NCBI GenBank assembly: GCA_964453785.1
Contig: CAYVRK010000007.1
Location: 57,511 to 121,510 of the forward strand
DNA length: 64,000 nt
Direction of reading: 5' to 3'
Source of the DNA: an uncultured Bacteroides sp.
GTDB lineage: Bacteria; Bacteroidota; Bacteroidia; Bacteroidales; GCA-2748055
Part shown: positions 1 through 64,000 of the stretch, in pieces
How the letters are laid out: each line of letters begins with the position of its first letter
Position numbering within the stretch: the first letter of the stretch is position 1
Notes under the pieces: generated by a model
What the model saw: only the letters and a program-made list of their open reading frames with translations
Told to the model about the DNA's origin: nothing
The model's database searches: none
Translations under genes and position numbers: made by a program

Positions 1-372
1 ATCGTTTCCCGGAAATTTGGCGAGAAAATTGGTGTCCAGATGGCCCCTACCTTCGTCTATTACAATGCGGTCCCTGAAGGATACCGCAATGATAACTACT
101 CCCTGAATTTTGGAGGACGTTTCCAGGTGTTTGGCTTTCATTCCATCATATTTGAATATGACCAGCCACTGGTTCAGCCCACTGGGGATAATGCCAAAAC
201 CATCTACCCCAACATGGCACTGGGCATAGAAATCGGAACCAGTACACACGCATTCAGGATATTCGCATCCAATTACAACGCCATCGTCAAGAACAGGAGC
301 GTCGCTTTCAACGACAGAGACCCATTTGAAGGAGATTTCCAGTTCGGATTTAACATCTCGATCAGGTTTTAA
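1..372 (+). CDS. outer-membrane beta-barrel protein, C-terminal part (5' end lies outside window)
   Basis: Frame 1 is open from base 1 (IVSRKFGEKIGVQ precedes the tracked Met at 40). Alternating beta-strand-like pattern (FRIFASNY, FQFGFNISIRF) and a terminal Phe typical of OM barrels. The stop lies 2 nt before the next ATG. Confidence 0.55.
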   Translation: MVSRKFGEKIGVQMAPTFVYYNAVPEGYRNDNYSLNFGGRFQVFGFHSIIFEYDQPLVQPTGDNAKTIYPNMALGIEIGTSTHAFRIFASNYNAIVKNRSVAFNDRDPFEGDFQFGFNISIRF

Positions 373-374
373 CC

Positions 375-1340
375 ATGAGAAACCCAACAATCGCATTATC
401 CGGAATACTGCTGACTTGTGCATTTTCGCTTTGCGCCCAGTCAGTTGATACCACAAAGATCAAACCCGCCTTCCGCGAGGTCAATGAGTATGTGGATGAC
501 AATGAAAACTGTCTCAGATGCCATGGTGAGTTGAAGTATATCATCGAAAACCAGGGCAGGGTCATGACCGAACTGATGTGTCCTGACAGGGTCATCAATA
601 GGGATGCTTACTATTCGGGGGTCCATAAGGCATTTTCATGTTTGGATTGCCATTCGTATGAATTTGAGGTTTTCCCTCATTCGGTGGAAGCCAGGGTAAC
701 TGAGATGCTCTTGTGCATGGATTGTCATGGATACGACGAGACCTTTTCAAAATACCATTTTGAAGACATCGAAATGGAGTTTGCTGAAAGTACCCACAAC
801 ATGCCTGAATTCACTTGCTGGAAATGTCATGATCCCCATTCCTATAAGGCGTTCATGAGAAATGCCGATGATATCGAAGAAGCCGTGCTTTATGACAACA
901 GCATGTGCCTGAGCTGCCATGCGGATTTCAGTCGCTTTATGTTGCTGACCGACAGGAAGGAGATCAATGTGGTAGAGAGCCATAGCTGGTTGCCTAACCA
1001 GGTGGCCCATTTCAGAGCCGTCCGTTGCATTGAGTGTCATACGGAGATCAACGATTCCATCCTGATCGCTCATAAAATCCTGCCAAAATCAGAAGCGGTT
1101 AGAAACTGTACGGAATGTCATGCCAAAGACTCCAGGCTCATGCATACCCTCTACAAATTCGAGAGCCTTGAAAAACGAAAGGTTGGTTTTGTGAACAGCA
1201 TCATGATCAATAACTCCTACGTCATTGGTGCAAACCAAAACGTGCACCTCAACCGCTTAAGTTTGATCGTCTTCGGAATGACCTTACTGGTCATTGGGTT
1301 TCATACCTATTTGAGAATTAAAAAACAGAAAAAAAGCTGA
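375..1340 (+). CDS. heptaheme c-type cytochrome, C-terminally membrane anchored
   Basis: 321 aa with a signal peptide (ILLTCAFSLCAQS). Seven CXXCH motifs: CLRCH, CLDCH, CMDCH, CWKCH, CLSCH, CIECH, CTECH. C-terminal hydrophobic helix LSLIVFGMTLLVIGFHTYL followed by KKQKK. Confidence 0.85.
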   Translation: MRNPTIALSGILLTCAFSLCAQSVDTTKIKPAFREVNEYVDDNENCLRCHGELKYIIENQGRVMTELMCPDRVINRDAYYSGVHKAFSCLDCHSYEFEVFPHSVEARVTEMLLCMDCHGYDETFSKYHFEDIEMEFAESTHNMPEFTCWKCHDPHSYKAFMRNADDIEEAVLYDNSMCLSCHADFSRFMLLTDRKEINVVESHSWLPNQVAHFRAVRCIECHTEINDSILIAHKILPKSEAVRNCTECHAKDSRLMHTLYKFESLEKRKVGFVNSIMINNSYVIGANQNVHLNRLSLIVFGMTLLVIGFHTYLRIKKQKKS

Positions 1341-1341
1341 C

Positions 1342-1965
1342 ATGGCAACTAAAAAAATATATCTCTACCCAATATGGATCCGTCTCTGGCATGTCATCAA
1401 TGCCATGACGTTCCTTTTACTGGTAGCAACCGGGATTTGCCTGCATTATGCCTCTGCTGACAATAGCCTGATCCCTTTTCAGATTTCGGTGGGGATTCAT
1501 AACATTTGTGCCATTGTCCTTTCGGTCAACTATGGTGTTTTTGTCATCGGCAATGTGGTTACAGGAAATGGAAGGTATTACCGGAAGTGGAGAAAAAACC
1601 TTTGGCCCAAACTCTGGAAACAATTCCTTTTCTATGCCGTTGGAATTTTCAAGGGTGAGCCCCATCCCTTCCCCATTACCAAGAAACAAAAGTTCAATCC
1701 ACTGCAGAAAATTTCCTATGTATTTGCCATGTATCTTGGAATGCCTTTGCTGATTATCTCAGGGATTGGGCTCATGTTCCCGGAGAGGATCTCCAATACC
1801 ATATTTAAAATCAGTGGCCTCCTCTTTTATGATGTGCTCCACATCATTGTAGGCTTTGTGCTTTCCCTCTTCCTTTTGATTCATCTCTATACCTGTACTT
1901 TGGGCGATAAACCGGGTACTTTGTTTAAGAGCATGATCAACGGATACCACGAGGAACATGAATAA
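1342..1965 (+). CDS. membrane cytochrome b (FdnI/PhsC/HydC-like diheme b subunit)
   Basis: 207 aa with 4-5 hydrophobic helices carrying conserved His (WHVINAMTF, GIHNICAIV, VLHIIVGF, LLIHLY). No CXXCH. The ATG lies 1 nt after the upstream stop, suggesting translational coupling. Confidence 0.75.
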   Translation: MATKKIYLYPIWIRLWHVINAMTFLLLVATGICLHYASADNSLIPFQISVGIHNICAIVLSVNYGVFVIGNVVTGNGRYYRKWRKNLWPKLWKQFLFYAVGIFKGEPHPFPITKKQKFNPLQKISYVFAMYLGMPLLIISGIGLMFPERISNTIFKISGLLFYDVLHIIVGFVLSLFLLIHLYTCTLGDKPGTLFKSMINGYHEEHE

Positions 1966-2095
1966 GTCCTTTTTTTCAAAGTGACTTATATTCAGACTAG
2001 TTATAAATAGATCCTACAATTGGAGATATGTTAATAGTTGCATATAAAAATCACTATTTTAACGTGCTCTTAACAACCAAGAACCTGATCACTGA

Positions 2096-4894
2096 ATGGG
2101 TCATAAAACCGATATTTCCTCTCGGGCAATAAAATTTCTGGGGCTATTGCTGCTGTCAGCATCCCTTCCACAGGTCTCCCTTTTCTCCCAATCCAATGAG
2201 GATTGCATGATGTGCCATGAGGATATTGAACTGGAAGGCATGTTGCGTGGAAGGAATGTATCCATGTTTGTGGATACCACGGTTTTTGAACGATCAGTCC
2301 ATCACGGCAACAGCTGCCTCTCCTGCCATGCGGATGCCGCAGATGAAGGCTTCCCCCACGCCGATGATCTGAAACCCGTCAACTGTGGCAATTGCCATAC
2401 CCAACAAATGGCAGATAACACCAAGGGTATTCACGGACAGGCACTCCTGTTGAATGATCCCAATGCGCCCAGCTGTAAAGAGTGCCATGGTCACCACGAT
2501 ATCCTGTATTATACCGATCCCAAATCCAGGACCTATAAAATGAACATTCCCATTTTATGCGGGACCTGTCATCGTGAAGGGGAAGTGGTTGCAAGGGCAT
2601 ACAACGTATCCGAACACAATATCGTTGAGAATTATACCCAGGGCATCCATGGAAGGGGCTTATTCGAAGCAGGGCTCATTGTAACAGCAACATGCAATGA
2701 TTGCCATGGCAACCACCTGGTGCTTCCGCATACAAGTCCTAATTCATCCATTTCACCCAACAGGATCGCTGGGACCTGCATGAAGTGCCATACCCGTATT
2801 GAAGAGGCTCACAAGAAGGTCATCAAAGGTGAATTATGGGAAAAGAATCCATCGGTCATCCCCTCCTGCTCACAGTGTCATCCTCCTCATAAAATTGATG
2901 TTCCCCAAATCCAGGCAAGGGTTTCGGATAACAAATGCATGAAGTGCCATAAGGAAGCAGATGTACATAAAATGGTTGACGGTGAACGTGTTTCTCTCCA
3001 GGTGGATGACAATATACTACCCAACTCGGTCCATAAAAATATACAATGCACCAAATGCCATACAGAGGTCACTGATCACCTCCCACGCCCCTGTTCCACC
3101 AACAAACCAGTGGACTGTTCTTCGTGTCACGCCGAAGTTTTTGATAATTATTTTAAAAGTGGCCACGGGCAGGCCCATTATAACAATGTGGAGAATGCCC
3201 CTTATTGTACCGACTGTCACGGTACCCATGCCACCAAATCCAGGTATGACGATACATCACCAGTATACCGGACAGCTATTCCATCGCTTTGTGGAGAGTG
3301 CCATAAGGAGGATGGTAAGGCACCCCGGTCCACTGAGTTGAAAGAGGTGGATGCCTTTGCCGATTATTCCATGAGTGTTCATGGTCAGGGACTCACAAGC
3401 AAGGGACTGACCGTTAGTGCAGTTTGTACAGACTGCCATACCACCCACCTCATGCTGAAGGAATCCAATCCCGAATCATCAGTACACCCTTCCAATGTCC
3501 AGCAAACCTGTGGAAATTGTCACAAAGGGATCCTTGAACAGTACCTGAAGAGTGACCATTCCTTTACCGAAGAGTTTCCAAAAAAGGAGTATCCAACCTG
3601 CGTGAGGTGCCACACTGCTCACGGGATCTCGACTGTGAGTCAGGACAAATTCATGAATGAGGTCACCACCCAGTGCGGATCCTGCCATGAAGAAACTGCA
3701 AAGACTTTTCTGAAAACCTATCATGGCAAAGCGTACCAGCTGGGTTACTACGAAACGGCCCGATGTTCTAATTGTCACGGTTCCCATAACATCTTAAAGG
3801 CTGAGAATCCCGAATCAATGATTGCAGAACAGAATCTTGTCACCACATGCGGAGCATGTCACCCGGGAGCGAACAAACGTTTTACAGGCTATTTAAGTCA
3901 CGCTACCTATAAGGACGATCCCAAATTGCATGTCGCTTATATCTTTATGACTGCCCTGTTGCTGGGTGTATTTTTCTTCTTCGGCATTCACCTGCTCATG
4001 TGGCTTCCGCGTTCAGTTTCAGAAAGGAGAAAGAAAAGAAAAGAGGAACCCAGGGAGATCGGGAACCAATACATCAAACGCTTCTCCCGCAATCAACGGA
4101 TCACCCACGTCTTTGTAATCATCAGTTTCATCCTGCTAGCACTGACCGGAATGATGCTTAAGTTTGCCAATATGGAATGGGCCAAATTTCTGGCAAGACT
4201 CATGGGTGGGGTGCAAAACGCCGGAGTTCTGCACCGTATGGGAGCTGTCATTACATTCGGTTACTTTTCCTTTCACATCCTCAACCTGGTGAGAATGAAG
4301 AGAAGGAAAAGGCTCTCCATGACCAAATTTATTTTCGGGAAGAATTCGCTCTGGTTTAATAAGCAGGATATTCTTGATTTCGTGGCCACCATCAAATGGT
4401 TTGTGGGCAAAGGACCAAGGCCCAATTATGGCAGATGGACCTACTGGGAGAAGTTCGACTACCTGGCTGTTTTCTGGGGGGTAGCCATCATTGGTTTCAG
4501 TGGCCTGATACTATGGTTTCCTGTACTCTTTACAAAGTTCTTTCCCGGCTGGGTGATCAATTTTTCACAGATCATCCACAGTGACGAGGCCCTGTTGGCC
4601 GTTGGTTTCATCTTTACAATTCACTTCTTTAACACCCATTTCCGGCCGGAAGCATTTCCGATGGATACAGTCATATTCACCGGCCATATGCCCCTGGAGC
4701 ATTTCAAACATGAAAGGCCGCGTGAATATCAGGAATTGAAAGATTCAGGAAAGCTGGAAGAAGCCATCGTGGAAAAACACTATTCAAAGGAGAACATGAG
4801 GTTGATCCGGCTCTTCGGATTCCTTGCCCTGGCCATTGGTGTGATCCTGATTGGGTTCATCGTCTTCACCTTCATTTCAGGAGGTGGACACTAG
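2096..4894 (+). CDS. 19-heme c-type cytochrome fused to a six-helix cytochrome-b-like membrane domain
   Basis: 932 aa with a signal peptide. Nineteen CXXCH motifs between residues ~37 and ~590 (CMMCH ... CGACH). Six hydrophobic helices follow, with His-rich helices ITHVFVIISF, VLHRMGAVITFGYFSFH and IIHSDEALLAVGFIFTIHFFNTHF. Confidence 0.85.
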   Translation: MGHKTDISSRAIKFLGLLLLSASLPQVSLFSQSNEDCMMCHEDIELEGMLRGRNVSMFVDTTVFERSVHHGNSCLSCHADAADEGFPHADDLKPVNCGNCHTQQMADNTKGIHGQALLLNDPNAPSCKECHGHHDILYYTDPKSRTYKMNIPILCGTCHREGEVVARAYNVSEHNIVENYTQGIHGRGLFEAGLIVTATCNDCHGNHLVLPHTSPNSSISPNRIAGTCMKCHTRIEEAHKKVIKGELWEKNPSVIPSCSQCHPPHKIDVPQIQARVSDNKCMKCHKEADVHKMVDGERVSLQVDDNILPNSVHKNIQCTKCHTEVTDHLPRPCSTNKPVDCSSCHAEVFDNYFKSGHGQAHYNNVENAPYCTDCHGTHATKSRYDDTSPVYRTAIPSLCGECHKEDGKAPRSTELKEVDAFADYSMSVHGQGLTSKGLTVSAVCTDCHTTHLMLKESNPESSVHPSNVQQTCGNCHKGILEQYLKSDHSFTEEFPKKEYPTCVRCHTAHGISTVSQDKFMNEVTTQCGSCHEETAKTFLKTYHGKAYQLGYYETARCSNCHGSHNILKAENPESMIAEQNLVTTCGACHPGANKRFTGYLSHATYKDDPKLHVAYIFMTALLLGVFFFFGIHLLMWLPRSVSERRKKRKEEPREIGNQYIKRFSRNQRITHVFVIISFILLALTGMMLKFANMEWAKFLARLMGGVQNAGVLHRMGAVITFGYFSFHILNLVRMKRRKRLSMTKFIFGKNSLWFNKQDILDFVATIKWFVGKGPRPNYGRWTYWEKFDYLAVFWGVAIIGFSGLILWFPVLFTKFFPGWVINFSQIIHSDEALLAVGFIFTIHFFNTHFRPEAFPMDTVIFTGHMPLEHFKHERPREYQELKDSGKLEEAIVEKHYSKENMRLIRLFGFLALAIGVILIGFIVFTFISGGGH

Positions 4895-4895
4895 T

Positions 4896-5585
4896 CTATT
4901 GGACCACAGTGGAATTCTCCAGCAGAACTTCGTAGCTGTAGCCGTATCCGAAATCCAGGTTCAAAGCCAGGATGCCTTCAAGGATTACCACTGTGCCCAC
5001 TTCCAATGACTCCATGGAAGTGGCTGTGAGGTCGAATTTGCCTTCAAATTCGGTCCCGTCCTGCAGATGTACCCAGTTTCGCTCCATAATGGCCGGATTA
5101 TACTTGGTGACCTCTCCTTTTACACGAACTGTTTTCCCTTCATAAGCCTCCGGATCAGCATAGATCTCTGCAATTGTAACCGTACCTTCAACCCTTTCCA
5201 CTGCGACCTTAACCTTCTCTTTGGGGGCCATGCTGCCAGGAGTCATCTCCTGTACAGGCATCACTTTGGAATCATCACCCATAAAAAGAGCCTCCACGAA
5301 AAGAACCTCATCAAATGTACGGTCGAGCTCTTTGCTGTAAAAATCCTTCATAAGCATCCCTCCCTGATAATGATAGGTCTCTCCAGGACTGGCCTGCATG
5401 GTGGGTACGGCAATCCAGAATTCAGTTTTCTTACTTTTGACCAGCAGGTAGGTATAATCGCTCACCTGCTCGACTGCCTGTACTTTAACGGTGTTATCAG
5501 TGTTTTCTGCTTTGTTCCCGCAGGAGGATGCAGTGAGTATCAATAAGAGGATGATCAGGTGGTTCAGTTTCGCTTTCATTTTCAT
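4896..5585 (-). CDS. lipoprotein of unknown function with OB-fold-like C-terminal domain
   Basis: 229 aa with a lipobox (LLILTASSC followed by GNK). The segment GKTVRVKGEVTKYNPAIMERNWVHLQDGT resembles periplasmic bacterial OB-fold proteins. The gene abuts the convergent 19-heme gene with a 1-nt gap. Confidence 0.6.
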   Translation of the reverse strand: MKMKAKLNHLIILLLILTASSCGNKAENTDNTVKVQAVEQVSDYTYLLVKSKKTEFWIAVPTMQASPGETYHYQGGMLMKDFYSKELDRTFDEVLFVEALFMGDDSKVMPVQEMTPGSMAPKEKVKVAVERVEGTVTIAEIYADPEAYEGKTVRVKGEVTKYNPAIMERNWVHLQDGTEFEGKFDLTATSMESLEVGTVVILEGILALNLDFGYGYSYEVLLENSTVVQ

Positions 5586-5663
5586 TCAATTTTATAAGTA
5601 CCTTTTTCAAATATATTTTGCGCGAAGATACAACAAACGGGAGAATAGATTGACAATTCTTTT

Positions 5664-7163
5664 CTAATACAGGGCTCTGTGACAATCCGAACAAGCCATC
5701 TCCTTCCACGCCTCCCCAATGTCTACCGGGTGCCTGAAATCCAGAGCGTTATCAATGGTTGTGGATTCATAATTGTCTGGCCCGCCCTGAGCAAGGATTG
5801 TATGGCACAGATTACAATCCCTTGAAATGATGCGTCCATCTTCACTTTGATGATTCCCGTTATGGCATCTGAAGCACCCGTTGAACTCCATGTGGCCAAT
5901 ATGAATCGGATAGGCGTTCCAGTTCACTTTCATTTCAGGAAAGATGTTTTTTGAATATCCTTCAAGCAACCCGTCAATTGTCATTTGGATCAGGTCCTGG
6001 TTTTTTTCATCAATTTCCGGATAAGCAGACTTGTAAAACGCTTCAACGCTCTCCCTGATCTGGACCTTGCCCGAATCCCGGTCCGTAAACTCCTGGTTGA
6101 ACACCTGCATGGCAAGAAATTTCACCTCGGGAAGTTCAGCGGGAATGCTTCCTGCAGCGATCAGGTCGTCGGTAAACTTCTGAGGTGCCTGGTAATTGTG
6201 TGAGGGCCGGTTGTGGCAATCCAGACAGTCCATCTCCCTGATTTCTAAAGTATCAAAAGCTTCGGGACCAACAGTTTCATAGATATCCTGGTAAATTACA
6301 GTGTCCCCGGTAGCCTTATCAATATAGCGTACCCAGGGTATATATTCTCTCTTTTCAGAAGAAGCCAGGTAATCTATTTTAACATCGCTGTGTATATGCC
6401 AATGAATTCCTTCCTGCAAACCCAGGGCACTGCTCTTGGATCCGATTTTCATTTTAAGCTGGATATCCCACTCCGTATTTGCTGAATCGGCCAGATAATT
6501 TCTTTCGTTTCTTAACCGGTAGGAGTAAAATTTCTCCGGCCAGTGGCACTCTTCACAGGTCTCACGTGCTGGTCTCAGGTTATGGATGGGCGTTTTTATG
6601 GGTGTAGGATATTTATGAAAGAGAACAGAATATACCTGGTACATTCCCGACAATTTGCTTTTTACGTACCAGCTTGCTCCGGTCCCCACATGGCATTCCA
6701 CACATGCGACCCGGGAGTGTGCCGACTCCTGATAGGCCACATACTCGGGTTCCATGACCTGGTGACACAGGGTTCCGCAGAACTCGTTTGATTCCGTATA
6801 ATGAAAGGCCTGGTAACTGCCTATTCCGGTTAACATGAGAAAGACAATGGTGACGAAGATAAAGACCGCCACAGCATTCCATTGCCTCGAGTCCCTCAGG
6901 TCAATGACCATCCATCTCCTGGTACCCTCTTCACCTTCGCGCCTGATTCTCTTAGCCCTCCTGGACATACCAACCGGGATCAGAATGAGGCCTATAATCA
7001 AAAATACCGGAAGCACAATATAAGTGATGATTCCCGTATACGAACCCCCCTCATGAAACAACCAATTGGTAAGCATCAAAAAAATAACACTCAGGATGCT
7101 CACGGCTGCAATGATGCTGCCGAGCATTGAAAGCGGATTGTAAAAAGTCTTCGGGAATTTCAT
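5664..7163 (-). CDS. membrane-anchored NapC/NirT-type multiheme cytochrome (ImcH-like)
   Basis: 499 aa with two N-terminal TM helices (LGSIIAAVSILSVIFLMLTNWLF, IITYIVLPVFLIIGLILIPVG) and a third (AVAVFIFVTIVFLMLTGIG). One CX3CH (FCGTLCH) plus six CXXCH: CVECH, CEECH, CLDCH, CFRCH, CNLCH, CSDCH. Confidence 0.8.
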   Translation of the reverse strand: MKFPKTFYNPLSMLGSIIAAVSILSVIFLMLTNWLFHEGGSYTGIITYIVLPVFLIIGLILIPVGMSRRAKRIRREGEEGTRRWMVIDLRDSRQWNAVAVFIFVTIVFLMLTGIGSYQAFHYTESNEFCGTLCHQVMEPEYVAYQESAHSRVACVECHVGTGASWYVKSKLSGMYQVYSVLFHKYPTPIKTPIHNLRPARETCEECHWPEKFYSYRLRNERNYLADSANTEWDIQLKMKIGSKSSALGLQEGIHWHIHSDVKIDYLASSEKREYIPWVRYIDKATGDTVIYQDIYETVGPEAFDTLEIREMDCLDCHNRPSHNYQAPQKFTDDLIAAGSIPAELPEVKFLAMQVFNQEFTDRDSGKVQIRESVEAFYKSAYPEIDEKNQDLIQMTIDGLLEGYSKNIFPEMKVNWNAYPIHIGHMEFNGCFRCHNGNHQSEDGRIISRDCNLCHTILAQGGPDNYESTTIDNALDFRHPVDIGEAWKEMACSDCHRALY

Positions 7164-7293
7164 CAGGATTAGGTCTTTAAATGCAGCATGTCATCAAAAA
7201 GTTATCAGTAAAAATTACGGAATTCATCTTCAACATCAAAGGAAGTTAAAGGACGGTTGGCTTATCTGGAATAATTCTTGGCAGAGGAACCAT

Positions 7294-7323
7294 TAAAAAA
7301 CCTCCGGCAAACCAGACCGGAGG
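7294..7323 (-). terminator. rho-independent terminator after tetraheme cytochrome gene
   Basis: Stem CCTCCGG (7301-7307) / CCGGAGG (7317-7323) with a 9-nt loop. A-run 7295-7300 on plus gives a U-run after the stem on the minus strand. About 40 nt past the stop. Confidence 0.7.
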
Positions 7324-7363
7324 TTCTTTGATTAGCTACAGACCTGCCATTCAGGTATGTTGG

Positions 7364-7894
7364 CTAGTTCGCAGCAGGATTAGGATGGGCAATCTTTGCT
7401 GAAAACTCGGCATAATTAAATGCCTTATAGGTTGGGCTCCCTGAATTATGGCAGCTCTTGCATACCTCTTCTGTAGGCAGAATCATTCCTTTTTGCAAAG
7501 CCAATTCCTGGTTTTTCATGATTGAGGCTCCCTTATACATACTTCCCGGACCATGACACGACTCACATGAAACGCCTTCAGACATCACAATTCCGGCCAC
7601 CAGGCTTTTGTCAATATGACCAACTGTGGAGTGGCATTTAACACAGGCCGCATCGGTGGTCGGATCAGCAATTCCCTTTGCAGTGGCAATTTTCTTTGCT
7701 TCATCCGTGGCTAGGGTCTTCATGGCATTGGCATGGGGTCCCTTGAGCCAGACATTATACTGATCACCTGTAGCCGGCTTCATATGGCACATTTTACACT
7801 TTGCTGAACCGATGTATTTGAAATCCTGGGCTTGCAGAAACGTGCCAGCAAAAAAGGCCAGAACAACGAGGAATAATAATTTCTTTGATAACAT
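7364..7894 (-). CDS. periplasmic tetraheme cytochrome c (cytochrome c554-like small multiheme)
   Basis: 176 aa with a signal peptide ending FLQAQ. Four CXXCH: CKMCH, CVKCH, CESCH, CKSCH. The N-terminal pattern YIGSAKCKMCH..W..GPHANA is typical of the c554-type family. Confidence 0.85.
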   Translation of the reverse strand: MLSKKLLFLVVLAFFAGTFLQAQDFKYIGSAKCKMCHMKPATGDQYNVWLKGPHANAMKTLATDEAKKIATAKGIADPTTDAACVKCHSTVGHIDKSLVAGIVMSEGVSCESCHGPGSMYKGASIMKNQELALQKGMILPTEEVCKSCHNSGSPTYKAFNYAEFSAKIAHPNPAAN

Positions 7895-8024
7895 AGCGAT
7901 AAGATTTTAGTTAACTATAAAGTTCTTTGATAAAAATATTTATTTCTTAAGAGAATAACTTCAAACTTCGGGCCATATATTGAAAATAGGCCACTATTCA
8001 GAATCATCCTAAATTCCGAACACT

Positions 8025-8063
8025 AAAAAAAACCAGGCCGCCCCATACCCATGAGACGGCCTG
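8025..8063 (-). terminator. rho-independent terminator after rhodanese gene
   Basis: Stem CAGGCCG (8034-8040) / CGGCCTG (8057-8063). The A8 run at 8025-8032 on plus gives a U-run on the minus strand. About 25 nt past the stop. Confidence 0.7.
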
Positions 8064-8087
8064 ATTAATGAGGGTTCTAAGGAATCT

Positions 8088-9059
8088 TTAGTCAACTACA
8101 TAATCGTAACCCATGATGGAACTTGCACTCCATTTGTGGCTGGACAGATCGCTGTAGATCATTCCATTGGCTCCGAAAAGCAATGTTTTTGCATCGTAGC
8201 CGATTACACGAAGGTAGGCAGCCATGTTGGCACTGGTCTGCCCGGTCCAGCAATAAACAACCACAGCCTTATCGGTGGGAAGGGTTTTCAGATCACCATC
8301 AAGGCTCATGCCCACTTTGGGGGTATATTGCATGGCTCCCGGAATATGCCCGATTTCTGTGTAATCTGCTTCGGCCCAGTAATTGGCAATGTAGTAGCTT
8401 TCCAGGGCTCCGAATACCGTGGCATTGGTAATCTTTGCAGGATCGAATCCTTCTGCAAAAACTTCTTCAATCCGCGCATCCAAAATCTCTTTTCCGGTTT
8501 TAAATCCCGTATTCAATACGGGGAGTTCTCCTTCCGGACCCTTCTCAGTAGCGTCTTTTGTAAATTCTGAGGTATACATACTTTTGGTATTGTTGTTCCA
8601 GCTACCGGCAAAGTCAGTATTCCATGAACACATTCCGAATCCCATGGAATAGGCATTGTCATACCCGGCTAGTCTCAAAAGGCAGGTTGCCCAGGCTGCT
8701 GTCTGGCCGGAATAACATACAATAATGATCTCATCTTTGCTGTCATCGTCAGTTGTGCCTTCAAGATGAGTAAGCACATCTTTGGAAGAAACATTCACAG
8801 CATTCTCGATATGTCCAAGTGCATAATCAGCAGCTGAACGGATATCAATGATGTAGTTGGCTCCCGTGGTATTCAGTGTTTTTACATGCTCTGCGCTTAC
8901 AATGGCAGGCATGGCTGTGGCAGCATAGTTGCCTCCATCGGCTGACTCAAGATACTCCACAAGGACCTGCGCTTCGTTGACATCTTCTTCTTTATTACAA
9001 GATACAGCGAACAAAGCAAGGAACAGGATGGCTACCATCCAGATTTTTGTCATTTTCAT
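8088..9059 (-). CDS. tandem-rhodanese (sulfurtransferase) lipoprotein
   Basis: 323 aa with lipobox LFAVSC followed by NKEEDV. Two rhodanese-like domains, each with a candidate active-site Cys loop (VCYSGQTAAW and YCWTGQTSAN). Confidence 0.8.
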   Translation of the reverse strand: MKMTKIWMVAILFLALFAVSCNKEEDVNEAQVLVEYLESADGGNYAATAMPAIVSAEHVKTLNTTGANYIIDIRSAADYALGHIENAVNVSSKDVLTHLEGTTDDDSKDEIIIVCYSGQTAAWATCLLRLAGYDNAYSMGFGMCSWNTDFAGSWNNNTKSMYTSEFTKDATEKGPEGELPVLNTGFKTGKEILDARIEEVFAEGFDPAKITNATVFGALESYYIANYWAEADYTEIGHIPGAMQYTPKVGMSLDGDLKTLPTDKAVVVYCWTGQTSANMAAYLRVIGYDAKTLLFGANGMIYSDLSSHKWSASSIMGYDYVVD

Positions 9060-9110
9060 AATCGTTTTATTTCTTTTTTTGGTTTAACATCTAGATATAT
9101 AACATTCAAT

Positions 9111-10478
9111 TTATTTAGTCCATGAAGACGGCAACTTTCCATCTACGGTCATAAATTCGGAAGAAGACAATTCCCAGTCCTCCAGCAAATCAGACTTGAA
9201 AAGGAAAAGATTTCTATTGACCATTGAATCGCCTTCCATGCGGATGTGGCAGTTGAAAGAACATCCTTGTCCTGGTTCAACATGGGTCCGTGAGGTCCAC
9301 TTCAGAATATTATGTGGTGAAGTGTAGTTGTAGATTGGTAATGCATCGAAGTCCGCATATTCATCAACGCCGTACATCTCCCAGTTATCTGGAGCTCCAA
9401 GTGTCCGCCTGACCACTGTAAAATCAGAATTAAATCCATTTTTAACTTCAGGAATGGGATTGATGGCGATTTTAAAATCCATATAAGAAGGGACCCGTGC
9501 ACCCTCGCCGTGCACATGACAGCTTCCACAGTTGTTGTAATCCTGTGAATGGCAAACATAACAGCTGAAATCTCCGTAGTGCATTGAATGGTAGTTATTT
9601 GCAGTTTCGACACCATCATGACAATCCTCACATTCGGGTAGTTCACTGTAGGCGTACCGCTGCTCCACAGGCTGACCGTCTCCGTGAAGTTCATGACCAT
9701 CATGACAACTGAGGCATTCAAATTTCAGTTTTTTCTGATGCACATCGGGCTCGGTACCGGGAGCAACACCCAGGAAGGCATGTCCTCCCCTGGATACATG
9801 ACAGGTCACACATACATTGAGCATATGCGGGGTCTTGTTGAAATTATGCCCCTTGGACAACCCGCCCCCACCGGAAGCCGGGCGAACCACATGGCAATTC
9901 CCGCAGGTACCATGGCAATGTGCACAGTTGTCGTTATAACCCTCAATCTGATGCGCTGGCAGCTGGTCAAAATCCTGGGAACCATTCAGGCCGCTTCTGA
10001 TGGCCACTTTCCTTTTCTGGCCTGTACCATTATGGATGCTTGTGGTAAAATTATCCGCAATGTCCTTGTGGCAGGTTCCACACTTTTCTTCATAATAGAG
10101 TGATGGGTGCTTGATGAAATCGCCTGTATGGGCCAGCTCTTTTTCCCCGGTATTACCTACTCCGTTGTGGCATCCTGTACATCCGACGGAATAGTGCCCT
10201 GAGCTTTTAAAGGATTCATATCCTTCTCCCCCCATATATACCCTGTCATAGGGCTCATAATGGGGAGCCTCTCCGCCACATCCGCCAACAGGAGCATCTG
10301 TATCTGGCGTGTAGACTGCAATCAGCCTTTCGTAATCCGTATGGCATCCTTCGCAGGAATTTGCCTTGACTTCTCCGTTGCCTTTTCCCGGAATGGTATA
10401 ATTGGTACATGCGATGCCGGTAAAAACAAACACCACAAATAACAATAGCAGACCAGATCCAAACTTAATTCCTTTCAT
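9111..10478 (-). CDS. decaheme c-type cytochrome lipoprotein
   Basis: 455 aa with lipobox FTGIAC. Ten CXXCH: CEGCH, CTGCH, CGTCH, CAHCH, CGNCH, CVTCH, CLSCH, CEDCH, CYVCH, CGSCH. One additional CX3CH (CSFNCH) near the C-terminus. Confidence 0.85.
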   Translation of the reverse strand: MKGIKFGSGLLLLFVVFVFTGIACTNYTIPGKGNGEVKANSCEGCHTDYERLIAVYTPDTDAPVGGCGGEAPHYEPYDRVYMGGEGYESFKSSGHYSVGCTGCHNGVGNTGEKELAHTGDFIKHPSLYYEEKCGTCHKDIADNFTTSIHNGTGQKRKVAIRSGLNGSQDFDQLPAHQIEGYNDNCAHCHGTCGNCHVVRPASGGGGLSKGHNFNKTPHMLNVCVTCHVSRGGHAFLGVAPGTEPDVHQKKLKFECLSCHDGHELHGDGQPVEQRYAYSELPECEDCHDGVETANNYHSMHYGDFSCYVCHSQDYNNCGSCHVHGEGARVPSYMDFKIAINPIPEVKNGFNSDFTVVRRTLGAPDNWEMYGVDEYADFDALPIYNYTSPHNILKWTSRTHVEPGQGCSFNCHIRMEGDSMVNRNLFLFKSDLLEDWELSSSEFMTVDGKLPSSWTK

Positions 10479-10655
10479 AGCTAATCCTTCTTCTGATAAT
10501 TTTCGTTAAGTATTGAACTCTTTCTGTACTTGGCACTTAAACTAATACATGATGTGGGGTGATTCTGCCTGTAAAGATTGGTGTTTTGGCTCAGAAGTAA
10601 AAGGAAACGGTATAGGAATATTTATATGTTTGAGTTGATCTAAACGGACTTATCG

Positions 10656-10671
10656 ACTGATACAGATCAGT
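10656..10671. promoter_or_regulatory. perfect 6-4-6 palindrome ACTGAT-ACAG-ATCAGT, Fnr/Crp-box-like
   Basis: Read directly from the sequence. The core TGAT-N4-ATCA matches the FNR consensus TTGAT-N4-ATCAA in 8 of 10 positions. Lies in the divergent region between the decaheme gene and the Crp/Fnr gene, about 41 nt upstream of the crp ATG. Confidence 0.5.
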
Positions 10672-10690
10672 GTTTTTCATGATTCTTTTG

Positions 10691-10698
10691 TATATTTG
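10691..10698 (+). promoter_or_regulatory. Bacteroidota-type -7 promoter element (TATATTTG) for Crp/Fnr gene
   Basis: Matches the TAnnTTTG consensus, 14 nt upstream of the ATG at 10712. Confidence 0.4.
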
Positions 10699-10711
10699 CT
10701 ACCTGAAGTAA

Positions 10712-11416
10712 ATGACTAACATGGACAATTTGGAAAGATTTTCAGGTTGCACCCTAAGCTTTCACCAGTGTAGATGCTTTGAAACACTGACGGTGGAACA
10801 GAAGGAATTTCTGGATGCCCACTCTGTAAGGATCAAATACCGCAAAGGTGAAATGATTTGCAAGCAGGGTGGCTTTGTTTCACATGTCATGTATATGGAA
10901 CAGGGCCTTGCAAAAGTCTTTTTGGAAAACGGATCCAATTCCCTGGTTTTGAGGGTTATTCCGGACGGAAACTTCCTCGGTCTTGCTTCTATTTCCGAAG
11001 AGCATTCCACTTTCCCTTATTCAGCCATGGCTTACGTGGATTCGGATATAAGGCAGATCGACATCCATGCTTTCCGTAAATTGATGGAACTGAATAACCA
11101 ATTTGTAAAGGAGATTATCAATATCCTCAGCGCAAACAGTCTCCAGATTTACGGCAGGTTCTTCTGTCTCACTTACAAACAGGCTTTCGGCAGACTGGCA
11201 GATATCCTGCTATGCCTTGCCGACAGAATATTCAAGAATACGGAATTTGACCTGCCCCTTTCCCGAAAAGAGCTGGCAGAACTTTCCGGTATGAGTTCGG
11301 AGACTGTGATCCGGATGCTGAAAGAATTTAAAGAGGAAGGCCTGATCAGGATGGATGGAAAAGCAATCCAGGTGATGGATTATGAAAGGCTGAAACAGAT
11401 CAGTGATACCGGGTAA
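10712..11416 (+). CDS. Crp/Fnr family transcriptional regulator
   Basis: 234 aa with a cNMP-binding-like beta-roll (YRKGEMICKQGG...) and a C-terminal HTH (SRKELAELSGMSSETVIRMLKEFKEEGLI). N-terminal Cys cluster C13-X6-C20-X-C22. Confidence 0.85.
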   Translation: MTNMDNLERFSGCTLSFHQCRCFETLTVEQKEFLDAHSVRIKYRKGEMICKQGGFVSHVMYMEQGLAKVFLENGSNSLVLRVIPDGNFLGLASISEEHSTFPYSAMAYVDSDIRQIDIHAFRKLMELNNQFVKEIINILSANSLQIYGRFFCLTYKQAFGRLADILLCLADRIFKNTEFDLPLSRKELAELSGMSSETVIRMLKEFKEEGLIRMDGKAIQVMDYERLKQISDTG

Positions 11417-11484
11417 AAAACAAAAGGATGCCCTTTTGAGACACCCTTTTGCAATTTCATAGTCAATTTGAGCAAATCTCTCCC

Positions 11485-12609
11485 CTACTTTTCCGATAAG
11501 GCTTCAATTGTATTTTCAAGAACAGCTGCTATATAGGCCGGATTGTGAAATCCATGACTCCTGTCTTCCTTGATTGCACTATAGTTAACATGAGCCGCTG
11601 TCAGTGATGTACTGAATACACCAGGCTTCATCAGGTACGCATCGCCACCAGCATCAGAAGGATACATAATTCCTGCATCCACCAGAAGGGTATATAACTG
11701 ATCCAACAGTCCATCGGTTTCTGCCATGACTTCCTCAACTTTATCATCAAGGTTTTCGGCGATACCACCATCCGAATGGCACTCCAGGCAGGATGCAGGC
11801 CAGTTATAGGTCTCACTCCCATGGAATTCCCAGGTCATGGCCATGGAGTGTCCTGTGAGGTCACCAAATCCATCATTCATATGACAGGTAACACATCCAT
11901 TCTCAACTTTTCCCAGAACATGATGACTGGTTGGATAGGCAGTACTTCCCGTGAACTCAAAAAGATCCATTCCCGTAAGTAAATTATACTGTGGACCATG
12001 ATGAACACCAGTGCGGTTCATTGCTGCAGTGATGGTAACTGTCGTTGTGCCAGCGTCAAAATTTGCCCACAATGAATCTACCACAAGGGAAGAAGCTACC
12101 ATTTGGTGACATGAAGCGCACTGATTTCCGGTACCTATATCCACACCCATAGAGCCAGTCGCCGGCTCTGGCATACCTGCATTGGTCAGCCCCCAATCTG
12201 CCTCGGTATAAGTGTCATGAATGTTATGGCATGTGTAACAATTTGGTTGTGTAACATTCGCATAAGGTGTATTACTGGCACCAACCAGATTATCAAGAAA
12301 ACCCTGGCTGGTATGACATCCGGCACAATTGTAAAGTGGCCCAAAGGTCCTGTTTGTATACCCGGAGACATCTCCCGTTGAATGCCCTGAGTTTGCATAT
12401 TGCCTGGACTTTGTGACAATCACTTGATCATCACTATGACATACAGTACAGGTTGCATTGGCATCTATACCATCAATACCATCCGTACCATTTTCACCAT
12501 CGAGGCCAGGAGGCCCTGCCGGACCTTCGCAACTGCTCAGGATAAATGCGCCTGCAAGGAGGATCGCAAAACCACTAAGCAGACTGATCATAGAAATATT
12601 CTTTTTCAT
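11485..12609 (-). CDS. hexaheme c-type cytochrome lipoprotein with N-terminal collagen-like (GXY)7 segment
   Basis: 374 aa with lipobox ILSSC. This is followed directly by E-GPA-GPP-GLD-GEN-GTD-GID-GID. Six CXXCH: CTVCH, CAGCH, CYTCH, CASCH, CVTCH, CLECH. The C-terminal helix contains SHGFHNPAY. Confidence 0.85.
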   Translation of the reverse strand: MKKNISMISLLSGFAILLAGAFILSSCEGPAGPPGLDGENGTDGIDGIDANATCTVCHSDDQVIVTKSRQYANSGHSTGDVSGYTNRTFGPLYNCAGCHTSQGFLDNLVGASNTPYANVTQPNCYTCHNIHDTYTEADWGLTNAGMPEPATGSMGVDIGTGNQCASCHQMVASSLVVDSLWANFDAGTTTVTITAAMNRTGVHHGPQYNLLTGMDLFEFTGSTAYPTSHHVLGKVENGCVTCHMNDGFGDLTGHSMAMTWEFHGSETYNWPASCLECHSDGGIAENLDDKVEEVMAETDGLLDQLYTLLVDAGIMYPSDAGGDAYLMKPGVFSTSLTAAHVNYSAIKEDRSHGFHNPAYIAAVLENTIEALSEK

Positions 12610-12940
12610 AGCTATAAGATTTTGCTTAAAGATATCTGTGCAATTTTACCTGTTCAACTTTTCACAATAGAGATATCCCGATACCGAAACGGCATCACAC
12701 TGACATCCCGTCGACATATATCGATTCATTCACCGTTTCCGCCCCGGAACCATGAGCACAGTTTACCTTATTGCTCTCTCTGCCTGAATGTTATTCTGAT
12801 GGTACCGGAAAAAAATGCAATGGTTAACTTTGACCAAAAACAATCAACGGGTTATAAACATGCGCTGCAGTACGTCATATTTTAACATTTGATTGCCACA
12901 CACCGGTCTTTTTCGGGGCGGTTATTTGAAATACCTTTGC

Positions 12941-14662
12941 ATGAAGCGAATGAAAAAGAATATGAGATATGTTATCATTTTCGGGGTAGTACTCATCTGT
13001 ATTACGTCATGCCGGAAATCCGATACGGTTGTGCGGTTGGCGGTTACCACCGACGTGCACGGGATGATCTTTCCATACGATTTTACAGACCGACATCAGT
13101 CTGATCACTCCCTCTCCCATATATACAATTATGTTACACTGAATCAAAACAGGGAGGACACCCTCTTTTTTCTGCTGGATAACGGCGATTTTCTTCAGGG
13201 GCAACCCACTGTTTATTATTACAACTTCATCGATACGGAGTCGGTGCACTTAGCGGCCCGTGTCATGAATTTCATGGCTTATTCGGCAGGCACAGTGGGC
13301 AACCACGACATTGAAGCAGGGCCGGAAGTATATAACAGGGTCAGGGAAGAGCTGGATTTCCCATGGCTGGCTGCCAACGCCGTGAACCCAGAATCCGGAC
13401 ATCCATACTTTAAGACCTACACCATTCTGAAAGCAAATGGGAGACGCATTGCCGTGTTTGGACTAACTACCCCCGGAATTCCACATTGGCTGCCCAAAAA
13501 CCTGTGGCCGGAGATGGAGTTTCATGACATGGTGGAAACTGCCCGGAAATGGGTGCCGATCCTATTAAAAAAAGAGAAACCCGATCTGCTGGTCGGACTG
13601 TTCCATTCCGGAACGGATGCCAGCTATGGGGGCAATCCGGAACCATATCTCAACGAGAATGCTGTACTGCATGTGGCCGAGGAGGTTCCTGGATTTGATG
13701 TGATTTTTGCGGGGCATGATCACAGGGTTTCCATCCAGTGGATCGTAAATCACAAGGGTGACAGTGTGCTTGTGGTGGACCCGGGAAGCCATGCCAGGTA
13801 TGCCGGCGAGGTAACCATCACATTCGGGCCCAAAGGAACCAGGCATATTTCAGCACAGAATGTGCCTATGGCGGAATATGGACCCTCGCCCGGGTTTGAA
13901 AAGGCATTTGCAATGGAGCGAGAAGCGCTTACCCGGTACCTGGGGGATACCATCACATGGCTTTCTGAAACAATGGATGGAGTTGATGCACTTTTCGGCC
14001 CGTCGGCCATGATGTCACTGATACACCAGGTTCAGCTTGAACTATCAGGAGCCGACCTCTCATTCACCGCACCACTTACCCTGACCGCGAAACTGGATAA
14101 AGGGCCGCTTCTTGTATCGGATATGTTTAAACTCTACCGTTTTGAGAACATGCTGTATACCATGGAGCTATCCGGAAAAGAGGTGGACGGGTTTCTTGAG
14201 CATGCAGCCGGCCTCTGGTTCAACACCATGAGCTCTCCAGGGGATCACCTTTTGCAGTTTAAAAGTGATACACCCGGACGGTTGAATCATCCCTATTATA
14301 ACTTCTCTTCTGCAGCCGGAATCGACTATTGGGTGGATGTGACCAAGCCTCCCGGGGAACGGGTGAATATCATTGGATTCTCCAACGGAAACAGTTTCAA
14401 TCCGGAAGAGAAATACCTTGTGGCTATCAATTCCTACAGGGGGAATGGCGGAGGGGGCCATCTGACCAGCGGTGCCGGAATTCCTGCAGGGGATCTCGCC
14501 GCCCGGATTCGATGGTCCACCGACGTCGATCTCCGCTATTACCTGATGCAATATCTTGCCAACCAGGATACCCTGGATCTGCCGTCATTGAACAACTGGA
14601 AATGCGTCCCTGCTAAATGGGTCTCAGGGGCCTCCGCAGCGGACCGTAAATACTTCCACTGA
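12941..14662 (+). CDS. bifunctional metallophosphatase/5'-nucleotidase (UshA-like) lipoprotein
   Basis: Calcineurin-like motifs TTDVHG, DNGDFLQG and GNHD, plus a C-terminal 5'-nucleotidase domain. Lipoprotein signal VLICITSC. The start is moved from the tracked 12893 to the ATG at 12941; 12950 or 12962 are also possible. Confidence 0.85.
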   Translation: MKRMKKNMRYVIIFGVVLICITSCRKSDTVVRLAVTTDVHGMIFPYDFTDRHQSDHSLSHIYNYVTLNQNREDTLFFLLDNGDFLQGQPTVYYYNFIDTESVHLAARVMNFMAYSAGTVGNHDIEAGPEVYNRVREELDFPWLAANAVNPESGHPYFKTYTILKANGRRIAVFGLTTPGIPHWLPKNLWPEMEFHDMVETARKWVPILLKKEKPDLLVGLFHSGTDASYGGNPEPYLNENAVLHVAEEVPGFDVIFAGHDHRVSIQWIVNHKGDSVLVVDPGSHARYAGEVTITFGPKGTRHISAQNVPMAEYGPSPGFEKAFAMEREALTRYLGDTITWLSETMDGVDALFGPSAMMSLIHQVQLELSGADLSFTAPLTLTAKLDKGPLLVSDMFKLYRFENMLYTMELSGKEVDGFLEHAAGLWFNTMSSPGDHLLQFKSDTPGRLNHPYYNFSSAAGIDYWVDVTKPPGERVNIIGFSNGNSFNPEEKYLVAINSYRGNGGGGHLTSGAGIPAGDLAARIRWSTDVDLRYYLMQYLANQDTLDLPSLNNWKCVPAKWVSGASAADRKYFH

Positions 14663-14758
14663 ATTGATTTTTATTTATAGTTTTGCAACCGTATTTGTGT
14701 GGCCTGTAAAACTTTTTTTACCTTGACGGGTCATATCTTAAGCAACTTGATCTGGCCT

Positions 14759-16318
14759 ATGGATATAAAAGGAAGAAATTTCACCCGGTTCCTTGAGAGG
14801 CAAGCAGTTTACAATTCCCAGCAAGACACCAAAGCTGAAGAGAAACAACATGCCAAAGGTAAACTGACTGCCTGGGAAAGGATCGATATCCTTTTCGATG
14901 AAGATACTTTTGAAGAGATTGATGCCTATGTCACAGCCGATAAGTCCGATACCGGGTTTGGCATAGTCACGCAGGCTTATGGCGACGGAGTGATCATCGG
15001 CCACGGGCTGATCCGGGGCCGCCTTGCCTTTGCCTATGCACAGGATTTTACTGTGATGGGCGGATCTCTGGGTTCGGTGCATGCTGCAAAAATCATGAAG
15101 ATCCAGGACATGGCCTCCAAGATGGGTGCCCCCATGATAGGCCTTATCGATTCGGGAGGCGCCAGGATTCAGGAAGGGGTGGCCAGTTTGGCAGGTTATG
15201 CAGGGATTTTTTACAGAAATGTGCAATCCTCCGGAGTCATCCCTCAGATCTCTGTGATCATGGGCCCTGCAGCCGGAGGAGCAGTATACTCCCCTTCCAT
15301 TACAGATTTTGTATTCATGACCAACCAGACCAGCTACATGTTCGTTACGGGTCCCAATGTGGTGAAAGAAGTTCTGAATGAGGATGTCACATTCAATGAT
15401 CTGGGGGGTGCAGGCGTCCATTCAAGGAAAAGCGGGGTGGCACACATGGTTTACGAGGATGAGGAGAACACCCTGCTGGGTGTGCGGCAACTCCTCTCTT
15501 ACCTTCCCTCCAATAACATGGAAAACCCGCCGGAAATGGAACTTTCCGAGGATGAAACCAGTGATGTTGAAGAGAAAATGCGTGGCATTGTTCCCGATGA
15601 TGCAAACAAACCCTACGATATTAAGGAAGTAATCCATCTCCTGGTTGATAAAAGATCCTTTTATGAGATCGCCGAGAATTACGCCCAGAACATTGTCATC
15701 GGTTTTGCCAGGCTGGATGGAAAAGTGATCGGAATTATCGGCAATCAGCCCAAAGTGCTGGCCGGAACCCTGGACATCAACTCATCCAGCAAGGGTGCCA
15801 GGTTCATCAGGTTCTGTGATGCTTTTAACATTCCTCTCCTGGTCCTTGAAGATGTTCCCGGATTTCTGCCCGGGATCGACCAGGAGCACGGCGGAATCAT
15901 CCGCCACGGGGCCAAAATGCTCTATGCCTTTGCCGACTCTACGGTTCCCAGGATCACCGTCATATTAAGGAAGTCTTACGGAGGAGCTTATTGTGTGATG
16001 AACAGTAAAAATCTGGGAGGAGACTTTAATTTTGCATGGCCCACAGCAGAAATTGCAGTAATGGGGCCCGAGGGAGCGGTGGCCATCATTTACAGAAAAG
16101 AACTGGAATCCTCCGATGACCCTGTTGCCCTGAAGAAAGAACTGACTTCCAAATACCGACAGGAGATAGCCAATCCTTACGTAGCCGATGAACGGGGCTT
16201 CATTGATGAGGTTATTGACCCTGCAGAGACACGTAAGAAACTGATCAGAGCCTTTGAAGCACTTGAGACCAAATATATGAGTAACCCTGCCCGGAAACAT
16301 GGCAACATTCCCCTTTAG
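14759..16318 (+). CDS. acyl-CoA carboxylase carboxyltransferase subunit (propionyl-CoA carboxylase beta / methylmalonyl-CoA carboxyltransferase family)
   Basis: Full-length resemblance to the PccB/MmdA family (GKLTAWERIDILFDE, GGARIQEG, PQISVIMGPAAGGAVYSP, RKSYGGAYCVM). The ATG at 14759 is preferred over the tracked GTG at 14699. Confidence 0.9.
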   Translation: MDIKGRNFTRFLERQAVYNSQQDTKAEEKQHAKGKLTAWERIDILFDEDTFEEIDAYVTADKSDTGFGIVTQAYGDGVIIGHGLIRGRLAFAYAQDFTVMGGSLGSVHAAKIMKIQDMASKMGAPMIGLIDSGGARIQEGVASLAGYAGIFYRNVQSSGVIPQISVIMGPAAGGAVYSPSITDFVFMTNQTSYMFVTGPNVVKEVLNEDVTFNDLGGAGVHSRKSGVAHMVYEDEENTLLGVRQLLSYLPSNNMENPPEMELSEDETSDVEEKMRGIVPDDANKPYDIKEVIHLLVDKRSFYEIAENYAQNIVIGFARLDGKVIGIIGNQPKVLAGTLDINSSSKGARFIRFCDAFNIPLLVLEDVPGFLPGIDQEHGGIIRHGAKMLYAFADSTVPRITVILRKSYGGAYCVMNSKNLGGDFNFAWPTAEIAVMGPEGAVAIIYRKELESSDDPVALKKELTSKYRQEIANPYVADERGFIDEVIDPAETRKKLIRAFEALETKYMSNPARKHGNIPL

Positions 16319-16327
16319 TTTTCTCCG

Positions 16328-17830
16328 ATGAAAATTAAGAGCATACTGATAGCCAACCGCGGCGAGATCGCTCTGCGCATTATGCGCACTGCGAAAAAGA
16401 TGGGAATTAAAATATTCGCCATCAAAACTTTCAAGGAACCAAATGCATGGTATCTTGATGAGGCAGATGAGATCATTGACTTTTCAGAGTGTTTTGATGA
16501 CAATAAACCCGAATTCCTCGATATCGAGCGAATCATACACGCTGCCAAAAAACACAGGGTCGATTCCATCCATCCCGGTTACGGATTTCTTTCTGAAAAT
16601 CCGGAATTCGCAAGGCGATGCGAGGAGGAAGGCATTGTTTTCATTGGTCCTTCCCATGACGCCATCTACCGGATGGGAAACAAAACCATCGCCAAAAAAC
16701 TGGCCAAATCCCATAATGTTCCCCTGCTCGAGGGAAGCAAAGGGGCTGTGGCCAATGCCCTGGAGGCCGCGGAGATTGCAGGCAAAATTGGTTATCCGGT
16801 GATCCTGAAAGCAGCCGCAGGAGGCGGTGGAAGAGGAATGCGCGTTGTGGAGAAGGAAAAGGATGTTGAAAGAATGTTCACACTGGCCACCAATGAGGCC
16901 GAGAAAGCCTTTAACAATCCGGCTGTCTTCATTGAGAAATTCGTAAGGGAACCAAGACATATCGAATTCCAGATCCTTGCTGACAAGCATGGCAATGTGG
17001 TTCACCTGGGTGAAAGGGAGTGTTCGATACAGCGAAAACACCAGAAATTATTGGAGGAATCCCCCTCCCCTGCCTTGAATGAGAAACTCCGTAAGGAGAT
17101 GGGTGAGGCAGCCATCCGAATCGCCAAATCGGTAAACTATTACTCTGCTGGTACCGTGGAGTTCCTTCTCGATGCCAAGAACCACTACTCCTTCATGGAG
17201 ATGAATACCCGTATCCAGGTGGAGCACCCGGTTACGGAAATGGTCACCGGAATTGACCTTATCGAGCAGATGATCCTGATTGCAGAAGGAGAAAAACTGG
17301 CATTTACGCAGAAAGAGATCAAGCTGAAAGGGTGGGCCATCGAATGGCGGATCAATGCTGAAGACGTCCAGTCAGGATTCTCTCCCAGCCTCGGGACCAT
17401 TGAAAAGATTTCATGGCCGGAAGAGGATTACATCCGGGTAGATACAGGAGTCAGGGATGGATCGGTCATCACGCCTTACTATGACTCCATGATTGCCAAA
17501 CTGATTGTGTATGGAGAGGATCGGGACCAGGCCCTTCAACGCTCCAGTGCAGCCATCCGTAAATTCTGGATCAAAGGGACCAACACCACCCTGGCATTTT
17601 GCAGGGCAGTCCTTCAGAACAATAATTTCAGAAAAGGGAAGTTCAACACATCCTTTCTGAGTACGGAACTGAAGATCCATTACCACCATGAACCGGACGA
17701 GGAGATGTTGGCGGCTTTCTTTGCAACCTATGATTACGCACGGGAACTGAATGATATGGAAGACAAACCTCTCTACGTGGAAAAAGGGAAAGACATCGCT
17801 CCCTGGGTAATGAACAAGCGCTTACGTTAA
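16328..17830 (+). CDS. accC: biotin carboxylase subunit (ATP-grasp)
   Basis: Begins MKIKSILIANRGEIALRI. Contains GYPVILKAAAGGGGRGMRVV and EMNTRIQVEHPVTE, classic biotin carboxylase motifs. Confidence 0.93.
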   Translation: MKIKSILIANRGEIALRIMRTAKKMGIKIFAIKTFKEPNAWYLDEADEIIDFSECFDDNKPEFLDIERIIHAAKKHRVDSIHPGYGFLSENPEFARRCEEEGIVFIGPSHDAIYRMGNKTIAKKLAKSHNVPLLEGSKGAVANALEAAEIAGKIGYPVILKAAAGGGGRGMRVVEKEKDVERMFTLATNEAEKAFNNPAVFIEKFVREPRHIEFQILADKHGNVVHLGERECSIQRKHQKLLEESPSPALNEKLRKEMGEAAIRIAKSVNYYSAGTVEFLLDAKNHYSFMEMNTRIQVEHPVTEMVTGIDLIEQMILIAEGEKLAFTQKEIKLKGWAIEWRINAEDVQSGFSPSLGTIEKISWPEEDYIRVDTGVRDGSVITPYYDSMIAKLIVYGEDRDQALQRSSAAIRKFWIKGTNTTLAFCRAVLQNNNFRKGKFNTSFLSTELKIHYHHEPDEEMLAAFFATYDYARELNDMEDKPLYVEKGKDIAPWVMNKRLR

Positions 17831-17844
17831 AACCAGATCCACCC

Positions 17845-18381
17845 ATGGCCCGAGAATCAAAGAAAAAGAGACCATCCAGGCTCATCGCACTGAGTAGTGC
17901 CAATAAGACTTTTGAGTTCAGAAATCCCCTTGAGAAAAGCATTAAATACCAGGGAAAACAGGTGGAGGTGAAGCTGAGGGAAGATCCCGACGGGTTCTCC
18001 TATATTGTTTGGAAGAACAAGAAGTACATGCTGGACGTGATTGAGAAGAATCAGAACCGGTATACGGTGATGATCAACGGCGTATGGTACTCTTTCAGTG
18101 TGGAAACACCCATTTCCCTGAAGCGCAGAAGGTACCTGGAAACGCAGGGGAACACCTCCGCCCGGGTGTCCATAGAGGCCCCCATGCCGGGAAAGATCAT
18201 CGATATCATGGTGGAAGTGGGATCGGAAGTAAAAGAGGGAGAATCCATCATCATCCTGGAAGCTATGAAAATGCAGAATGAAATTGCCAGTCATGTGACC
18301 GGTACGGTTCAATCGGTATCTGTGAAAAAGAATGAAACGGTGATGAAGGATGATGTGATGATTGAAATCCTCAGGGCCTAA
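17845..18381 (+). CDS. biotin carboxyl carrier protein (biotin/lipoyl attachment domain)
   Basis: C-terminal biotinyl domain with the EAMKMQNEI motif. Follows accC by 14 nt. Confidence 0.85.
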   Translation: MARESKKKRPSRLIALSSANKTFEFRNPLEKSIKYQGKQVEVKLREDPDGFSYIVWKNKKYMLDVIEKNQNRYTVMINGVWYSFSVETPISLKRRRYLETQGNTSARVSIEAPMPGKIIDIMVEVGSEVKEGESIIILEAMKMQNEIASHVTGTVQSVSVKKNETVMKDDVMIEILRA

Positions 18382-18944
18382 CCTTCAAAATGGAGCACCT
18401 CCAGAGGTGTATAAACAGGCCCGCCCTTCGCCAGTTCGCTTCGGTACAATATCAACTTTTCCAGCAAAACCCTTCCTGTGAACCAGACTTTCATTTCCCC
18501 AATGGTCCGGTAGAACAACCCAGAATCCCTCAGACTTCGCACCCTCCCAAGGGTAAGATGGGCCCTGAATTCCTGATCCGGAACAGAGATCCCACTGGTT
18601 TCCAGCGCCCTGTCAACTTCATGTTTCATTGAAGCAAGAATTTCATTTTCTTCAAATCCAACATAGACCACCCTGGGATTTTTACGGGGGCCAAAACATC
18701 CAGCCTGGCCGAATGCTGTTTCAGTTTTTCGGGGAATGGTCACCTGCTCCCTGAGTGCTGCTCCAATGGTCTTCACAAGACCCGGATCCGTATCACCGAT
18801 GAACCTGAGGGTCACATGGTAGTTTTCCGGGTTCACCCAGCTAATCCGTTCCCCGCCCAGTAGTACCTTCAGCCTGTCCCGGGCTTTCAGGAAGTTTCCG
18901 TCAACTTTGACGGGGATACCGACAAATGTTCTGTAGTTTTCCAT
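18378..18944 (-). CDS. thpR: RNA 2',3'-cyclic phosphodiesterase (2H phosphoesterase, ThpR/LigT)
   Basis: Two HxT/S motifs (HVTLRF and HLTLGR) at the typical spacing; 188 aa. Confidence 0.85.
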   Translation of the reverse strand: MENYRTFVGIPVKVDGNFLKARDRLKVLLGGERISWVNPENYHVTLRFIGDTDPGLVKTIGAALREQVTIPRKTETAFGQAGCFGPRKNPRVVYVGFEENEILASMKHEVDRALETSGISVPDQEFRAHLTLGRVRSLRDSGLFYRTIGEMKVWFTGRVLLEKLILYRSELAKGGPVYTPLEVLHFEG

Positions 18945-18980
18945 AAATTAGTCTCTGTAAATGTAATTCATCTGACAATC

Positions 18981-19631
18981 ATGAAAAAGTTTGCCGTTGT
19001 TTTATCAGGCTGCGGGGTTTTTGACGGAGCCGAGATACATGAAGCCACACTCAGCCTTCTGGCTATCGCAAAAAAAGGATGTTCCTACCGGATTTTTGCC
19101 CCTGATATCAATCAGCACCACGTCATCAACCACCTCAATGGCGAGGAGATGCAGGAATCCCGGAATGTACTGGTTGAATCGGCACGCATTGCCCGCGGGA
19201 ACATTAGCGATCTGAAAAATTTCGATCCGGGAGAATTCGACGGATTGCTCTTTCCGGGCGGGTTCGGCGCTGCCAAGAACCTGTCCAACTGGGCATTTGA
19301 AGGAGCAAACTCCACTGTATTACCGCTGGTAGAAAAAGCCATTCAAGGCATGGTTGGAATGGGTAAACCCATTGGTGCCCTCTGCATCTCCCCCGTGATC
19401 CTGGCCAAAGTGTTGGGAGCCGTAAATCTGACCATCGGTAATGATAAGGGAACTGCCGGGGCCATGGAATCACTTGGAGCCACCCATGTGCATGCGACTC
19501 ACGGAGAGGTGGTTGTGGATAAGAAACACAAGCTGGTAACCACGCCCTGCTATATGCTGGATGCCACCATTGTGCAGATCGCTGAAGGCGCTGATAATGT
19601 TGTGAAAACCATGCTCCGTCTGATGGAATAA
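18981..19631 (+). CDS. elbB: isoprenoid biosynthesis glyoxalase ElbB (DJ-1/PfpI family)
   Basis: N-terminus MKKFAVVLSGCGVFDGAEIHEATLSLLAI, and the CISPV nucleophile-elbow Cys typical of ElbB. Confidence 0.85.
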   Translation: MKKFAVVLSGCGVFDGAEIHEATLSLLAIAKKGCSYRIFAPDINQHHVINHLNGEEMQESRNVLVESARIARGNISDLKNFDPGEFDGLLFPGGFGAAKNLSNWAFEGANSTVLPLVEKAIQGMVGMGKPIGALCISPVILAKVLGAVNLTIGNDKGTAGAMESLGATHVHATHGEVVVDKKHKLVTTPCYMLDATIVQIAEGADNVVKTMLRLME

Positions 19632-19648
19632 CAACCATCCCGCTTCCT

Positions 19649-20467
19649 CTAGTAGCGGATCCTGGTATTGGGGAGTGCTTTCACAAGCCAATCAATCTCT
19701 CCGGCGGGAATTTTATTGCCCTGTAGATGGAGTTCTTCCAGGTGCCCCGAAAGGGTGCTGATCTCCCTGGGAAGGGTGCTGATCTGGTTCTGTGATAAGT
19801 CCAGTTTCTTCAGTTTCGACAGTTTGCTGATTCCTTCCGGGATGATACTGAGTCCGTTCCCTGACAATTCAAGTATTTCAAGATTACCCAGCTCATATAA
19901 TTCTACAGGTATGGATGTCAGTAAATTGTTATCCATGGATAACCTGGTCAACTGGTCCATTCGAAGAATTTCCACCGGCACGAGATTGATCTGGTTATCA
20001 GACAGATCAATACTCTTCAGTATGGGCAGAAGGATAAGCTGAACCGGGAAAGTGGTCAGGCGGTTTCCATTGGCGTAGAAACCCTGAAGATAATGAAGAT
20101 CCGCCAGCTCGCCGGGCAGGTCTGCAAGTTCATTGTGAGCCACATCCAGGGTCTGAAGGTATACAAGCTTCCCGATGTCTGAGGAAATCTGGCCCATCTT
20201 CCTGCCATACAGAACCAATTTATATCCATGTTCCACCCCGTCAATCAGAGCTTCCTGGATCTCCTCGTAACGCTTGGCACGGTACAATTCCAGAGTCTCC
20301 AGCACCCGGGTCGTATCAATGGATGGTTTTTCCGCATTGATGATTTCACTGCCGGTCCCAGGGGTACTGTTTTTTGCCAAACAACCCGATAGTACCCCCA
20401 CTACAAGACCAATGCCACATACCCAAACCGTATTTCTGATGCTCTTCTTCATTTTCTTCTGTAACAA
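19649..20467 (-). CDS. leucine-rich repeat (LRR) lipoprotein
   Basis: Lipobox VLSGC. Roughly 8 consecutive LxxLxLxxNxL repeats, e.g. LQTLDVAHNELADLP, LKSIDLSDNQINLVP and LEILELSGNGLSIIP. Confidence 0.8.
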   Translation of the reverse strand: MLQKKMKKSIRNTVWVCGIGLVVGVLSGCLAKNSTPGTGSEIINAEKPSIDTTRVLETLELYRAKRYEEIQEALIDGVEHGYKLVLYGRKMGQISSDIGKLVYLQTLDVAHNELADLPGELADLHYLQGFYANGNRLTTFPVQLILLPILKSIDLSDNQINLVPVEILRMDQLTRLSMDNNLLTSIPVELYELGNLEILELSGNGLSIIPEGISKLSKLKKLDLSQNQISTLPREISTLSGHLEELHLQGNKIPAGEIDWLVKALPNTRIRY

Positions 20468-20515
20468 TAATGCTTTATTCGCGTTAATATAAGCCCTGAG
20501 ATCTGAAGTTTAGGT

Positions 20516-21175
20516 ATGATTTTTGATTACACTAAAATAGGTATAATTTGGGATAAAATTGAGGTTTTCATATTGAATAAAACACTGATATACAGCCTGT
20601 GGATTGGACTCATATTCTGCTTCCAATCAACTGTTTCAGCGCAGTATAAGCACGTTGACAGCATCACAGTTACCAAAGGTGTGATTGAGGGCAATGATAC
20701 CATTGCCATGGTCGAACTGGAAGAGGTATGGATCTACCGGCGGCAGGATTTTGACTACCTCTCCCAAAAGAGGAGAGACAGGCGGCTGGTGCGGAATGTG
20801 AAAATAGCCTATCCCTATTCAAAAATTGCAGGAGAAAGCTTGCACGAACTCGACCGGCAACTGGCAATGTTAAAAGGCGAAAAGGAGAGAAAGGAGTTTG
20901 TTGATCAGGCCGAAAAGAAGATCATGGATAAGTTTGAAAAAGATGTAAAAAAGCTCACCATCACACAGGGAATCATCCTGGTTAAACTCATTGACCGGGA
21001 GACGGGACGAACATCATATGAGGTAATCAAAGACCTGAAGGGAGGGTTTACGGCCTTTTTTTGGCAGGGTATTGCACGCATTTTCGGGAACAATCTGAAA
21101 GCTGATTATGATCCTGACGGAGAAGATTTTATGATAGAAGATATCGTGCGTGGTATCGAAGCCGGGTTTATATAA
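20516..21175 (+). CDS. DUF4294 family protein
   Basis: Motifs recalled from Bacteroidota DUF4294 proteins (RLVRNVKIAYPYSKIA, LTITQGIILVKLIDRETGRTSYEVIKDLKG, FFWQGIARIFGNNLKADYDP). The start is uncertain; the TTG at 20576 would give a cleaner signal peptide. Confidence 0.75.
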   Translation: MIFDYTKIGIIWDKIEVFILNKTLIYSLWIGLIFCFQSTVSAQYKHVDSITVTKGVIEGNDTIAMVELEEVWIYRRQDFDYLSQKRRDRRLVRNVKIAYPYSKIAGESLHELDRQLAMLKGEKERKEFVDQAEKKIMDKFEKDVKKLTITQGIILVKLIDRETGRTSYEVIKDLKGGFTAFFWQGIARIFGNNLKADYDPDGEDFMIEDIVRGIEAGFI

Positions 21176-21176
21176 G

Positions 21177-21208
21177 AATAGGCTGTCCACCGAAGCGGAC
21201 AGCCTATT
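21177..21208. terminator. bidirectional terminator hairpin between convergent genes
   Basis: Perfect 12-bp stem AATAGGCTGTCC / GGACAGCCTATT with an 8-nt loop, immediately after the DUF4294 stop and before the T9SS cargo stop. There are no long U-runs. Confidence 0.6.
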
Positions 21209-21229
21209 ACTAACCTTACTTAACTACTA

Positions 21230-22879
21230 CTACTTCAGGATCAGCTTGCCCTGAGCAACTGCACCCTTCTCATTAGAGAGTATATAGACATAAATCCCAT
21301 CCATCAGATTGTCTCTGTCCATTTGGTAACTATTTCCATGGATCTCATAGATCATCCTTACGGTACGACCGGCCATATCAACCAGGGTAAAGCTATGAGC
21401 CAAACCATTCGGATTCTCAAAAACTACGGTAATCAGGTCAACAGCAGGATTCGGGAAAACATTCACCTTTGCTTCGAAAACTCCCTGTTCATCAAGCCCC
21501 GTGTAATTGTTGACTTTTGGGACAACCTCTCCCAGTGAGAGAGACCAACCTGAAGCCCAGTTTTCGTTGGGTTTAAATGCACCCTTGAAACCAACAGGAG
21601 TAAACCAAGCATCCATATCGGTGAAGACTGCACCCAGTATGTTGCCGCTGGCGGTTGGATTGGTTGCATCAACACCCACATCACTTGCCTCGTTGCCTGC
21701 TGTGGCAAAGTAGTCTGCAAAGGCTGTGCTGGCTGCTGCGGGAACAGTGAACAGGGGGATATCGTTGTCATCCTTGGGTGATTCCACCTTGAAGATTCCG
21801 GCTCTTGTTCCGTCGGCTATATGCTGGAAGATGTTGTTCTCGACCTTCAGGATACCCTCATCGGCCCACTGGCTGTAGGAGCACTGGCCCAGGGACGATC
21901 CTCCGCCGTCTTCGCGGTATTCGATATCGATACCCTTGGCCTGCTCGGCAAAGATCGAGTTGTGGTACTCACCGCCTGCATTGTCACGAAAGGTCACCAC
22001 GCGTTTGCCTGCTGCTGCTCCGCGTCCCACATAGGTAACATTGGAGAAGACCGGATGTGAGTAAGGCATCCCCAGCTGGTTGGAGCTCGGTCCGCCGTCG
22101 TGCTCGCCCAGACGGTCACCGGCATCGGTACTCTGGATGGCTGCCAGGAACTGGAGCTTACCTGAGAAGCCTTCATCATAGTCAAATGAGTCATCACCAA
22201 CCCAGGCCACCACAATGTGGTCACATTTGGGTGCTCCTCCGAAAAATTCCACGCCATCATCTTTGTTGGCTGCTATCTCGATGTATGAAAAAGTGGTGGC
22301 TGATCCAACCGCCCCCAGGGTGAGGCCATTGATCTCGTTTCCTTCCCCGATGTCGGTACCACCGTGGCGGATGGACACATACTTCATCACTCCTGAGTTG
22401 TCATCTTCAATCGCAGGATCCGATCCGTAAAGACCGCGGGTCTCCGAAGTGGGGATCCCTTCAATGGCCTTCTCGGCAGTGGAGTTGCTGGTGGCTCCCT
22501 TGCCAAGAACAATCACCCCACCCCACTGTCCATTGGCCTGATCGGGCACTGATCCTGCCAGGTCATCAGCCTCGGAGGTGAAGATGATGGGCTCAGCAGC
22601 CGTACCGTTGGCCATGATCTTGCCGCCCTTGGCGATGATCAGCGCTGAGGCATTGGCCTCCTGGCCGGGCTTTCCTTTGATCACTGTCCCGGCCTCAATG
22701 GTCAGGGTCTGTCCGTCGTTCACGAACACAAATCCCTCTAATATATACACGTTGTCAGCTGTCCACCTCACCTCATTTCCTGCTGCATCCATGGTAGAAC
22801 TGCTCCACACTTCTTCAGCAGCAAAAAGGCCGGTTGACCATGCCATCAATCCTGCAATAAGGGTAAAAATCTTTCTCAT
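21230..22879 (-). CDS. secreted protein with T9SS type-A C-terminal sorting domain, function unknown
   Basis: 549 aa with a signal peptide (GLMAWSTGLFAAEE). The C-terminal ~80 aa match the Por secretion tail pattern (VNVFPNPAVDLITVVF...GIYVYILSNEKGAVAQGKLILK). Lies 33 nt downstream of the TonB-dependent receptor. Confidence 0.8.
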   Translation of the reverse strand: MRKIFTLIAGLMAWSTGLFAAEEVWSSSTMDAAGNEVRWTADNVYILEGFVFVNDGQTLTIEAGTVIKGKPGQEANASALIIAKGGKIMANGTAAEPIIFTSEADDLAGSVPDQANGQWGGVIVLGKGATSNSTAEKAIEGIPTSETRGLYGSDPAIEDDNSGVMKYVSIRHGGTDIGEGNEINGLTLGAVGSATTFSYIEIAANKDDGVEFFGGAPKCDHIVVAWVGDDSFDYDEGFSGKLQFLAAIQSTDAGDRLGEHDGGPSSNQLGMPYSHPVFSNVTYVGRGAAAGKRVVTFRDNAGGEYHNSIFAEQAKGIDIEYREDGGGSSLGQCSYSQWADEGILKVENNIFQHIADGTRAGIFKVESPKDDNDIPLFTVPAAASTAFADYFATAGNEASDVGVDATNPTASGNILGAVFTDMDAWFTPVGFKGAFKPNENWASGWSLSLGEVVPKVNNYTGLDEQGVFEAKVNVFPNPAVDLITVVFENPNGLAHSFTLVDMAGRTVRMIYEIHGNSYQMDRDNLMDGIYVYILSNEKGAVAQGKLILK

Positions 22880-22912
22880 TTTGGTTTTGTTTTTTTTAAA
22901 TATTTTACGAGA

Positions 22913-25819
22913 TCAATCAATCAGGTAGGTCAGCCCGATGGAGATGCTTCTTCCCATTTTAAACTGTCTGAAATAGCCTGTGGAACTAGCAAAAGAATAG
23001 GTTTGCTCAAAGGTAGGATTGAGTAGATTATCGGCCGACAATTTGATATTGATCCCGTTCCTGAACTGTTTGCTGACATTGAAATCAAGCATGGGAAACG
23101 GTTGCTCATACACATCAGGTGTTGCTGCCTTATTCACAAGGACAAGCTTCTCTCCCGACACATTGAATCCCAGGTTCACATCCCATCCCTTTTCAAAATG
23201 ATGGTAATTCAGAAAGGTATTCACCACGTAGGGCGACTGGCCGAACATGGCCCTGGTCTCAGCCCAGTTGGGATCCACTATCCTGGCTGATGCCAGTCTG
23301 GTCGAATCCTCATGTACAATGGATTTAACCAGGGTCACATTGGCACCCAGTGAGAAATTCCTGAGGGCCTCAACAAAATCGAGCCTTTTCCGCAATTCAA
23401 ACTCCAGTCCGTAAAGCTTCGAATCATCAATATTTTCGAAATGAATCTCCGGATTGGCAGCCTGCTCCTTGTCTCTCAATTCGATGGGATTCTTGAAATA
23501 TTTATAGAAGGCGCTGAAAGAGAGGATCTCCCCCGGACGCAGGAACCATTCCCATCTCAAATCTACATTGTCGATGTTGGTTTTCTTCAGGTCGGGATTC
23601 CCGATCTTCCTCAAACCGGCTTTATAATCATATGAGGCATAGGGAGCCAGCTCCCTGAAAACAGGCCGTGCAATAGTCTTGTTATATCCAAGCCGAAGGT
23701 TCATATCTTCAGTTATACTGTAGACCAGGTTGAACGAAGGCAGCAGATCTCCCTCACTGAATCCGCCGAAATCGTATTCGTCTGTTTCATGGGGATTGGC
23801 GAGGGTGTCTACCATGTTTTCAATGAAAATAACTGAATACTCATAGCGTGCACCTGCAACAAGCCTGATCTTGTCAGTGACAGGCAGATCCAACATACCA
23901 TATCCGGCCATCACCGTTTCAGTACCCTGATAACTGTTGATGTCATCAGTAAGCAATGAATTCTCATAATATACTACATTCCAGTTCCCGGGATAGAGGA
24001 TGTTTTCCTCCTTCAGATAATCTGTACTGGTTCCGTCGAACGCAACACCGCCCTGCCTGGAAATCACAAATTTGTTCTCATGAGAGTTGCGCCCCTTGTC
24101 AATAGTTGACCCTCCAAACTTCACTTTCGCACCCCTGCCGGCCAGATTGAAGGGCTGACTGTAATTCAGTTTCAGGTCCAGATTGGTTTCATTCATCTCC
24201 CGGTAAAACCGGGCCGGAAGCTTATTCAGACGGACCGTGTAGTTGGTGTATTCCCCGTTGATCGGGTCTGTAGAGTAATCCATGAAGAAAAACCTGAGAT
24301 CCGGTTCATCCTGGGAAGCCAGGGTATAAGAGCCCATCCAGTCAATGGAAGCATTCCCGGTTCCCGGAAATACATGCTTGCCTTTGGCCTGGATGGCAGT
24401 GATGGATCTTTCCAGCCATCCCAGCCTCTCCTCAATAATGTTTTCAGCATCAGAATAGTTTTCAATACCATCCACATATTCAGAGTTCTTCACGCCACTC
24501 TGGTTCCTCATGGCAGTGATACCGATCATATGGTTGTTATTCAGTTTATAGGAGACGTTGGCCAATCCGGACCAGATTACATTCTCTGTTCCCTGGTCAC
24601 GGCTTAACAACCTTTTGGCGTCTGGAGAATCGGGGGTGACCACTGTATATTTCTCATCCCTGCCACCCTGGTACATGTCGTAATCCTTTGAATAATTGGC
24701 AGAGAGATTGAATCCAAGGTCTCTTCCAAATAATTTCACCCTGTTCCCCATGGAAAATGAATAGGACTGGTCCAGGAAAGAACTGGTCCGGGTATTGTCC
24801 ATGAACTTGCCAAAGCCACGGCTGACCATCCCCAGCGTATCGTCACTACCAGTATAGATATAAGGTAGCTGTCCATCCTGAGTCAACGCATCTACTTCCC
24901 CGGGAATGGCCCTGGTACCGTCATCCATACCCAGCCAGTCTTTCTTACCCCCTTCATAGGAGAGGAAATCATTCCTCAAATTGGATTGCGGGTTGTAACC
25001 CAGACCTGCGGAAAATTGCATCGTAAATTTCTCGGGGAAATCTTTGGTCACAATATTCACCAATCCTCCTGTTGCATTTCCTGGCAGATCAGGAGAAAAG
25101 GTTTTAAAAACCATCAGGTTCTCAATAATATTTGAGGGAAACAGATCCATCTGAACCGTGTTCTTTTCAGGATCAAGTCCGGGAATTTGCGCTCCGTTCA
25201 ATGTGCTTGTAGTATAACGGTCACTCAGTCCCCTCACGTAAATGTATTTTCCACCTTCCACAGAAACGCCGGTCACCCGCTTGAGCGCAGAAGCTGCATT
25301 GCTGTCCCCCAAACGGGAAATCTGTTGGGAGGATATACCGTCAAGTACCGATGGCATCTTCTTCTTCATAATGAGAACAGCTGCCTCGGTTTGCTCCCGC
25401 TGCCGTGCAGTGACCACAACCTCTTCTATATCCTGGGAGGAGATGTTCAGGTTTGCATTCAATATGACAACATCACCGGGTACTACCTCCACATCCTCAA
25501 AAACCCTGGTCTCATAAGAAACATAGGAGGTGGTAACACTTACCCTTCCCTTTGGAAGATCAGGCAGGAAGAAATTTCCGTCATAATCGGTAATGGTTCC
25601 TGTGGTTGTACCTGTCAGAAAGACATTGGCTCCAATCAGGCCTTCGCCGGTGGTGGCATCAATGACCCGCCCCCGGATCATCCCGGTAGTCAAGGAACCT
25701 TTGACATCTGGGGTGGCCCCAGGCTCTCCAAATGACAACAAGGATTCATCTGCATCTGCCTGTGCTGAAAGGGTGAAAGCACTAAAACCAACTGCCAGGA
25801 AAAGTATGATTCTTTTCAT
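22913..25819 (-). CDS. TonB-dependent receptor with N-terminal CarboxypepD_reg-like domain
   Basis: 968 aa with a signal peptide. CarboxypepD_reg segment (GRVIDATTGEGLIGANVFLTGTTTGTITDYDGNFFLPDLPKG), a plug domain (GISSQQISRLGDSNAASALKRVTGVSV) and a barrel ending in an aromatic-rich strand. Confidence 0.9.
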   Translation of the reverse strand: MKRIILFLAVGFSAFTLSAQADADESLLSFGEPGATPDVKGSLTTGMIRGRVIDATTGEGLIGANVFLTGTTTGTITDYDGNFFLPDLPKGRVSVTTSYVSYETRVFEDVEVVPGDVVILNANLNISSQDIEEVVVTARQREQTEAAVLIMKKKMPSVLDGISSQQISRLGDSNAASALKRVTGVSVEGGKYIYVRGLSDRYTTSTLNGAQIPGLDPEKNTVQMDLFPSNIIENLMVFKTFSPDLPGNATGGLVNIVTKDFPEKFTMQFSAGLGYNPQSNLRNDFLSYEGGKKDWLGMDDGTRAIPGEVDALTQDGQLPYIYTGSDDTLGMVSRGFGKFMDNTRTSSFLDQSYSFSMGNRVKLFGRDLGFNLSANYSKDYDMYQGGRDEKYTVVTPDSPDAKRLLSRDQGTENVIWSGLANVSYKLNNNHMIGITAMRNQSGVKNSEYVDGIENYSDAENIIEERLGWLERSITAIQAKGKHVFPGTGNASIDWMGSYTLASQDEPDLRFFFMDYSTDPINGEYTNYTVRLNKLPARFYREMNETNLDLKLNYSQPFNLAGRGAKVKFGGSTIDKGRNSHENKFVISRQGGVAFDGTSTDYLKEENILYPGNWNVVYYENSLLTDDINSYQGTETVMAGYGMLDLPVTDKIRLVAGARYEYSVIFIENMVDTLANPHETDEYDFGGFSEGDLLPSFNLVYSITEDMNLRLGYNKTIARPVFRELAPYASYDYKAGLRKIGNPDLKKTNIDNVDLRWEWFLRPGEILSFSAFYKYFKNPIELRDKEQAANPEIHFENIDDSKLYGLEFELRKRLDFVEALRNFSLGANVTLVKSIVHEDSTRLASARIVDPNWAETRAMFGQSPYVVNTFLNYHHFEKGWDVNLGFNVSGEKLVLVNKAATPDVYEQPFPMLDFNVSKQFRNGINIKLSADNLLNPTFEQTYSFASSTGYFRQFKMGRSISIGLTYLID

Positions 25820-26036
25820 TAAAACTTCGTTTTAACTGGTTCGTTACAAATTCTGCCACAAAGGAAGAGTTCAACTATTACTCTACAGTAAATCCAATGT
25901 TATATGAGTATTAAGTTTTTTGTCCTTTGACCGGGAATATTTAATGTTTATTTAACATGGGGCAGTGGAAGGATTCCTGTGAACATTCATTCATTAAGTT
26001 TGTTTTTACTTGCTGAACAACAAAACCAAAGTGCCC

Positions 26037-26543
26037 ATGAGTGATCCCAGGAACAGACAATATACCAACGGGGAGATAACAGTCTTCTGGATCCCCTCCA
26101 AGTGTATTCATGCCACCACCTGTTTCCGGGAGTTGATCGAAGTGTTCAATCCGGGCAGGCGGCCCTGGGTGAACATGGAAGGAGCCCCCACCCGGAGGAT
26201 TTCCGAAGTGGTCAACAAATGCCCCACCCAGGCCATTGTCTGGAAGCATAACAAAGACCTGACTGAAGAGGAGAAGCTGGGAAACAGGCGGGAAGCCAGG
26301 GAGGAAGAGAATCCGGAGACATTAACCGAAGCAGAAGAAAAAAAACGGGTTAAACCTGCAAGTGTCAGGATCATGAAGGACGGACCCATTGTGGTGGAAG
26401 GAAGTTTTAAAATTATCGGGGCCAATGATGAGACCTTGAAGCCAGCATTGATGACCTCTTTTTGCAGGTGCGGAAACTCCAAAAGCATGCCATACTGTGA
26501 TGGTACCCACCGGAAAACGGGTTTTACAGATGAATCAATCTGA
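26037..26543 (+). CDS. divergent (4Fe-4S) mono-cluster domain protein fused to a CDGSH iron-sulfur domain
   Basis: The N-terminal domain (GEITVFWIPSKCIHATTCFRELIEVFNPGRRPWV...KCPTQAIVW) matches my recollection of the DUF1271-type family. An acidic linker follows, then a C-terminal CRCGNSKSMPYCDGTH. The ATG at 26037 is preferred over the tracked TTG at 26010. Confidence 0.75.
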   Translation: MSDPRNRQYTNGEITVFWIPSKCIHATTCFRELIEVFNPGRRPWVNMEGAPTRRISEVVNKCPTQAIVWKHNKDLTEEEKLGNRREAREEENPETLTEAEEKKRVKPASVRIMKDGPIVVEGSFKIIGANDETLKPALMTSFCRCGNSKSMPYCDGTHRKTGFTDESI

Positions 26544-26545
26544 CC

Positions 26546-26737
26546 ATGGAAGAGAGCAATGCACGGTTTAAGGTAATTACCGGCGGCCCGCTGGAAATAA
26601 CCGGTCATTTCCGGGTGGTGAACGCCAACGGAAAGATTATTGAAAAGGAAGGCCCGGTTTTTCTTTGCAGGTGCGGGGGATCGTCAAACAAACCTTACTG
26701 TGACGGGAGCCATAAGCGCAATGGTTTTTCGGAATGA
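26546..26737 (+). CDS. CDGSH iron-sulfur domain protein
   Basis: 63 aa with CRCGGSSNKPYCDGSH. Starts 2 nt after the upstream stop. Confidence 0.8.
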   Translation: MEESNARFKVITGGPLEITGHFRVVNANGKIIEKEGPVFLCRCGGSSNKPYCDGSHKRNGFSE

Positions 26738-26765
26738 TGATGATTAAATCTATTACCTTTGGGGC

Positions 26766-28013
26766 ATGTCAGCCATACAGGTAGATTCAGAAATTGGTGA
26801 TTTGCAGGGAGTGATCCTTCACCCTCCGGGACCCGAGGTGGAAAACATGACACCCAAAAATGCAGAACGTGCCCTGTACAGCGACATTCTTAACCTGTCT
26901 GTTGCAAGAAGGGAGTATAACCAGCTGGAATGCCTTTTACAGAAACTGGTCCCCACCTACCGGGTCATGGACCTGTTGAAAGATATTCTGCGTTCCACAG
27001 AGATCAGGGAGAAAATCATCAAAAAAGCATGCTACAATGAGGGGCACCCGGACCTCATTGATAAGCTTCTGAATCTCAATGAAAAACAAATAGCCAAACA
27101 ACTTGTACAGGGCGTTCCGCTTGAACGAAACACACTAATCGGCTACCTGTGCAATGAACATTTCTCTCTGCGTCCCCTTCACAATTTCTTTTTTACGAGG
27201 GATTCCTCAGTGGTCATGGGGGACCGGGTCCTGATTGGAAGGATGGCCAACCGGATTCGTGACAGGGAAGCCATGATCATGCAGGCTATTTTTGACTACC
27301 ACCCTATGTTTCGCGTCAAGACCATCAATCCGGCAGAAACCGGTGCTGAGAGAACCATCGTCTCCATCGAGGGCGGAGACCTGCTCATTGCATCCGATCA
27401 AATTACATTGGTGGGATTGGGTACCCGGACCACAGCAGCAGGGATAGATTTCCTTATAAAGATGTTGGCAGGAAGAGAGAAAAAGCAACACATCCTTGTC
27501 CAGGAGTTGCCCGCTTTGCCTGAATCATTCATCCACCTGGACATGGTTTTCACCTTGCTTGATCACGATTCGTGCATGATTTTTGAACCCCTGATCCTGC
27601 ATTCCAATAAATACCAGACCATCCGGATAGACCTGGAAAACGGAAAGGTGGTCTCCATCAATAACGCAGCAAATCTTGTGAATGCGCTGGCCGACCTGGG
27701 AATGGACCTGAAACCTTCCTTCTGTGGTGGCACCAATGATACAATGGTCCAGGAAAGGGAGCAATGGCACAGCGGAGCCAATTTCTTCGCCATCGGACCG
27801 GGAAAACTGATCGGCTACAACAGGAACATCCATACACTGGAGAACCTCAGCCAGTCAGGGTATGAGATTATCAAATCCAAAGATGTGACCGGGGGACAAG
27901 TCGATCTTTCCGGATACCGGAAATACGTTCTTACCGTCGATGGGGCTGAACTCTCACGAGGTGGAGGCGGGGTACGGTGTATGACCATGCCTTTTAAGAG
28001 GGAAAAGGTCTAA
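26766..28013 (+). CDS. arcA: arginine deiminase family protein
   Basis: 415 aa. N-terminus VDSEIGDLQGVILHPPGPE and C-terminal catalytic Cys context GGGGVRCMTMP, typical of the guanidino-group modifying enzyme fold. Confidence 0.75.
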   Translation: MSAIQVDSEIGDLQGVILHPPGPEVENMTPKNAERALYSDILNLSVARREYNQLECLLQKLVPTYRVMDLLKDILRSTEIREKIIKKACYNEGHPDLIDKLLNLNEKQIAKQLVQGVPLERNTLIGYLCNEHFSLRPLHNFFFTRDSSVVMGDRVLIGRMANRIRDREAMIMQAIFDYHPMFRVKTINPAETGAERTIVSIEGGDLLIASDQITLVGLGTRTTAAGIDFLIKMLAGREKKQHILVQELPALPESFIHLDMVFTLLDHDSCMIFEPLILHSNKYQTIRIDLENGKVVSINNAANLVNALADLGMDLKPSFCGGTNDTMVQEREQWHSGANFFAIGPGKLIGYNRNIHTLENLSQSGYEIIKSKDVTGGQVDLSGYRKYVLTVDGAELSRGGGGVRCMTMPFKREKV

Positions 28014-28047
28014 TTGAGATAGTTTTTCTATTTTTAATGGAAATTGC

Positions 28048-28773
28048 ATGGAGATGAGAAGATTTGGATGGATCATTATATTTTTTACAGGCCTTCCGGT
28101 CTTTGCACAACAGAACTTTGCAAGTATTTCATTCGGCGCCAGTATCCCGCTGGGTGAATACGCCTCAACCGGTAACCTGGCCTCAAGCGGTTATGCAAAA
28201 ACAGGAGGAGCCATTAAATTTGATGCCGGATATTTCCCGGGGTCATACCTGGGAATAGGCGGCTCATTCTCATTCGGCTCCAATTATGCAATTCGTGACT
28301 CAATCCTTCAGGATATGATCACCTATATTGAAGAGAATGCATCCTCCATCATCGATATCCCACCGGGAGTAGCCGAGTACGGATCAGGGTTTTGGAACTA
28401 CATCAACATTTTCCTCGGCCCGCACTTCTCCGTCCGGGCCACCCAGAGGCTTTACCTGGATGTAAGGGTGCTGGCGGGGATCAGTGTACTCAGGCCACCT
28501 GACCAGGAGCTTTACATACCACTGGACGATGGGACAGAGATTTTTACCACAGTGAGCAACAGCAAGATCGCCTTAGGTTTCACAGCCGGCGGTGGTCTCA
28601 GGTTCAAATTAAATGAAAACCTGGCGCTCAAGCTTGGTGCTGATTTTACCCAGAGTCGGGCAAAATTTAACTACTTCGAACTGTTCCAGGGTGTGGCAGA
28701 TGTACCACCCGTCCATTCGGAGTTTTTCGTCAGAACCCTCGAAGCATCGGTGGGACTCGCTTATGCATTTTAA
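28048..28773 (+). CDS. outer-membrane beta-barrel (porin-family/OmpW-like) protein
   Basis: 241 aa with a signal peptide ending PVFAQQ. Alternating beta-strand pattern and a C-terminal LAYAF. Confidence 0.7.
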   Translation: MEMRRFGWIIIFFTGLPVFAQQNFASISFGASIPLGEYASTGNLASSGYAKTGGAIKFDAGYFPGSYLGIGGSFSFGSNYAIRDSILQDMITYIEENASSIIDIPPGVAEYGSGFWNYINIFLGPHFSVRATQRLYLDVRVLAGISVLRPPDQELYIPLDDGTEIFTTVSNSKIALGFTAGGGLRFKLNENLALKLGADFTQSRAKFNYFELFQGVADVPPVHSEFFVRTLEASVGLAYAF

Positions 28774-29549
28774 TGCCTGTAGGTTCTTAACTTCTCTTTA
28801 TTTAGCGAGCGTGTCTTTTCCGGGGATTCGCTTCGAAAAGGTTTCTCCCAGCTTCCATACATGGGATTCGGGAGGATAATGAAGGTAGTTCCAAACAAAT
28901 CCTTGTTTTCATCGACACGTTCATTTGCAAGTCCATCCGACCTCTCATCGAATATTCCGCTGAAATCGCCCAGGTTGTCCCCAATCAGCAAAGCAATCTC
29001 ATGGGTTTCTTTCACCTTTTCACGCCTCAGATCTTTGACGGAAGTACTGGTTTTAAGCAAGACATGGCTGCTATCTGCAAAAGGGAACCCCGCTGCCCTG
29101 AGGTTTTCAAGAGTAACACCCAACAAATGGTTTCCACGGTTGGAGATATAGAATAGTTCCACACCCTTTTCTGCAGCACTTTTTGTGAAGTCCAGGGCTC
29201 CCGGCAAAGGTTGAGCCTGCGCCAGAGAACACCATTCATCCCACATTGCATCGGTGAAAGGCACGCCCTCAACGATCTGCTGTGCAGTCTGTGGAGAATT
29301 ATCAAGTATCGTTTCATCAATATCAAGCACCACTGCCAAAGGCTTTTCAGAACCTTCTGAAACCTTTTGGTCAAGTTCCCGTCCGGCCCAATGATAAGAC
29401 TGGTAGTAAAGAGCCCTCATTTCTGCAGAATGCTGGAACCAGATGGTGGCCTGAATGAGTTGATCCTGCTGCCCGGTCAATTGATCCCGGCTACATCCCA
29501 AAATAAGGATGGTCATCATGCAAGTCAGAACCATCAGAAAATTTTTCAT
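28770..29549 (-). CDS. 5'-nucleotidase, lipoprotein e(P4)/class B acid phosphatase family (HAD)
   Basis: Lipobox ILILGC and the HAD motif VVLDIDETILDN. The ATG at 29549 (MKNFLMVL) is preferred over the tracked upstream start. Confidence 0.85.
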   Translation of the reverse strand: MKNFLMVLTCMMTILILGCSRDQLTGQQDQLIQATIWFQHSAEMRALYYQSYHWAGRELDQKVSEGSEKPLAVVLDIDETILDNSPQTAQQIVEGVPFTDAMWDEWCSLAQAQPLPGALDFTKSAAEKGVELFYISNRGNHLLGVTLENLRAAGFPFADSSHVLLKTSTSVKDLRREKVKETHEIALLIGDNLGDFSGIFDERSDGLANERVDENKDLFGTTFIILPNPMYGSWEKPFRSESPEKTRSLNKEKLRTYRH

Positions 29550-29625
29550 GCTGTAAAAATAGCAAAAGCAAAATCGATAAACCACCCCTTCATCACATGA
29601 ATAAAAGAATTTGCTCCATCAAAAA

Positions 29626-30906
29626 ATGCCAGGGGAATCGTTTCTTTACTTTATCTGGAAATACAGATTATTTAATCAACAGGACTTAAAAACCACCTGC
29701 GGAAGGAGTCTTGGTGTCATTACCCCCGGAGAAATGAACCTCCATGCAGGCCCTGATTTTTTTAATGCAAAAATCAGGATTGATGGAATCATCTGGGCCG
29801 GAAATGTTGAAATTCACCTTCGTGCATCGGACTGGGAAGAACATGGACACCATCATGATCCTGCTTACAACAATGTGATCCTGCATGTGGTAACACATGA
29901 TGACAGGCCGGTTTTAAACCACCTGGGAAAAAGGATCCCCACCCTTTTACTTGACTATCCGAAAGAACTTCAAAGCTGTTATCAGGCTCTGCTTAAGGCT
30001 GACTCATGGTTGCCCTGCCATCCTTTTATTCATCACATGTCCACCGTGGTGATCCGGAAATGGCTCACTACCCTTCAATCGGAACGGCTGGTTCAAAAAA
30101 GCCTTATGATCGATACCATGATCAGCCGGAATGGACCTGACTGGGATATCTCCCTGTATAAAATCCTGGCATCCGGTTTTGGACTGCCCATCAACAGCCT
30201 TCCCTTTGAAATGACAGCTGCAGGCATCCCCTATGAGTTGCTGATCGGGTGCAGGGACAGCGTGGCTGACCTGGAGGGAATCCTGTTTGGTCAGGCAGGG
30301 TTTTTATATGATGGTATTCCACTAGGGCCCTATGCATCGGACCTCTACCAGCGATACCTCCACTATTCGAAAAAGCTATCCGGACCCAGTGTTAACAGGT
30401 ATCTGTGGAAATTCCTGCGTTTACGCCCGGCATCCTTCCCCACCCTTCGGATCTCACAATTTGCCTCGCTGGTCAACCTTCGTTTTCCGCTGTTGCAAAC
30501 ACTCCTGGATACTTCCTCACTTGCCGAGGTCGAACAGCTGTTGAAAGTTTGTGCCAGTGAATATTGGAACACCCATTATACAATGGGAAAAGACTCTTCC
30601 GAAATCCCCAAATACCTGGGACATGAATCCATCAGGACACTGATCATCAACGCCATTGTTCCTTTTCTTTTCACATTTGGAAACAGAAAGCAACATATCC
30701 ATGCCATAAACCTGGGAACATCCATGCTTTCAGAACTTAAGGCAGAATCTAACAGTATCACAAAAAAATGGATTAATTTTGGATTGGTCCCAAAAGGAGC
30801 GTTTGAGAGTCAGGCCCTGATCCAGCTTCACAATGCGTATTGTAAACCAAAGCGATGTCTTGAATGTAAGATAGGAGCGGAATTGATAAAAAAATACAAG
30901 GGATGA
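29626..30906 (+). CDS. DUF2851 family protein
   Basis: N-terminal signature FLYFIWKYRLF...AGPDFFNAKIRIDGIIWAGNVEIHLRASDWEEHGHHHDPAYNNVILHVV, recalled from Bacteroidota DUF2851 proteins. The ATG at 29626 is preferred over the TTG at 29611. Confidence 0.8.
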   Translation: MPGESFLYFIWKYRLFNQQDLKTTCGRSLGVITPGEMNLHAGPDFFNAKIRIDGIIWAGNVEIHLRASDWEEHGHHHDPAYNNVILHVVTHDDRPVLNHLGKRIPTLLLDYPKELQSCYQALLKADSWLPCHPFIHHMSTVVIRKWLTTLQSERLVQKSLMIDTMISRNGPDWDISLYKILASGFGLPINSLPFEMTAAGIPYELLIGCRDSVADLEGILFGQAGFLYDGIPLGPYASDLYQRYLHYSKKLSGPSVNRYLWKFLRLRPASFPTLRISQFASLVNLRFPLLQTLLDTSSLAEVEQLLKVCASEYWNTHYTMGKDSSEIPKYLGHESIRTLIINAIVPFLFTFGNRKQHIHAINLGTSMLSELKAESNSITKKWINFGLVPKGAFESQALIQLHNAYCKPKRCLECKIGAELIKKYKG

Positions 30907-31916
30907 GAAACAAAAGTCTGAAACATGCATATTATACAGTGGGATTGCTGTTTTTTATTCTGGTGGTAGGATCCACCGGGTACAGACTGCTGGGATTTAC
31001 GCTTTCAGAAGCCATCTATCAGACCATCATTACCGTCGCCACAGTTGGATTTGAAGAGGTTCATCAACTTGACAATACAGGTATGTGGTTCACTTCCATT
31101 CTTGTGGTTGTCTCGATAGGAATTTTTGCATATGCGGTAACAACCCTGACACGTTTCATTGTGGAGGGCGTTTTCAGAAATACATATAAAGACACCAAAG
31201 TGAAAAGAAAGATGAACAGACTAAGCGATCACGTAGTGATTTGTGGATATGGGCGGAATGGGAAACAGGCAACAGCCGAGCTCCTGGAGCACAAGGTGCC
31301 CACCATCGTTATTGAAAAGGATGTTGAATTGGTCCGGGCATTAAGGGAAATTCCCGGTATGCTCTATATTGAAGGTGATGCAGCCGACGAAGATATCCTT
31401 AAACAGGCCAACCTGAACGACGCCAGGGCCCTGATCACCACACTTCCACAGGATGCTGACAATCTGTTTGTTGTGCTAACTGCCAAAGAGATCAATCCGG
31501 ATCTCACGATCATCTCCCGTGCATCTGTGGATAATTCAGATCGAAAACTAAAGCGGGCCGGTGCCACCAATGTGATCATGCCGGATAAAATCGGAGGACA
31601 AAGGATGGCCAAGTTGGTGGCTCAACCCGACATCGTTGAATTTGTGGATTTCATGCTTCTTCAAAGTGTCGAAAATGTGGTTCTGGAACAGATTTCATGT
31701 GAAAAACTTGCCTCCTGCTTTGCGGGAAAATCTATCAGGGAACTGGACATCCGAAATGAATCCGGAGCCAACATCATCGGGATGAAAAGAGAAGACAATT
31801 CGTTTCTGATCAACCCGGTTCCGGAAACCACCCTTACCCCCACCGATAAACTTTTTGCCCTTGGGACAAGGAAACAGATCAATAACCTCCTGCAAAATAT
31901 TACCACAGAGAGATAG
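30903..31916 (+). CDS. two-TM ion channel with RCK (TrkA-N/TrkA-C) domains, potassium-channel family
   Basis: Two TM helices flank a pore loop TVATVGFEEV. Rossmann motif VICGYGRNG, and a TrkA-C-like C-terminus. The ATG overlaps the upstream stop (ATGA). Confidence 0.8.
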   Translation: MRNKSLKHAYYTVGLLFFILVVGSTGYRLLGFTLSEAIYQTIITVATVGFEEVHQLDNTGMWFTSILVVVSIGIFAYAVTTLTRFIVEGVFRNTYKDTKVKRKMNRLSDHVVICGYGRNGKQATAELLEHKVPTIVIEKDVELVRALREIPGMLYIEGDAADEDILKQANLNDARALITTLPQDADNLFVVLTAKEINPDLTIISRASVDNSDRKLKRAGATNVIMPDKIGGQRMAKLVAQPDIVEFVDFMLLQSVENVVLEQISCEKLASCFAGKSIRELDIRNESGANIIGMKREDNSFLINPVPETTLTPTDKLFALGTRKQINNLLQNITTER

Positions 31917-31997
31917 GATAGGAATACACCCTTTGAGAGCAGCACAAACATTTGATTTTCTGCACAGTGGCATACGTTAATTTCTTACTTTGCCTTA

Positions 31998-32027
31998 TTG
32001 GTAATTCAAAATAAATAAATACCTTTG
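31998..32027 (+). promoter_or_regulatory. Bacteroidota-type promoter (TTG-N19-TACCTTTG) for rpsO
   Basis: TTG at 31998-32000 and TACCTTTG at 32020-32027, with a 19-nt spacer. Lies 44 nt upstream of the rpsO ATG. Confidence 0.5.
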
Positions 32028-32070
32028 CAACTCAATTTTTGAAACAGGTTTTAAAAGCAGAAAAAACAGG

Positions 32071-32340
32071 ATGTATTTAACAACTGAGAAGAAGAAGGAA
32101 ATCTTCAAGACGTATGGAAAATCCGAAGCTGATACGGGTTCAGCCGAAGGCCAGATCGCTATTTTCACTACCAGGATCAACCACCTTACACAACACCTTC
32201 TGATCAGCAAGAAAGACTACAGTACCCAGAGGGCACTTCTTAAACTTGTTGGTAAGCGGAGGAAATTACTCGATTATCTCAAGGAGAAAGACATCGAGCG
32301 TTATCGCGCTATTATCAAGTCCTTGAAAATCAGAAAGTAA
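32071..32340 (+). CDS. rpsO: 30S ribosomal protein S15
   Basis: 89 aa; contains GSAEGQIAIFTTRINHLTQHL and LLKLVGKRRKLLDYL. Confidence 0.97.
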   Translation: MYLTTEKKKEIFKTYGKSEADTGSAEGQIAIFTTRINHLTQHLLISKKDYSTQRALLKLVGKRRKLLDYLKEKDIERYRAIIKSLKIRK

Positions 32341-32356
32341 AAATATTCGTTACGAA

Positions 32357-32386
32357 GAAAAGGCAATTTACAAATTGCCTTTTTTC
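32357..32386 (+). terminator. rpsO terminator/attenuator hairpin in rpsO-pnp intergenic region
   Basis: Stem AAGGCAATT / AATTGCCTT followed by TTTTT. Lies 17 nt after the rpsO stop and 30 nt before the pnp ATG. Confidence 0.7.
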
Positions 32387-32416
32387 GTATTCAACCATTG
32401 CATTTAATCAAATCTT

Positions 32417-34561
32417 ATGTCAAAACCAGAAGCAATAAAAGAGATCATCGATCTTGGTGATGGTCGGTCCATTAGCATAGAAACCGGTGTACTGGCAAAA
32501 CAAGCCGACGGCGCTGTGATGGTTCGCCTGGGCGATACCATGTTGCTGGCCACAGTGGTCAGTTCAAAAGAGGCCAAAGAGGATGTGGATTTCATGCCTC
32601 TTTCAGTAGATTATAAAGAAAAATATGCGGCCCTTGGGAAATTTCCGGGGGGATTCCTCAAAAGGGAAGCCAGGCCTTCAGATTATGAAATCCTTGTAGC
32701 CAGATTGGTTGACAGGGCCTTGCGTCCCCTCTTCCCTGATGATTATCATGCTGAGACTTTTGTGAATGTCACATTGATGTCAGCCGAAAGTGATACACCT
32801 CCCGATGCGCTTGCCGGACTGGCTGCCTCAGCTGCACTTGCTGTATCAGATGTACCTTTCCATGGCCCGATTGCAGAGGCCCGCGTGGCCCGCGTGGAAG
32901 GGAAAATGGTAATCAATCCCACCTTTTCCCAGCTGGAAAATGCCGACATTGAAATTATCGTGGGTGCAACCTATGACAACATCCTGATGGTTGAAGGCGA
33001 AATGAAGGAGGTCTCCGAAGCAGAGATGCTCGAAGCCATTAAATTCGCTCACGAGGCCATCAAACCCATGTGTAAAGCACAGCTTGCACTTTCGAAGAAG
33101 GTTGGTAAAGAGGTGAAACGCGAATATTGCCACGATGTCAATGATGAGGAACTCAGTAAAAGGGTCTGGAAAGAGACCTACGATGCTGCCTATAAAATTG
33201 CCAAATCGGGCAATGATGACAAGCATGCAAGAAGCGAAGCTTTCCATAAAATAAAGGAAGATTTGCTCGTAAAACTTTTGGAAGAGGCTGGAGAAGAAGG
33301 TGAAGTGAATGAGAATCTGGTAAGTAAATATTACCACGATGTGGAGAAAGAGGCAGTTCGGCGTGCAATCCTGGACGACGCAATCCGGCTTGATGGAAGA
33401 AAGACTGATCAGATCCGTCCCATTTGGAGTGAAGTGGATTACCTGCCTTCGGCACATGGTTCAGCAGTTTTCACCAGGGGTGAAACCCAATCCATTACCA
33501 CAGTTACACTGGGTACGAAGATGGATGCGAAACTTATCGACGATGTAATGAAGAAAGGGAATGATAAATTCCTTCTCCACTATAATTTCCCTGCTTTCTC
33601 AACCGGCGAAGCGCGTCCCAACAGGGGGACAAGCCGAAGGGAAGTCGGACATGGGAACCTGGCCCACAGGGCCCTGAAAGGAATTCTGCCCTCTGCTGAC
33701 GAGATGCCTTATACGCTCAGAATTGTTTCCGATATTCTGGAATCCAACGGTTCCTCTTCTATGGCTACAGTTTGTGCCGGGACACTTGCATTAATGGATG
33801 CCGGGGTACAGATTAAAAAGCCGGTTTCCGGTATTGCCATGGGACTGATCACCGACAAAGGTTCGTCCAAATTTGCAATCCTTTCCGATATACTTGGCGA
33901 TGAAGACCACCTGGGTGATATGGACTTCAAAGTAACCGGAACCCGTGACGGAATTACTGCCACGCAAATGGATATCAAAGTGGAAGGACTTTCCTATGAG
34001 ATTTTATCCCAGGCACTGGACCAGGCAAAAAAAGGCCGGCTCCATATCCTGGATAAGATGAGCGAGACCATTGCCAAACCTAATGCAGATTACAAACCTC
34101 ATACACCGCGAATCGAAAGAATCGAGATTCCCAAGGATATGATTGGCGCTGTCATAGGACCCGGAGGCAAAGTGATCCAGGAGATCCAGGCCCAAACCAA
34201 CAGCACAATCACCATTGAGGAGATTGACAGTGTGGGAATTGTTGATGTTTTTGCAGTTGATAAAGCGTCCATTGATGCCGCCATGAACTGGATCAAGGGA
34301 ATCGTTGCTGTACCTGAAGCAGGTACTGTATATAAAGGCAAAGTCAAAACCATCACTCCTTACGGAGCATTTGTTGAGATTCTTCCAGGCAAGGACGGAC
34401 TGCTGCACATCTCTGAAATTGAGCACAGAAGGCTCGAGAAAGTTGAAGAGGTTCTCACGGAAGGACAGGAAATCGAAGTGAAGCTTATCGCCGTGGACGA
34501 AAAGAGCGGCAAACTGAAGCTTTCCCGGAAAGCCCTTCTACCCAAACCGGAAAAGAACTAA
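32417..34561 (+). CDS. pnp: polyribonucleotide nucleotidyltransferase (PNPase)
   Basis: 714 aa with two RNase PH domains, KH ([15 protein letters not shown]) and S1 ([32 protein letters not shown]). Lies downstream of rpsO as in most bacteria. Confidence 0.97.
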
Positions 34562-34574
34562 AATTCACAATCAC

Positions 34575-34608
34575 AAAAAAACCCGTTCCATGCCGAGCGG
34601 GTTTTTTT
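34575..34608 (+). terminator. rho-independent terminator after pnp
   Basis: AAAAAAACCCG...CGGGTTTTTTT: a 5-6-bp GC stem, a 12-nt loop and a T7 run. Confidence 0.7.
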
Positions 34609-34700
34609 ATTTCAATTTAAAAATATGCTCCCGGGAATTGCACACTATTTTGAAACCATGTATTTTCAATCCCGGAATGATAAGAATTTACTCCTGAACT

Positions 34701-35336
34701 TTGAAATACAACTATCTGGTTATTGAAGGTAACATCGGAGCCGGGAAAACCACATTGGCCTCCATGCTGGCTCAGGAGACAGGAAGCAGGCTGATCCTGG
34801 AGCAATTCAGCGACAATCCGTTTCTGGCCAAGTTTTATGAAGATCCTGAGCGGTATGCATTTCAGCTGGAGTTGTCTTTCCTGTCGGAGCGGTACCAGCA
34901 GATCAAATCAGAACTTGGGCATCCCGACCTTTTCGGGCAGACCGTAATAAGCGACTATTTCCTTTCCAAATCCTTCATTTTCAGCAAATACAATTTAAAG
35001 GATGATGAAATGAAGCTCTTCGAAAAACTCTTTTCCATCATCAACCTCCAGGCACCCAGGCCTGATCTCTACGTCTATCTGCATGTCCCGGTGGAGAGGC
35101 TCCTGGATAACATCCGGATCAGGGGGCGTTCATACGAACAAAACATCAAGGCTGACTACCTGAAGGAGGTTCAGGATGGCTATTTTGGCTTCTTCAAATC
35201 ACAGACCGACCTGAAGATTGTTGTGATTGATGCAAGTAATCTGGAATTTGTTAATAATCGTTCAGATTATGAGCGTCTTAAGAAGCATATCTATGAGGGG
35301 GACTTCAGACAGGGGATGAATATGCTAATTTTATAA
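34701..35336 (+). CDS. deoxynucleoside kinase
   Basis: P-loop IEGNIGAGKTTL sits 8 residues from the start, and a dNK-family ERS-like segment (LSFLSERYQQ) is present. A TTG start is inferred because the upstream in-frame ATG is followed by a stop. Confidence 0.85.
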   Translation: MKYNYLVIEGNIGAGKTTLASMLAQETGSRLILEQFSDNPFLAKFYEDPERYAFQLELSFLSERYQQIKSELGHPDLFGQTVISDYFLSKSFIFSKYNLKDDEMKLFEKLFSIINLQAPRPDLYVYLHVPVERLLDNIRIRGRSYEQNIKADYLKEVQDGYFGFFKSQTDLKIVVIDASNLEFVNNRSDYERLKKHIYEGDFRQGMNMLIL

Positions 35337-35451
35337 CAAATGCTGACATTCGACATATAAATGTTTAATTTTGACAAAATATTGTTAAGTTTGTAATAGG
35401 AATAACTAAGCTCCGAAAACATTAAGTATTAAACAAATAACCAGAATTGAC

Positions 35452-37170
35452 ATGAAAAACCTTAAAACCTTAGCGATTTTCATACTTGTAGCAGCTGTTC
35501 TCAGCAGCTGTGGAGGAGTGAATAAAATGATTAAGGACTCTGATTTGGTAAGTTACAGCGTCGCACCTGAAGTATTGGAAATGCATGGGGGTGATGTGAA
35601 TGCAACCATCAGCGTCAAATACCCGGCAAAATATTTCAATAAAAAGGCCGTTGTAACGCTCACTCCCGTTCTCAAGTATGAAGGTGGTGAAAAAACACTT
35701 GATCCTCTCGTATTGCAGGGACAGGACGTTTCAGCAAACAACAAGCCCGTCAGTTTCGACAATGGGGGCTCAGCTACACATCCCGTTTCTTTTACCTACG
35801 AAGATCCCATGATGATGTCAGAACTGTCATTCAATATTTCAGCTGCAGTGAAAGACAAATCCACTGACATTGGAACGGTCAAGCTCGCAGATGGAATCAT
35901 TACAACCCCCTTGCTGGTTTCAAAAAAGGCCAAGTTGCTTTCCTTCAGTGACAATTATAAGCAGATTGTGCCCGAATCCTATGAAGCTGACATTAAGTAT
36001 GTGATCAACAGGGCTGATGTCCGCAGATCAGAAATGGGAAAAGAAGAGATCAGCAAATTGAATGCTACCCTGCAGGAAGCCAATGCAAACGATAGGCTTG
36101 ATTTGAAAGGAATTGAGATTTCAGCATATGCATCTCCCGATGGAGCACTGGATCTGAATACAAAACTGGCTGAACAACGAAAGAAAACTGCTGATAAATA
36201 CCTGGAAGGGCAGCTCAAGAAAGCCAAAATCCAGGTGGCTGATGAATTAATGAGCCTGCTTTCCACCCCCGAAGACTGGGAAGGATTCAAGAAATTACTT
36301 GAAGCTTCAAACATTCAGGATAAAGAGATGATCCTCAGGGTTCTGAGTATGCATTCTGATCCGGTTGTCCGCGAACAGGAGATCAGAAACCTTTCTGCAG
36401 CTTTTGAAGTATTAGCTGAACAGATTCTTCCCCAGCTCAGGAGGTCCAAATTCACTGTGAACATGGAGAAGATCGGATGGAGTGACCAGGAGCTGAAGGA
36501 ACTATGGACCAGCAATCCTGACACACTGGTTCTTGAAGAATTGCTCTATACAGCAACACTCTTTGATGACAACGAAACCAAACTGGCCATTTATTCCAAA
36601 GCTGCTCAAGTAGCCCCCAATTGCGTTCGTGCCCATAACAACAAAGGTGTCGCCCTCTTTGAGTTGGGAAAAGTTGATGAAGCTGCTGCTTCCTTCAAAA
36701 CCGCCAAAGGCCTGAAGGATCATGACAATATCAACAACAACCTGGGTGTCGTGGCATTGGCCAAAGGTGATATTGCTGGTGCTAAAGAAGCCTTTACTGC
36801 TTCACTGGGTGCCGGGGAAAAAGTCAACTATAACCTGGGAATTATCAATATCATTGAAGGAGACTATAAATCCGCTTTGAACTACTTCGGAAGTGCTCCT
36901 TCCTTCAACGCTGCACTTGCCATGTACCTGAACGGAGATTCAGAAGGAGCATGGAGAGTTGCTGCAAACCTTGATCAGGAGTCACCATACCGTTCATACC
37001 TGCTGGCAGTAATTGCTGCAAACCAGGACAAACCTGAGGTGGCAATAGAAAATCTGAAAAATGCAGTCGCAAATTGCAAGTCACCTCAGATGATGAAGGA
37101 CCACGCCAAGAAAGACCTTGAGTTCGCTAAACTGTTCGAAACAGCTGAATTCAAAGCCGTGGTTGAATAG
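35452..37170 (+). CDS. TPR-repeat lipoprotein, function unknown
   Basis: 572 aa with lipobox VLSSC. The C-terminal half has TPR-like repeats (AHNNKGVALFELGKVDEAAASFKTA, YNLGIINIIEGDYKSALNYF). Confidence 0.7.
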   Translation: MKNLKTLAIFILVAAVLSSCGGVNKMIKDSDLVSYSVAPEVLEMHGGDVNATISVKYPAKYFNKKAVVTLTPVLKYEGGEKTLDPLVLQGQDVSANNKPVSFDNGGSATHPVSFTYEDPMMMSELSFNISAAVKDKSTDIGTVKLADGIITTPLLVSKKAKLLSFSDNYKQIVPESYEADIKYVINRADVRRSEMGKEEISKLNATLQEANANDRLDLKGIEISAYASPDGALDLNTKLAEQRKKTADKYLEGQLKKAKIQVADELMSLLSTPEDWEGFKKLLEASNIQDKEMILRVLSMHSDPVVREQEIRNLSAAFEVLAEQILPQLRRSKFTVNMEKIGWSDQELKELWTSNPDTLVLEELLYTATLFDDNETKLAIYSKAAQVAPNCVRAHNNKGVALFELGKVDEAAASFKTAKGLKDHDNINNNLGVVALAKGDIAGAKEAFTASLGAGEKVNYNLGIINIIEGDYKSALNYFGSAPSFNAALAMYLNGDSEGAWRVAANLDQESPYRSYLLAVIAANQDKPEVAIENLKNAVANCKSPQMMKDHAKKDLEFAKLFETAEFKAVVE

Positions 37171-37197
37171 GTCAATAAGGTGTTTTATCATATGGAA

Positions 37198-37233
37198 GGA
37201 GGCTGTCTCAGAAGGGGTAGCCTCTTCTATTTT
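37198..37233 (+). terminator. terminator hairpin after TPR lipoprotein gene
   Basis: Stem GAGGCT (37199-37204) / AGCCTC (37219-37224) followed by a T-rich tract TTCTATTTT. Confidence 0.5.
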
Positions 37234-37265
37234 CTAAGGGATGCTTATTCGTAAGCATCCCTTAG
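37234..37265. terminator. strong hairpin (14-bp perfect stem, TTCG loop) between convergent genes
   Basis: CTAAGGGATGCTTA-TTCG-TAAGCATCCCTTAG read directly from the sequence. Lies between the stop at 37170 (+) and the stop at 37314 (-). Confidence 0.6.
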
Positions 37266-37313
37266 AATTGAATAAAAAGGGACTTTTGAGTCAGTCTCTT
37301 TTCTATACAAGAC

Positions 37314-37856
37314 TCACTTTTGGATTTTCATTGGAAACTGCCTGGATAGTTCCCAGATGACGATACCGGCTGCAACCGAGATATTCAGGGAGTGTTTTGT
37401 CCCGAACTGGGGAATCTCAATGGTCATGTCACTCATATCAACCACCTTCTGATCTACGCCTCGTATTTCATGCCCAAATACAAGAGCAATCTTCTCCTGC
37501 CCGGAGAGCCTGAGTTCATTCAAAGGGATTGCACCCTCGGTCTGTTCCACAGACAGGATCATGTAACCCTTTCGCTTCAGTTCACCGATGGCCATGGTAG
37601 TCTCCTCCCGGTATTCCCATGGTACAGATTCGGTCGCGCCAAGGGCAGTCTTATGAATCTCCCTGTGTGGAGGAGTGGCTGTAATTCCACAAAGAAAGAT
37701 GCCTTCCAGACGGAAGGCGTCTGCGGTCCGGAACACTGAACCAATGTTGTTCTGGCTTCTCACGTTGTCCAGCACAGCAACCACAGGTATCTTCCTGGAC
37801 TTCTTATACTCCTCCACACTGATTCGTTCAAGTTCATCATTCTGAAGCTTCCTCAT
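37314..37856 (-). CDS. TrmH/SpoU family RNA 2'-O-methyltransferase
   Basis: SPOUT motifs NIGSVFRTADAF, LVFGHEIRGV and LNISVAAGIVIWEL. Confidence 0.88.
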   Translation of the reverse strand: MRKLQNDELERISVEEYKKSRKIPVVAVLDNVRSQNNIGSVFRTADAFRLEGIFLCGITATPPHREIHKTALGATESVPWEYREETTMAIGELKRKGYMILSVEQTEGAIPLNELRLSGQEKIALVFGHEIRGVDQKVVDMSDMTIEIPQFGTKHSLNISVAAGIVIWELSRQFPMKIQK

Positions 37857-37927
37857 TTCTGCAACTTTTGCATGAATTTAAAGATTTTTCCTTTTTCCTT
37901 TTCCCTTTCTCCTGTCCGTTGTTTTAC

Positions 37928-37935
37928 TAAATTTG
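37928..37935 (+). promoter_or_regulatory. candidate -7 element (TAAATTTG) for sucC
   Basis: Matches TAnnTTTG, 56 nt upstream of the ATG at 37991. Confidence 0.35.
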
Positions 37936-37990
37936 TAAAATTACAACGGAATATTCAATCCCATTGAGTTAGAATAAATATCGTTTCAAT

Positions 37991-39181
37991 ATGAATATAC
38001 ATGAATTCCAGGGCAAGAAGATCCTGAAAGGCTTTGGTGTGGCAGTCCCCTTAGGTGCTGTAGCCTATACACCTGAAGAAGCCATTGAAGCAGCAAAGCG
38101 GATCAAGACTGAGACCGGAACAGAGACGTGGGCTGTAAAGGCTCAAATCCATGCAGGTGGCCGTGGTAAAGGAGGAGGTGTTAAAATAGCCAGATCCCTG
38201 GAGGAAGTGAAGTCCTATGCCCGGGAAATTCTCGGAATGAACCTGGTAACCCATCAGACGGGTCCCGAAGGCAAGATCGTCCACAAGATCCTCATTGAGC
38301 AAGGCATCTTTTACCCCGGTGAATCCAAACCCCAGGAGTTCTACATGAGTGTGCTCCTCAACAGGGAAACGGGAAGAAACATCATCATGTACTCCACCGA
38401 AGGAGGTATGGATATCGAAACGGTTGCTGAAAAGACCCCGCACCTGATATTCAAGGAAGAGATCGATCCCCGGGTGGGGATCATGCCTTACCAGGCCAGG
38501 CGAATTGCCTTTAATCTTGGTTTGTCGGGGCAGGCCTTCAAAGAGATGGTAAAATTCACAGAAGCCCTTTACAAGGCCTATGAAAAGTCAGATGCATCAC
38601 TGTTCGAGATCAACCCGGTGTTTAAAACATCCGATAACAAGATTATGGCAGCCGACGCCAAAGTAAACATTGATGACAATGCCCTTTACAGGCACCCTGA
38701 TTACGGTGTCATGCGTGACCTGAACGAGGAGGATCCCACAGAGGTTGAAGCCGGGAAATTCAATCTCAATTTCATTAAGCTTGAAGGGAATGTAGGTTGT
38801 ATGGTGAATGGTGCCGGTCTGGCCATGGCCACCATGGACATCATTAAGCTTTCAGGAGGTGAACCCGCCAACTTCCTCGATGTGGGGGGTACTGCCAATG
38901 CGCAAACCGTGGAAGCGGGATTCAGGATCATCCTCAAGGATCCCAGCGTAAAGGCCATTCTGATCAATATTTTTGGTGGAATTGTCAGGTGTGACCGGGT
39001 GGCACAGGGCGTGGTGGAGGCTTACAGGTCCATCGGTCAGATCAATATCCCGGTCATTGTCAGGCTCCAGGGAACCAACGCAGAAGAAGCAAAAGTGTTG
39101 ATTGACAATTCGGGGCTTGAGGTACATTCAGCCATTACCCTTGAGGAAGCAGCCGGAAAAGTGAAAGAGCTGGTTCGTTAA
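37991..39181 (+). CDS. sucC: ADP-forming succinate--CoA ligase subunit beta
   Basis: Begins [20 protein letters not shown]. Contains [16 protein letters not shown] and [18 protein letters not shown]. Confidence 0.95.
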
Positions 39182-40008
39182 AGCAGATTCCGGTTTTTCA
39201 ATGCAACCTCCATTTGTTTCTGGAGAATGGAAGCCTGATCCCGGGCTGCCCGCTCAAATTTATTGGTTCCGTCGGCATAGATAATTGACCTGCTGGCATT
39301 GACGAGTAACCCGCAGCGATCGTTCATCCCGTATTCAGCTACATCATAGAGGCTGCCGCCCTGGCTTCCCACTCCGGGTACAAGCAGAAAATGTTCAGGT
39401 ATCAGTGTTCTGATGTGCTGCAGTTCGGTGGCTTTGGTAGCTCCAACCACATACATGGTGTTGTTTACAGTTCCCCAGCCTGCCGAAGTAATAATCACCT
39501 GTTCATACAACTGGAGACCATTTTTTGTCTCAATCTGCTGAAAATCCGCGGAACCCTCATTGGAGGTAAGTGCAAGAAGCACGGCCCACCTGTCCTCTAC
39601 CTCCAGAAATGGAGCAATGCTGTCGTATCCCATATAAGGAGAGAGCGTGATGGCGTCGCAATCAAGGGTATTAAAATATGCCCTGGCATACAGGCGTGAC
39701 GTGTTCCCGATATCTCCCCGTTTTGCATCTGCAATCACGAATACATCCGGATAGGTCTGCCTGAGATATGAAATGGTCATTTCAAGGCTGATGTATCCGG
39801 CAGCTCCCATGCTTTCATAAAAGGCAAGATTGGGTTTGTAGGCCACTGCCAACTCTGCGGTGGCATCAATGATGTGTTTGTTGAACTCAAAAATGGGGTA
39901 CTCCAGATCCAGCAGCATCCTGGGGATTTTCTTATAATCAGTATCGAGACCCACGCAGAGGAAACTCTTTTTACGTTGTATATTCCTGAATAACTCTTCT
40001 GCGTTCAT
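39178..40008 (-). CDS. pyrF: orotidine-5'-phosphate decarboxylase (type 2)
   Basis: 276 aa; contains FLCVGLDTD and [12 protein letters not shown]. Its stop codon overlaps the sucC stop (TTAA at 39178-39181). Confidence 0.9.
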
Positions 40009-40037
40009 GTTTTCCTTTTATTAAATGTCCTACCCGT

Positions 40038-41126
40038 TTACTCCATTCCGCTCTCCTTCAAGCGCTCTGCATTTTCTGCCATCTGGAGTTTTTCAATCAC
40101 CTCCTGCAGGTCTCCGTTGATGATGGCCTGGAGGTTGTACAGGGTCAGGTTGATCCTGTGGTCGGTAACCCTCCCCTGAGGATAATTGTAAGTCCGAATT
40201 TTGGCTGACCGGTCCCCCGAGGAGACCATGGTTTTCCGTTTGGAAGAGATTTCATCAATGCGTTTCTGATATTCCAGGTTATAGAGCCTTGACCGCAATT
40301 CCTTCATGGCTTTATCCAGGTTCTTCAACTGTGACTTTTCATCCTGGCAGGTAACTACAATCCCCGTGGGCATGTGGGTCAGTCGGATGGCCGAATAGGT
40401 GGTATTCACAGACTGGCCACCCGGTCCGGATGAACAGTATGTGTCTTTCCGGATATCCGACTGGTTTACCTGAACTTCGAAATCCTCGGCTTCCGGAAGA
40501 ACAGCCACCGTGGCAGCAGAAGTATGTACCCTTCCCTGTGTTTCTGTCTGGGGAACCCGCTGCACCCTGTGAACACCAGATTCGTATTTCATGATACCGT
40601 ACACACCCTCCCCTGTCACGTTCATGATGATTTCTTTAAATCCTCCTACAGTTCCTTCTGTAAAACTTGTAGTGGAGGCCTTCCATCCCTTTATTTCAAA
40701 ATACTTGGAATACATGCGGTAGAGGTCACCGGCAAATATGCTGGCCTCATCACCTCCTGTTCCTGCCCGGATCTCTACAATAGCCGATTTCTCATCCTCC
40801 GGATCTTTGGGCAAAAGGAGCAGCTTGATCTCCTCCTCAAGCGGGAGTAGCTGATGCTGGCAAAGATCCAATTCCTCCTTTGCCATTTCACGGAGTTCTT
40901 CATCCTTCTCTTCTGCCAGGATCTCCCTGGCGCTTTGAATGTTGCTTAGAAGGTTGCTGAAGGCATCATATGCCTCTACAAGTGGTTCCAGATGCTTGTA
41001 CTCCCTGTTTAGCTTCACATACTTTTTCATGTCAGAGATCACCGAAGGATCATTAATCAGCTGGCCCACTTCGTCGAACCTGGCTTTCACCCCCTCCAAC
41101 CGGCTTAATATCATATTCTCTCCCAT
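40038..41126 (-). CDS. prfA: peptide chain release factor 1
   Basis: GGQ motif ([11 protein letters not shown]) and tripeptide region [14 protein letters not shown]. The start is set at [12 protein letters not shown] (41126), which avoids overlap with purM. Confidence 0.93.
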
Positions 41127-41136
41127 CCCATGAATT

Positions 41137-42309
41137 TTAATCGCTGTATACAAACTCTCCGTATTCACTCCGGATGGTCAGTTTTTTATGATCCAGGGCT
41201 TCACACCTTCCTACCATCCTGGCCTCTATGTTATATTTCCCGGCAATGGCAATCATCTCTTCAGCCGCTTTCTCATCCGTGTAGATCTCGAAGCGATGCC
41301 CCATGTTAAACACCTGGTACATTTCTTTCCAGGGTGTTCCGGACTCCTGCCGGATCATTCCGAACAGAGGCGGTACGGGAAACAGATTATCCTTGATGAT
41401 GTGCACATGGCCTGCAAAATGCAATACCTTGGTCTGGGCTCCTCCCGAACAATGAATCATGCCGCTGATCCTGTCTCTCAGCTTTGCAACCACTTCACGG
41501 ATCACCGGTGCATATGTCCGGGTTGGCGAAAGTACCAGCTTCCCGGCATCCACCCCCACATCTTCTATCAACTCGGTAAGGGACCGGCTGCCGGAATAGA
41601 CAAGGGAACCGGGCAGCTCGGGATCATAGCTCTCTTTGTATTTTTCAGCCAAAAATCCACCAAAAACATCATGCCGGGCAGAAGTGAGCCCGTTGCTTCC
41701 CATGCCCCCGTTATAGGAGTCCTCATAGGAGGCCTGTCCGGAGGAAGAGAGGCCTACAATCACATTCCCGGGTTTGATGTTGTTCTCGATGATTTGGTCC
41801 CTTCTCATGCGGGCAACAACGGTTGAATCCACGATAATGGTCCTGACCAGGTCACCCACATCTGCAGTTTCACCGCCTGTGCTGTAGATGGGAACCCCCT
41901 GATTTCGCAACGCTTCAAGAATCTCTTCAGTACCATGAATGATAGCATAAATGACCTCACCCGGGATCTTGTTCTTATTTCTTCCAATGGTGGAAGAAAT
42001 AAGTATATCACCTGTCACACCCACACAAAGCAGATCATCCAGGTTCATCACAATGGCATCCTGGGCAATTCCCTTCCAGACTGAAAGATCACCTGTCTCT
42101 TTCCAGTACACATAGGCCAGTGAAGATTTGGTCCCGGCTCCATCCGCATGCATGACCAGGCAATAATCAGGATCACCTGTAAGTGTATCGGGGATTACCT
42201 TGCAAAAGGCGTTGGGGAATAACCCTTTATCCACATTCCTGATGGCATGATGCACATCCTCCTTTCCGGATGAAACACCTCGCTGCAAATAACGGGAAGA
42301 TGGACTCAT
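41137..42309 (-). CDS. purM: phosphoribosylformylglycinamidine cyclo-ligase (AIR synthase, long Bacteroidota form)
   Basis: 390 aa with AIR synthase N and C domains ([37 protein letters not shown]). Confidence 0.85.
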
Positions 42310-42314
42310 TCAAC

Positions 42315-44297
42315 CTAATTTTGCGGAATGTAATCAGTCGACAATACCTTGAACTCGGTCCGCCTGTTCACCTGGTGCGCTTTCTCCTGGAGATCCGGAC
42401 TTGGCAGCTGGTTAATGAATTCATCCGTAAGAACCTCATTCAGTTCAAGGAAATCAAGGGATGCTTTGATCTTCTCATCCACTACCTTGGGCTGAGATTC
42501 CCCATAACCCACAGCCACAAGCCGGTCTGCAGCGATCCCTTTGGATATCAGGTAATCCACCACAGACTGTGCCCTCTTCTGAGACAATTCCTGGTTGTCA
42601 GCCGGTGTACCCCTTGAGTCGGTATGGGACATCAGCTCGATGGTCACGTTGGGGTTATCATTCAAGGTCTCCACCAGGTTATCCAGTGAAACCATGGACT
42701 CTGGCCTGAGGTCCCACCTCGCAAAATCGTAGAAGATATTCGGAAGTTCAATGACCCGTCTGGTTGATGCAAGGTAGATGGTTACTTCGAACACCTTGCT
42801 TTGATCAAGACCCCGTGTGGACTCACGAACTTTTCCATTCAGGTAACCTGGCTGACTGGCAATGAATACATAATCCGTCCCGGGTTTCAACATAAACCTG
42901 AAGGAACCTTCATCACCCGTAGTGCTCTCCACGGTAATCCCGTCGCTTCCAACTGACCTGACAACAGATCCGGGCAGGATCTGGTCAGTACGCTCATCTT
43001 TTACTACACCGTTCACATCAAATTCAAGGGGTGGCAAAACAAAGGAGAATATCTCATCATTTCCATGCCCTTTCCTGGATGAACTAAAAAATCCCTTTTC
43101 CACTTTACCTTCAAAGACAATCCCGAAATCATCCTCAGGGGAGTTGATGGGCGGCCTCATGTTTTCCAGCTTCCAGGCTCCTGTTTCATCCTCAACGGCT
43201 TTATAGATATCCAATCCACCCAGTCCAACCCTGCTGTCGGATGAAAAATAGAGGGTCCCGTCAGCGTGTACATAAGGATATAGTTCATTTCCGGGTGTAT
43301 TAATCTCTTCACCCATGTTGACCGGATCACCCCAGCTGCCTCCGTCACTTGTCACCTTCCAGATATCATTCTCCCCAAGGCCCCCCGGCATATCGGATAC
43401 AAAATAGAGGATTTTCCCATCCGGGGAAATGGCAGGATGCGCTGTGGTAATGCTGTCTCCCAGAGCTTCAAACTCCATCACGGGCTCAGACCACTCACCA
43501 CCCGCTGCCGTTGTTTTGTAAATCTGGCAACCCAACTGCTGATTTTTGCCCTTCTTACAACGGGTAAAATAGAGTTCTGTAAAATCTGGCGATATACAGG
43601 GCGTCCCTTCCTCAAACTCAGTATTGAGACTTTCCACCGGAACAGGTACACTCCATTTCCCCTTGCGGTCCATGCTGGATGCAAATATATCCGCGAAATT
43701 CTGGCCGGTAGCCCCGTGGGTTTCATTGCCCATGGATTCTTCCCGTGTAGAGGTAAATAGCACCTCCGTATATGCTTCATTGATATAGGCGGGGCTGAAA
43801 TCCCGCTGCCTTGAGTTAAAAATCCTCATATTCTCAACAATGTAACCGGTTGGATTCTCATTCCAGACGATGGCTGCCTCGCATGATTCAATCCCAATAC
43901 CACCCCTGGGGTCATCCGGAACCAGTTCCACATACTTTTTAAACTCCTCCCCCGCCTCTTCATACTGCTCATTCTCCAGCAACATCTGCCCGTATCTCAG
44001 AAATATAATCGGATCCTGGTACTCTTCCCGTACCGCCTTCTTATACCACAATACAGCCGATCTGGCATCTCCTAGTATCCGGTAACACTCCCCGATCTTG
44101 AAAAAAATGGCTGTCTTCTGATCCTTGCTTACCTTGTTGTAGGCATCTTTATAGAGATCTATGGCTGAAAAATATTCACCCGCCTCAAATGCGGCCTGTG
44201 CTCTTGAATCCTTCTGCTTCTTCTGTGCATCAGCCGGGAGGGTAAATATAATGACAGCCACAAGGGCCAGAAAGATGAATCTGATATTGTTATGCAT
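42315..44297 (-). CDS. OmpA family protein with TPR, TolB-like beta-propeller repeats and CarboxypepD_reg-like domain
   Basis: 660 aa with an N-terminal signal and TPR. Repeated WSxP..xxxxN motifs, and a C-terminal OmpA domain (ELMSHTDSRGTPADNQELSQKRAQSVVDYL...NRRTEFKVL). Confidence 0.88.
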   Translation of the reverse strand: MHNNIRFIFLALVAVIIFTLPADAQKKQKDSRAQAAFEAGEYFSAIDLYKDAYNKVSKDQKTAIFFKIGECYRILGDARSAVLWYKKAVREEYQDPIIFLRYGQMLLENEQYEEAGEEFKKYVELVPDDPRGGIGIESCEAAIVWNENPTGYIVENMRIFNSRQRDFSPAYINEAYTEVLFTSTREESMGNETHGATGQNFADIFASSMDRKGKWSVPVPVESLNTEFEEGTPCISPDFTELYFTRCKKGKNQQLGCQIYKTTAAGGEWSEPVMEFEALGDSITTAHPAISPDGKILYFVSDMPGGLGENDIWKVTSDGGSWGDPVNMGEEINTPGNELYPYVHADGTLYFSSDSRVGLGGLDIYKAVEDETGAWKLENMRPPINSPEDDFGIVFEGKVEKGFFSSSRKGHGNDEIFSFVLPPLEFDVNGVVKDERTDQILPGSVVRSVGSDGITVESTTGDEGSFRFMLKPGTDYVFIASQPGYLNGKVRESTRGLDQSKVFEVTIYLASTRRVIELPNIFYDFARWDLRPESMVSLDNLVETLNDNPNVTIELMSHTDSRGTPADNQELSQKRAQSVVDYLISKGIAADRLVAVGYGESQPKVVDEKIKASLDFLELNEVLTDEFINQLPSPDLQEKAHQVNRRTEFKVLSTDYIPQN

Positions 44298-44389
44298 AGT
44301 CGTGCCCGTTTTTACAATTCGATAAAATTACCTTTTTTTTCGATGAATATGAAACGTAATTAAACGGCTCTTTATTTGCGTGCTGAATG

Positions 44390-44418
44390 AAAAAAAGCCC
44401 CCTGTTTTCGCAGAGGGC
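44390..44418 (-). terminator. rho-independent terminator after glutamine synthetase III gene
   Basis: On the minus strand, GCCCTCTG-CGAAAA-CAGGGGGC (one G-U pair) followed by T7. About 25 nt past the stop. Confidence 0.65.
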
Positions 44419-44443
44419 CTTGGATTATGGAATTTAGGCAGGG

Positions 44444-46630
44444 TTAACTTGAGAATAACAACTCCCTGTACTTGGGAAGAGGCCAGATCTCATCATCCAC
44501 AACAAGCTCCAGCTTATCGATATGATAGCGAATCTTTTCAAGGTAGGGTATCACAGACTTTGAATACTCCTTGGCTTTCTCCTTCTCATCTCCCAGCTTG
44601 TTGGCCACTTTTCTTGCCTCCACCATGTCATTCACGCCCATTTTAATCGTAGTCACATGGTCTGAGATCTCTTTGATCAGCTCCATCCGGTTGCCGGCAA
44701 GCTGTTCGTACTCATCACCATAGATCTGCTTCAGCCCCAGCACATTCTCAACGAGTCTGTTCTGGTATTTTACAGCCGTGGGCACAATATGATTGATGGA
44801 AAGGTCTCCAAGGACCCTGGCCTCAATCTGTATCTTCTTGGTGTACTCTTCAAACATAACCTCCACACGTCCTTCAAGCTCGGACTCAGTAAAAATACCC
44901 AGGTCAAAGAAGAGCTTTTTGGCTTTCTCGCTCAGGTATGCCGCTAGCATTTTGGGTACATCCATTTCATTGGTGAGCCCCCGCTTTGCAGCCTCCTTCA
45001 CCCAGTCCTGGCTGTAGTTATCTCCTTCAAAACGAATGGCTTTTGAAGCGATAATATTTTCGCGGAGCACCTGGAAAATAGCCTCATCCTTTTTCACGCC
45101 CTTCTCCACCAGCGCTTCAACCTCTTGCGTAAACGCCTTCAACTGTGCTGCCACTGCTGCGTTAAGAACGGTCATCGGTACAGCAGGGTTGCAACTGCCA
45201 CCTACCGCACGGAATTCAAACCTGTTCCCTGTAAAAGCAAAGGGTGAAGTCCGGTTCCTGTCCGTATTGTCAAGTAGGATCTCAGGGATCTTACCAATAT
45301 CAAGCTTCAGGGCAGTCTTCTCATCCGGCGACATCTTCTTATTAGTCACCTGTTCTTCAAGTTGATCCAGCATGGCAGAAACCTCTGTGCCCAGGAAGCA
45401 GGAGAGAATAGCAGGCGGAGCCTCATTGGCACCAAGCCGGTGGGCATTGGATGCTGATGCCACGCTTGCCAGCAACAGGTCCTGATGGTCATAGACTGCT
45501 TTAATGGTATTCACCACGAAAGTCAGAAACTGCAGATTTGATTTTGGATTTTTTCCAGGTTTGTGCAGAATCACACCCGTATCTGTAGAAAGTGACCAGT
45601 TGTTGTGCTTTCCTGTTCCGTTGATTCCCTGGAAGGGCTTCTCGTGGAACAATACACGGAAACCATGATGCCTGGATACTTTCTTCATCAGATCCATCAA
45701 CAGGACATTATGGTCTACAGCCAGGTTGCATTCCTCAAAAACCGGTGCCAGTTCATATTGGTTGGGAGCAACCTCGTTATGGCGGGTTTTAACCGGGATA
45801 CCCAGTTTATATGCTTCAGATTCCAGGTCATGCATGAATGCAGTCACCCTTTCAGGAATGGACCCGAAGTAGTGGTCATCCAACTGCTGGTCTTTGGGTG
45901 AAGCATGTCCCATCAGGGTACGCCCTGTTAATGAAAGATCGGGACGGGCATAATACAGGGCTTCATCGATCAGGAAATACTCCTGTTCCCAGCCCAGATT
46001 TGCATTTACCTTGGCAACATTCTTATCGAACAACTGGCAAACCGCTGTGGCGGCCTTGTCAACCTCATTCAGCGCCTTTAACAAGGGCGTCTTATGGTCA
46101 AGTGCTTCGCCTGTATAGGATATAAACACGGTGGGGATACTCAGGGTATTATCAATGATAAAAGCCGGTGAGGCTGGGTCCCAAGCGGTATATCCACGAG
46201 CTTCAAAAGTGTTCCGGATCCCGCCACTGGGGAAAGAAGAAGCATCAGGCTCCTGCTGGGCAAGTGCATTACCTGAGAATGCCTCGACCACGCCGCCATA
46301 ACTATTGGGCTGTATAAAAGCATCATGCTTTTCTGCAGTTCCGCCGGTAAGGGGCTGAAACCAGTGGGTATAATGCGTAGCGCCTCTTTCCGTGGCCCAG
46401 GCCTTCATACCTGAAGCAACTGAATCGGCTTTTCTCCTGTCAATGGGTGTGCCTTTTTCAATAGCATCCATCACATGATTGAAGGCATCTCTGGCAAGAT
46501 ATTTCTGCATCTTTACCTTGTCAAACACATTGATCGCATAGTAATCCGATGTCTTGTCCGAAGGAGGGGTTACGTGGACAGGTTTCCTGTCAAAAACCTT
46601 TTCCAGTGCTTTAAATCTGATAACCGCCAT
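44444..46630 (-). CDS. glnA: glutamine synthetase type III
   Basis: 728 aa, a length typical of GSIII. Contains THWFQPLTG, NVAKVNANLGWEQEYFLID and HNEVAPNQYELAPVFE. Confidence 0.93.
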   Translation of the reverse strand: MAVIRFKALEKVFDRKPVHVTPPSDKTSDYYAINVFDKVKMQKYLARDAFNHVMDAIEKGTPIDRRKADSVASGMKAWATERGATHYTHWFQPLTGGTAEKHDAFIQPNSYGGVVEAFSGNALAQQEPDASSFPSGGIRNTFEARGYTAWDPASPAFIIDNTLSIPTVFISYTGEALDHKTPLLKALNEVDKAATAVCQLFDKNVAKVNANLGWEQEYFLIDEALYYARPDLSLTGRTLMGHASPKDQQLDDHYFGSIPERVTAFMHDLESEAYKLGIPVKTRHNEVAPNQYELAPVFEECNLAVDHNVLLMDLMKKVSRHHGFRVLFHEKPFQGINGTGKHNNWSLSTDTGVILHKPGKNPKSNLQFLTFVVNTIKAVYDHQDLLLASVASASNAHRLGANEAPPAILSCFLGTEVSAMLDQLEEQVTNKKMSPDEKTALKLDIGKIPEILLDNTDRNRTSPFAFTGNRFEFRAVGGSCNPAVPMTVLNAAVAAQLKAFTQEVEALVEKGVKKDEAIFQVLRENIIASKAIRFEGDNYSQDWVKEAAKRGLTNEMDVPKMLAAYLSEKAKKLFFDLGIFTESELEGRVEVMFEEYTKKIQIEARVLGDLSINHIVPTAVKYQNRLVENVLGLKQIYGDEYEQLAGNRMELIKEISDHVTTIKMGVNDMVEARKVANKLGDEKEKAKEYSKSVIPYLEKIRYHIDKLELVVDDEIWPLPKYRELLFSS

Positions 46631-46673
46631 AACGAATGATTTAAGTTAATTTGCTAAATAGGATTTATTGCTG

Positions 46674-46681
46674 CAAATATA
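46674..46681 (-). promoter_or_regulatory. candidate -7 element (TATATTTG on minus strand) for glutamine synthetase III
   Basis: The plus strand reads CAAATATA. Lies 44 nt upstream of the start at 46630. Confidence 0.35.
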
Positions 46682-46850
46682 TATAATATTTAATTATACC
46701 CCCGTATTTTTATACTTAAAGAAAATATTTTTGCTTTTTTTCTTACAATAACCCCTTTTTAACAACCTTTTAGTGCGAATTATACGTTTTTTAATAAAAA
46801 AGCTGCCGGAAAAATCCTGCGGCTTCATACCCTATCGGTTCCTGGGATTG

Positions 46851-48221
46851 TTATTTCATTTCCTCCACATAGTATTTGTAGAAAAGCGGTATGGTCTCAA
46901 TCCCCTTATAAAAGTTGAACAAGGGATAATTCTCATTGGGAGAATGAATGGCATCCGAATCCAACCCAAAACCCATGAGGATTGATTTGATCCCCAGCAC
47001 CTCTTCAAAATCTGACACAATGGGAATACTTCCCCCACTCCTGACCGGAATAGGGGTTTTGCCAAAACTCTGTTCAATGGCTTTGCTTGCTGCACGGTAT
47101 GCCGGAAAATCGATGGGGGTTACATAGCCCTGTCCTCCATGAAGGCTTTTCACATTCACACTGGTCCCTGCTGGGGCCATGTTGTTAAAATGATCGATGA
47201 AAAGTTCATCGATCTTCTTTGAATCCTGGTTGGGCACAAGGCGCATGGAGATCTTGGCAAATGCCTTGGATGGAAGCACGGTTTTTGCCCCTTCTCCTAT
47301 ATAACCTGACCAGATCCCATTCACATCCAGACTGGGACGAATTCCCGTACGCTCGTTGGTGGTATAGCCTTCTTCACCCACAACCTCATCAATCTCCAGT
47401 GCCTTTTTATAGGCATTGAGGTCGAAAGGCACCTTGGCCATTTCTGCCCGTTCCTGGTCAGACACATCCTGGACATCATCATAAAATCCGGGAATGGTGA
47501 TGTGATTGTTCTCATCGGTCAGGGAAGCGATCATTTTGGCAAGAAGGTTGGCAGGATTGCCTACAGCGCCACCGTACAAACCTGAATGGAGATCCCTGTT
47601 TGGTCCAGTGATTTCAACTTCCATATAACTGAGTCCTCTCAGACCAACTGTAATGGAAGGGATGTCCTGGGCAATCATGGTGGTATCCGAGATTAAAATA
47701 ATATCGGCCTTCAGCAGTTCCTTGTTCTCTTTACAGAATTGTTTCAGGCTTGGAGATCCAATCTCTTCCTCCCCTTCAATCATGAACTTTACATTACAGG
47801 TCAGGGTTCCGGTCCTGTTCATCAACTCGAAAGCTTTCACATGCATAAAAAGCTGCCCCTTGTCATCATCAGCTCCACGAGCATAAATTTTCCCGTCTCT
47901 TACCTCAGGCTCGAAAGGTGGTGAATCCCAGAGATCGAAGGGTTCCGCTGGCTGAACATCGTAATGCCCGTATACCAGTACAGTAGGAAGGGAATCATCC
48001 ACCATTTTGTGTCCGTAGACTACCGGCCAGCCATCGGTCTCCTTTACCTCTGCATGGTCAGCCCCGGCTTCCAGCAGGCTTTTCCTGATGAATTCAGCGG
48101 CACGGTGCATATCCTCTCTGGCTTCATCTTTGGCACTGATGGAGGGAATCCGGATCAGGTTAAAAAGCTCATCAAGGAACCGGTCCCTGTTTGAATCTAC
48201 ATAACGCTTAATCTCTTTCAT
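46851..48221 (-). CDS. M20 family dipeptidase
   Basis: 456 aa; contains LVYGHYDVQPA, GADDDKGQ and IEGEEEIGS metal-site motifs. Confidence 0.88.
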   Translation of the reverse strand: MKEIKRYVDSNRDRFLDELFNLIRIPSISAKDEAREDMHRAAEFIRKSLLEAGADHAEVKETDGWPVVYGHKMVDDSLPTVLVYGHYDVQPAEPFDLWDSPPFEPEVRDGKIYARGADDDKGQLFMHVKAFELMNRTGTLTCNVKFMIEGEEEIGSPSLKQFCKENKELLKADIILISDTTMIAQDIPSITVGLRGLSYMEVEITGPNRDLHSGLYGGAVGNPANLLAKMIASLTDENNHITIPGFYDDVQDVSDQERAEMAKVPFDLNAYKKALEIDEVVGEEGYTTNERTGIRPSLDVNGIWSGYIGEGAKTVLPSKAFAKISMRLVPNQDSKKIDELFIDHFNNMAPAGTSVNVKSLHGGQGYVTPIDFPAYRAASKAIEQSFGKTPIPVRSGGSIPIVSDFEEVLGIKSILMGFGLDSDAIHSPNENYPLFNFYKGIETIPLFYKYYVEEMK

Positions 48222-48801
48222 TGGTATCTGTATTTGCTTGTATCAATTCACGGTATACTATTTCCATTTCATTGTAAAAGTCAGGCCCGTAAACCCTGGT
48301 GATGGAATCCTTCAAGAACCTGAATACCGGTTCACCCATTTTTTCGCCTAGGATCCTGGCAGGTTCACAAATGCCCCAACGGTGGTAGTTCAGGGCTATG
48401 GCGTTCTTCAGTTTGTTCACCCTGATGGGATAGAGATGACAGGAAGCCGGCTTTTGAAATGAGATGGATCCGTCTTCATATGCTTTTTCGATGGCACACT
48501 TTGCGATCCCATCCTCAAACACCACATAGATGCACTCCTCCCTGCCCACCAGGGGGGTCACCTGATCTCCATCATTGTCCACCACCCAGCTCCCCTGTTC
48601 ACTGACCTCACGAATACCCTCAGCCCTCATGTAGGGTTTTATCTCCGAGATATGCTTTTCAAGCATCTTTGCTTCATCATCTTCCAGAGGAGCTCCCGAA
48701 TCTCCAATTACGCAGCAATTCCCCTCACATATTTCAAGATGACAGATGAACTTTTGATCGAACAGATCCCTGCTTACAATCTTATCTCCTATCTGTATCA
48801 T
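48208..48801 (-). CDS. DUF3109 family protein
   Basis: The start is set at MIQIGDKIVSRDLFDQKFICHLEICEGNCCVIGDSGAPLE, the N-terminal signature I recall for DUF3109. The tracked longer start would overlap the divergent gene. Confidence 0.8.
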   Translation of the reverse strand: MIQIGDKIVSRDLFDQKFICHLEICEGNCCVIGDSGAPLEDDEAKMLEKHISEIKPYMRAEGIREVSEQGSWVVDNDGDQVTPLVGREECIYVVFEDGIAKCAIEKAYEDGSISFQKPASCHLYPIRVNKLKNAIALNYHRWGICEPARILGEKMGEPVFRFLKDSITRVYGPDFYNEMEIVYRELIQANTDTNERD

Positions 48802-48873
48802 GTCATTTCCGGTAAAACACAAAAATGCAAAAAATGTGGTAATGGCAGTAGAATATGTATATATCTTTACCTC

Positions 48874-49977
48874 ATGTGGCGGCATTCAGTAATACTGGTG
48901 GTCCTGGCCTGTTGCTTTTCATCTCTTCAGGCCCAATCGACATACATCAACAGGACTGACCTGATGGCTTTGGCAGATAGCTGCCTGAAGCATACCTACA
49001 ATTTCTCCTTTGTCAAGGCTCGTCATTTCCAGCAGATTCTGGATGTCAAAACACCGAACCACCCGGCCCCCCCATTCCTGGAAGCGTTGATCATCTACTG
49101 GGAACACTTTCCACTGACTCCTGATGAGCCCGAATCGGAACTATTCACTTCCATGATGGATATGAGTATAGCCCGGGCCAAAGGGATGATGGAACATGAT
49201 GCCACCCGTTTGGAGGGTATCTTTTTTGATCTGTTCAGCAGGGCCTTCAAGGCCATGTTCTGGGCCGATAATGGAAAATCCGGTAAAGTGGTCCCTGATC
49301 TCCGTACCATGTACAACCATACCAGGGAGGGCTTTGCTCTGATGGATGAATTCCCGGAATTTTACTTTTCAACCGGTCTATACAATTATTATATAGAAGC
49401 GTATCCTGTGGCTCACCCCATATACAAACCCCTTGTCTCATTCATGCAGGATGGTGACCGGGAACTGGGACTGGCCCAACTGAATCATGCCATTCAAAAC
49501 ACGGTATACCTCAGGGTGGAATCCATGTTGTTCATGTCGTTGATCCAGCTTCATTATGAAAATGACCTGAACACTGCGGCCATTTATGCCGAAAGGTTGC
49601 ACATGGAGTACCCGGCAAACATTTATTACCAGGGACTCCTGGTGACCATCCTTCTTCATCAACACCGTTACCGGCGCGTTAGGGAAATCTTGGAACGTAC
49701 CGGGAACCAGGAGGGAAATTACAATGAAATGATCAGTCAGCTGGCCAATGGATTCATGACTGAAAAAGAAACCGGAGATGACCTGACTGCAGGAAAAATG
49801 TATCAGAATGTCATTGAGCTTGCAGAAATTATTGGTCCGTTCGCAAACAGTTACAAGGCCATGGGATATATGGGTTTGTCCCGGCTTCATGAAAAAAAAG
49901 GGCTGACTGTAGAGGCAAGGAGATATGCCAGAAAGGCTTCAAATTATACAGAATACAGCTTTATTCTTGATGAGTAG
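48874..49977 (+). CDS. secreted hypothetical protein (helical/TPR-like)
   Basis: The ATG at 48874 gives a signal peptide (MWRHSVILVVLACCFSSLQAQ). The tracked start at 48652 would overlap the DUF3109 gene. No recognisable catalytic motif. Confidence 0.6.
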   Translation: MWRHSVILVVLACCFSSLQAQSTYINRTDLMALADSCLKHTYNFSFVKARHFQQILDVKTPNHPAPPFLEALIIYWEHFPLTPDEPESELFTSMMDMSIARAKGMMEHDATRLEGIFFDLFSRAFKAMFWADNGKSGKVVPDLRTMYNHTREGFALMDEFPEFYFSTGLYNYYIEAYPVAHPIYKPLVSFMQDGDRELGLAQLNHAIQNTVYLRVESMLFMSLIQLHYENDLNTAAIYAERLHMEYPANIYYQGLLVTILLHQHRYRRVREILERTGNQEGNYNEMISQLANGFMTEKETGDDLTAGKMYQNVIELAEIIGPFANSYKAMGYMGLSRLHEKKGLTVEARRYARKASNYTEYSFILDE

Positions 49978-50857
49978 ATGGCCGCCACGCAATCAGCCAC
50001 ACCCCCGCCAGGGTCATGATCCCTCCCACCAGTTGAACCCCGGAAGGGATTACCCCCAGAAATATCCAGGCAAGAATGAGGGTCCACACCCCTTTTGAAC
50101 TAATGATCAGGGAGGTTCTTGTGGCCTCAATCATTTTCAATGCCTGGTAAGCAAAGACAATGACAATCATGGTTTCAAGAAAGGATCCCAGAAGCAGGTT
50201 TCTCCATATCAGCAAGGAGATATCAAAAATTCCTGATTCCCCTCCGATCATGAACAGAATGGCCATGGCAATGGCCAGGAGCGTTGATCTGATCAGGGAC
50301 ATGTAGGCTGGATTCAAATGTTGTCTGTATTTCCTGCCTGCAATGGTCGCCAGTGCAAAGAAGAATGAGGCTGCGATCACATACAAAGCACCGGAATCCA
50401 GGAACCCGGCAAATCCTCCCTCACGGTAATTGATTACAAACACACCCAGTATGGTAACCAGGATACCTGCCATCTGAGAACCTTTGAATCTCTCCCTTAG
50501 CAGGGTCAGACCCATGATCGTTACAAATACAGGACCAATATTACCGATAAAGGAAACCACGGCGGGGTTCTCCATGGACTTTATGGACATGTAAAATAGT
50601 CCGGTTGCAGCGCCTTCCAATGCAGCAATAGCCAGTGCCACCCTGGTTTTCAATCCAAATGATGGAAAGAGGCTTTTATACTCCCTTCGAAACACGAACC
50701 ATATTCCGTTCCAAAGGACTCCCATAGAGAACCAGAGAAGCCCGAAATGGATCATGGTTACCTGGTTCAGAACCGACTTGCTGAAAACAAATGAACCTGC
50801 CAGTGCGATGGATGCACCAAATGCAAAAAGGGTGCCTGTTGCCTGGTTCCTGTTCAT
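49961..50857 (-). CDS. DMT superfamily (EamA-like) transporter
   Basis: 298 aa with ~10 hydrophobic helices in two EamA-like halves. Confidence 0.8.
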   Translation of the reverse strand: MNRNQATGTLFAFGASIALAGSFVFSKSVLNQVTMIHFGLLWFSMGVLWNGIWFVFRREYKSLFPSFGLKTRVALAIAALEGAATGLFYMSIKSMENPAVVSFIGNIGPVFVTIMGLTLLRERFKGSQMAGILVTILGVFVINYREGGFAGFLDSGALYVIAASFFFALATIAGRKYRQHLNPAYMSLIRSTLLAIAMAILFMIGGESGIFDISLLIWRNLLLGSFLETMIVIVFAYQALKMIEATRTSLIISSKGVWTLILAWIFLGVIPSGVQLVGGIMTLAGVWLIAWRPSTHQE

Positions 50858-50920
50858 TTGCTAAATTCAAGCGGAAATTGATGTTCAAAAATAGTAATTC
50901 CGTCGATACAAGAATCCTCC

Positions 50921-51562
50921 ATGATACAAATCAGGAACCCGGGCGTTGAGTCCCTCAGATCGAATCCGGCTTATCGCCTGGTCCTTGAGATCGGCTTCCA
51001 GGATATGATCCCTTTTGTGCTTAAAAATATCAGGGCAAAAGGAATTATGTCACTGGCTTACCTCATTGTGAACATAGCCATGCTCGGATTCATTGCATTT
51101 CAGATCTTCTCGGGAGTGTGGAATCACACGCTCACCCTTGGGAGTTTTCTATCTCAATCCATCACCGGGATTCTGGGGGGTAGCATTCTTGTGATCCCGT
51201 TGCACGAGAGCATACATGGTTTGGCCTATAAACTCCTGGGTGCAAAAAAGATCATCTTCGGGGCGGATCTTCAACAGTTTATCTTTTTTGTTACGGCAGA
51301 CAGGCACCCGGTATCGGGATTGCAGATCCATTTCCTGGCGCTTTTGCCATTCGTTGCTATCAATCTCACTACTTTCTCATTCATCCTGCTTCTGTTTCCA
51401 AACAACCTCCTTTTTTGTGGCTTCTTTTTGCTGAGTCATAACCTCATGTGTATCGGTGATTTTGCCATTTCCAATTACGTACAGAGGGCTAAAAACAGGC
51501 TATACTCCTTTGATGAACCTAAAGAGAAGAAGAGTTATTTCTATGAAAAGGTAAAGAATTAG
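50921..51562 (+). CDS. DUF3267 (putative zincin peptidase) membrane protein
   Basis: 213 aa with multiple TM helices and the motif PLHESIHGLAY. Confidence 0.65.
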   Translation: MIQIRNPGVESLRSNPAYRLVLEIGFQDMIPFVLKNIRAKGIMSLAYLIVNIAMLGFIAFQIFSGVWNHTLTLGSFLSQSITGILGGSILVIPLHESIHGLAYKLLGAKKIIFGADLQQFIFFVTADRHPVSGLQIHFLALLPFVAINLTTFSFILLLFPNNLLFCGFFLLSHNLMCIGDFAISNYVQRAKNRLYSFDEPKEKKSYFYEKVKN

Positions 51563-51563
51563 C

Positions 51564-52343
51564 CTACGGTTTCTCTGAATTCTCCAGAAGATACATTGCC
51601 TTTTGGGCCTTCTTTTCACTGATTCTAAAACCGGAGTCCAGCGCATACGCTTTCTTATAGCTTTCATATGCCTCTTCATAACGGCCGGTGCTCATAAAGA
51701 AATCACCCTTGGAATCATAGGGATTGGCAACATCCGGAGAGAGCCTGATGTATGTATTGAAAGCTTCCTCGGCCCGGTCATACTTTCCAAGGTTCATCAT
51801 GGCATATCCCAGCTGATTATAGGTAATTGCATAATCGGGTAGTGCTTCGATGGCCCTGTTCATGGACTCTACCGCACCCTCAACATCTTTCATGTACAGG
51901 AACTGATAATTGTACAGAATCTTATGAATATAAGGATCCATGGGATAGAGGTCAACAGCTTTCTTCAGATGTATGACCGCTTCATCCTCCTGCCCGTCCA
52001 GCATATATTTAAAAGCTGTTTTAATCTCTTTCTCCCCGTCATTCAGATCCGCTTCGGATTGAAAGGCCTTCTCCGCTACTTTTACCGGACTCTTGCCCGA
52101 CATAAAATAGATCCAGAAATAGGCCATAAAAAAATCCGGATCTTCTTTTACAGCCATTTCAAGATTATAGAAAGCAAGCTCAAACTTGACCTGATCAAAA
52201 GCCAGCATTCCGGTTTCATACAACTCAAGTGCAAGATCCGAATCAGTGGTAACAGTCATCCTGGATGCTGATTCGTTTTTTGTGCAGGAAGAAATGACAA
52301 GAAAGGACATAAAAATCACCGAGGCTAAAATTACTATCCTCAT
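51564..52343 (-). CDS. TPR-repeat lipoprotein
   Basis: The start is set at MRIVILASVIFMSFLVISSC (lipobox). TPR-like repeats (YNQLGYAMMNLGKYDRAEEAFNTYIRL, YDSKGDFFMSTGRYEEAYESYKKAYAL). Confidence 0.7.
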   Translation of the reverse strand: MRIVILASVIFMSFLVISSCTKNESASRMTVTTDSDLALELYETGMLAFDQVKFELAFYNLEMAVKEDPDFFMAYFWIYFMSGKSPVKVAEKAFQSEADLNDGEKEIKTAFKYMLDGQEDEAVIHLKKAVDLYPMDPYIHKILYNYQFLYMKDVEGAVESMNRAIEALPDYAITYNQLGYAMMNLGKYDRAEEAFNTYIRLSPDVANPYDSKGDFFMSTGRYEEAYESYKKAYALDSGFRISEKKAQKAMYLLENSEKP

Positions 52344-52458
52344 AACAAATAAATTTTCCAATCTTACGTCCGATTCAAAAATAGCACTTTTCCCAACCAA
52401 AGGCAAATTAGCTAAGTGCAGGTTCCGGTTTTAACCGGGAGGAGTGTTTTTTGGACAG

Positions 52459-52947
52459 TCAAAGGCGTTCATATTCAGCAATGATCTCTTTTACATCATC
52501 CGGGGCAACCCTTCCATATGTTTTGTCGCCTACCTGAACCACAGGGGCCAGTCCGCATGCACCGACACAACGAAGACAACTCAATGAAAACCTTCCATCT
52601 GTGCTGGTTTCACCCACCTCAATTTCCAGCTGTTTTTTAAATTCACTGAGGACCTTCTCCGCACCCCTTACGTAGCACGCAGTACCGGTACAAATTGATA
52701 TGGGATGTTCACCCCTTGGGGTCATGGTGAAGAAGGAGTAAAAGGTAACCACACCATACACTTTTGCAGCCGGAATCTTCATTTTTTCTGAAATGACCTC
52801 CTGAACCTCGGCAGGTAGATAACCGAAGGTCTCCTGGCACTTGTGCAACACGCTGATCAAATTTCCTGGCTGGTTGTCAAAGGAATCACATATGGCATGG
52901 ATCTTATCAACCTGGTCCTGTCTGAGTTCTATCTTAACACTTGACAT
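52459..52947 (-). CDS. NuoE-like [2Fe-2S] subunit of [FeFe]-hydrogenase complex (HydC/HndA-type)
   Basis: Thioredoxin-like 2Fe-2S Cys pattern (ICTGTACYVRG ... SCLRCVGACGLAP). The start is set at MSSVKIEL (52947). Confidence 0.88.
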   Translation of the reverse strand: MSSVKIELRQDQVDKIHAICDSFDNQPGNLISVLHKCQETFGYLPAEVQEVISEKMKIPAAKVYGVVTFYSFFTMTPRGEHPISICTGTACYVRGAEKVLSEFKKQLEIEVGETSTDGRFSLSCLRCVGACGLAPVVQVGDKTYGRVAPDDVKEIIAEYERL

Positions 52948-52969
52948 AACTATATGATCTTGAAAACAA

Positions 52970-54754
52970 TTAAATCTGGAAAATCTTTTTACGCTTATCG
53001 AAATAGTGGGTGTGCAAAAGTACATGTGCCTTTTCGCTCAATGGTTCGCCCAGGAATTCATCGTATAGCTTCACGATGTATGGATTCTCATGGGATTTCC
53101 TGATGGTTTTTCCTTCATCCTCCCTGTAGATGGCTCTGGTCCTGGCCTGAAGAATGGAGGAATCTCCATGGTGGAGGGGCTGGCCACCACCTCCAATGCA
53201 CCCCCCGGGGCAGGCCATCACCTCAATGGCGTGGTACTGGGATCTCCCTGCTTTCACATCATCCAGTAATTTTCGTGCATTACCCAATCCATGTGCTATG
53301 CCTATTTTGATATTCAATCCGTCAAAATCAACAGTCGCAGACCGGATCCCATCCATTCCCCTGAGCTGTTCAAAGTCAACTTTTTCGAGCGTTTTCCCGG
53401 TATAAAGTTCATAGGCTGTCCGGGTGGCCGCTTCAATGACACCACCGGTGGCCCCAAAGATCACTGCTGCGCCTGAAGACTCTCCCAGCGGGGCATCAAA
53501 CTCATCCTCCTCCAGTTTATTGAGATCCATGTTGGCCTGCTTGATCAGGTGGGCCAGTTCGCGGGTAGAGATGCTGTAGTCCACATCCGGGTTTCCATCC
53601 ACCGAAAACTCTTCACGCTGGCATTCATATTTTTTGGCGAGGCAGGGCATGATGGAAATAACCACCAAATCTTTCCTGTTCACCTTGATCTTATCAGCAA
53701 AATAGGTTTTGGCTATGGCACCGAACATCTGCTGGGGAGAACGGGCAGTGGAAGGCACGTCCTTCAATTCGGGATAATTGTGCTCAAAGAAGTTCACCCA
53801 TCCCGGGCAGCAGGATGTAAGGATGGGAAGTTTCACACGCTCATCACCCTCCAGGTGCCTTTTTAAACGTCCCAGCAGTTCGGTTCCCTCCTCCATGATG
53901 GTCAGGTCGGCAGCAAAATCGGTATCAAACACATAATCAAATCCAAGCTGTTTGAGAGCTGTAACCATCTGGCCGGTTACCCTTGTTCCGGGCTCCATTC
54001 CAAACTCTTCTCCAAGAGCTGCCCTGACTGCCGGAGCTGTCTGTACAATTACTGTTTTAGAGGGATCATTCAATGCTGCAATAACTTTGCCTGTATGATC
54101 CACTTCAGTCAGTGCCCCTGTGGGACAAACAGCCACACACTGTCCGCAATAAGTACAGGGCGAATGCTCCAGGTTCATCTCAAAGGCCGGAGCGACCACG
54201 GCATTGAAACCCCGGTTCACTGCGTGCAAGGCCCCCACGGTCTGGAAATCATTACACATGGTTTCACACCTCCGGCACATGATGCATTTATCCAGATCCC
54301 TGATAATGGAAGGGGAAGTGTCGAGACGGTAAGTTGACATCTCAGCATATTCCTGTCCCGGAATTTCCCTGATTCCAAGCTTTATTGCCATGTTCTGCAG
54401 GTCGCAGCTACCAGATTTTGGACAAGAGAGGCAATCCTTGGGGTGATCCGACAGGATCAGTTCCATCACCGTTCTGCGCGCATTGATCACCCGCATGCTG
54501 TTGGTTCTTACGACCATGCCTTGGGCCACATCTGTGGAACATGAAGGAGCCAGATTTTTCCTGCCCTCTACCTCCACTGAACATATTCTGCAGCCGCCGG
54601 GTTTATTCTCTATATTCAAATCTTTCAGATCCATGTAGCAAAGGATGGGTATCTCTATGCCCAACTCTTTTGCTGCTTTGTAGATGGTGGTTCCAGCCGG
54701 AACCTCCAGTTGATGACCATCTATGGTTATTTTTACAGGACTCATTGCTTTCAT
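52970..54754 (-). CDS. hydA: [FeFe]-hydrogenase catalytic subunit (group A, HydA/HndD-type)
   Basis: N-terminal 2Fe-2S ferredoxin-like domain and two 4Fe-4S motifs (CIMCRRCETMC, CTYCGQCVAVCP). H-cluster motifs TSCCPGW, MPCLAKKYE and EVMACPGGCIGGGGQP. Confidence 0.95.
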   Translation of the reverse strand: MKAMSPVKITIDGHQLEVPAGTTIYKAAKELGIEIPILCYMDLKDLNIENKPGGCRICSVEVEGRKNLAPSCSTDVAQGMVVRTNSMRVINARRTVMELILSDHPKDCLSCPKSGSCDLQNMAIKLGIREIPGQEYAEMSTYRLDTSPSIIRDLDKCIMCRRCETMCNDFQTVGALHAVNRGFNAVVAPAFEMNLEHSPCTYCGQCVAVCPTGALTEVDHTGKVIAALNDPSKTVIVQTAPAVRAALGEEFGMEPGTRVTGQMVTALKQLGFDYVFDTDFAADLTIMEEGTELLGRLKRHLEGDERVKLPILTSCCPGWVNFFEHNYPELKDVPSTARSPQQMFGAIAKTYFADKIKVNRKDLVVISIMPCLAKKYECQREEFSVDGNPDVDYSISTRELAHLIKQANMDLNKLEEDEFDAPLGESSGAAVIFGATGGVIEAATRTAYELYTGKTLEKVDFEQLRGMDGIRSATVDFDGLNIKIGIAHGLGNARKLLDDVKAGRSQYHAIEVMACPGGCIGGGGQPLHHGDSSILQARTRAIYREDEGKTIRKSHENPYIVKLYDEFLGEPLSEKAHVLLHTHYFDKRKKIFQI

Positions 54755-54756
54755 TG

Positions 54757-56520
54757 TTATATCAAAATCACAGCATCGAATTTACATTTCTCCAGGCAGG
54801 CTCCGCACTTGATACAGGTATCAGGGTTGATCAAATGCGGTTCCTTGCGTTCACCGGAAATGGCTCCCACAGGACATGCCCTTGCACAGGCCGTACAGCC
54901 GGTGCAGTTTTCCTCTATGATGAAATACTCCAGCAGGCCGGTACAAACCCCGGAAGGGCATTTTTTGTCCACCACGTGGGCCAGGTATTCATCAAGGAAA
55001 TTATCCATGGTGGAGAGTACCGGGTTGGGTGAACTTTGTCCAAGTCCGCACAGGGAAGTATCCTTGATCACTTCTCCCAGGTTGCGCAGGCGCACCAGGT
55101 CGCTCTCCTCACCCTTTCCTTCACAGATTCTTTCCAGCAGTTCGTGCAGTCTCTTGTTCCCAATCCGGCAGGGCGCACATTTTCCGCAGGACTCTTCCAC
55201 AGTAAAGTCTAGATAATACTTGGCAATGGATACCATGCAATCGTCCTCATCCATGATAATCATACCTCCCGAACCCATCATGGAACCATTGGCCACCAGA
55301 TTTTCATAATCAATGGGTGTATCCAGGTGCTTTTCTGTCAGGCATCCTCCTGACGGTCCTCCGGTCTGCACTGCCTTGAATTTCTTTCCATTCCTGATCC
55401 CGCCGCCAATCTCAAAAATCACTTCACGGAGGGTGGTTCCCATGGGTACCTCGATGAGCCCCACGTTGTTGATCTTGCCTGCCAGTGCAAATACCTTGGT
55501 CCCTTTGGAGGTCTTTGTTCCAATGCTGCTGAACCACGCTGCACCTTTCAGAATAATCACCGGTACATTGGCCAGGGTCTCCACATTGTTCACATTGGTA
55601 GGCTTGCCCAAATATCCGCTCTCTGCCGGGAATGGGGGTTTCAGTGTGGGCTCCCCCCTTTCACCCTCCATGGAGTGGATCAGGGCAGTCTCTTCACCAC
55701 ACACAAAAGCTCCGGCACCGTATTTCAGATCAATATCAAAATTAAATCCGGTACCCATGATATCCTTTCCAAGCAGACCATACGCTCTTGCCTGTGAGAT
55801 AGCAATCTTTAAACGTTCGATGGCCAGCGGGTACTCAGCCCGGATATAGATATATCCCATATCTGCTCCGATACACCGGCCCACAATGGCCATGGCTTCA
55901 AGGACCGAATGGGGGTCTCCTTCCAAAATGGACCGGTCCATAAAGGCCCCCGGGTCTCCCTCATCAGCATTACAGACTACATATTTCTGATCGGCTTCAT
56001 TTTTCCTTGCCAAATCCCACTTCAAACCGGTTGGGAAACCGGCACCTCCGCGACCCCTGAGCCCTGATGCCTTCATCAGTTCAATGGTCTCCTCAGGTAT
56101 CTGATTTGTCAGGACCTCCCCCAATGCCTGATAACCATCCCTGGCGATATACTCATCGATCGCTTCCGGATCAATCATTCCGCAATTGCGCAGGGCAATC
56201 CTGATCTGCTTTTTGTGTAAACGGGTTTCCGGTTCGGTATAGAGCAGGTGTTTTACCTTTCTTCCTTTGATTACATGCTCCTCCACGATCTCTTCTGCAT
56301 CCTCCGGTTTTACCTGTGTATAAAATGTATTATCCGGCATTACCTTCACAATGGGGCCTTTTTCGCAAAACCCGAAACAACCGGTCATGATGACCTGTAC
56401 AGTCTCCTCCAGTCCCTGTTTGGACAGCTCTTTGGTCAGCCTTTGGGCGATAAGATCGCTTTGCCGGGACTTACAGCCTGTACCTCCACAAACAAGCAAA
56501 TGCATGCTGTATTTTGACAT
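54757..56520 (-). CDS. NuoF-like flavoprotein subunit of [FeFe]-hydrogenase complex (HydB/HndC-type)
   Basis: 587 aa with an N-terminal thioredoxin-like 2Fe-2S region. NADH/FMN site (GLRGRGGAGFPTGLKW, NADEGDPGAF) and SLBB. N3 cluster (ESCGKCAPCR) and two C-terminal 4Fe-4S motifs (CTGCTACARACP, CIKCGACLEKC). Confidence 0.93.
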   Translation of the reverse strand: MSKYSMHLLVCGGTGCKSRQSDLIAQRLTKELSKQGLEETVQVIMTGCFGFCEKGPIVKVMPDNTFYTQVKPEDAEEIVEEHVIKGRKVKHLLYTEPETRLHKKQIRIALRNCGMIDPEAIDEYIARDGYQALGEVLTNQIPEETIELMKASGLRGRGGAGFPTGLKWDLARKNEADQKYVVCNADEGDPGAFMDRSILEGDPHSVLEAMAIVGRCIGADMGYIYIRAEYPLAIERLKIAISQARAYGLLGKDIMGTGFNFDIDLKYGAGAFVCGEETALIHSMEGERGEPTLKPPFPAESGYLGKPTNVNNVETLANVPVIILKGAAWFSSIGTKTSKGTKVFALAGKINNVGLIEVPMGTTLREVIFEIGGGIRNGKKFKAVQTGGPSGGCLTEKHLDTPIDYENLVANGSMMGSGGMIIMDEDDCMVSIAKYYLDFTVEESCGKCAPCRIGNKRLHELLERICEGKGEESDLVRLRNLGEVIKDTSLCGLGQSSPNPVLSTMDNFLDEYLAHVVDKKCPSGVCTGLLEYFIIEENCTGCTACARACPVGAISGERKEPHLINPDTCIKCGACLEKCKFDAVILI

Positions 56521-56533
56521 TTCAGTTCCTCCT

Positions 56534-56935
56534 TTATTCCTTTGATTCGATGGTTTCGTAGTTTACCGGGATGATTCCATTCACCAGTTCACCACCTTTG
56601 ATATATTTCTCAATGATCTCATCGGCTTTCGCCGGGTTCACCCCGCCGAAAACCACTGGTTCACTATCCGGCAGAGTCACCTCAATGGTAGGCTCAGCAT
56701 AACAATAGCCCATGCATCCTGTCCGGGTAACCAGGGCATCCACGCCGCGCTTTTCCAGTTCCTCAATCATAAATTCCATGGTATCCTTGGCACCCGATGC
56801 AATGCCGCATGTGGCCATAGCCACCTTCACAAGCACCAGATTTTCGGATGATTCACCCTTTTCCCGGGCCTGCAATCCTGTGATTTTTTCATCACGGATC
56901 TTTTTCAGATCAACCAGTGATTTGATTTTTTCCAT
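56534..56935 (-). CDS. thioredoxin-like [2Fe-2S] ferredoxin domain protein (HndB-like)
   Basis: 133 aa with Cys in MATCGIASGA and TGCMGYCYAEP. It is the first gene of the hydrogenase operon. Confidence 0.75.
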   Translation of the reverse strand: MEKIKSLVDLKKIRDEKITGLQAREKGESSENLVLVKVAMATCGIASGAKDTMEFMIEELEKRGVDALVTRTGCMGYCYAEPTIEVTLPDSEPVVFGGVNPAKADEIIEKYIKGGELVNGIIPVNYETIESKE

Positions 56936-57094
56936 CTTGGTTTAAAATTGATTTCCTGTTTCTAAATTTCCAATGAAATATCCATTTATTGTTATTCGTT
57001 TCACAGTAATAAGGCAAAAAAATTTTCAAGCTGTGATACAAAGATACAATAAACTTTATTTTCCCATTCTGGAAACTGGTTACAGGCATTAATG

Positions 57095-57102
57095 TATATT
57101 TG
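57095..57102 (+). promoter_or_regulatory. candidate -7 element (TATATTTG) for tag
   Basis: Matches TAnnTTTG, 39 nt upstream of the ATG at 57141. Confidence 0.35.
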
Positions 57103-57140
57103 TTCTAAATAACTTCGGAACGAAGCTTAACCGTGCCAAC

Positions 57141-57713
57141 ATGTGTGATGTGAATCGTTGTGAATGGAGCAAAACCCACCCTATCTATGTGGAATATCAC
57201 GACAAAGAATGGGGAGTCCCGGTCCAGAACGACAGAATACAGTTCGAATTCCTGGTACTGGAATCGGCCCAGGCCGGTTTAAGCTGGCTCACTATCCTGA
57301 AACGAAGAGAGGGATACCGGAGACTTTATGATAATTTCGATGCAGAAAAGGTGGCCCGCTATGATGAGGAACGAATCATGAAGATGCTATCCGATCCCGG
57401 CATCATCAGGAACCGAAAGAAAATCGAGGCATCCATCAACAATGCGCAACGCTTTCTGGAGATCAGGGAGGCGTTTGGAAGTTTCCGCAACTACCTGTGG
57501 GGATTCAACCAAGGCAGGCAGGTGGTGAATCAATTTACGCTACTCTCTCAGATTCCTGCCACATCCCCCTTGTCAGATTCCATCAGCAAAGACATGAAGA
57601 AGCGGGGATTCAAGTTCCTGGGCTCAACCATCCTTTATGCCCACCTCCAGGCCACCGGACTCATCAACGACCACCTTACCTCCTGTTTCCGCTACAGGGA
57701 ATGCATTGAGTAA
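57141..57713 (+). CDS. tag: DNA-3-methyladenine glycosylase I
   Basis: Begins RCEWSKTHPIYVEYHDKEWGVP. Contains FEFLVLESAQAGLSW and TGLINDHLTSCF. Confidence 0.93.
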   Translation: MCDVNRCEWSKTHPIYVEYHDKEWGVPVQNDRIQFEFLVLESAQAGLSWLTILKRREGYRRLYDNFDAEKVARYDEERIMKMLSDPGIIRNRKKIEASINNAQRFLEIREAFGSFRNYLWGFNQGRQVVNQFTLLSQIPATSPLSDSISKDMKKRGFKFLGSTILYAHLQATGLINDHLTSCFRYRECIE

Positions 57714-57747
57714 CGCTTGCAAAGCAAGCTACTAACTGCGAGCACAG

Positions 57748-58131
57748 CTATTTAAACAAATCTTCATCCCGGATCAGCATCAGTATGGCAGAATGAGGAA
57801 TGATCACATATTTTTCATTATTGAACTCTAGTTCATATCCACTGTTCTGAAGGTAGACAGCCAGATCTCCTTCCCTGGCTTGCAGTGGGACATATTTAAC
57901 CGCATCACCCTGATCTTTCCATGGCTCATCCTCATCCTGGATGGCAGGAATGGGATATCCGGGACCGACCTTTACCACATAACCGCTGTGGATCTTCTCC
58001 TTCTCCTGTACTCCCTGAGGAAGATATAAACCCGATTTGGTCCTGTCCTGTTGATTCTTTGGTTTGATCAACACCCGGTCACCCACCACAATGAACCTGT
58101 CAATGTTTTTCTCATCTATCTGCAAACCCAT
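57748..58131 (-). CDS. GroES (Cpn10) family protein, stand-alone long form
   Basis: 127 aa; contains VGDRVLIKP...KSGLYLPQG...GYVVKVGPG. Carries an acidic insertion (IQDEDEPWKDQGD). No groEL gene is adjacent. Confidence 0.65.
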   Translation of the reverse strand: MGLQIDEKNIDRFIVVGDRVLIKPKNQQDRTKSGLYLPQGVQEKEKIHSGYVVKVGPGYPIPAIQDEDEPWKDQGDAVKYVPLQAREGDLAVYLQNSGYELEFNNEKYVIIPHSAILMLIRDEDLFK

Positions 58132-58149
58132 GGCATATTGTCTTTCCTG

Positions 58150-58911
58150 TCAGAAATCAAGGTTACTCTTCAAGGCCTGCATTCCGCTCCTGCTCACGGG
58201 GACCTTATTCCCGTCCTTGAGAATCAAAATGAAATTGGTCTTTTCATAAGGTTCAATACGCTCAATGCAGCTAATATTTACTATGTACGAGCGGTGCACC
58301 CTCACAAACTGCTCCGAATCCAGGTGATTCTCAAAGTACTTCATGGTTTGCTGCTTCAGGTACTTTCCTTCATCCGCATAGATCATCACATAATCATCCT
58401 GGGCCTCCACGAAATTAATGTCATTTGTGGATATCACATGTATCTTTCCTGACTTTTTAATCACTACCCTGTGCAGTTTTTCCTCCCCTTCAGCCAGATG
58501 AATTCTAATCTTTTCTATTGCTGATTTACCCCCTGGTGAACCGGAGGTTTTATCAAGTCGGGACCTCAGCTTTGACAAGGCCTCCCCGAATCTTTCCCTG
58601 GAAAACGGCTTCAGAAGGTAATCCACTGCATTCTGCTCAAAAGCCTGAATGGCATACTGGTCAAATGCAGTTGTAAAGATCACCTCCGGTTGATGATCCA
58701 GAACCTCAAGCAACTCAAACCCGGTCAGCTTGGGCATCTGAACATCCAGAAAGATTGCATCGGGTTTCGCTTCATTGATCGCCTTTAATCCGTCAAAACC
58801 ATTGTCATACTCTCCCACTATTTCGATGGCAGGAAAGTCGGTCAGGTAAGCCTTCAGCAGGTCCCTGGCAGGTTTTTCATCTTCTACAATAATGGTGCGA
58901 ATTGTATTCAT
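58150..58911 (-). CDS. LytTR family response regulator
   Basis: Receiver domain (IIVEDEKPARDLL...DAIFLDVQMPKLTGFELL) plus a LytTR DNA-binding domain (FVRVHRSYIVNISCIERIE). The ATG overlaps the kinase stop (ATGA at 58908-58911). Confidence 0.9.
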   Translation of the reverse strand: MNTIRTIIVEDEKPARDLLKAYLTDFPAIEIVGEYDNGFDGLKAINEAKPDAIFLDVQMPKLTGFELLEVLDHQPEVIFTTAFDQYAIQAFEQNAVDYLLKPFSRERFGEALSKLRSRLDKTSGSPGGKSAIEKIRIHLAEGEEKLHRVVIKKSGKIHVISTNDINFVEAQDDYVMIYADEGKYLKQQTMKYFENHLDSEQFVRVHRSYIVNISCIERIEPYEKTNFILILKDGNKVPVSRSGMQALKSNLDF

Positions 58912-59969
58912 CGTTTTGTAAATATACGTGGAAATAAAATCGTTACCTCGAAATTCCCATCGGTTCCTTTCCAATGAACGGATCCCTGTCCCTCATATAC
59001 CAGGTCAATCCGTTGTTTGACATTCTGGAGCCCGACTCCGGTCCCCCGTCTGCTGGGTACAGAAGGGTCATAATTGTTGCTTATCACGGTTTTCATCACA
59101 TCATTTTCAGGGAAGCAGTCAAACTGGATGGTAACCGGCTCCGTGCTTTCATAAACACTGTGCTTGATGGCATTCTCAAACAGGGGCTGGAAGATCATGG
59201 TGGGAACAGGGAAAGATTCACAGGCCCCGTTGATACTGAATTCATAGCAGAGTTTCTCCCCAAATCTGATCTTCTCAATGGACAGGTAATCCTTCATATG
59301 GCCAATTTCCTCTTGAAGTGTGACAAACTCATTCTCCCTGTGCTTCAGGGAATATCTCAGAAAGTCGGAAAGCCTGATGATCATATCTCTTGCCTCATCT
59401 GGACTGGACATGGTCAGTGAAGAGATGGAATTCAAAGAATTGAACAGGAAATGGGGGTTGATCTGGGACTTCAACATGCTGAGTTCAGTTTCCCTCACCA
59501 GGTTTTTAAGCCTCTCCTCCTGTCGTGCCCGCTCCTGTAGTTTCTGGGCTGAAGAGGTAAGGTAGTAAACCAGAACCAGAACCAGGTAAACAAGGGCTCC
59601 AAGCATGCCCCTGAAGGCAAGTGACCTGTTGAGGAACGCAATGTAATCTACGTTTTGTGTGAATACCCCATTCAGGATTCCCACGCTCAGCAACAGCCAG
59701 GTAAACAATACCAGCATTGCAGCTGCTAAATGAGCTACAAGAGAATATACAGGCGTCTGCTTCTGAAAGGGGATATAACGGGTAGGATACCATGCCAGCA
59801 GCCCGAGAATTCCGAAAAGGAAATTTGAGATCAGGGGATCGGCGATGATCACCCCTATTGAGAACTCCTCGAAATACAAGTATATGACTCCTTGCAGGAC
59901 TGCAATCAACAGCCAAACAAAGGAGTAGATCAGAATTGACCTTCGTTTACCCGTAATTGGATGGCTCAT
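58908..59969 (-). CDS. sensor histidine kinase (LytS/YehU-type His_kinase domain)
   Basis: Four to five N-terminal TM helices, then the INPHFLFNSLNSI motif and a HATPase_c domain (GTGVGLQNVKQRIDLVY). Confidence 0.88.
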   Translation of the reverse strand: MSHPITGKRRSILIYSFVWLLIAVLQGVIYLYFEEFSIGVIIADPLISNFLFGILGLLAWYPTRYIPFQKQTPVYSLVAHLAAAMLVLFTWLLLSVGILNGVFTQNVDYIAFLNRSLAFRGMLGALVYLVLVLVYYLTSSAQKLQERARQEERLKNLVRETELSMLKSQINPHFLFNSLNSISSLTMSSPDEARDMIIRLSDFLRYSLKHRENEFVTLQEEIGHMKDYLSIEKIRFGEKLCYEFSINGACESFPVPTMIFQPLFENAIKHSVYESTEPVTIQFDCFPENDVMKTVISNNYDPSVPSRRGTGVGLQNVKQRIDLVYEGQGSVHWKGTDGNFEVTILFPRIFTKR

Positions 59970-59971
59970 CC

Positions 59972-60703
59972 TTAGAGAAAATTCACAATCTCACCGCCGC
60001 CAAATAGGGTTACTCCCGATATAACCAGCAACCTGTCCCGCTCTTTCTCTATCACCGACCTGGACCTTTTATCCGAGAATCCTCCAAATACAGAAGTCAG
60101 TTCGATTTTCACATCCCATCCGTCAGGAATGATGAATTTGGATCCACCGAAAATCATGATCACCTCCAGATACTGATTGCCTTGGGCCAGCCTGGCTTTG
60201 CTCATGTCATACTTTGACCCTCCGAAAATGTTGGTAATTTTACCGCCCTGGAAATTCTGGGAATGAATGACCCTGTCACCCCCTCCGAAAACGGCTACAT
60301 CGTCGAGGATGTCCTCACTCGATACTTTTTTTTTATGCCCGAAATAGGTACCGCTGCTTCCATGTCTTCTGGCCCCGAAAATGACAACCAGTCCCAGAAT
60401 AATTAGCATGCTAGGCCAGAAAAGTGAATGCCAGTAATAGGGCAGGTCAAGAACCTTGGGCAACAGGAAGAAGCCCCCGATGGCAATCAGGATTATTCCG
60501 GTTCCCTTGTTTTCCTTATTGGAAAGGAAAACCAGACCCAAAAAAATCAGCAGGGCCTGCCAGGTAAAAATAAAGTCTCTTAATCTCCACGGTACAATGT
60601 CCGCCATATCTGCAATCAGAAACAATCCCAGGAACATCAGTACAATGCCCAGCAAAAGGTGGGCTCTCCCTGACCTTTTGAAATTTTGTGTTTGCCTCTC
60701 CAT
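59972..60703 (-). CDS. LiaF-like membrane protein (DUF2154-type C-terminal domain)
   Basis: 243 aa with four TM helices. C-terminal repeated FGG(S/G) strands (IFGGSKYDM, MIFGGSKFIIP, SVFGGFSDK, TLFGGGEIVNF). Lies 2 nt upstream of the kinase gene. Confidence 0.7.
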   Translation of the reverse strand: MERQTQNFKRSGRAHLLLGIVLMFLGLFLIADMADIVPWRLRDFIFTWQALLIFLGLVFLSNKENKGTGIILIAIGGFFLLPKVLDLPYYWHSLFWPSMLIILGLVVIFGARRHGSSGTYFGHKKKVSSEDILDDVAVFGGGDRVIHSQNFQGGKITNIFGGSKYDMSKARLAQGNQYLEVIMIFGGSKFIIPDGWDVKIELTSVFGGFSDKRSRSVIEKERDRLLVISGVTLFGGGEIVNFL

Positions 60704-60726
60704 TTTCTTTAATGATTAATTTGGAT

Positions 60727-60734
60727 CAAATGTA
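60727..60734 (-). promoter_or_regulatory. candidate -7 element (TACATTTG on minus strand) for liaF-like/kinase/LytTR operon
   Basis: The plus strand reads CAAATGTA. Lies 24 nt upstream of the start at 60703. Confidence 0.35.
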
Positions 60735-60764
60735 AAACCGTTCAAGCAATATTGAAAAGGAAAT

Positions 60765-60787
60765 TCGGTAAACGGACTCATTTTACC
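60765..60787 (-). terminator. candidate terminator hairpin after porP/sprF
   Basis: Stem CGGTAAA / TTTACCG (7 bp, 9-nt loop). On the minus strand a T-rich tract follows. Confidence 0.4.
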
Positions 60788-60805
60788 GGCGAGTACCACA
60801 GACGA

Positions 60806-61780
60806 TTATCTTGTTAACCAGCGAAGCCTTCGTGTATGGTCACCCAGTTTGGCAATGAAGGTAAATTCATGGGTACCATAACTGCTTTTCATGATGCTGT
60901 TCAAACCGATGTCGAATGCGTACCCGAATACAAGCCGGTCCACACTTAGGCCGGCACCTACCACCAGCGTATTCCCGGTCCTGTAGGTAAGACCTCCCCA
61001 GAACATCTGCTTGTAATAAAATTTACCGCTGATATCTGCCTGTACTTTACCGTTCTCAGCTATTTTCAAATGGGTAGATGGAGTTATTGTATATTCATTT
61101 GTGACAAGGAAATCGTACCCGCCCATCAGGTGATAGTTTCGGCTCATGGTAAGCATATCATACCCGTCCCCGCCAAACTTAAGCGAGGACTCCAACAATT
61201 GATCCACAGAAAATCCGGCCCAGATAGTTCGTGAGGTGTAATATACTCCTACATCTGCATCCGGAATAAATACAGATTGATCCAGATTGTTAAACAGAGC
61301 ATCATCATCAGGAAATTCAAGTGAGATCCTCTCCTTATCAATCCTGTACTGATACCCAACCATTGAAAGTCCGAAGGAAAGCTGGGACTCATTAAGCTCC
61401 AGGTGATATGCATAGGTAATCCTGATCCCTGTGCGGTCCACTGCCCCGTTCCTGTGGTTAAAAATATAACCCCCCAGACCCACATGTCCGCCACTGAAAG
61501 GTGACTTGCTATTGCGCTTCACGTTTTTGGCTCTGGAAATATGACTTTCGCGCAAGAGTCTGGTCTGAAAACTTAAGGCATAGGTTGCAGGTCCATCCTG
61601 GAAGCCCACCCACTGCTCCCTGGCCGTCAGGTTAAAGGCAGAGTAACCTTCCGCACCTGCTACTGCCGGATTCATCAGAAAACCATTCAGTATGTACTGA
61701 CTGTATACGGGAGTTTGCTGGGAGTATCCCTTTGGCATAAATCCGCTTAAAATCAACGCTATATAAAAAAACCTCTTCAC
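60806..61780 (-). CDS. type IX secretion system membrane protein PorP/SprF
   Basis: 324 aa with a signal peptide. N-terminal signature QQTPVYSQYILNGFLMNPAVAGAEG. Beta-barrel-like protein that starts 3 nt after the upstream adhesin stop. Confidence 0.88.
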   Translation of the reverse strand: MKRFFYIALILSGFMPKGYSQQTPVYSQYILNGFLMNPAVAGAEGYSAFNLTAREQWVGFQDGPATYALSFQTRLLRESHISRAKNVKRNSKSPFSGGHVGLGGYIFNHRNGAVDRTGIRITYAYHLELNESQLSFGLSMVGYQYRIDKERISLEFPDDDALFNNLDQSVFIPDADVGVYYTSRTIWAGFSVDQLLESSLKFGGDGYDMLTMSRNYHLMGGYDFLVTNEYTITPSTHLKIAENGKVQADISGKFYYKQMFWGGLTYRTGNTLVVGAGLSVDRLVFGYAFDIGLNSIMKSSYGTHEFTFIAKLGDHTRRLRWLTR

Positions 61781-61783
61781 CCG

Positions 61784-64000
61784 TTATCTGATCACAGTTA
61801 TATAACCTATGTGACGTTTATCGCTTCCATCGTTATAGTGTATTACAAAATGGTATGAATCAACCGGAACCGGTTTCTCCTTCATATCGCGCCCATCCCA
61901 TGGTTCCGGATAACCGGGTGCAGACCTCCACACCAGTGTGCCCCATTGGTCAAAAATATCTACAACCGCATTTTCAAACTCCTTCAATGCCAAAATGTTC
62001 CACACGTCATTCACTCCATCATCGTTGGGTGTGATCCCTGTAGGAATATCGATCAAATGACTCAGATCACACTCCCAGATCAGAACAGTATCGCTCCCTG
62101 CACATCCATTACTGTTTTGCACCTCCACCCAGATTTCCCGTGTTCCCTCATTGAATACAGTAATTTGCTGGCTTTTATCCCCGGTGGACCATAAATACGC
62201 ATCCCCTTCATCGCCGGCATCCAGTATTATCCCCTCCATGGAACATACCGTAGTATCAGGGCCAAGGTCAACAAAAGGTGGTTCAACCTCTGATACATAC
62301 AGGCTGTCATATGTTGAACAACCATTAGAATCATCAACTTCCAAAACTACCCACCCTTCCTGGTCAGCTGTATACTGCGCACCCGTACTTCCATCATGCC
62401 ACAGGTATGAAGCGAATGCTCCTTCAGGTGAGATCGTGACAGACTCTCCAGCACAGAAAATTACATTTTCACCAAGGTCCAGGGAAGGTCCTCCAATATC
62501 AACGGACAAAGTGACCGGGACAGAAATACATCCTTCCATTGTGGTTTCTGTCAGTTCCAGGAAACCCGTTATGATCTGAGTTCCCCAATCTACAAAAATT
62601 GATTCATTGTCATTAATCACAATGGTTCCGTTTGTAATATTCCAGTTGAAAGTTGAACCTGTCTGGCCCCCCGCCGCATAATGGTAAAGCGGACCATTGA
62701 TACAGGCTGCATCTTCCATTTCAACGAAGATTGGAGCAGGTACATCGTAGGTTGAAACAGTTACCGAAGCTGCGGATGTGGTGTCGCAATCAGATTCAAA
62801 TCTGACGAAATAGGTTGTGGTTGTATCAGGGGCTGCAAGAACCAGAGCATTTCCGGTACCGACCGTCAATGCAAAGGAGCTATCTTTATACCAGACCGCA
62901 GTGGTACCTGCTCCTTCGGTTCCCCCACTATAACTCAGGGTAATGTTTCCATTACCAGGACAGACACTGTCATGATCAACGAATGCTTCATCAGGAGGAA
63001 GGGCTGATGTCAGGACGACAACCTGAAAGGAACATGAGTCCCCATTTCCCGTTAAATCCGCAATATTGTACCAAACAGTAGTGACACCGCTGTTAAAACT
63101 ACTTCCACTGGCATCATCAGAACCGTTGCCTGTTGTGGCCCCTTCCAGTCTGTAGGTTACCAAATGCACACCGCAATTATCCCCGGCAAATTGGGGGGCT
63201 ATTCCATTCACGACCATACTGCAATCGCCGGATTCCGCTGTCATCATTGCATCTCCCGAACAATTGATCTGGGGGTGAATCATATCTTGAACCGTAACGA
63301 TAGCTGAGCATTGGGACCAATTGCCATTTATATCGGTAGCTGTAAGGGTCACCATGTTATCTCCAATCTCGGAACAGGAAAAGCTATTGGGGGCAACAGT
63401 AAATGACGCAATTCCACAATTGTCGACAGAACCACCATCGATATCTGCAGCAACAATTGTGGCATTGCCTGTGGCATCAAGTTGTATGGTAATGTCCTTG
63501 CAAACAGCTACCGGACGGATGGTATCCATCAGAGTCACATCAAACGAGCAGGACTCAGTTGCGCCGTAGGCATTGTGAGCCGTAAGTGTAACAGTAAGAG
63601 CAGTCCCATGACCAGTAAAAACAGACCCGATGGCTGGCAACTGGGTAACTCCCGTTTCGCCTGAGACAATGGCCAGACTTCTGTAATCGGGAAGCATAAA
63701 TTCACAGTTCAGATCCACATATTCATTCAAGTTTCCCGGACAAGTAATTACCAGAGGATCCAATTCCTCAAGGGTTATATCAAATGAACATTGTGCACTG
63801 TTATCGCACCCATCATCCACTGTCATTGTTACAGTCTGTACAGTTCCAATCCCCGATATCACCGTTCCTGGAACTGGATTCTGTAAAATGGATGGTGAAG
63901 GATTGCAATTATCGGTTACCGTTAATAATCCAGAATAATCAGGAATTGTAAAGTTTTCACTTGGATCAACATTTTCTGTGGTGTTTGGTGCACAGACCGT
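61784..64000 (-). CDS. large cell-surface protein with HYR-like repeats and T9SS type-B (gliding-motility-associated) C-terminal domain; 5' end outside window
   Basis: The frame stays open to base 64000; I translated 63863-64000 as ...DNCNPSPSILQNPVPGTV. Repeated DNCG/CSFxVTL modules. The C-terminus is GITPNDDGVNDVWNI...PEPWDGRDMKEKPVPVDSYHFVIHYNDG...GYITVIR. Confidence 0.85.
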   Translation of the reverse strand, partial: TVCAPNTTENVDPSENFTIPDYSGLLTVTDNCNPSPSILQNPVPGTVISGIGTVQTVTMTVDDGCDNSAQCSFDITLEELDPLVITCPGNLNEYVDLNCEFMLPDYRSLAIVSGETGVTQLPAIGSVFTGHGTALTVTLTAHNAYGATESCSFDVTLMDTIRPVAVCKDITIQLDATGNATIVAADIDGGSVDNCGIASFTVAPNSFSCSEIGDNMVTLTATDINGNWSQCSAIVTVQDMIHPQINCSGDAMMTAESGDCSMVVNGIAPQFAGDNCGVHLVTYRLEGATTGNGSDDASGSSFNSGVTTVWYNIADLTGNGDSCSFQVVVLTSALPPDEAFVDHDSVCPGNGNITLSYSGGTEGAGTTAVWYKDSSFALTVGTGNALVLAAPDTTTTYFVRFESDCDTTSAASVTVSTYDVPAPIFVEMEDAACINGPLYHYAAGGQTGSTFNWNITNGTIVINDNESIFVDWGTQIITGFLELTETTMEGCISVPVTLSVDIGGPSLDLGENVIFCAGESVTISPEGAFASYLWHDGSTGAQYTADQEGWVVLEVDDSNGCSTYDSLYVSEVEPPFVDLGPDTTVCSMEGIILDAGDEGDAYLWSTGDKSQQITVFNEGTREIWVEVQNSNGCAGSDTVLIWECDLSHLIDIPTGITPNDDGVNDVWNILALKEFENAVVDIFDQWGTLVWRSAPGYPEPWDGRDMKEKPVPVDSYHFVIHYNDGSDKRHIGYITVIR

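Follow-up and report, generated by a model that had tools for sequence, protein, structure and literature searches.

A tandem-rhodanese lipoprotein and its multihaem cytochrome neighbour, a possible undescribed pair of sulfur-handling enzymes widespread in anaerobic Bacteroidota

The window analysed here (the whole stretch of DNA, 64,000 nucleotides, from an uncultured Bacteroides sp.) carries a gene for a lipoprotein with two rhodanese domains. This gene follows one for a multihaem cytochrome c lipoprotein on the same strand, and a Crp/Fnr-family regulator gene stands divergent to the two. These genes and the features within and around them are as follows.

10712..11416, plus strand: divergent Crp/Fnr-family regulator, 234 aa (Pfam cNMP_binding and HTH_Crp_2)
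10658..10669, no strand assigned: TGAT-N4-ATCA palindrome (FNR/CRP-type box) between the regulator and cytochrome genes
9111..10478, minus strand: partner cytochrome c lipoprotein, 455 aa, with ten CXXCH motifs and one CX3CH, and Cys67 in GGCGG
8088..9059, minus strand: tandem-rhodanese lipoprotein gene, 323 aa, an open reading frame with an ATG start
8997..9059, minus strand: signal peptide with lipobox, MKMTKIWMVAILFLALFAVS-C21, read from the translation; the lipobox Cys is invariant in alignment A1
8979..8996, minus strand: acidic stretch N-K-E-E-D-V resembling a lipoprotein export signal (LES), +2 to +7 after the lipidated Cys, matching C-X-K-(D/E)2-X
8610..8903, minus strand: rhodanese domain 1, about residues 53-150, with loop C115-YSGQT (Cys codon 8715-8717)
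8160..8492, minus strand: rhodanese domain 2, about residues 190-300, with loop C270-WTGQT (Cys codon 8250-8252)
8024..8066, minus strand: intrinsic-terminator-like hairpin and T run, with a 16-bp stem and 8 G-C pairs, 22 nt past the rhodanese stop

We found that Pfam Rhodanese (PF00581) matches the 323-aa lipoprotein twice (E=3.2e-26, 92 bits against a cut-off of 22). The AF2 model has a pLDDT of 92.4, and a Foldseek search with it returned 82 PDB matches at E<=1e-3, the best 50 of these 82 all being rhodanese-domain proteins. The two domains are paralogous, with 37% identity over 76 aa and their Cys loops in register, CYSGQT at residues 115-120 and CWTGQT at residues 270-275. The catalytic Cys65 of E. 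coli GlpE aligns with Cys115, and C115, G118, Q119, C270, G273 and Q274, as well as S276, are invariant across the 57 rhodanese homologues of alignment A1. Both loops (CYSGQT followed by A, CWTGQT followed by S) are six residues long with Cys first and have no Arg at +6, and are thus not of the CX5R phosphatase type. With both Cys loops at the catalytic position and of sulfurtransferase length, the lipoprotein is predicted to be a competent sulfurtransferase-type rhodanese. The sequence-only reading of this DNA had proposed a tandem-rhodanese lipoprotein with two Cys loops, which the PF00581 matches, the GlpE alignment and the invariance across homologues confirm; on alignment the loops proved to be of the active rather than the inactive type. 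Thiosulfate-type loops such as CRKGVT carry basic residues (TST/MST loop classes). CYSGQT and CWTGQT lack them, and therefore thiosulfate is not an obvious substrate.

The partner cytochrome gene ends 51 bp before the rhodanese start. All 11 haem motifs of its product, including the CX3CH motif CSFNCH at 9246-9263, are 100% conserved in 120 homologues, and so this is probably an 11-haem protein rather than the decahaem it had been taken for. Ten invariant and four nearly invariant extra histidines are enough for 11 bis-His haems, and no open haem site is evident from the sequence. Cys67 (codon 10278-10280) is 91% conserved in the same 120 homologues. No NCBIfam model matched the cytochrome, and PDB searches gave weak ONR/OTR matches only, the best being 8rv0 (E=1.4e-3 over about 75 residues) and 1sp3 (E=0.019). 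We rejected an OTR/ONR/NrfA-type enzyme because full-length similarity is lacking and the sequence contains no CXXCK motif. The quality of an AF2 model built from a 50-sequence alignment (pLDDT 58.9, pTM 0.49) was too low for the position of Cys67 with respect to a haem to be read from it.

How constant is the association between these two genes? In every one of the 78 related loci whose sequence extends far enough, the gene next upstream of the rhodanese, in the same orientation, encodes a homologue of the partner cytochrome; relatives lacking a cytochrome neighbour were looked for among these loci and none was found. The conserved unit has three genes, the divergent Crp/Fnr regulator, the 455-aa lipoprotein cytochrome and the rhodanese. 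At least about 350 species-level genomes carry the cytochrome-rhodanese module. Most of them are Bacteroidales/Marinilabiliales MAGs, Tangfeifania, Draconibacterium and Mariniphaga MAGs among them, and many carriers come from anoxic or sulfidic sources, by record titles. Every other cytochrome gene of the island in the window was found in 20 or fewer of the 78 loci, and with the other cytochrome genes carried by just 14-20 of the 78 loci, we rejected the whole island as one conserved system. The rhodanese had been described as embedded among cytochromes, which is true of the window's subclade, but one cytochrome alone is its universal neighbour. The pair would be transcribed as a two-gene unit, closed by the terminator-like hairpin right after the rhodanese gene, consistent with the conserved core.

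A Crp/Fnr gene stands in divergent orientation in 68 related loci, and Cys13, Cys20, Cys22 and Cys50 of the regulator are 83-94% conserved. Exactly one TGAY-N4-RTCA box occurs in 61 of 66 distinct orthologous intergenic regions. Within the 64-kb window such boxes are not enriched (7 found, 7.1 expected), and so the evidence for the box is its conservation across loci and not its density. A sigma-70 promoter scan was set aside as uninformative for Bacteroidota. The pair is probably controlled by the Cys-rich regulator through this box, and the combination of a Crp/Fnr regulator with a conserved TGAT-N4-ATCA box suggests anaerobic induction.

Downstream of the pair, the window carries three accessory genes.

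7364..7894, minus strand: c554-like tetrahaem cytochrome, 176 aa, with a Sec signal peptide (Pfam Cytochrome_C554, E=7.5e-17)
5664..7163, minus strand: membrane-anchored NapC/NirT/NrfH-like multihaem protein, 499 aa (Pfam Cytochrom_NNT, E=5.2e-11)
4896..5585, minus strand: subclade-specific accessory lipoprotein, 229 aa, with no family above threshold in Pfam or NCBIfam

The c554-like gene is a subclade-specific accessory found in 16 of the 78 loci, and the 229-aa lipoprotein gene occurs in 14 loci. The 499-aa protein, a candidate quinol dehydrogenase, matches NCBIfam NrfH below its cut-off (E=1.7e-14), and its gene is a rare accessory, present in 3 loci only. Directly downstream of the pair, 6-7 loci encode a PhsA-like molybdoenzyme (E=2.9e-136, below cut-off) with NrfD-like and 4Fe-4S subunits, together with two YeeE/YedE-type proteins and a membrane-anchored rhodanese.

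The cytochrome and a rhodanese also occur as one protein. Homologous 11-haem cytochromes fused to a C-terminal tandem rhodanese were found in P0277, P0306 and more than 80 other clusters made at 90% identity, from Desulfobulbaceae, Thermodesulfobacteriota and Geobacteraceae. The window cytochrome shares 31% identity over 373 aa with the cytochrome part of these fusions (E=3e-41). Like the window pair, the Desulfobacterota fusions combine 11 haem sites with a tandem rhodanese, and their putative Sec, in G-U-G-G, falls at the position of Cys67. In four fusion loci (L085, L088, L089 and L090) an in-frame TGA in G-x-G-[TGA]-G-G aligns exactly with Cys67 of the window, and a conserved 8-bp hairpin with two compensatory pairs lies 12 nt after the TGA. 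About 45 fusion ORFs were called as starting just past this site and lack the signal peptide and the first haem motif. The fusion TGA and window Cys67 are a probable Sec/Cys catalytic pair, and this site probably marks the partner cytochrome as an enzyme and not an electron wire.

Cys is found at position 67 in every readable rhodanese-adjacent cytochrome. Tyr takes its place in continuous fusions of about 712 aa and in several Bacteroidota sequences, and Arg or Asp in others; we therefore rejected Cys67 as a universal catalytic residue. At one locus (L091) Tyr occurs in an additional paralogue, and the copy beside the rhodanese retains GGCGG. Outside Bacteroidota, at least one non-fused relative of the cytochrome (L087) has no rhodanese neighbour. 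The fusions differ from the window pair in three respects. They are single polypeptides with ordinary Sec signal peptides rather than two lipoproteins, and their last haem motif is CXXCH rather than CX3CH. Moreover, their rhodanese is of another, classical-type subtype in which the N domain is inactive and the C domain active, and the window protein is only distantly related to it (E=3e-5).

What might the pair do? The adjacency in 78 of 78 loci, the fusions and the Sec/Cys site strengthen the functional tie to the neighbouring cytochrome put forward in the sequence-only reading, and they would favour its choice of a chalcogen rather than iron. We propose that the rhodanese lipoprotein is the persulfide-handling subunit of a two-protein redox enzyme with the 11-haem cytochrome, a proposal to which we give slightly better than an even chance. 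At the same modest level of confidence, just on the side of probable, the best reading is a haem-driven reductase of sulfane sulfur in the form of polysulfide, S0 or thiosulfate. C115 and/or C270 would take zero-valent sulfur from one of these compounds to form a Cys-persulfide. The persulfide would be presented to a reactive Cys67 of the cytochrome (Sec in the Desulfobacterota homologues), where the S-S bond would be attacked, and the adduct so formed would be reduced by electrons from the haem chain, setting sulfide free. Oxidation by the reverse route is possible, and selenium analogues could follow the same path. In the window's subclade, the downstream NrfH-like putative quinol dehydrogenase and c554-like tetrahaem protein could supply the electrons. 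Several features would count against sulfane-sulfur reduction: the two Cys loops lack basic residues, no open haem site is apparent, Cys67 is not universal, the L087 cytochrome has no rhodanese neighbour and the rhodanese of the fusions is of another subtype. In addition, the predicted topologies disagree, with a strong LES on the rhodanese and mostly none on the cytochrome.

The pair resembles known systems in part. In Geobacter, polysulfide is reduced by ExtKL (MccSep), a multihaem selenoenzyme whose gene shares a cluster with that of the rhodanese lipoprotein ExtH (PMC13510729, PMC6148476). ExtH and ExtKL/MccSep of G. sulfurreducens (GSU2940-2936) thus share with the window a rhodanese lipoprotein encoded with a Sec/Cys multihaem cytochrome c enzyme, as well as sulfur or selenium chemistry and the context of a respiratory cluster. 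We made the comparison with ExtH through its family model, NCBIfam NF040901 (selenite/tellurite reduction operon rhodanese-like protein; cut-off 200 bits), which was not among the 15 families matched by window proteins at E<=0.01; the ExtKL model was likewise unmatched, and the fusion proteins reached only 26-50 bits against NF040901. The earlier likening of the rhodanese to ExtH therefore does not hold at the level of family, as there is neither a match to this model nor an ExtI-like porin or ExtJ in the conserved core. ExtH is also larger, at about 49 kDa against about 35 kDa for the window protein, in which both rhodanese domains keep their Cys. The cytochromes differ as well: ExtKL/MccSep is pentahaem and has its Sec in the context …PDGUPTPNR, whereas the Sec/Cys of the window family lies in a GG[C/U]GG loop 20 residues past haem motif 1. 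Since it has 11 motifs rather than five and matches no model, we rejected the partner cytochrome as a member of MccSep/ExtKL and regard it as an analogue.

Sud of Wolinella succinogenes, which serves PsrABC, offers a working model in which an extracytoplasmic rhodanese fold hands Cys-bound sulfane sulfur to a respiratory reductase. Unlike the tandem-domain lipoprotein of the window, Sud is a soluble single-domain homodimer with a molybdoenzyme partner. The likeness to Sud suggested for the window protein was found to extend to the rhodanese domain only: Sud (1qxn) ranked 14th with the family profile (E=1.9e-4, domain 1 only) and did not appear at E<=1 when the single sequence was used. We rejected a classical tandem TST/MST protein (bovine TST, RhdA, SseA), as both domains keep Cys and no TST/MST-type NCBIfam model was matched; the SseA model is matched by the fusion proteins at 1e-27 to 1e-38. 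Whole-chain superposition in Foldseek gave a TM-score of about 0.3 and an rmsd of 15-20 A, indicating that the two rhodanese domains are arranged differently in the window model. The best matches of the lipoprotein were 6MXV, a tandem rhodanese-like protein from Francisella tularensis (E=5.8e-20, profile), and E. coli GlpE (E=1.1e-10). 6MXV likewise retains Cys in both domains; unlike the window protein, both it and GlpE are soluble and have no known cytochrome partner.

Rhodaneses have also been tied to anaerobic reduction of thiosulfate or sulfur. PhsE of Desulfitobacterium hafniense, said to have been described by Prat et al. in 2012, is reportedly a tandem rhodanese with two active sites, and RdlA, attributed to Ravot et al. 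in 2005, is reportedly a rhodanese of thiosulfate-reducing fermenters. As described, their partners are molybdoenzymes or unknown and not a multihaem cytochrome. In Dethiobacter alkaliphilus, neither Mo nor Dsr enzymes take part in the reduction of sulfur and thiosulfate, and a multihaem protein, "misidentified as thiosulfate sulfurtransferase", is encoded beside rhodanese genes (PMC10376724). In a literature search we found no paper on the cytochrome-rhodanese pair or fusion described here, the sole near-precedent being this Dethiobacter note (PMC10376724), whose multihaem protein is at most a candidate homologue.

Where does the rhodanese lipoprotein act? Its lipobox is kept in 115 of 120 homologues, and translation bears out the mature N-terminus NKEEDVNE after the lipidated Cys that had been read from the window. 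The lipoprotein export signal of Bacteroidota has an experimentally defined optimum, C-X-K-(D/E)2-X, and a net-negative +2 to +6 also counts (PMC5080379). C-N-K-E-E-D of the rhodanese lipoprotein matches this optimum exactly. Two consecutive acidic residues at +2 to +6 are found in 102 of the 115 lipobox-bearing homologues and the strict motif in 63, and the rhodanese alone among the roughly nine predicted lipoproteins of the window has an acidic post-Cys motif. Judged by these sequences, the motif is more than chance.

This signal is the main argument for an arrangement like that of ExtH, in which the rhodanese would be flipped to the outer surface to capture extracellular S0, polysulfide or selenium while the cytochrome stays periplasmic. 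The two proteins would then be linked only by passage through the outer membrane, as has been proposed for ExtH-ExtI-ExtKL in Geobacter. There is precedent in the ext cluster, where a predicted extracellular rhodanese lipoprotein is paired with a periplasmic multihaem enzyme (PMC6148476). Moreover, PKD domains, typical of surface proteins, lie between lipid anchor and rhodanese in P0046, P0093, P0103 and P0109, and the partner cytochrome usually has no export signal: an acidic pair follows the lipid Cys in just 14 of 113 of its homologues, and the mature window cytochrome starts C-TNYTIPGK. However, a membrane would be impassable to protein-bound persulfide, and the conserved module contains no porin or beta-barrel gene in the related loci compared. 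In addition, LES function was tested in Capnocytophaga (PMC5080379), which is another lineage than the window's. In the Desulfobacterota homologues cytochrome and rhodanese form one Sec-exported polypeptide, which indicates that both act in one compartment in those lineages, and these fused relatives appear to be periplasmic. We consider an outer-surface rhodanese unlikely. Of the surface export proposed in the sequence-only reading, the exact and conserved LES-type motif stands, but the location is weakened by the LES-poor cytochrome and the Sec-type fusions. Surface exposure is thus predicted yet doubtful, as the circumstantial evidence conflicts.

Could the rhodanese instead serve the cytochrome itself? 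As a maturation or repair factor, it would load persulfide on Cys67 or a haem-ligating Cys, remove it from there or keep the residue reduced, and the substrate of the enzyme would have nothing to do with the rhodanese. A dedicated accessory role of this sort would account equally well for the fusions and the 1:1 gene linkage, and persulfide-modified Cys ligands do occur in haem enzymes of sulfur metabolism, for example SoxAX. (SoxAX and TsdA are discussed in PMC13510729.) A permanent stoichiometric fusion and two conserved active-type loops would be unusual for a maturation factor, however. Furthermore, the active rhodanese Cys persists in fusions that have Tyr in place of Cys67, which points to a role of the rhodanese that is independent of the residue at that site. 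We judge an accessory role of this kind distinctly unlikely.

Detoxification or assimilation rather than respiration is very improbable in our view, whether as reduction of selenite and tellurite or as a response to stress from cyanide or reactive sulfane sulfur. Cyanide is detoxified by rhodaneses. The ext cluster was first tied to selenite and tellurite reduction (PMC5877670), and MccSep oxidises methyl viologen with selenite too (PMC13510729). However, eleven haems, together with the quinol-dehydrogenase-type and tetrahaem partners of the subclade, speak for electron transport at high flux, an FNR-type box and a Cys-rich regulator suggest that control is anaerobic and respiratory, and the carriers come largely from anoxic or sulfidic sources, by record titles. 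Finally, the window is rich in multihaem genes, and neighbouring proteins give weak MtrC/MtrF-domain and DmsE-type matches, but a cytochrome that reduces iron or electrodes by extracellular electron transfer with a housekeeping rhodanese as bystander, already disfavoured, is scarcely credible given the universal adjacency, the fusions and the Sec/Cys site, all unexpected for a bystander, and the fact that most loci keep the pair without other cytochromes.

The reduction of S0, polysulfide and thiosulfate is usually credited to molybdoenzymes (Psr, Phs, Sre). Since 2026 the reduction of sulfur compounds has also been credited to a multihaem selenoenzyme of Geobacter, MccSep (PMC13510729). Our results suggest an undescribed sulfur-handling enzyme pair that is common in anaerobic Bacteroidota. 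We raise more tentatively, as a possibility that falls short of probable, that this pair represents an unrecognised class of Mo-independent respiratory sulfur enzyme, in which a Cys/Sec 11-haem cytochrome would be fed protein persulfide by a dedicated rhodanese. If so, hundreds of supposedly fermentative Bacteroidota species would directly turn over S0, polysulfide or thiosulfate, and, with MccSep, haem plus selenium/sulfur chemistry for cleaving S-S bonds would have been invented independently a second time. Should the pair prove to be a haem-driven reductase or oxidase of sulfane sulfur, the part played in sulfur cycling by a large group of abundant "fermenters" would have been overlooked. 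It might also explain how organisms such as Dethiobacter, which have neither Mo nor Dsr enzymes for the task, reduce sulfur and thiosulfate. Specific handles for experiments are the residues Cys67 (Sec in relatives), Cys115 and Cys270, along with the LES and the FNR-type box.

The annotation of these proteins is of interest in its own right. The fusion proteins are uncharacterised and are often annotated as thiosulfate/3-mercaptopyruvate sulfurtransferase. Many of the cytochromes bear the same name in JGI data, probably because of the fusions. Of the fused proteins listed, about half have been called wrongly as two ORFs, divided at the TGA. A selenoprotein catalogue includes the predicted WP_010941598.1, a possible member of the fusion family, under the entry "rhodanese-like form 1, UxxS".

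The tandem-rhodanese lipoprotein belongs to a conserved three-gene module. A scan at one genome per species gave 352 relatives, from which we retrieved 80 loci (L-numbers below), the majority in MAGs of Bacteroidales, Marinilabiliales and other Bacteroidota. Wherever the locus extends far enough upstream (78 of 78 such loci), a cytochrome homologous to the 455-aa multihaem protein is encoded on the same strand, ~1.4 kb ahead of the rhodanese start, and the divergent Crp/Fnr gene is also present in 68 loci. The window's c554-like, NrfH-like, 932-aa, 321-aa, cytochrome b and 229-aa genes recur in 3-20 loci only, and locus L004 carries the bare module in otherwise unrelated surroundings. The sequence-only reading, which placed the rhodanese among cytochromes, thus holds generally for the 455-aa protein and only in a subclade for the others. 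The genes and features concerned are:

40-372 (+), partial DUF5777 gene, in a second cytochrome cluster
375-1340 (+), multihaem protein of 321 aa, membrane helix at the C terminus, same cluster
1342-1965 (+), PhsC-like cytochrome b (NCBIfam thiosulfate reductase cytochrome b, 9e-56, just under cut-off)
2096-4894 (+), 932-aa multihaem-cytochrome b fusion, second cytochrome cluster
5664-7163, NrfH-like candidate quinol dehydrogenase
7364-7894, c554-like tetrahaem protein
8031-8066, terminator hairpin with a 16-bp stem, 3' of the rhodanese stop
8088-9059 (-), rhodanese lipoprotein gene, ORF of 323 aa
9111-10478 (-), 455-aa multihaem cytochrome
10712-11416 (+), divergent Crp/Fnr regulator with conserved Cys13, Cys20, Cys22 and Cys50

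The second, divergently oriented cytochrome cluster (1-4894, +) is confined to a subclade (14-20 of 78 loci).

Pfam confirms the two proposed rhodanese domains (PF00581, E=3.2e-26), each with its loop cysteine at the catalytic position. C115 of the CYSGQT loop aligns with Cys65 of E. coli GlpE, and C270 of CWTGQT is in register with C115 when the domains are aligned with each other (37% identity). C115, G118, Q119, C270, G273 and Q274 are invariant across 57 homologues. Both loops have six residues, as in sulfurtransferases, and Arg is absent from position +6, which rules out phosphatase loops of the Cdc25/ArsC type; the basic residues typical of thiosulfate-type loops are missing too. AF2 modelled the protein with confidence (pLDDT 92.4), and the best 50 of 82 Foldseek matches to this model are all rhodanese folds, with TM-scores of ~0.3 over the whole chain. 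In this model the domain packing differs from that of bovine TST, RhdA and SseA. In a few homologues (P0046, P0093, P0103 and P0109; 409-496 aa), PKD or Ig-like domains separate the lipid anchor from rhodanese domain 1.

The partner cytochrome is also a lipoprotein (…FTGIA-C24). It has ten CXXCH motifs plus CSFNCH, all 11 at 100% in 120 homologues, and because relatives have an ordinary CXXCH at the last site, it is probably an 11-haem protein rather than the decaheme first supposed. No curated NCBIfam family matched it, Pfam gave a generic cytochrome c7-type match only, and similarity to PDB entries was limited to marginal resemblance to ONR and OTR. Its AF2 model is of poor quality.

In other lineages a homologous cytochrome is fused to a tandem rhodanese. 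A profile search over 1.8 billion cluster representatives returned 619 related clusters, including two long ones (P0277 and P0306) that combine cytochrome and tandem rhodanese; a search with P0306 added >80 fusion clusters (635-720 aa; Desulfobulbaceae, Thermodesulfobacteriota and Geobacteraceae). Over 373 aa, the cytochrome portion of P0306 shares 31% identity with the window cytochrome (E=3e-41). The rhodanese in these fusions follows the classical pattern (N domain inactive, C domain active) and resembles the window rhodanese only remotely. Since the two are fused there, these sequences indicate that cytochrome and rhodanese act jointly in one compartment in those lineages. Many stand-alone cytochromes of this family, without a rhodanese domain (P0136, P0157, P0161 and others), are named "thiosulfate/3-mercaptopyruvate sulfurtransferase" by JGI, probably because the name was carried over from the fusion proteins. 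A comparable misnomer has been pointed out for a multihaem protein of Dethiobacter encoded beside rhodanese genes (PMC10376724).

Gene calls place the start of roughly half of the fusion ORFs at "MAPLEPxEKVLV", without a signal peptide and with 10 haem motifs only. In all four loci examined, a 61-67-aa ORF encoding the signal peptide plus haem motif 1 lies just upstream and terminates at an in-frame TGA (…SGAG-TGA-GG(S/A/K)V.PLEP…). The TGA-split fusion genes are:

L085, 7788-9959
L088, 161-2278
L089, 5791-7905
L090, 5806-7959

Read-through of the TGA yields proteins of 704-723 aa with 11 CXXCH motifs each. An 8-bp hairpin with a GUU loop begins 12 nt past the TGA, is conserved with two compensatory pairs and is as expected for a bacterial SECIS-like element. 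These four fusions are probably selenoproteins split by gene callers. The TGA codon aligns exactly with Cys67 of the window cytochrome (PVGG-C-GGEAP), which is kept in 91% of 120 Bacteroidota homologues and in every readable rhodanese-adjacent cytochrome. Sec/Cys alternation is a classical signature of a redox-active catalytic residue. Cys67 is not universal, as continuous fusions of ~712 aa have Tyr at this site. Of the tandem cytochrome paralogues in L091 (7001-11082), the upstream copy has Tyr and the rhodanese-adjacent copy GGCGG; L091 also has a DDE transposase gene close by (4517-5704).

In 6-7 loci (L038, L039, L043, L050, L062, L063 and L070) the rhodanese is followed immediately, on the other strand, by genes that resemble a sulfur reductase set of the Psr/Phs type:

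~9.3-15.4 kb in each locus (0.3-5.3 kb in L043), downstream sulfur set

Its first members are a membrane-anchored rhodanese (215 aa) and a pair of YeeE/YedE-type proteins; subunits of NrfD-like and 4Fe-4S type come next, together with a PhsA-like molybdoenzyme (E=2.9e-136, under the equivalog cut-off).

The best-supported reading is that the window rhodanese handles persulfides for a haem-driven enzyme. Sulfane sulfur would be captured on C115 and/or C270, presented to cytochrome Cys67 (Sec in relatives) and reduced by electrons from the 11 haems, which in the window's subclade might be supplied by the NrfH-like quinol dehydrogenase via the c554-like protein. The substrate, the direction and the Cys-to-Cys hand-over are inferred. 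Rhodanese carriers serving respiratory sulfur enzymes are a known kind, and Sud-Psr offers a parallel. A second is Geobacter ExtH with ExtKL/MccSep, a multihaem selenoenzyme and polysulfide reductase essential for S0 respiration (PMC13510729). Our literature search found no characterised member of the present pair, which joins an 11-haem Cys/Sec cytochrome family to a dedicated two-Cys rhodanese lipoprotein and is elsewhere fused.

Where would this pair work? The rhodanese begins MKMTKIWMVAILFLALFAVS-C21 followed by NKEEDV, and C-N-K-E-E-D fits exactly the optimal Bacteroidota lipoprotein export signal (LES), C-X-K-(D/E)2-X, defined in Capnocytophaga (PMC5080379). The acidic export-like signal proposed earlier is thus borne out. 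The lipobox is kept in 115 of 120 homologues; 102 of these 115 have two consecutive acidic residues at +2 to +6, and 63 the strict motif. The LES-like motif is a conserved trait of this lipoprotein family. Only the rhodanese carries it among ~9 predicted lipoproteins of the window, so it is not general to this genome's lipoproteins. Because the motif fits the published optimum, is family-conserved and is rare among the window's lipoproteins, surface exposure is a reasonable prediction.

The predicted topologies clash, however: the rhodanese has a strong LES, whereas the cytochromes usually have none or a partial one (the window's subclade begins C-TNYTIPG). Both proteins may possibly be at the surface by a route that the motif does not predict, or the acidic stretch may serve another role. 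An ExtH-like split of rhodanese and cytochrome across the outer membrane is a further possibility. Besides the clash of topologies, three points weaken the sequence-only reading: the window rhodanese is not an ExtH family member, the conserved module has no porin, and the fused relatives look like ordinary proteins of the periplasm.

The cytochrome/regulator intergenic region holds a TGAT-N4-ATCA palindrome, TGATCTGTATCA (10658-10669), and 61 of the 66 distinct intergenic regions from orthologous loci contain a single TGAY-N4-RTCA box. Across the whole window this box is not enriched, its density being that of chance. Conservation of the four regulator cysteines (83-94%) suggests an FNR-like redox sensor.

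Beyond the regulator, a 374-aa multihaem lipoprotein (11485-12609, -), found in 13-14 related loci, has a collagen-like G-X-Y run right after its lipidated Cys (CEGPAGPPGLDGENGTDGIDGID…); its L023 counterpart (4487-5578) has the run CEGPEGPQGPAGVAGTNGTNGTNGTDGED…. A cytochrome on a collagen-like stalk would be unusual. A UshA/5'-nucleotidase-family lipoprotein (12941-14662, +), conserved in 11 related loci, adjoins the cluster and weakly matches SoxB thiosulfohydrolase (7e-18) and "UshA-like (seleno)protein" (2.5e-17), both far under cut-offs; the c554-like protein matches the C-terminal part of the UshA-like selenoprotein model (2e-17). Elsewhere, a [FeFe]-hydrogenase large subunit adjoins a NuoF-like flavoprotein (HydAB-type; 52970-56520, -), and the window encodes T9SS-sorted proteins, arginine deiminase and type III glutamine synthetase. 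This gene content suggests that the host is a fermentative anaerobe within the Bacteroidota.
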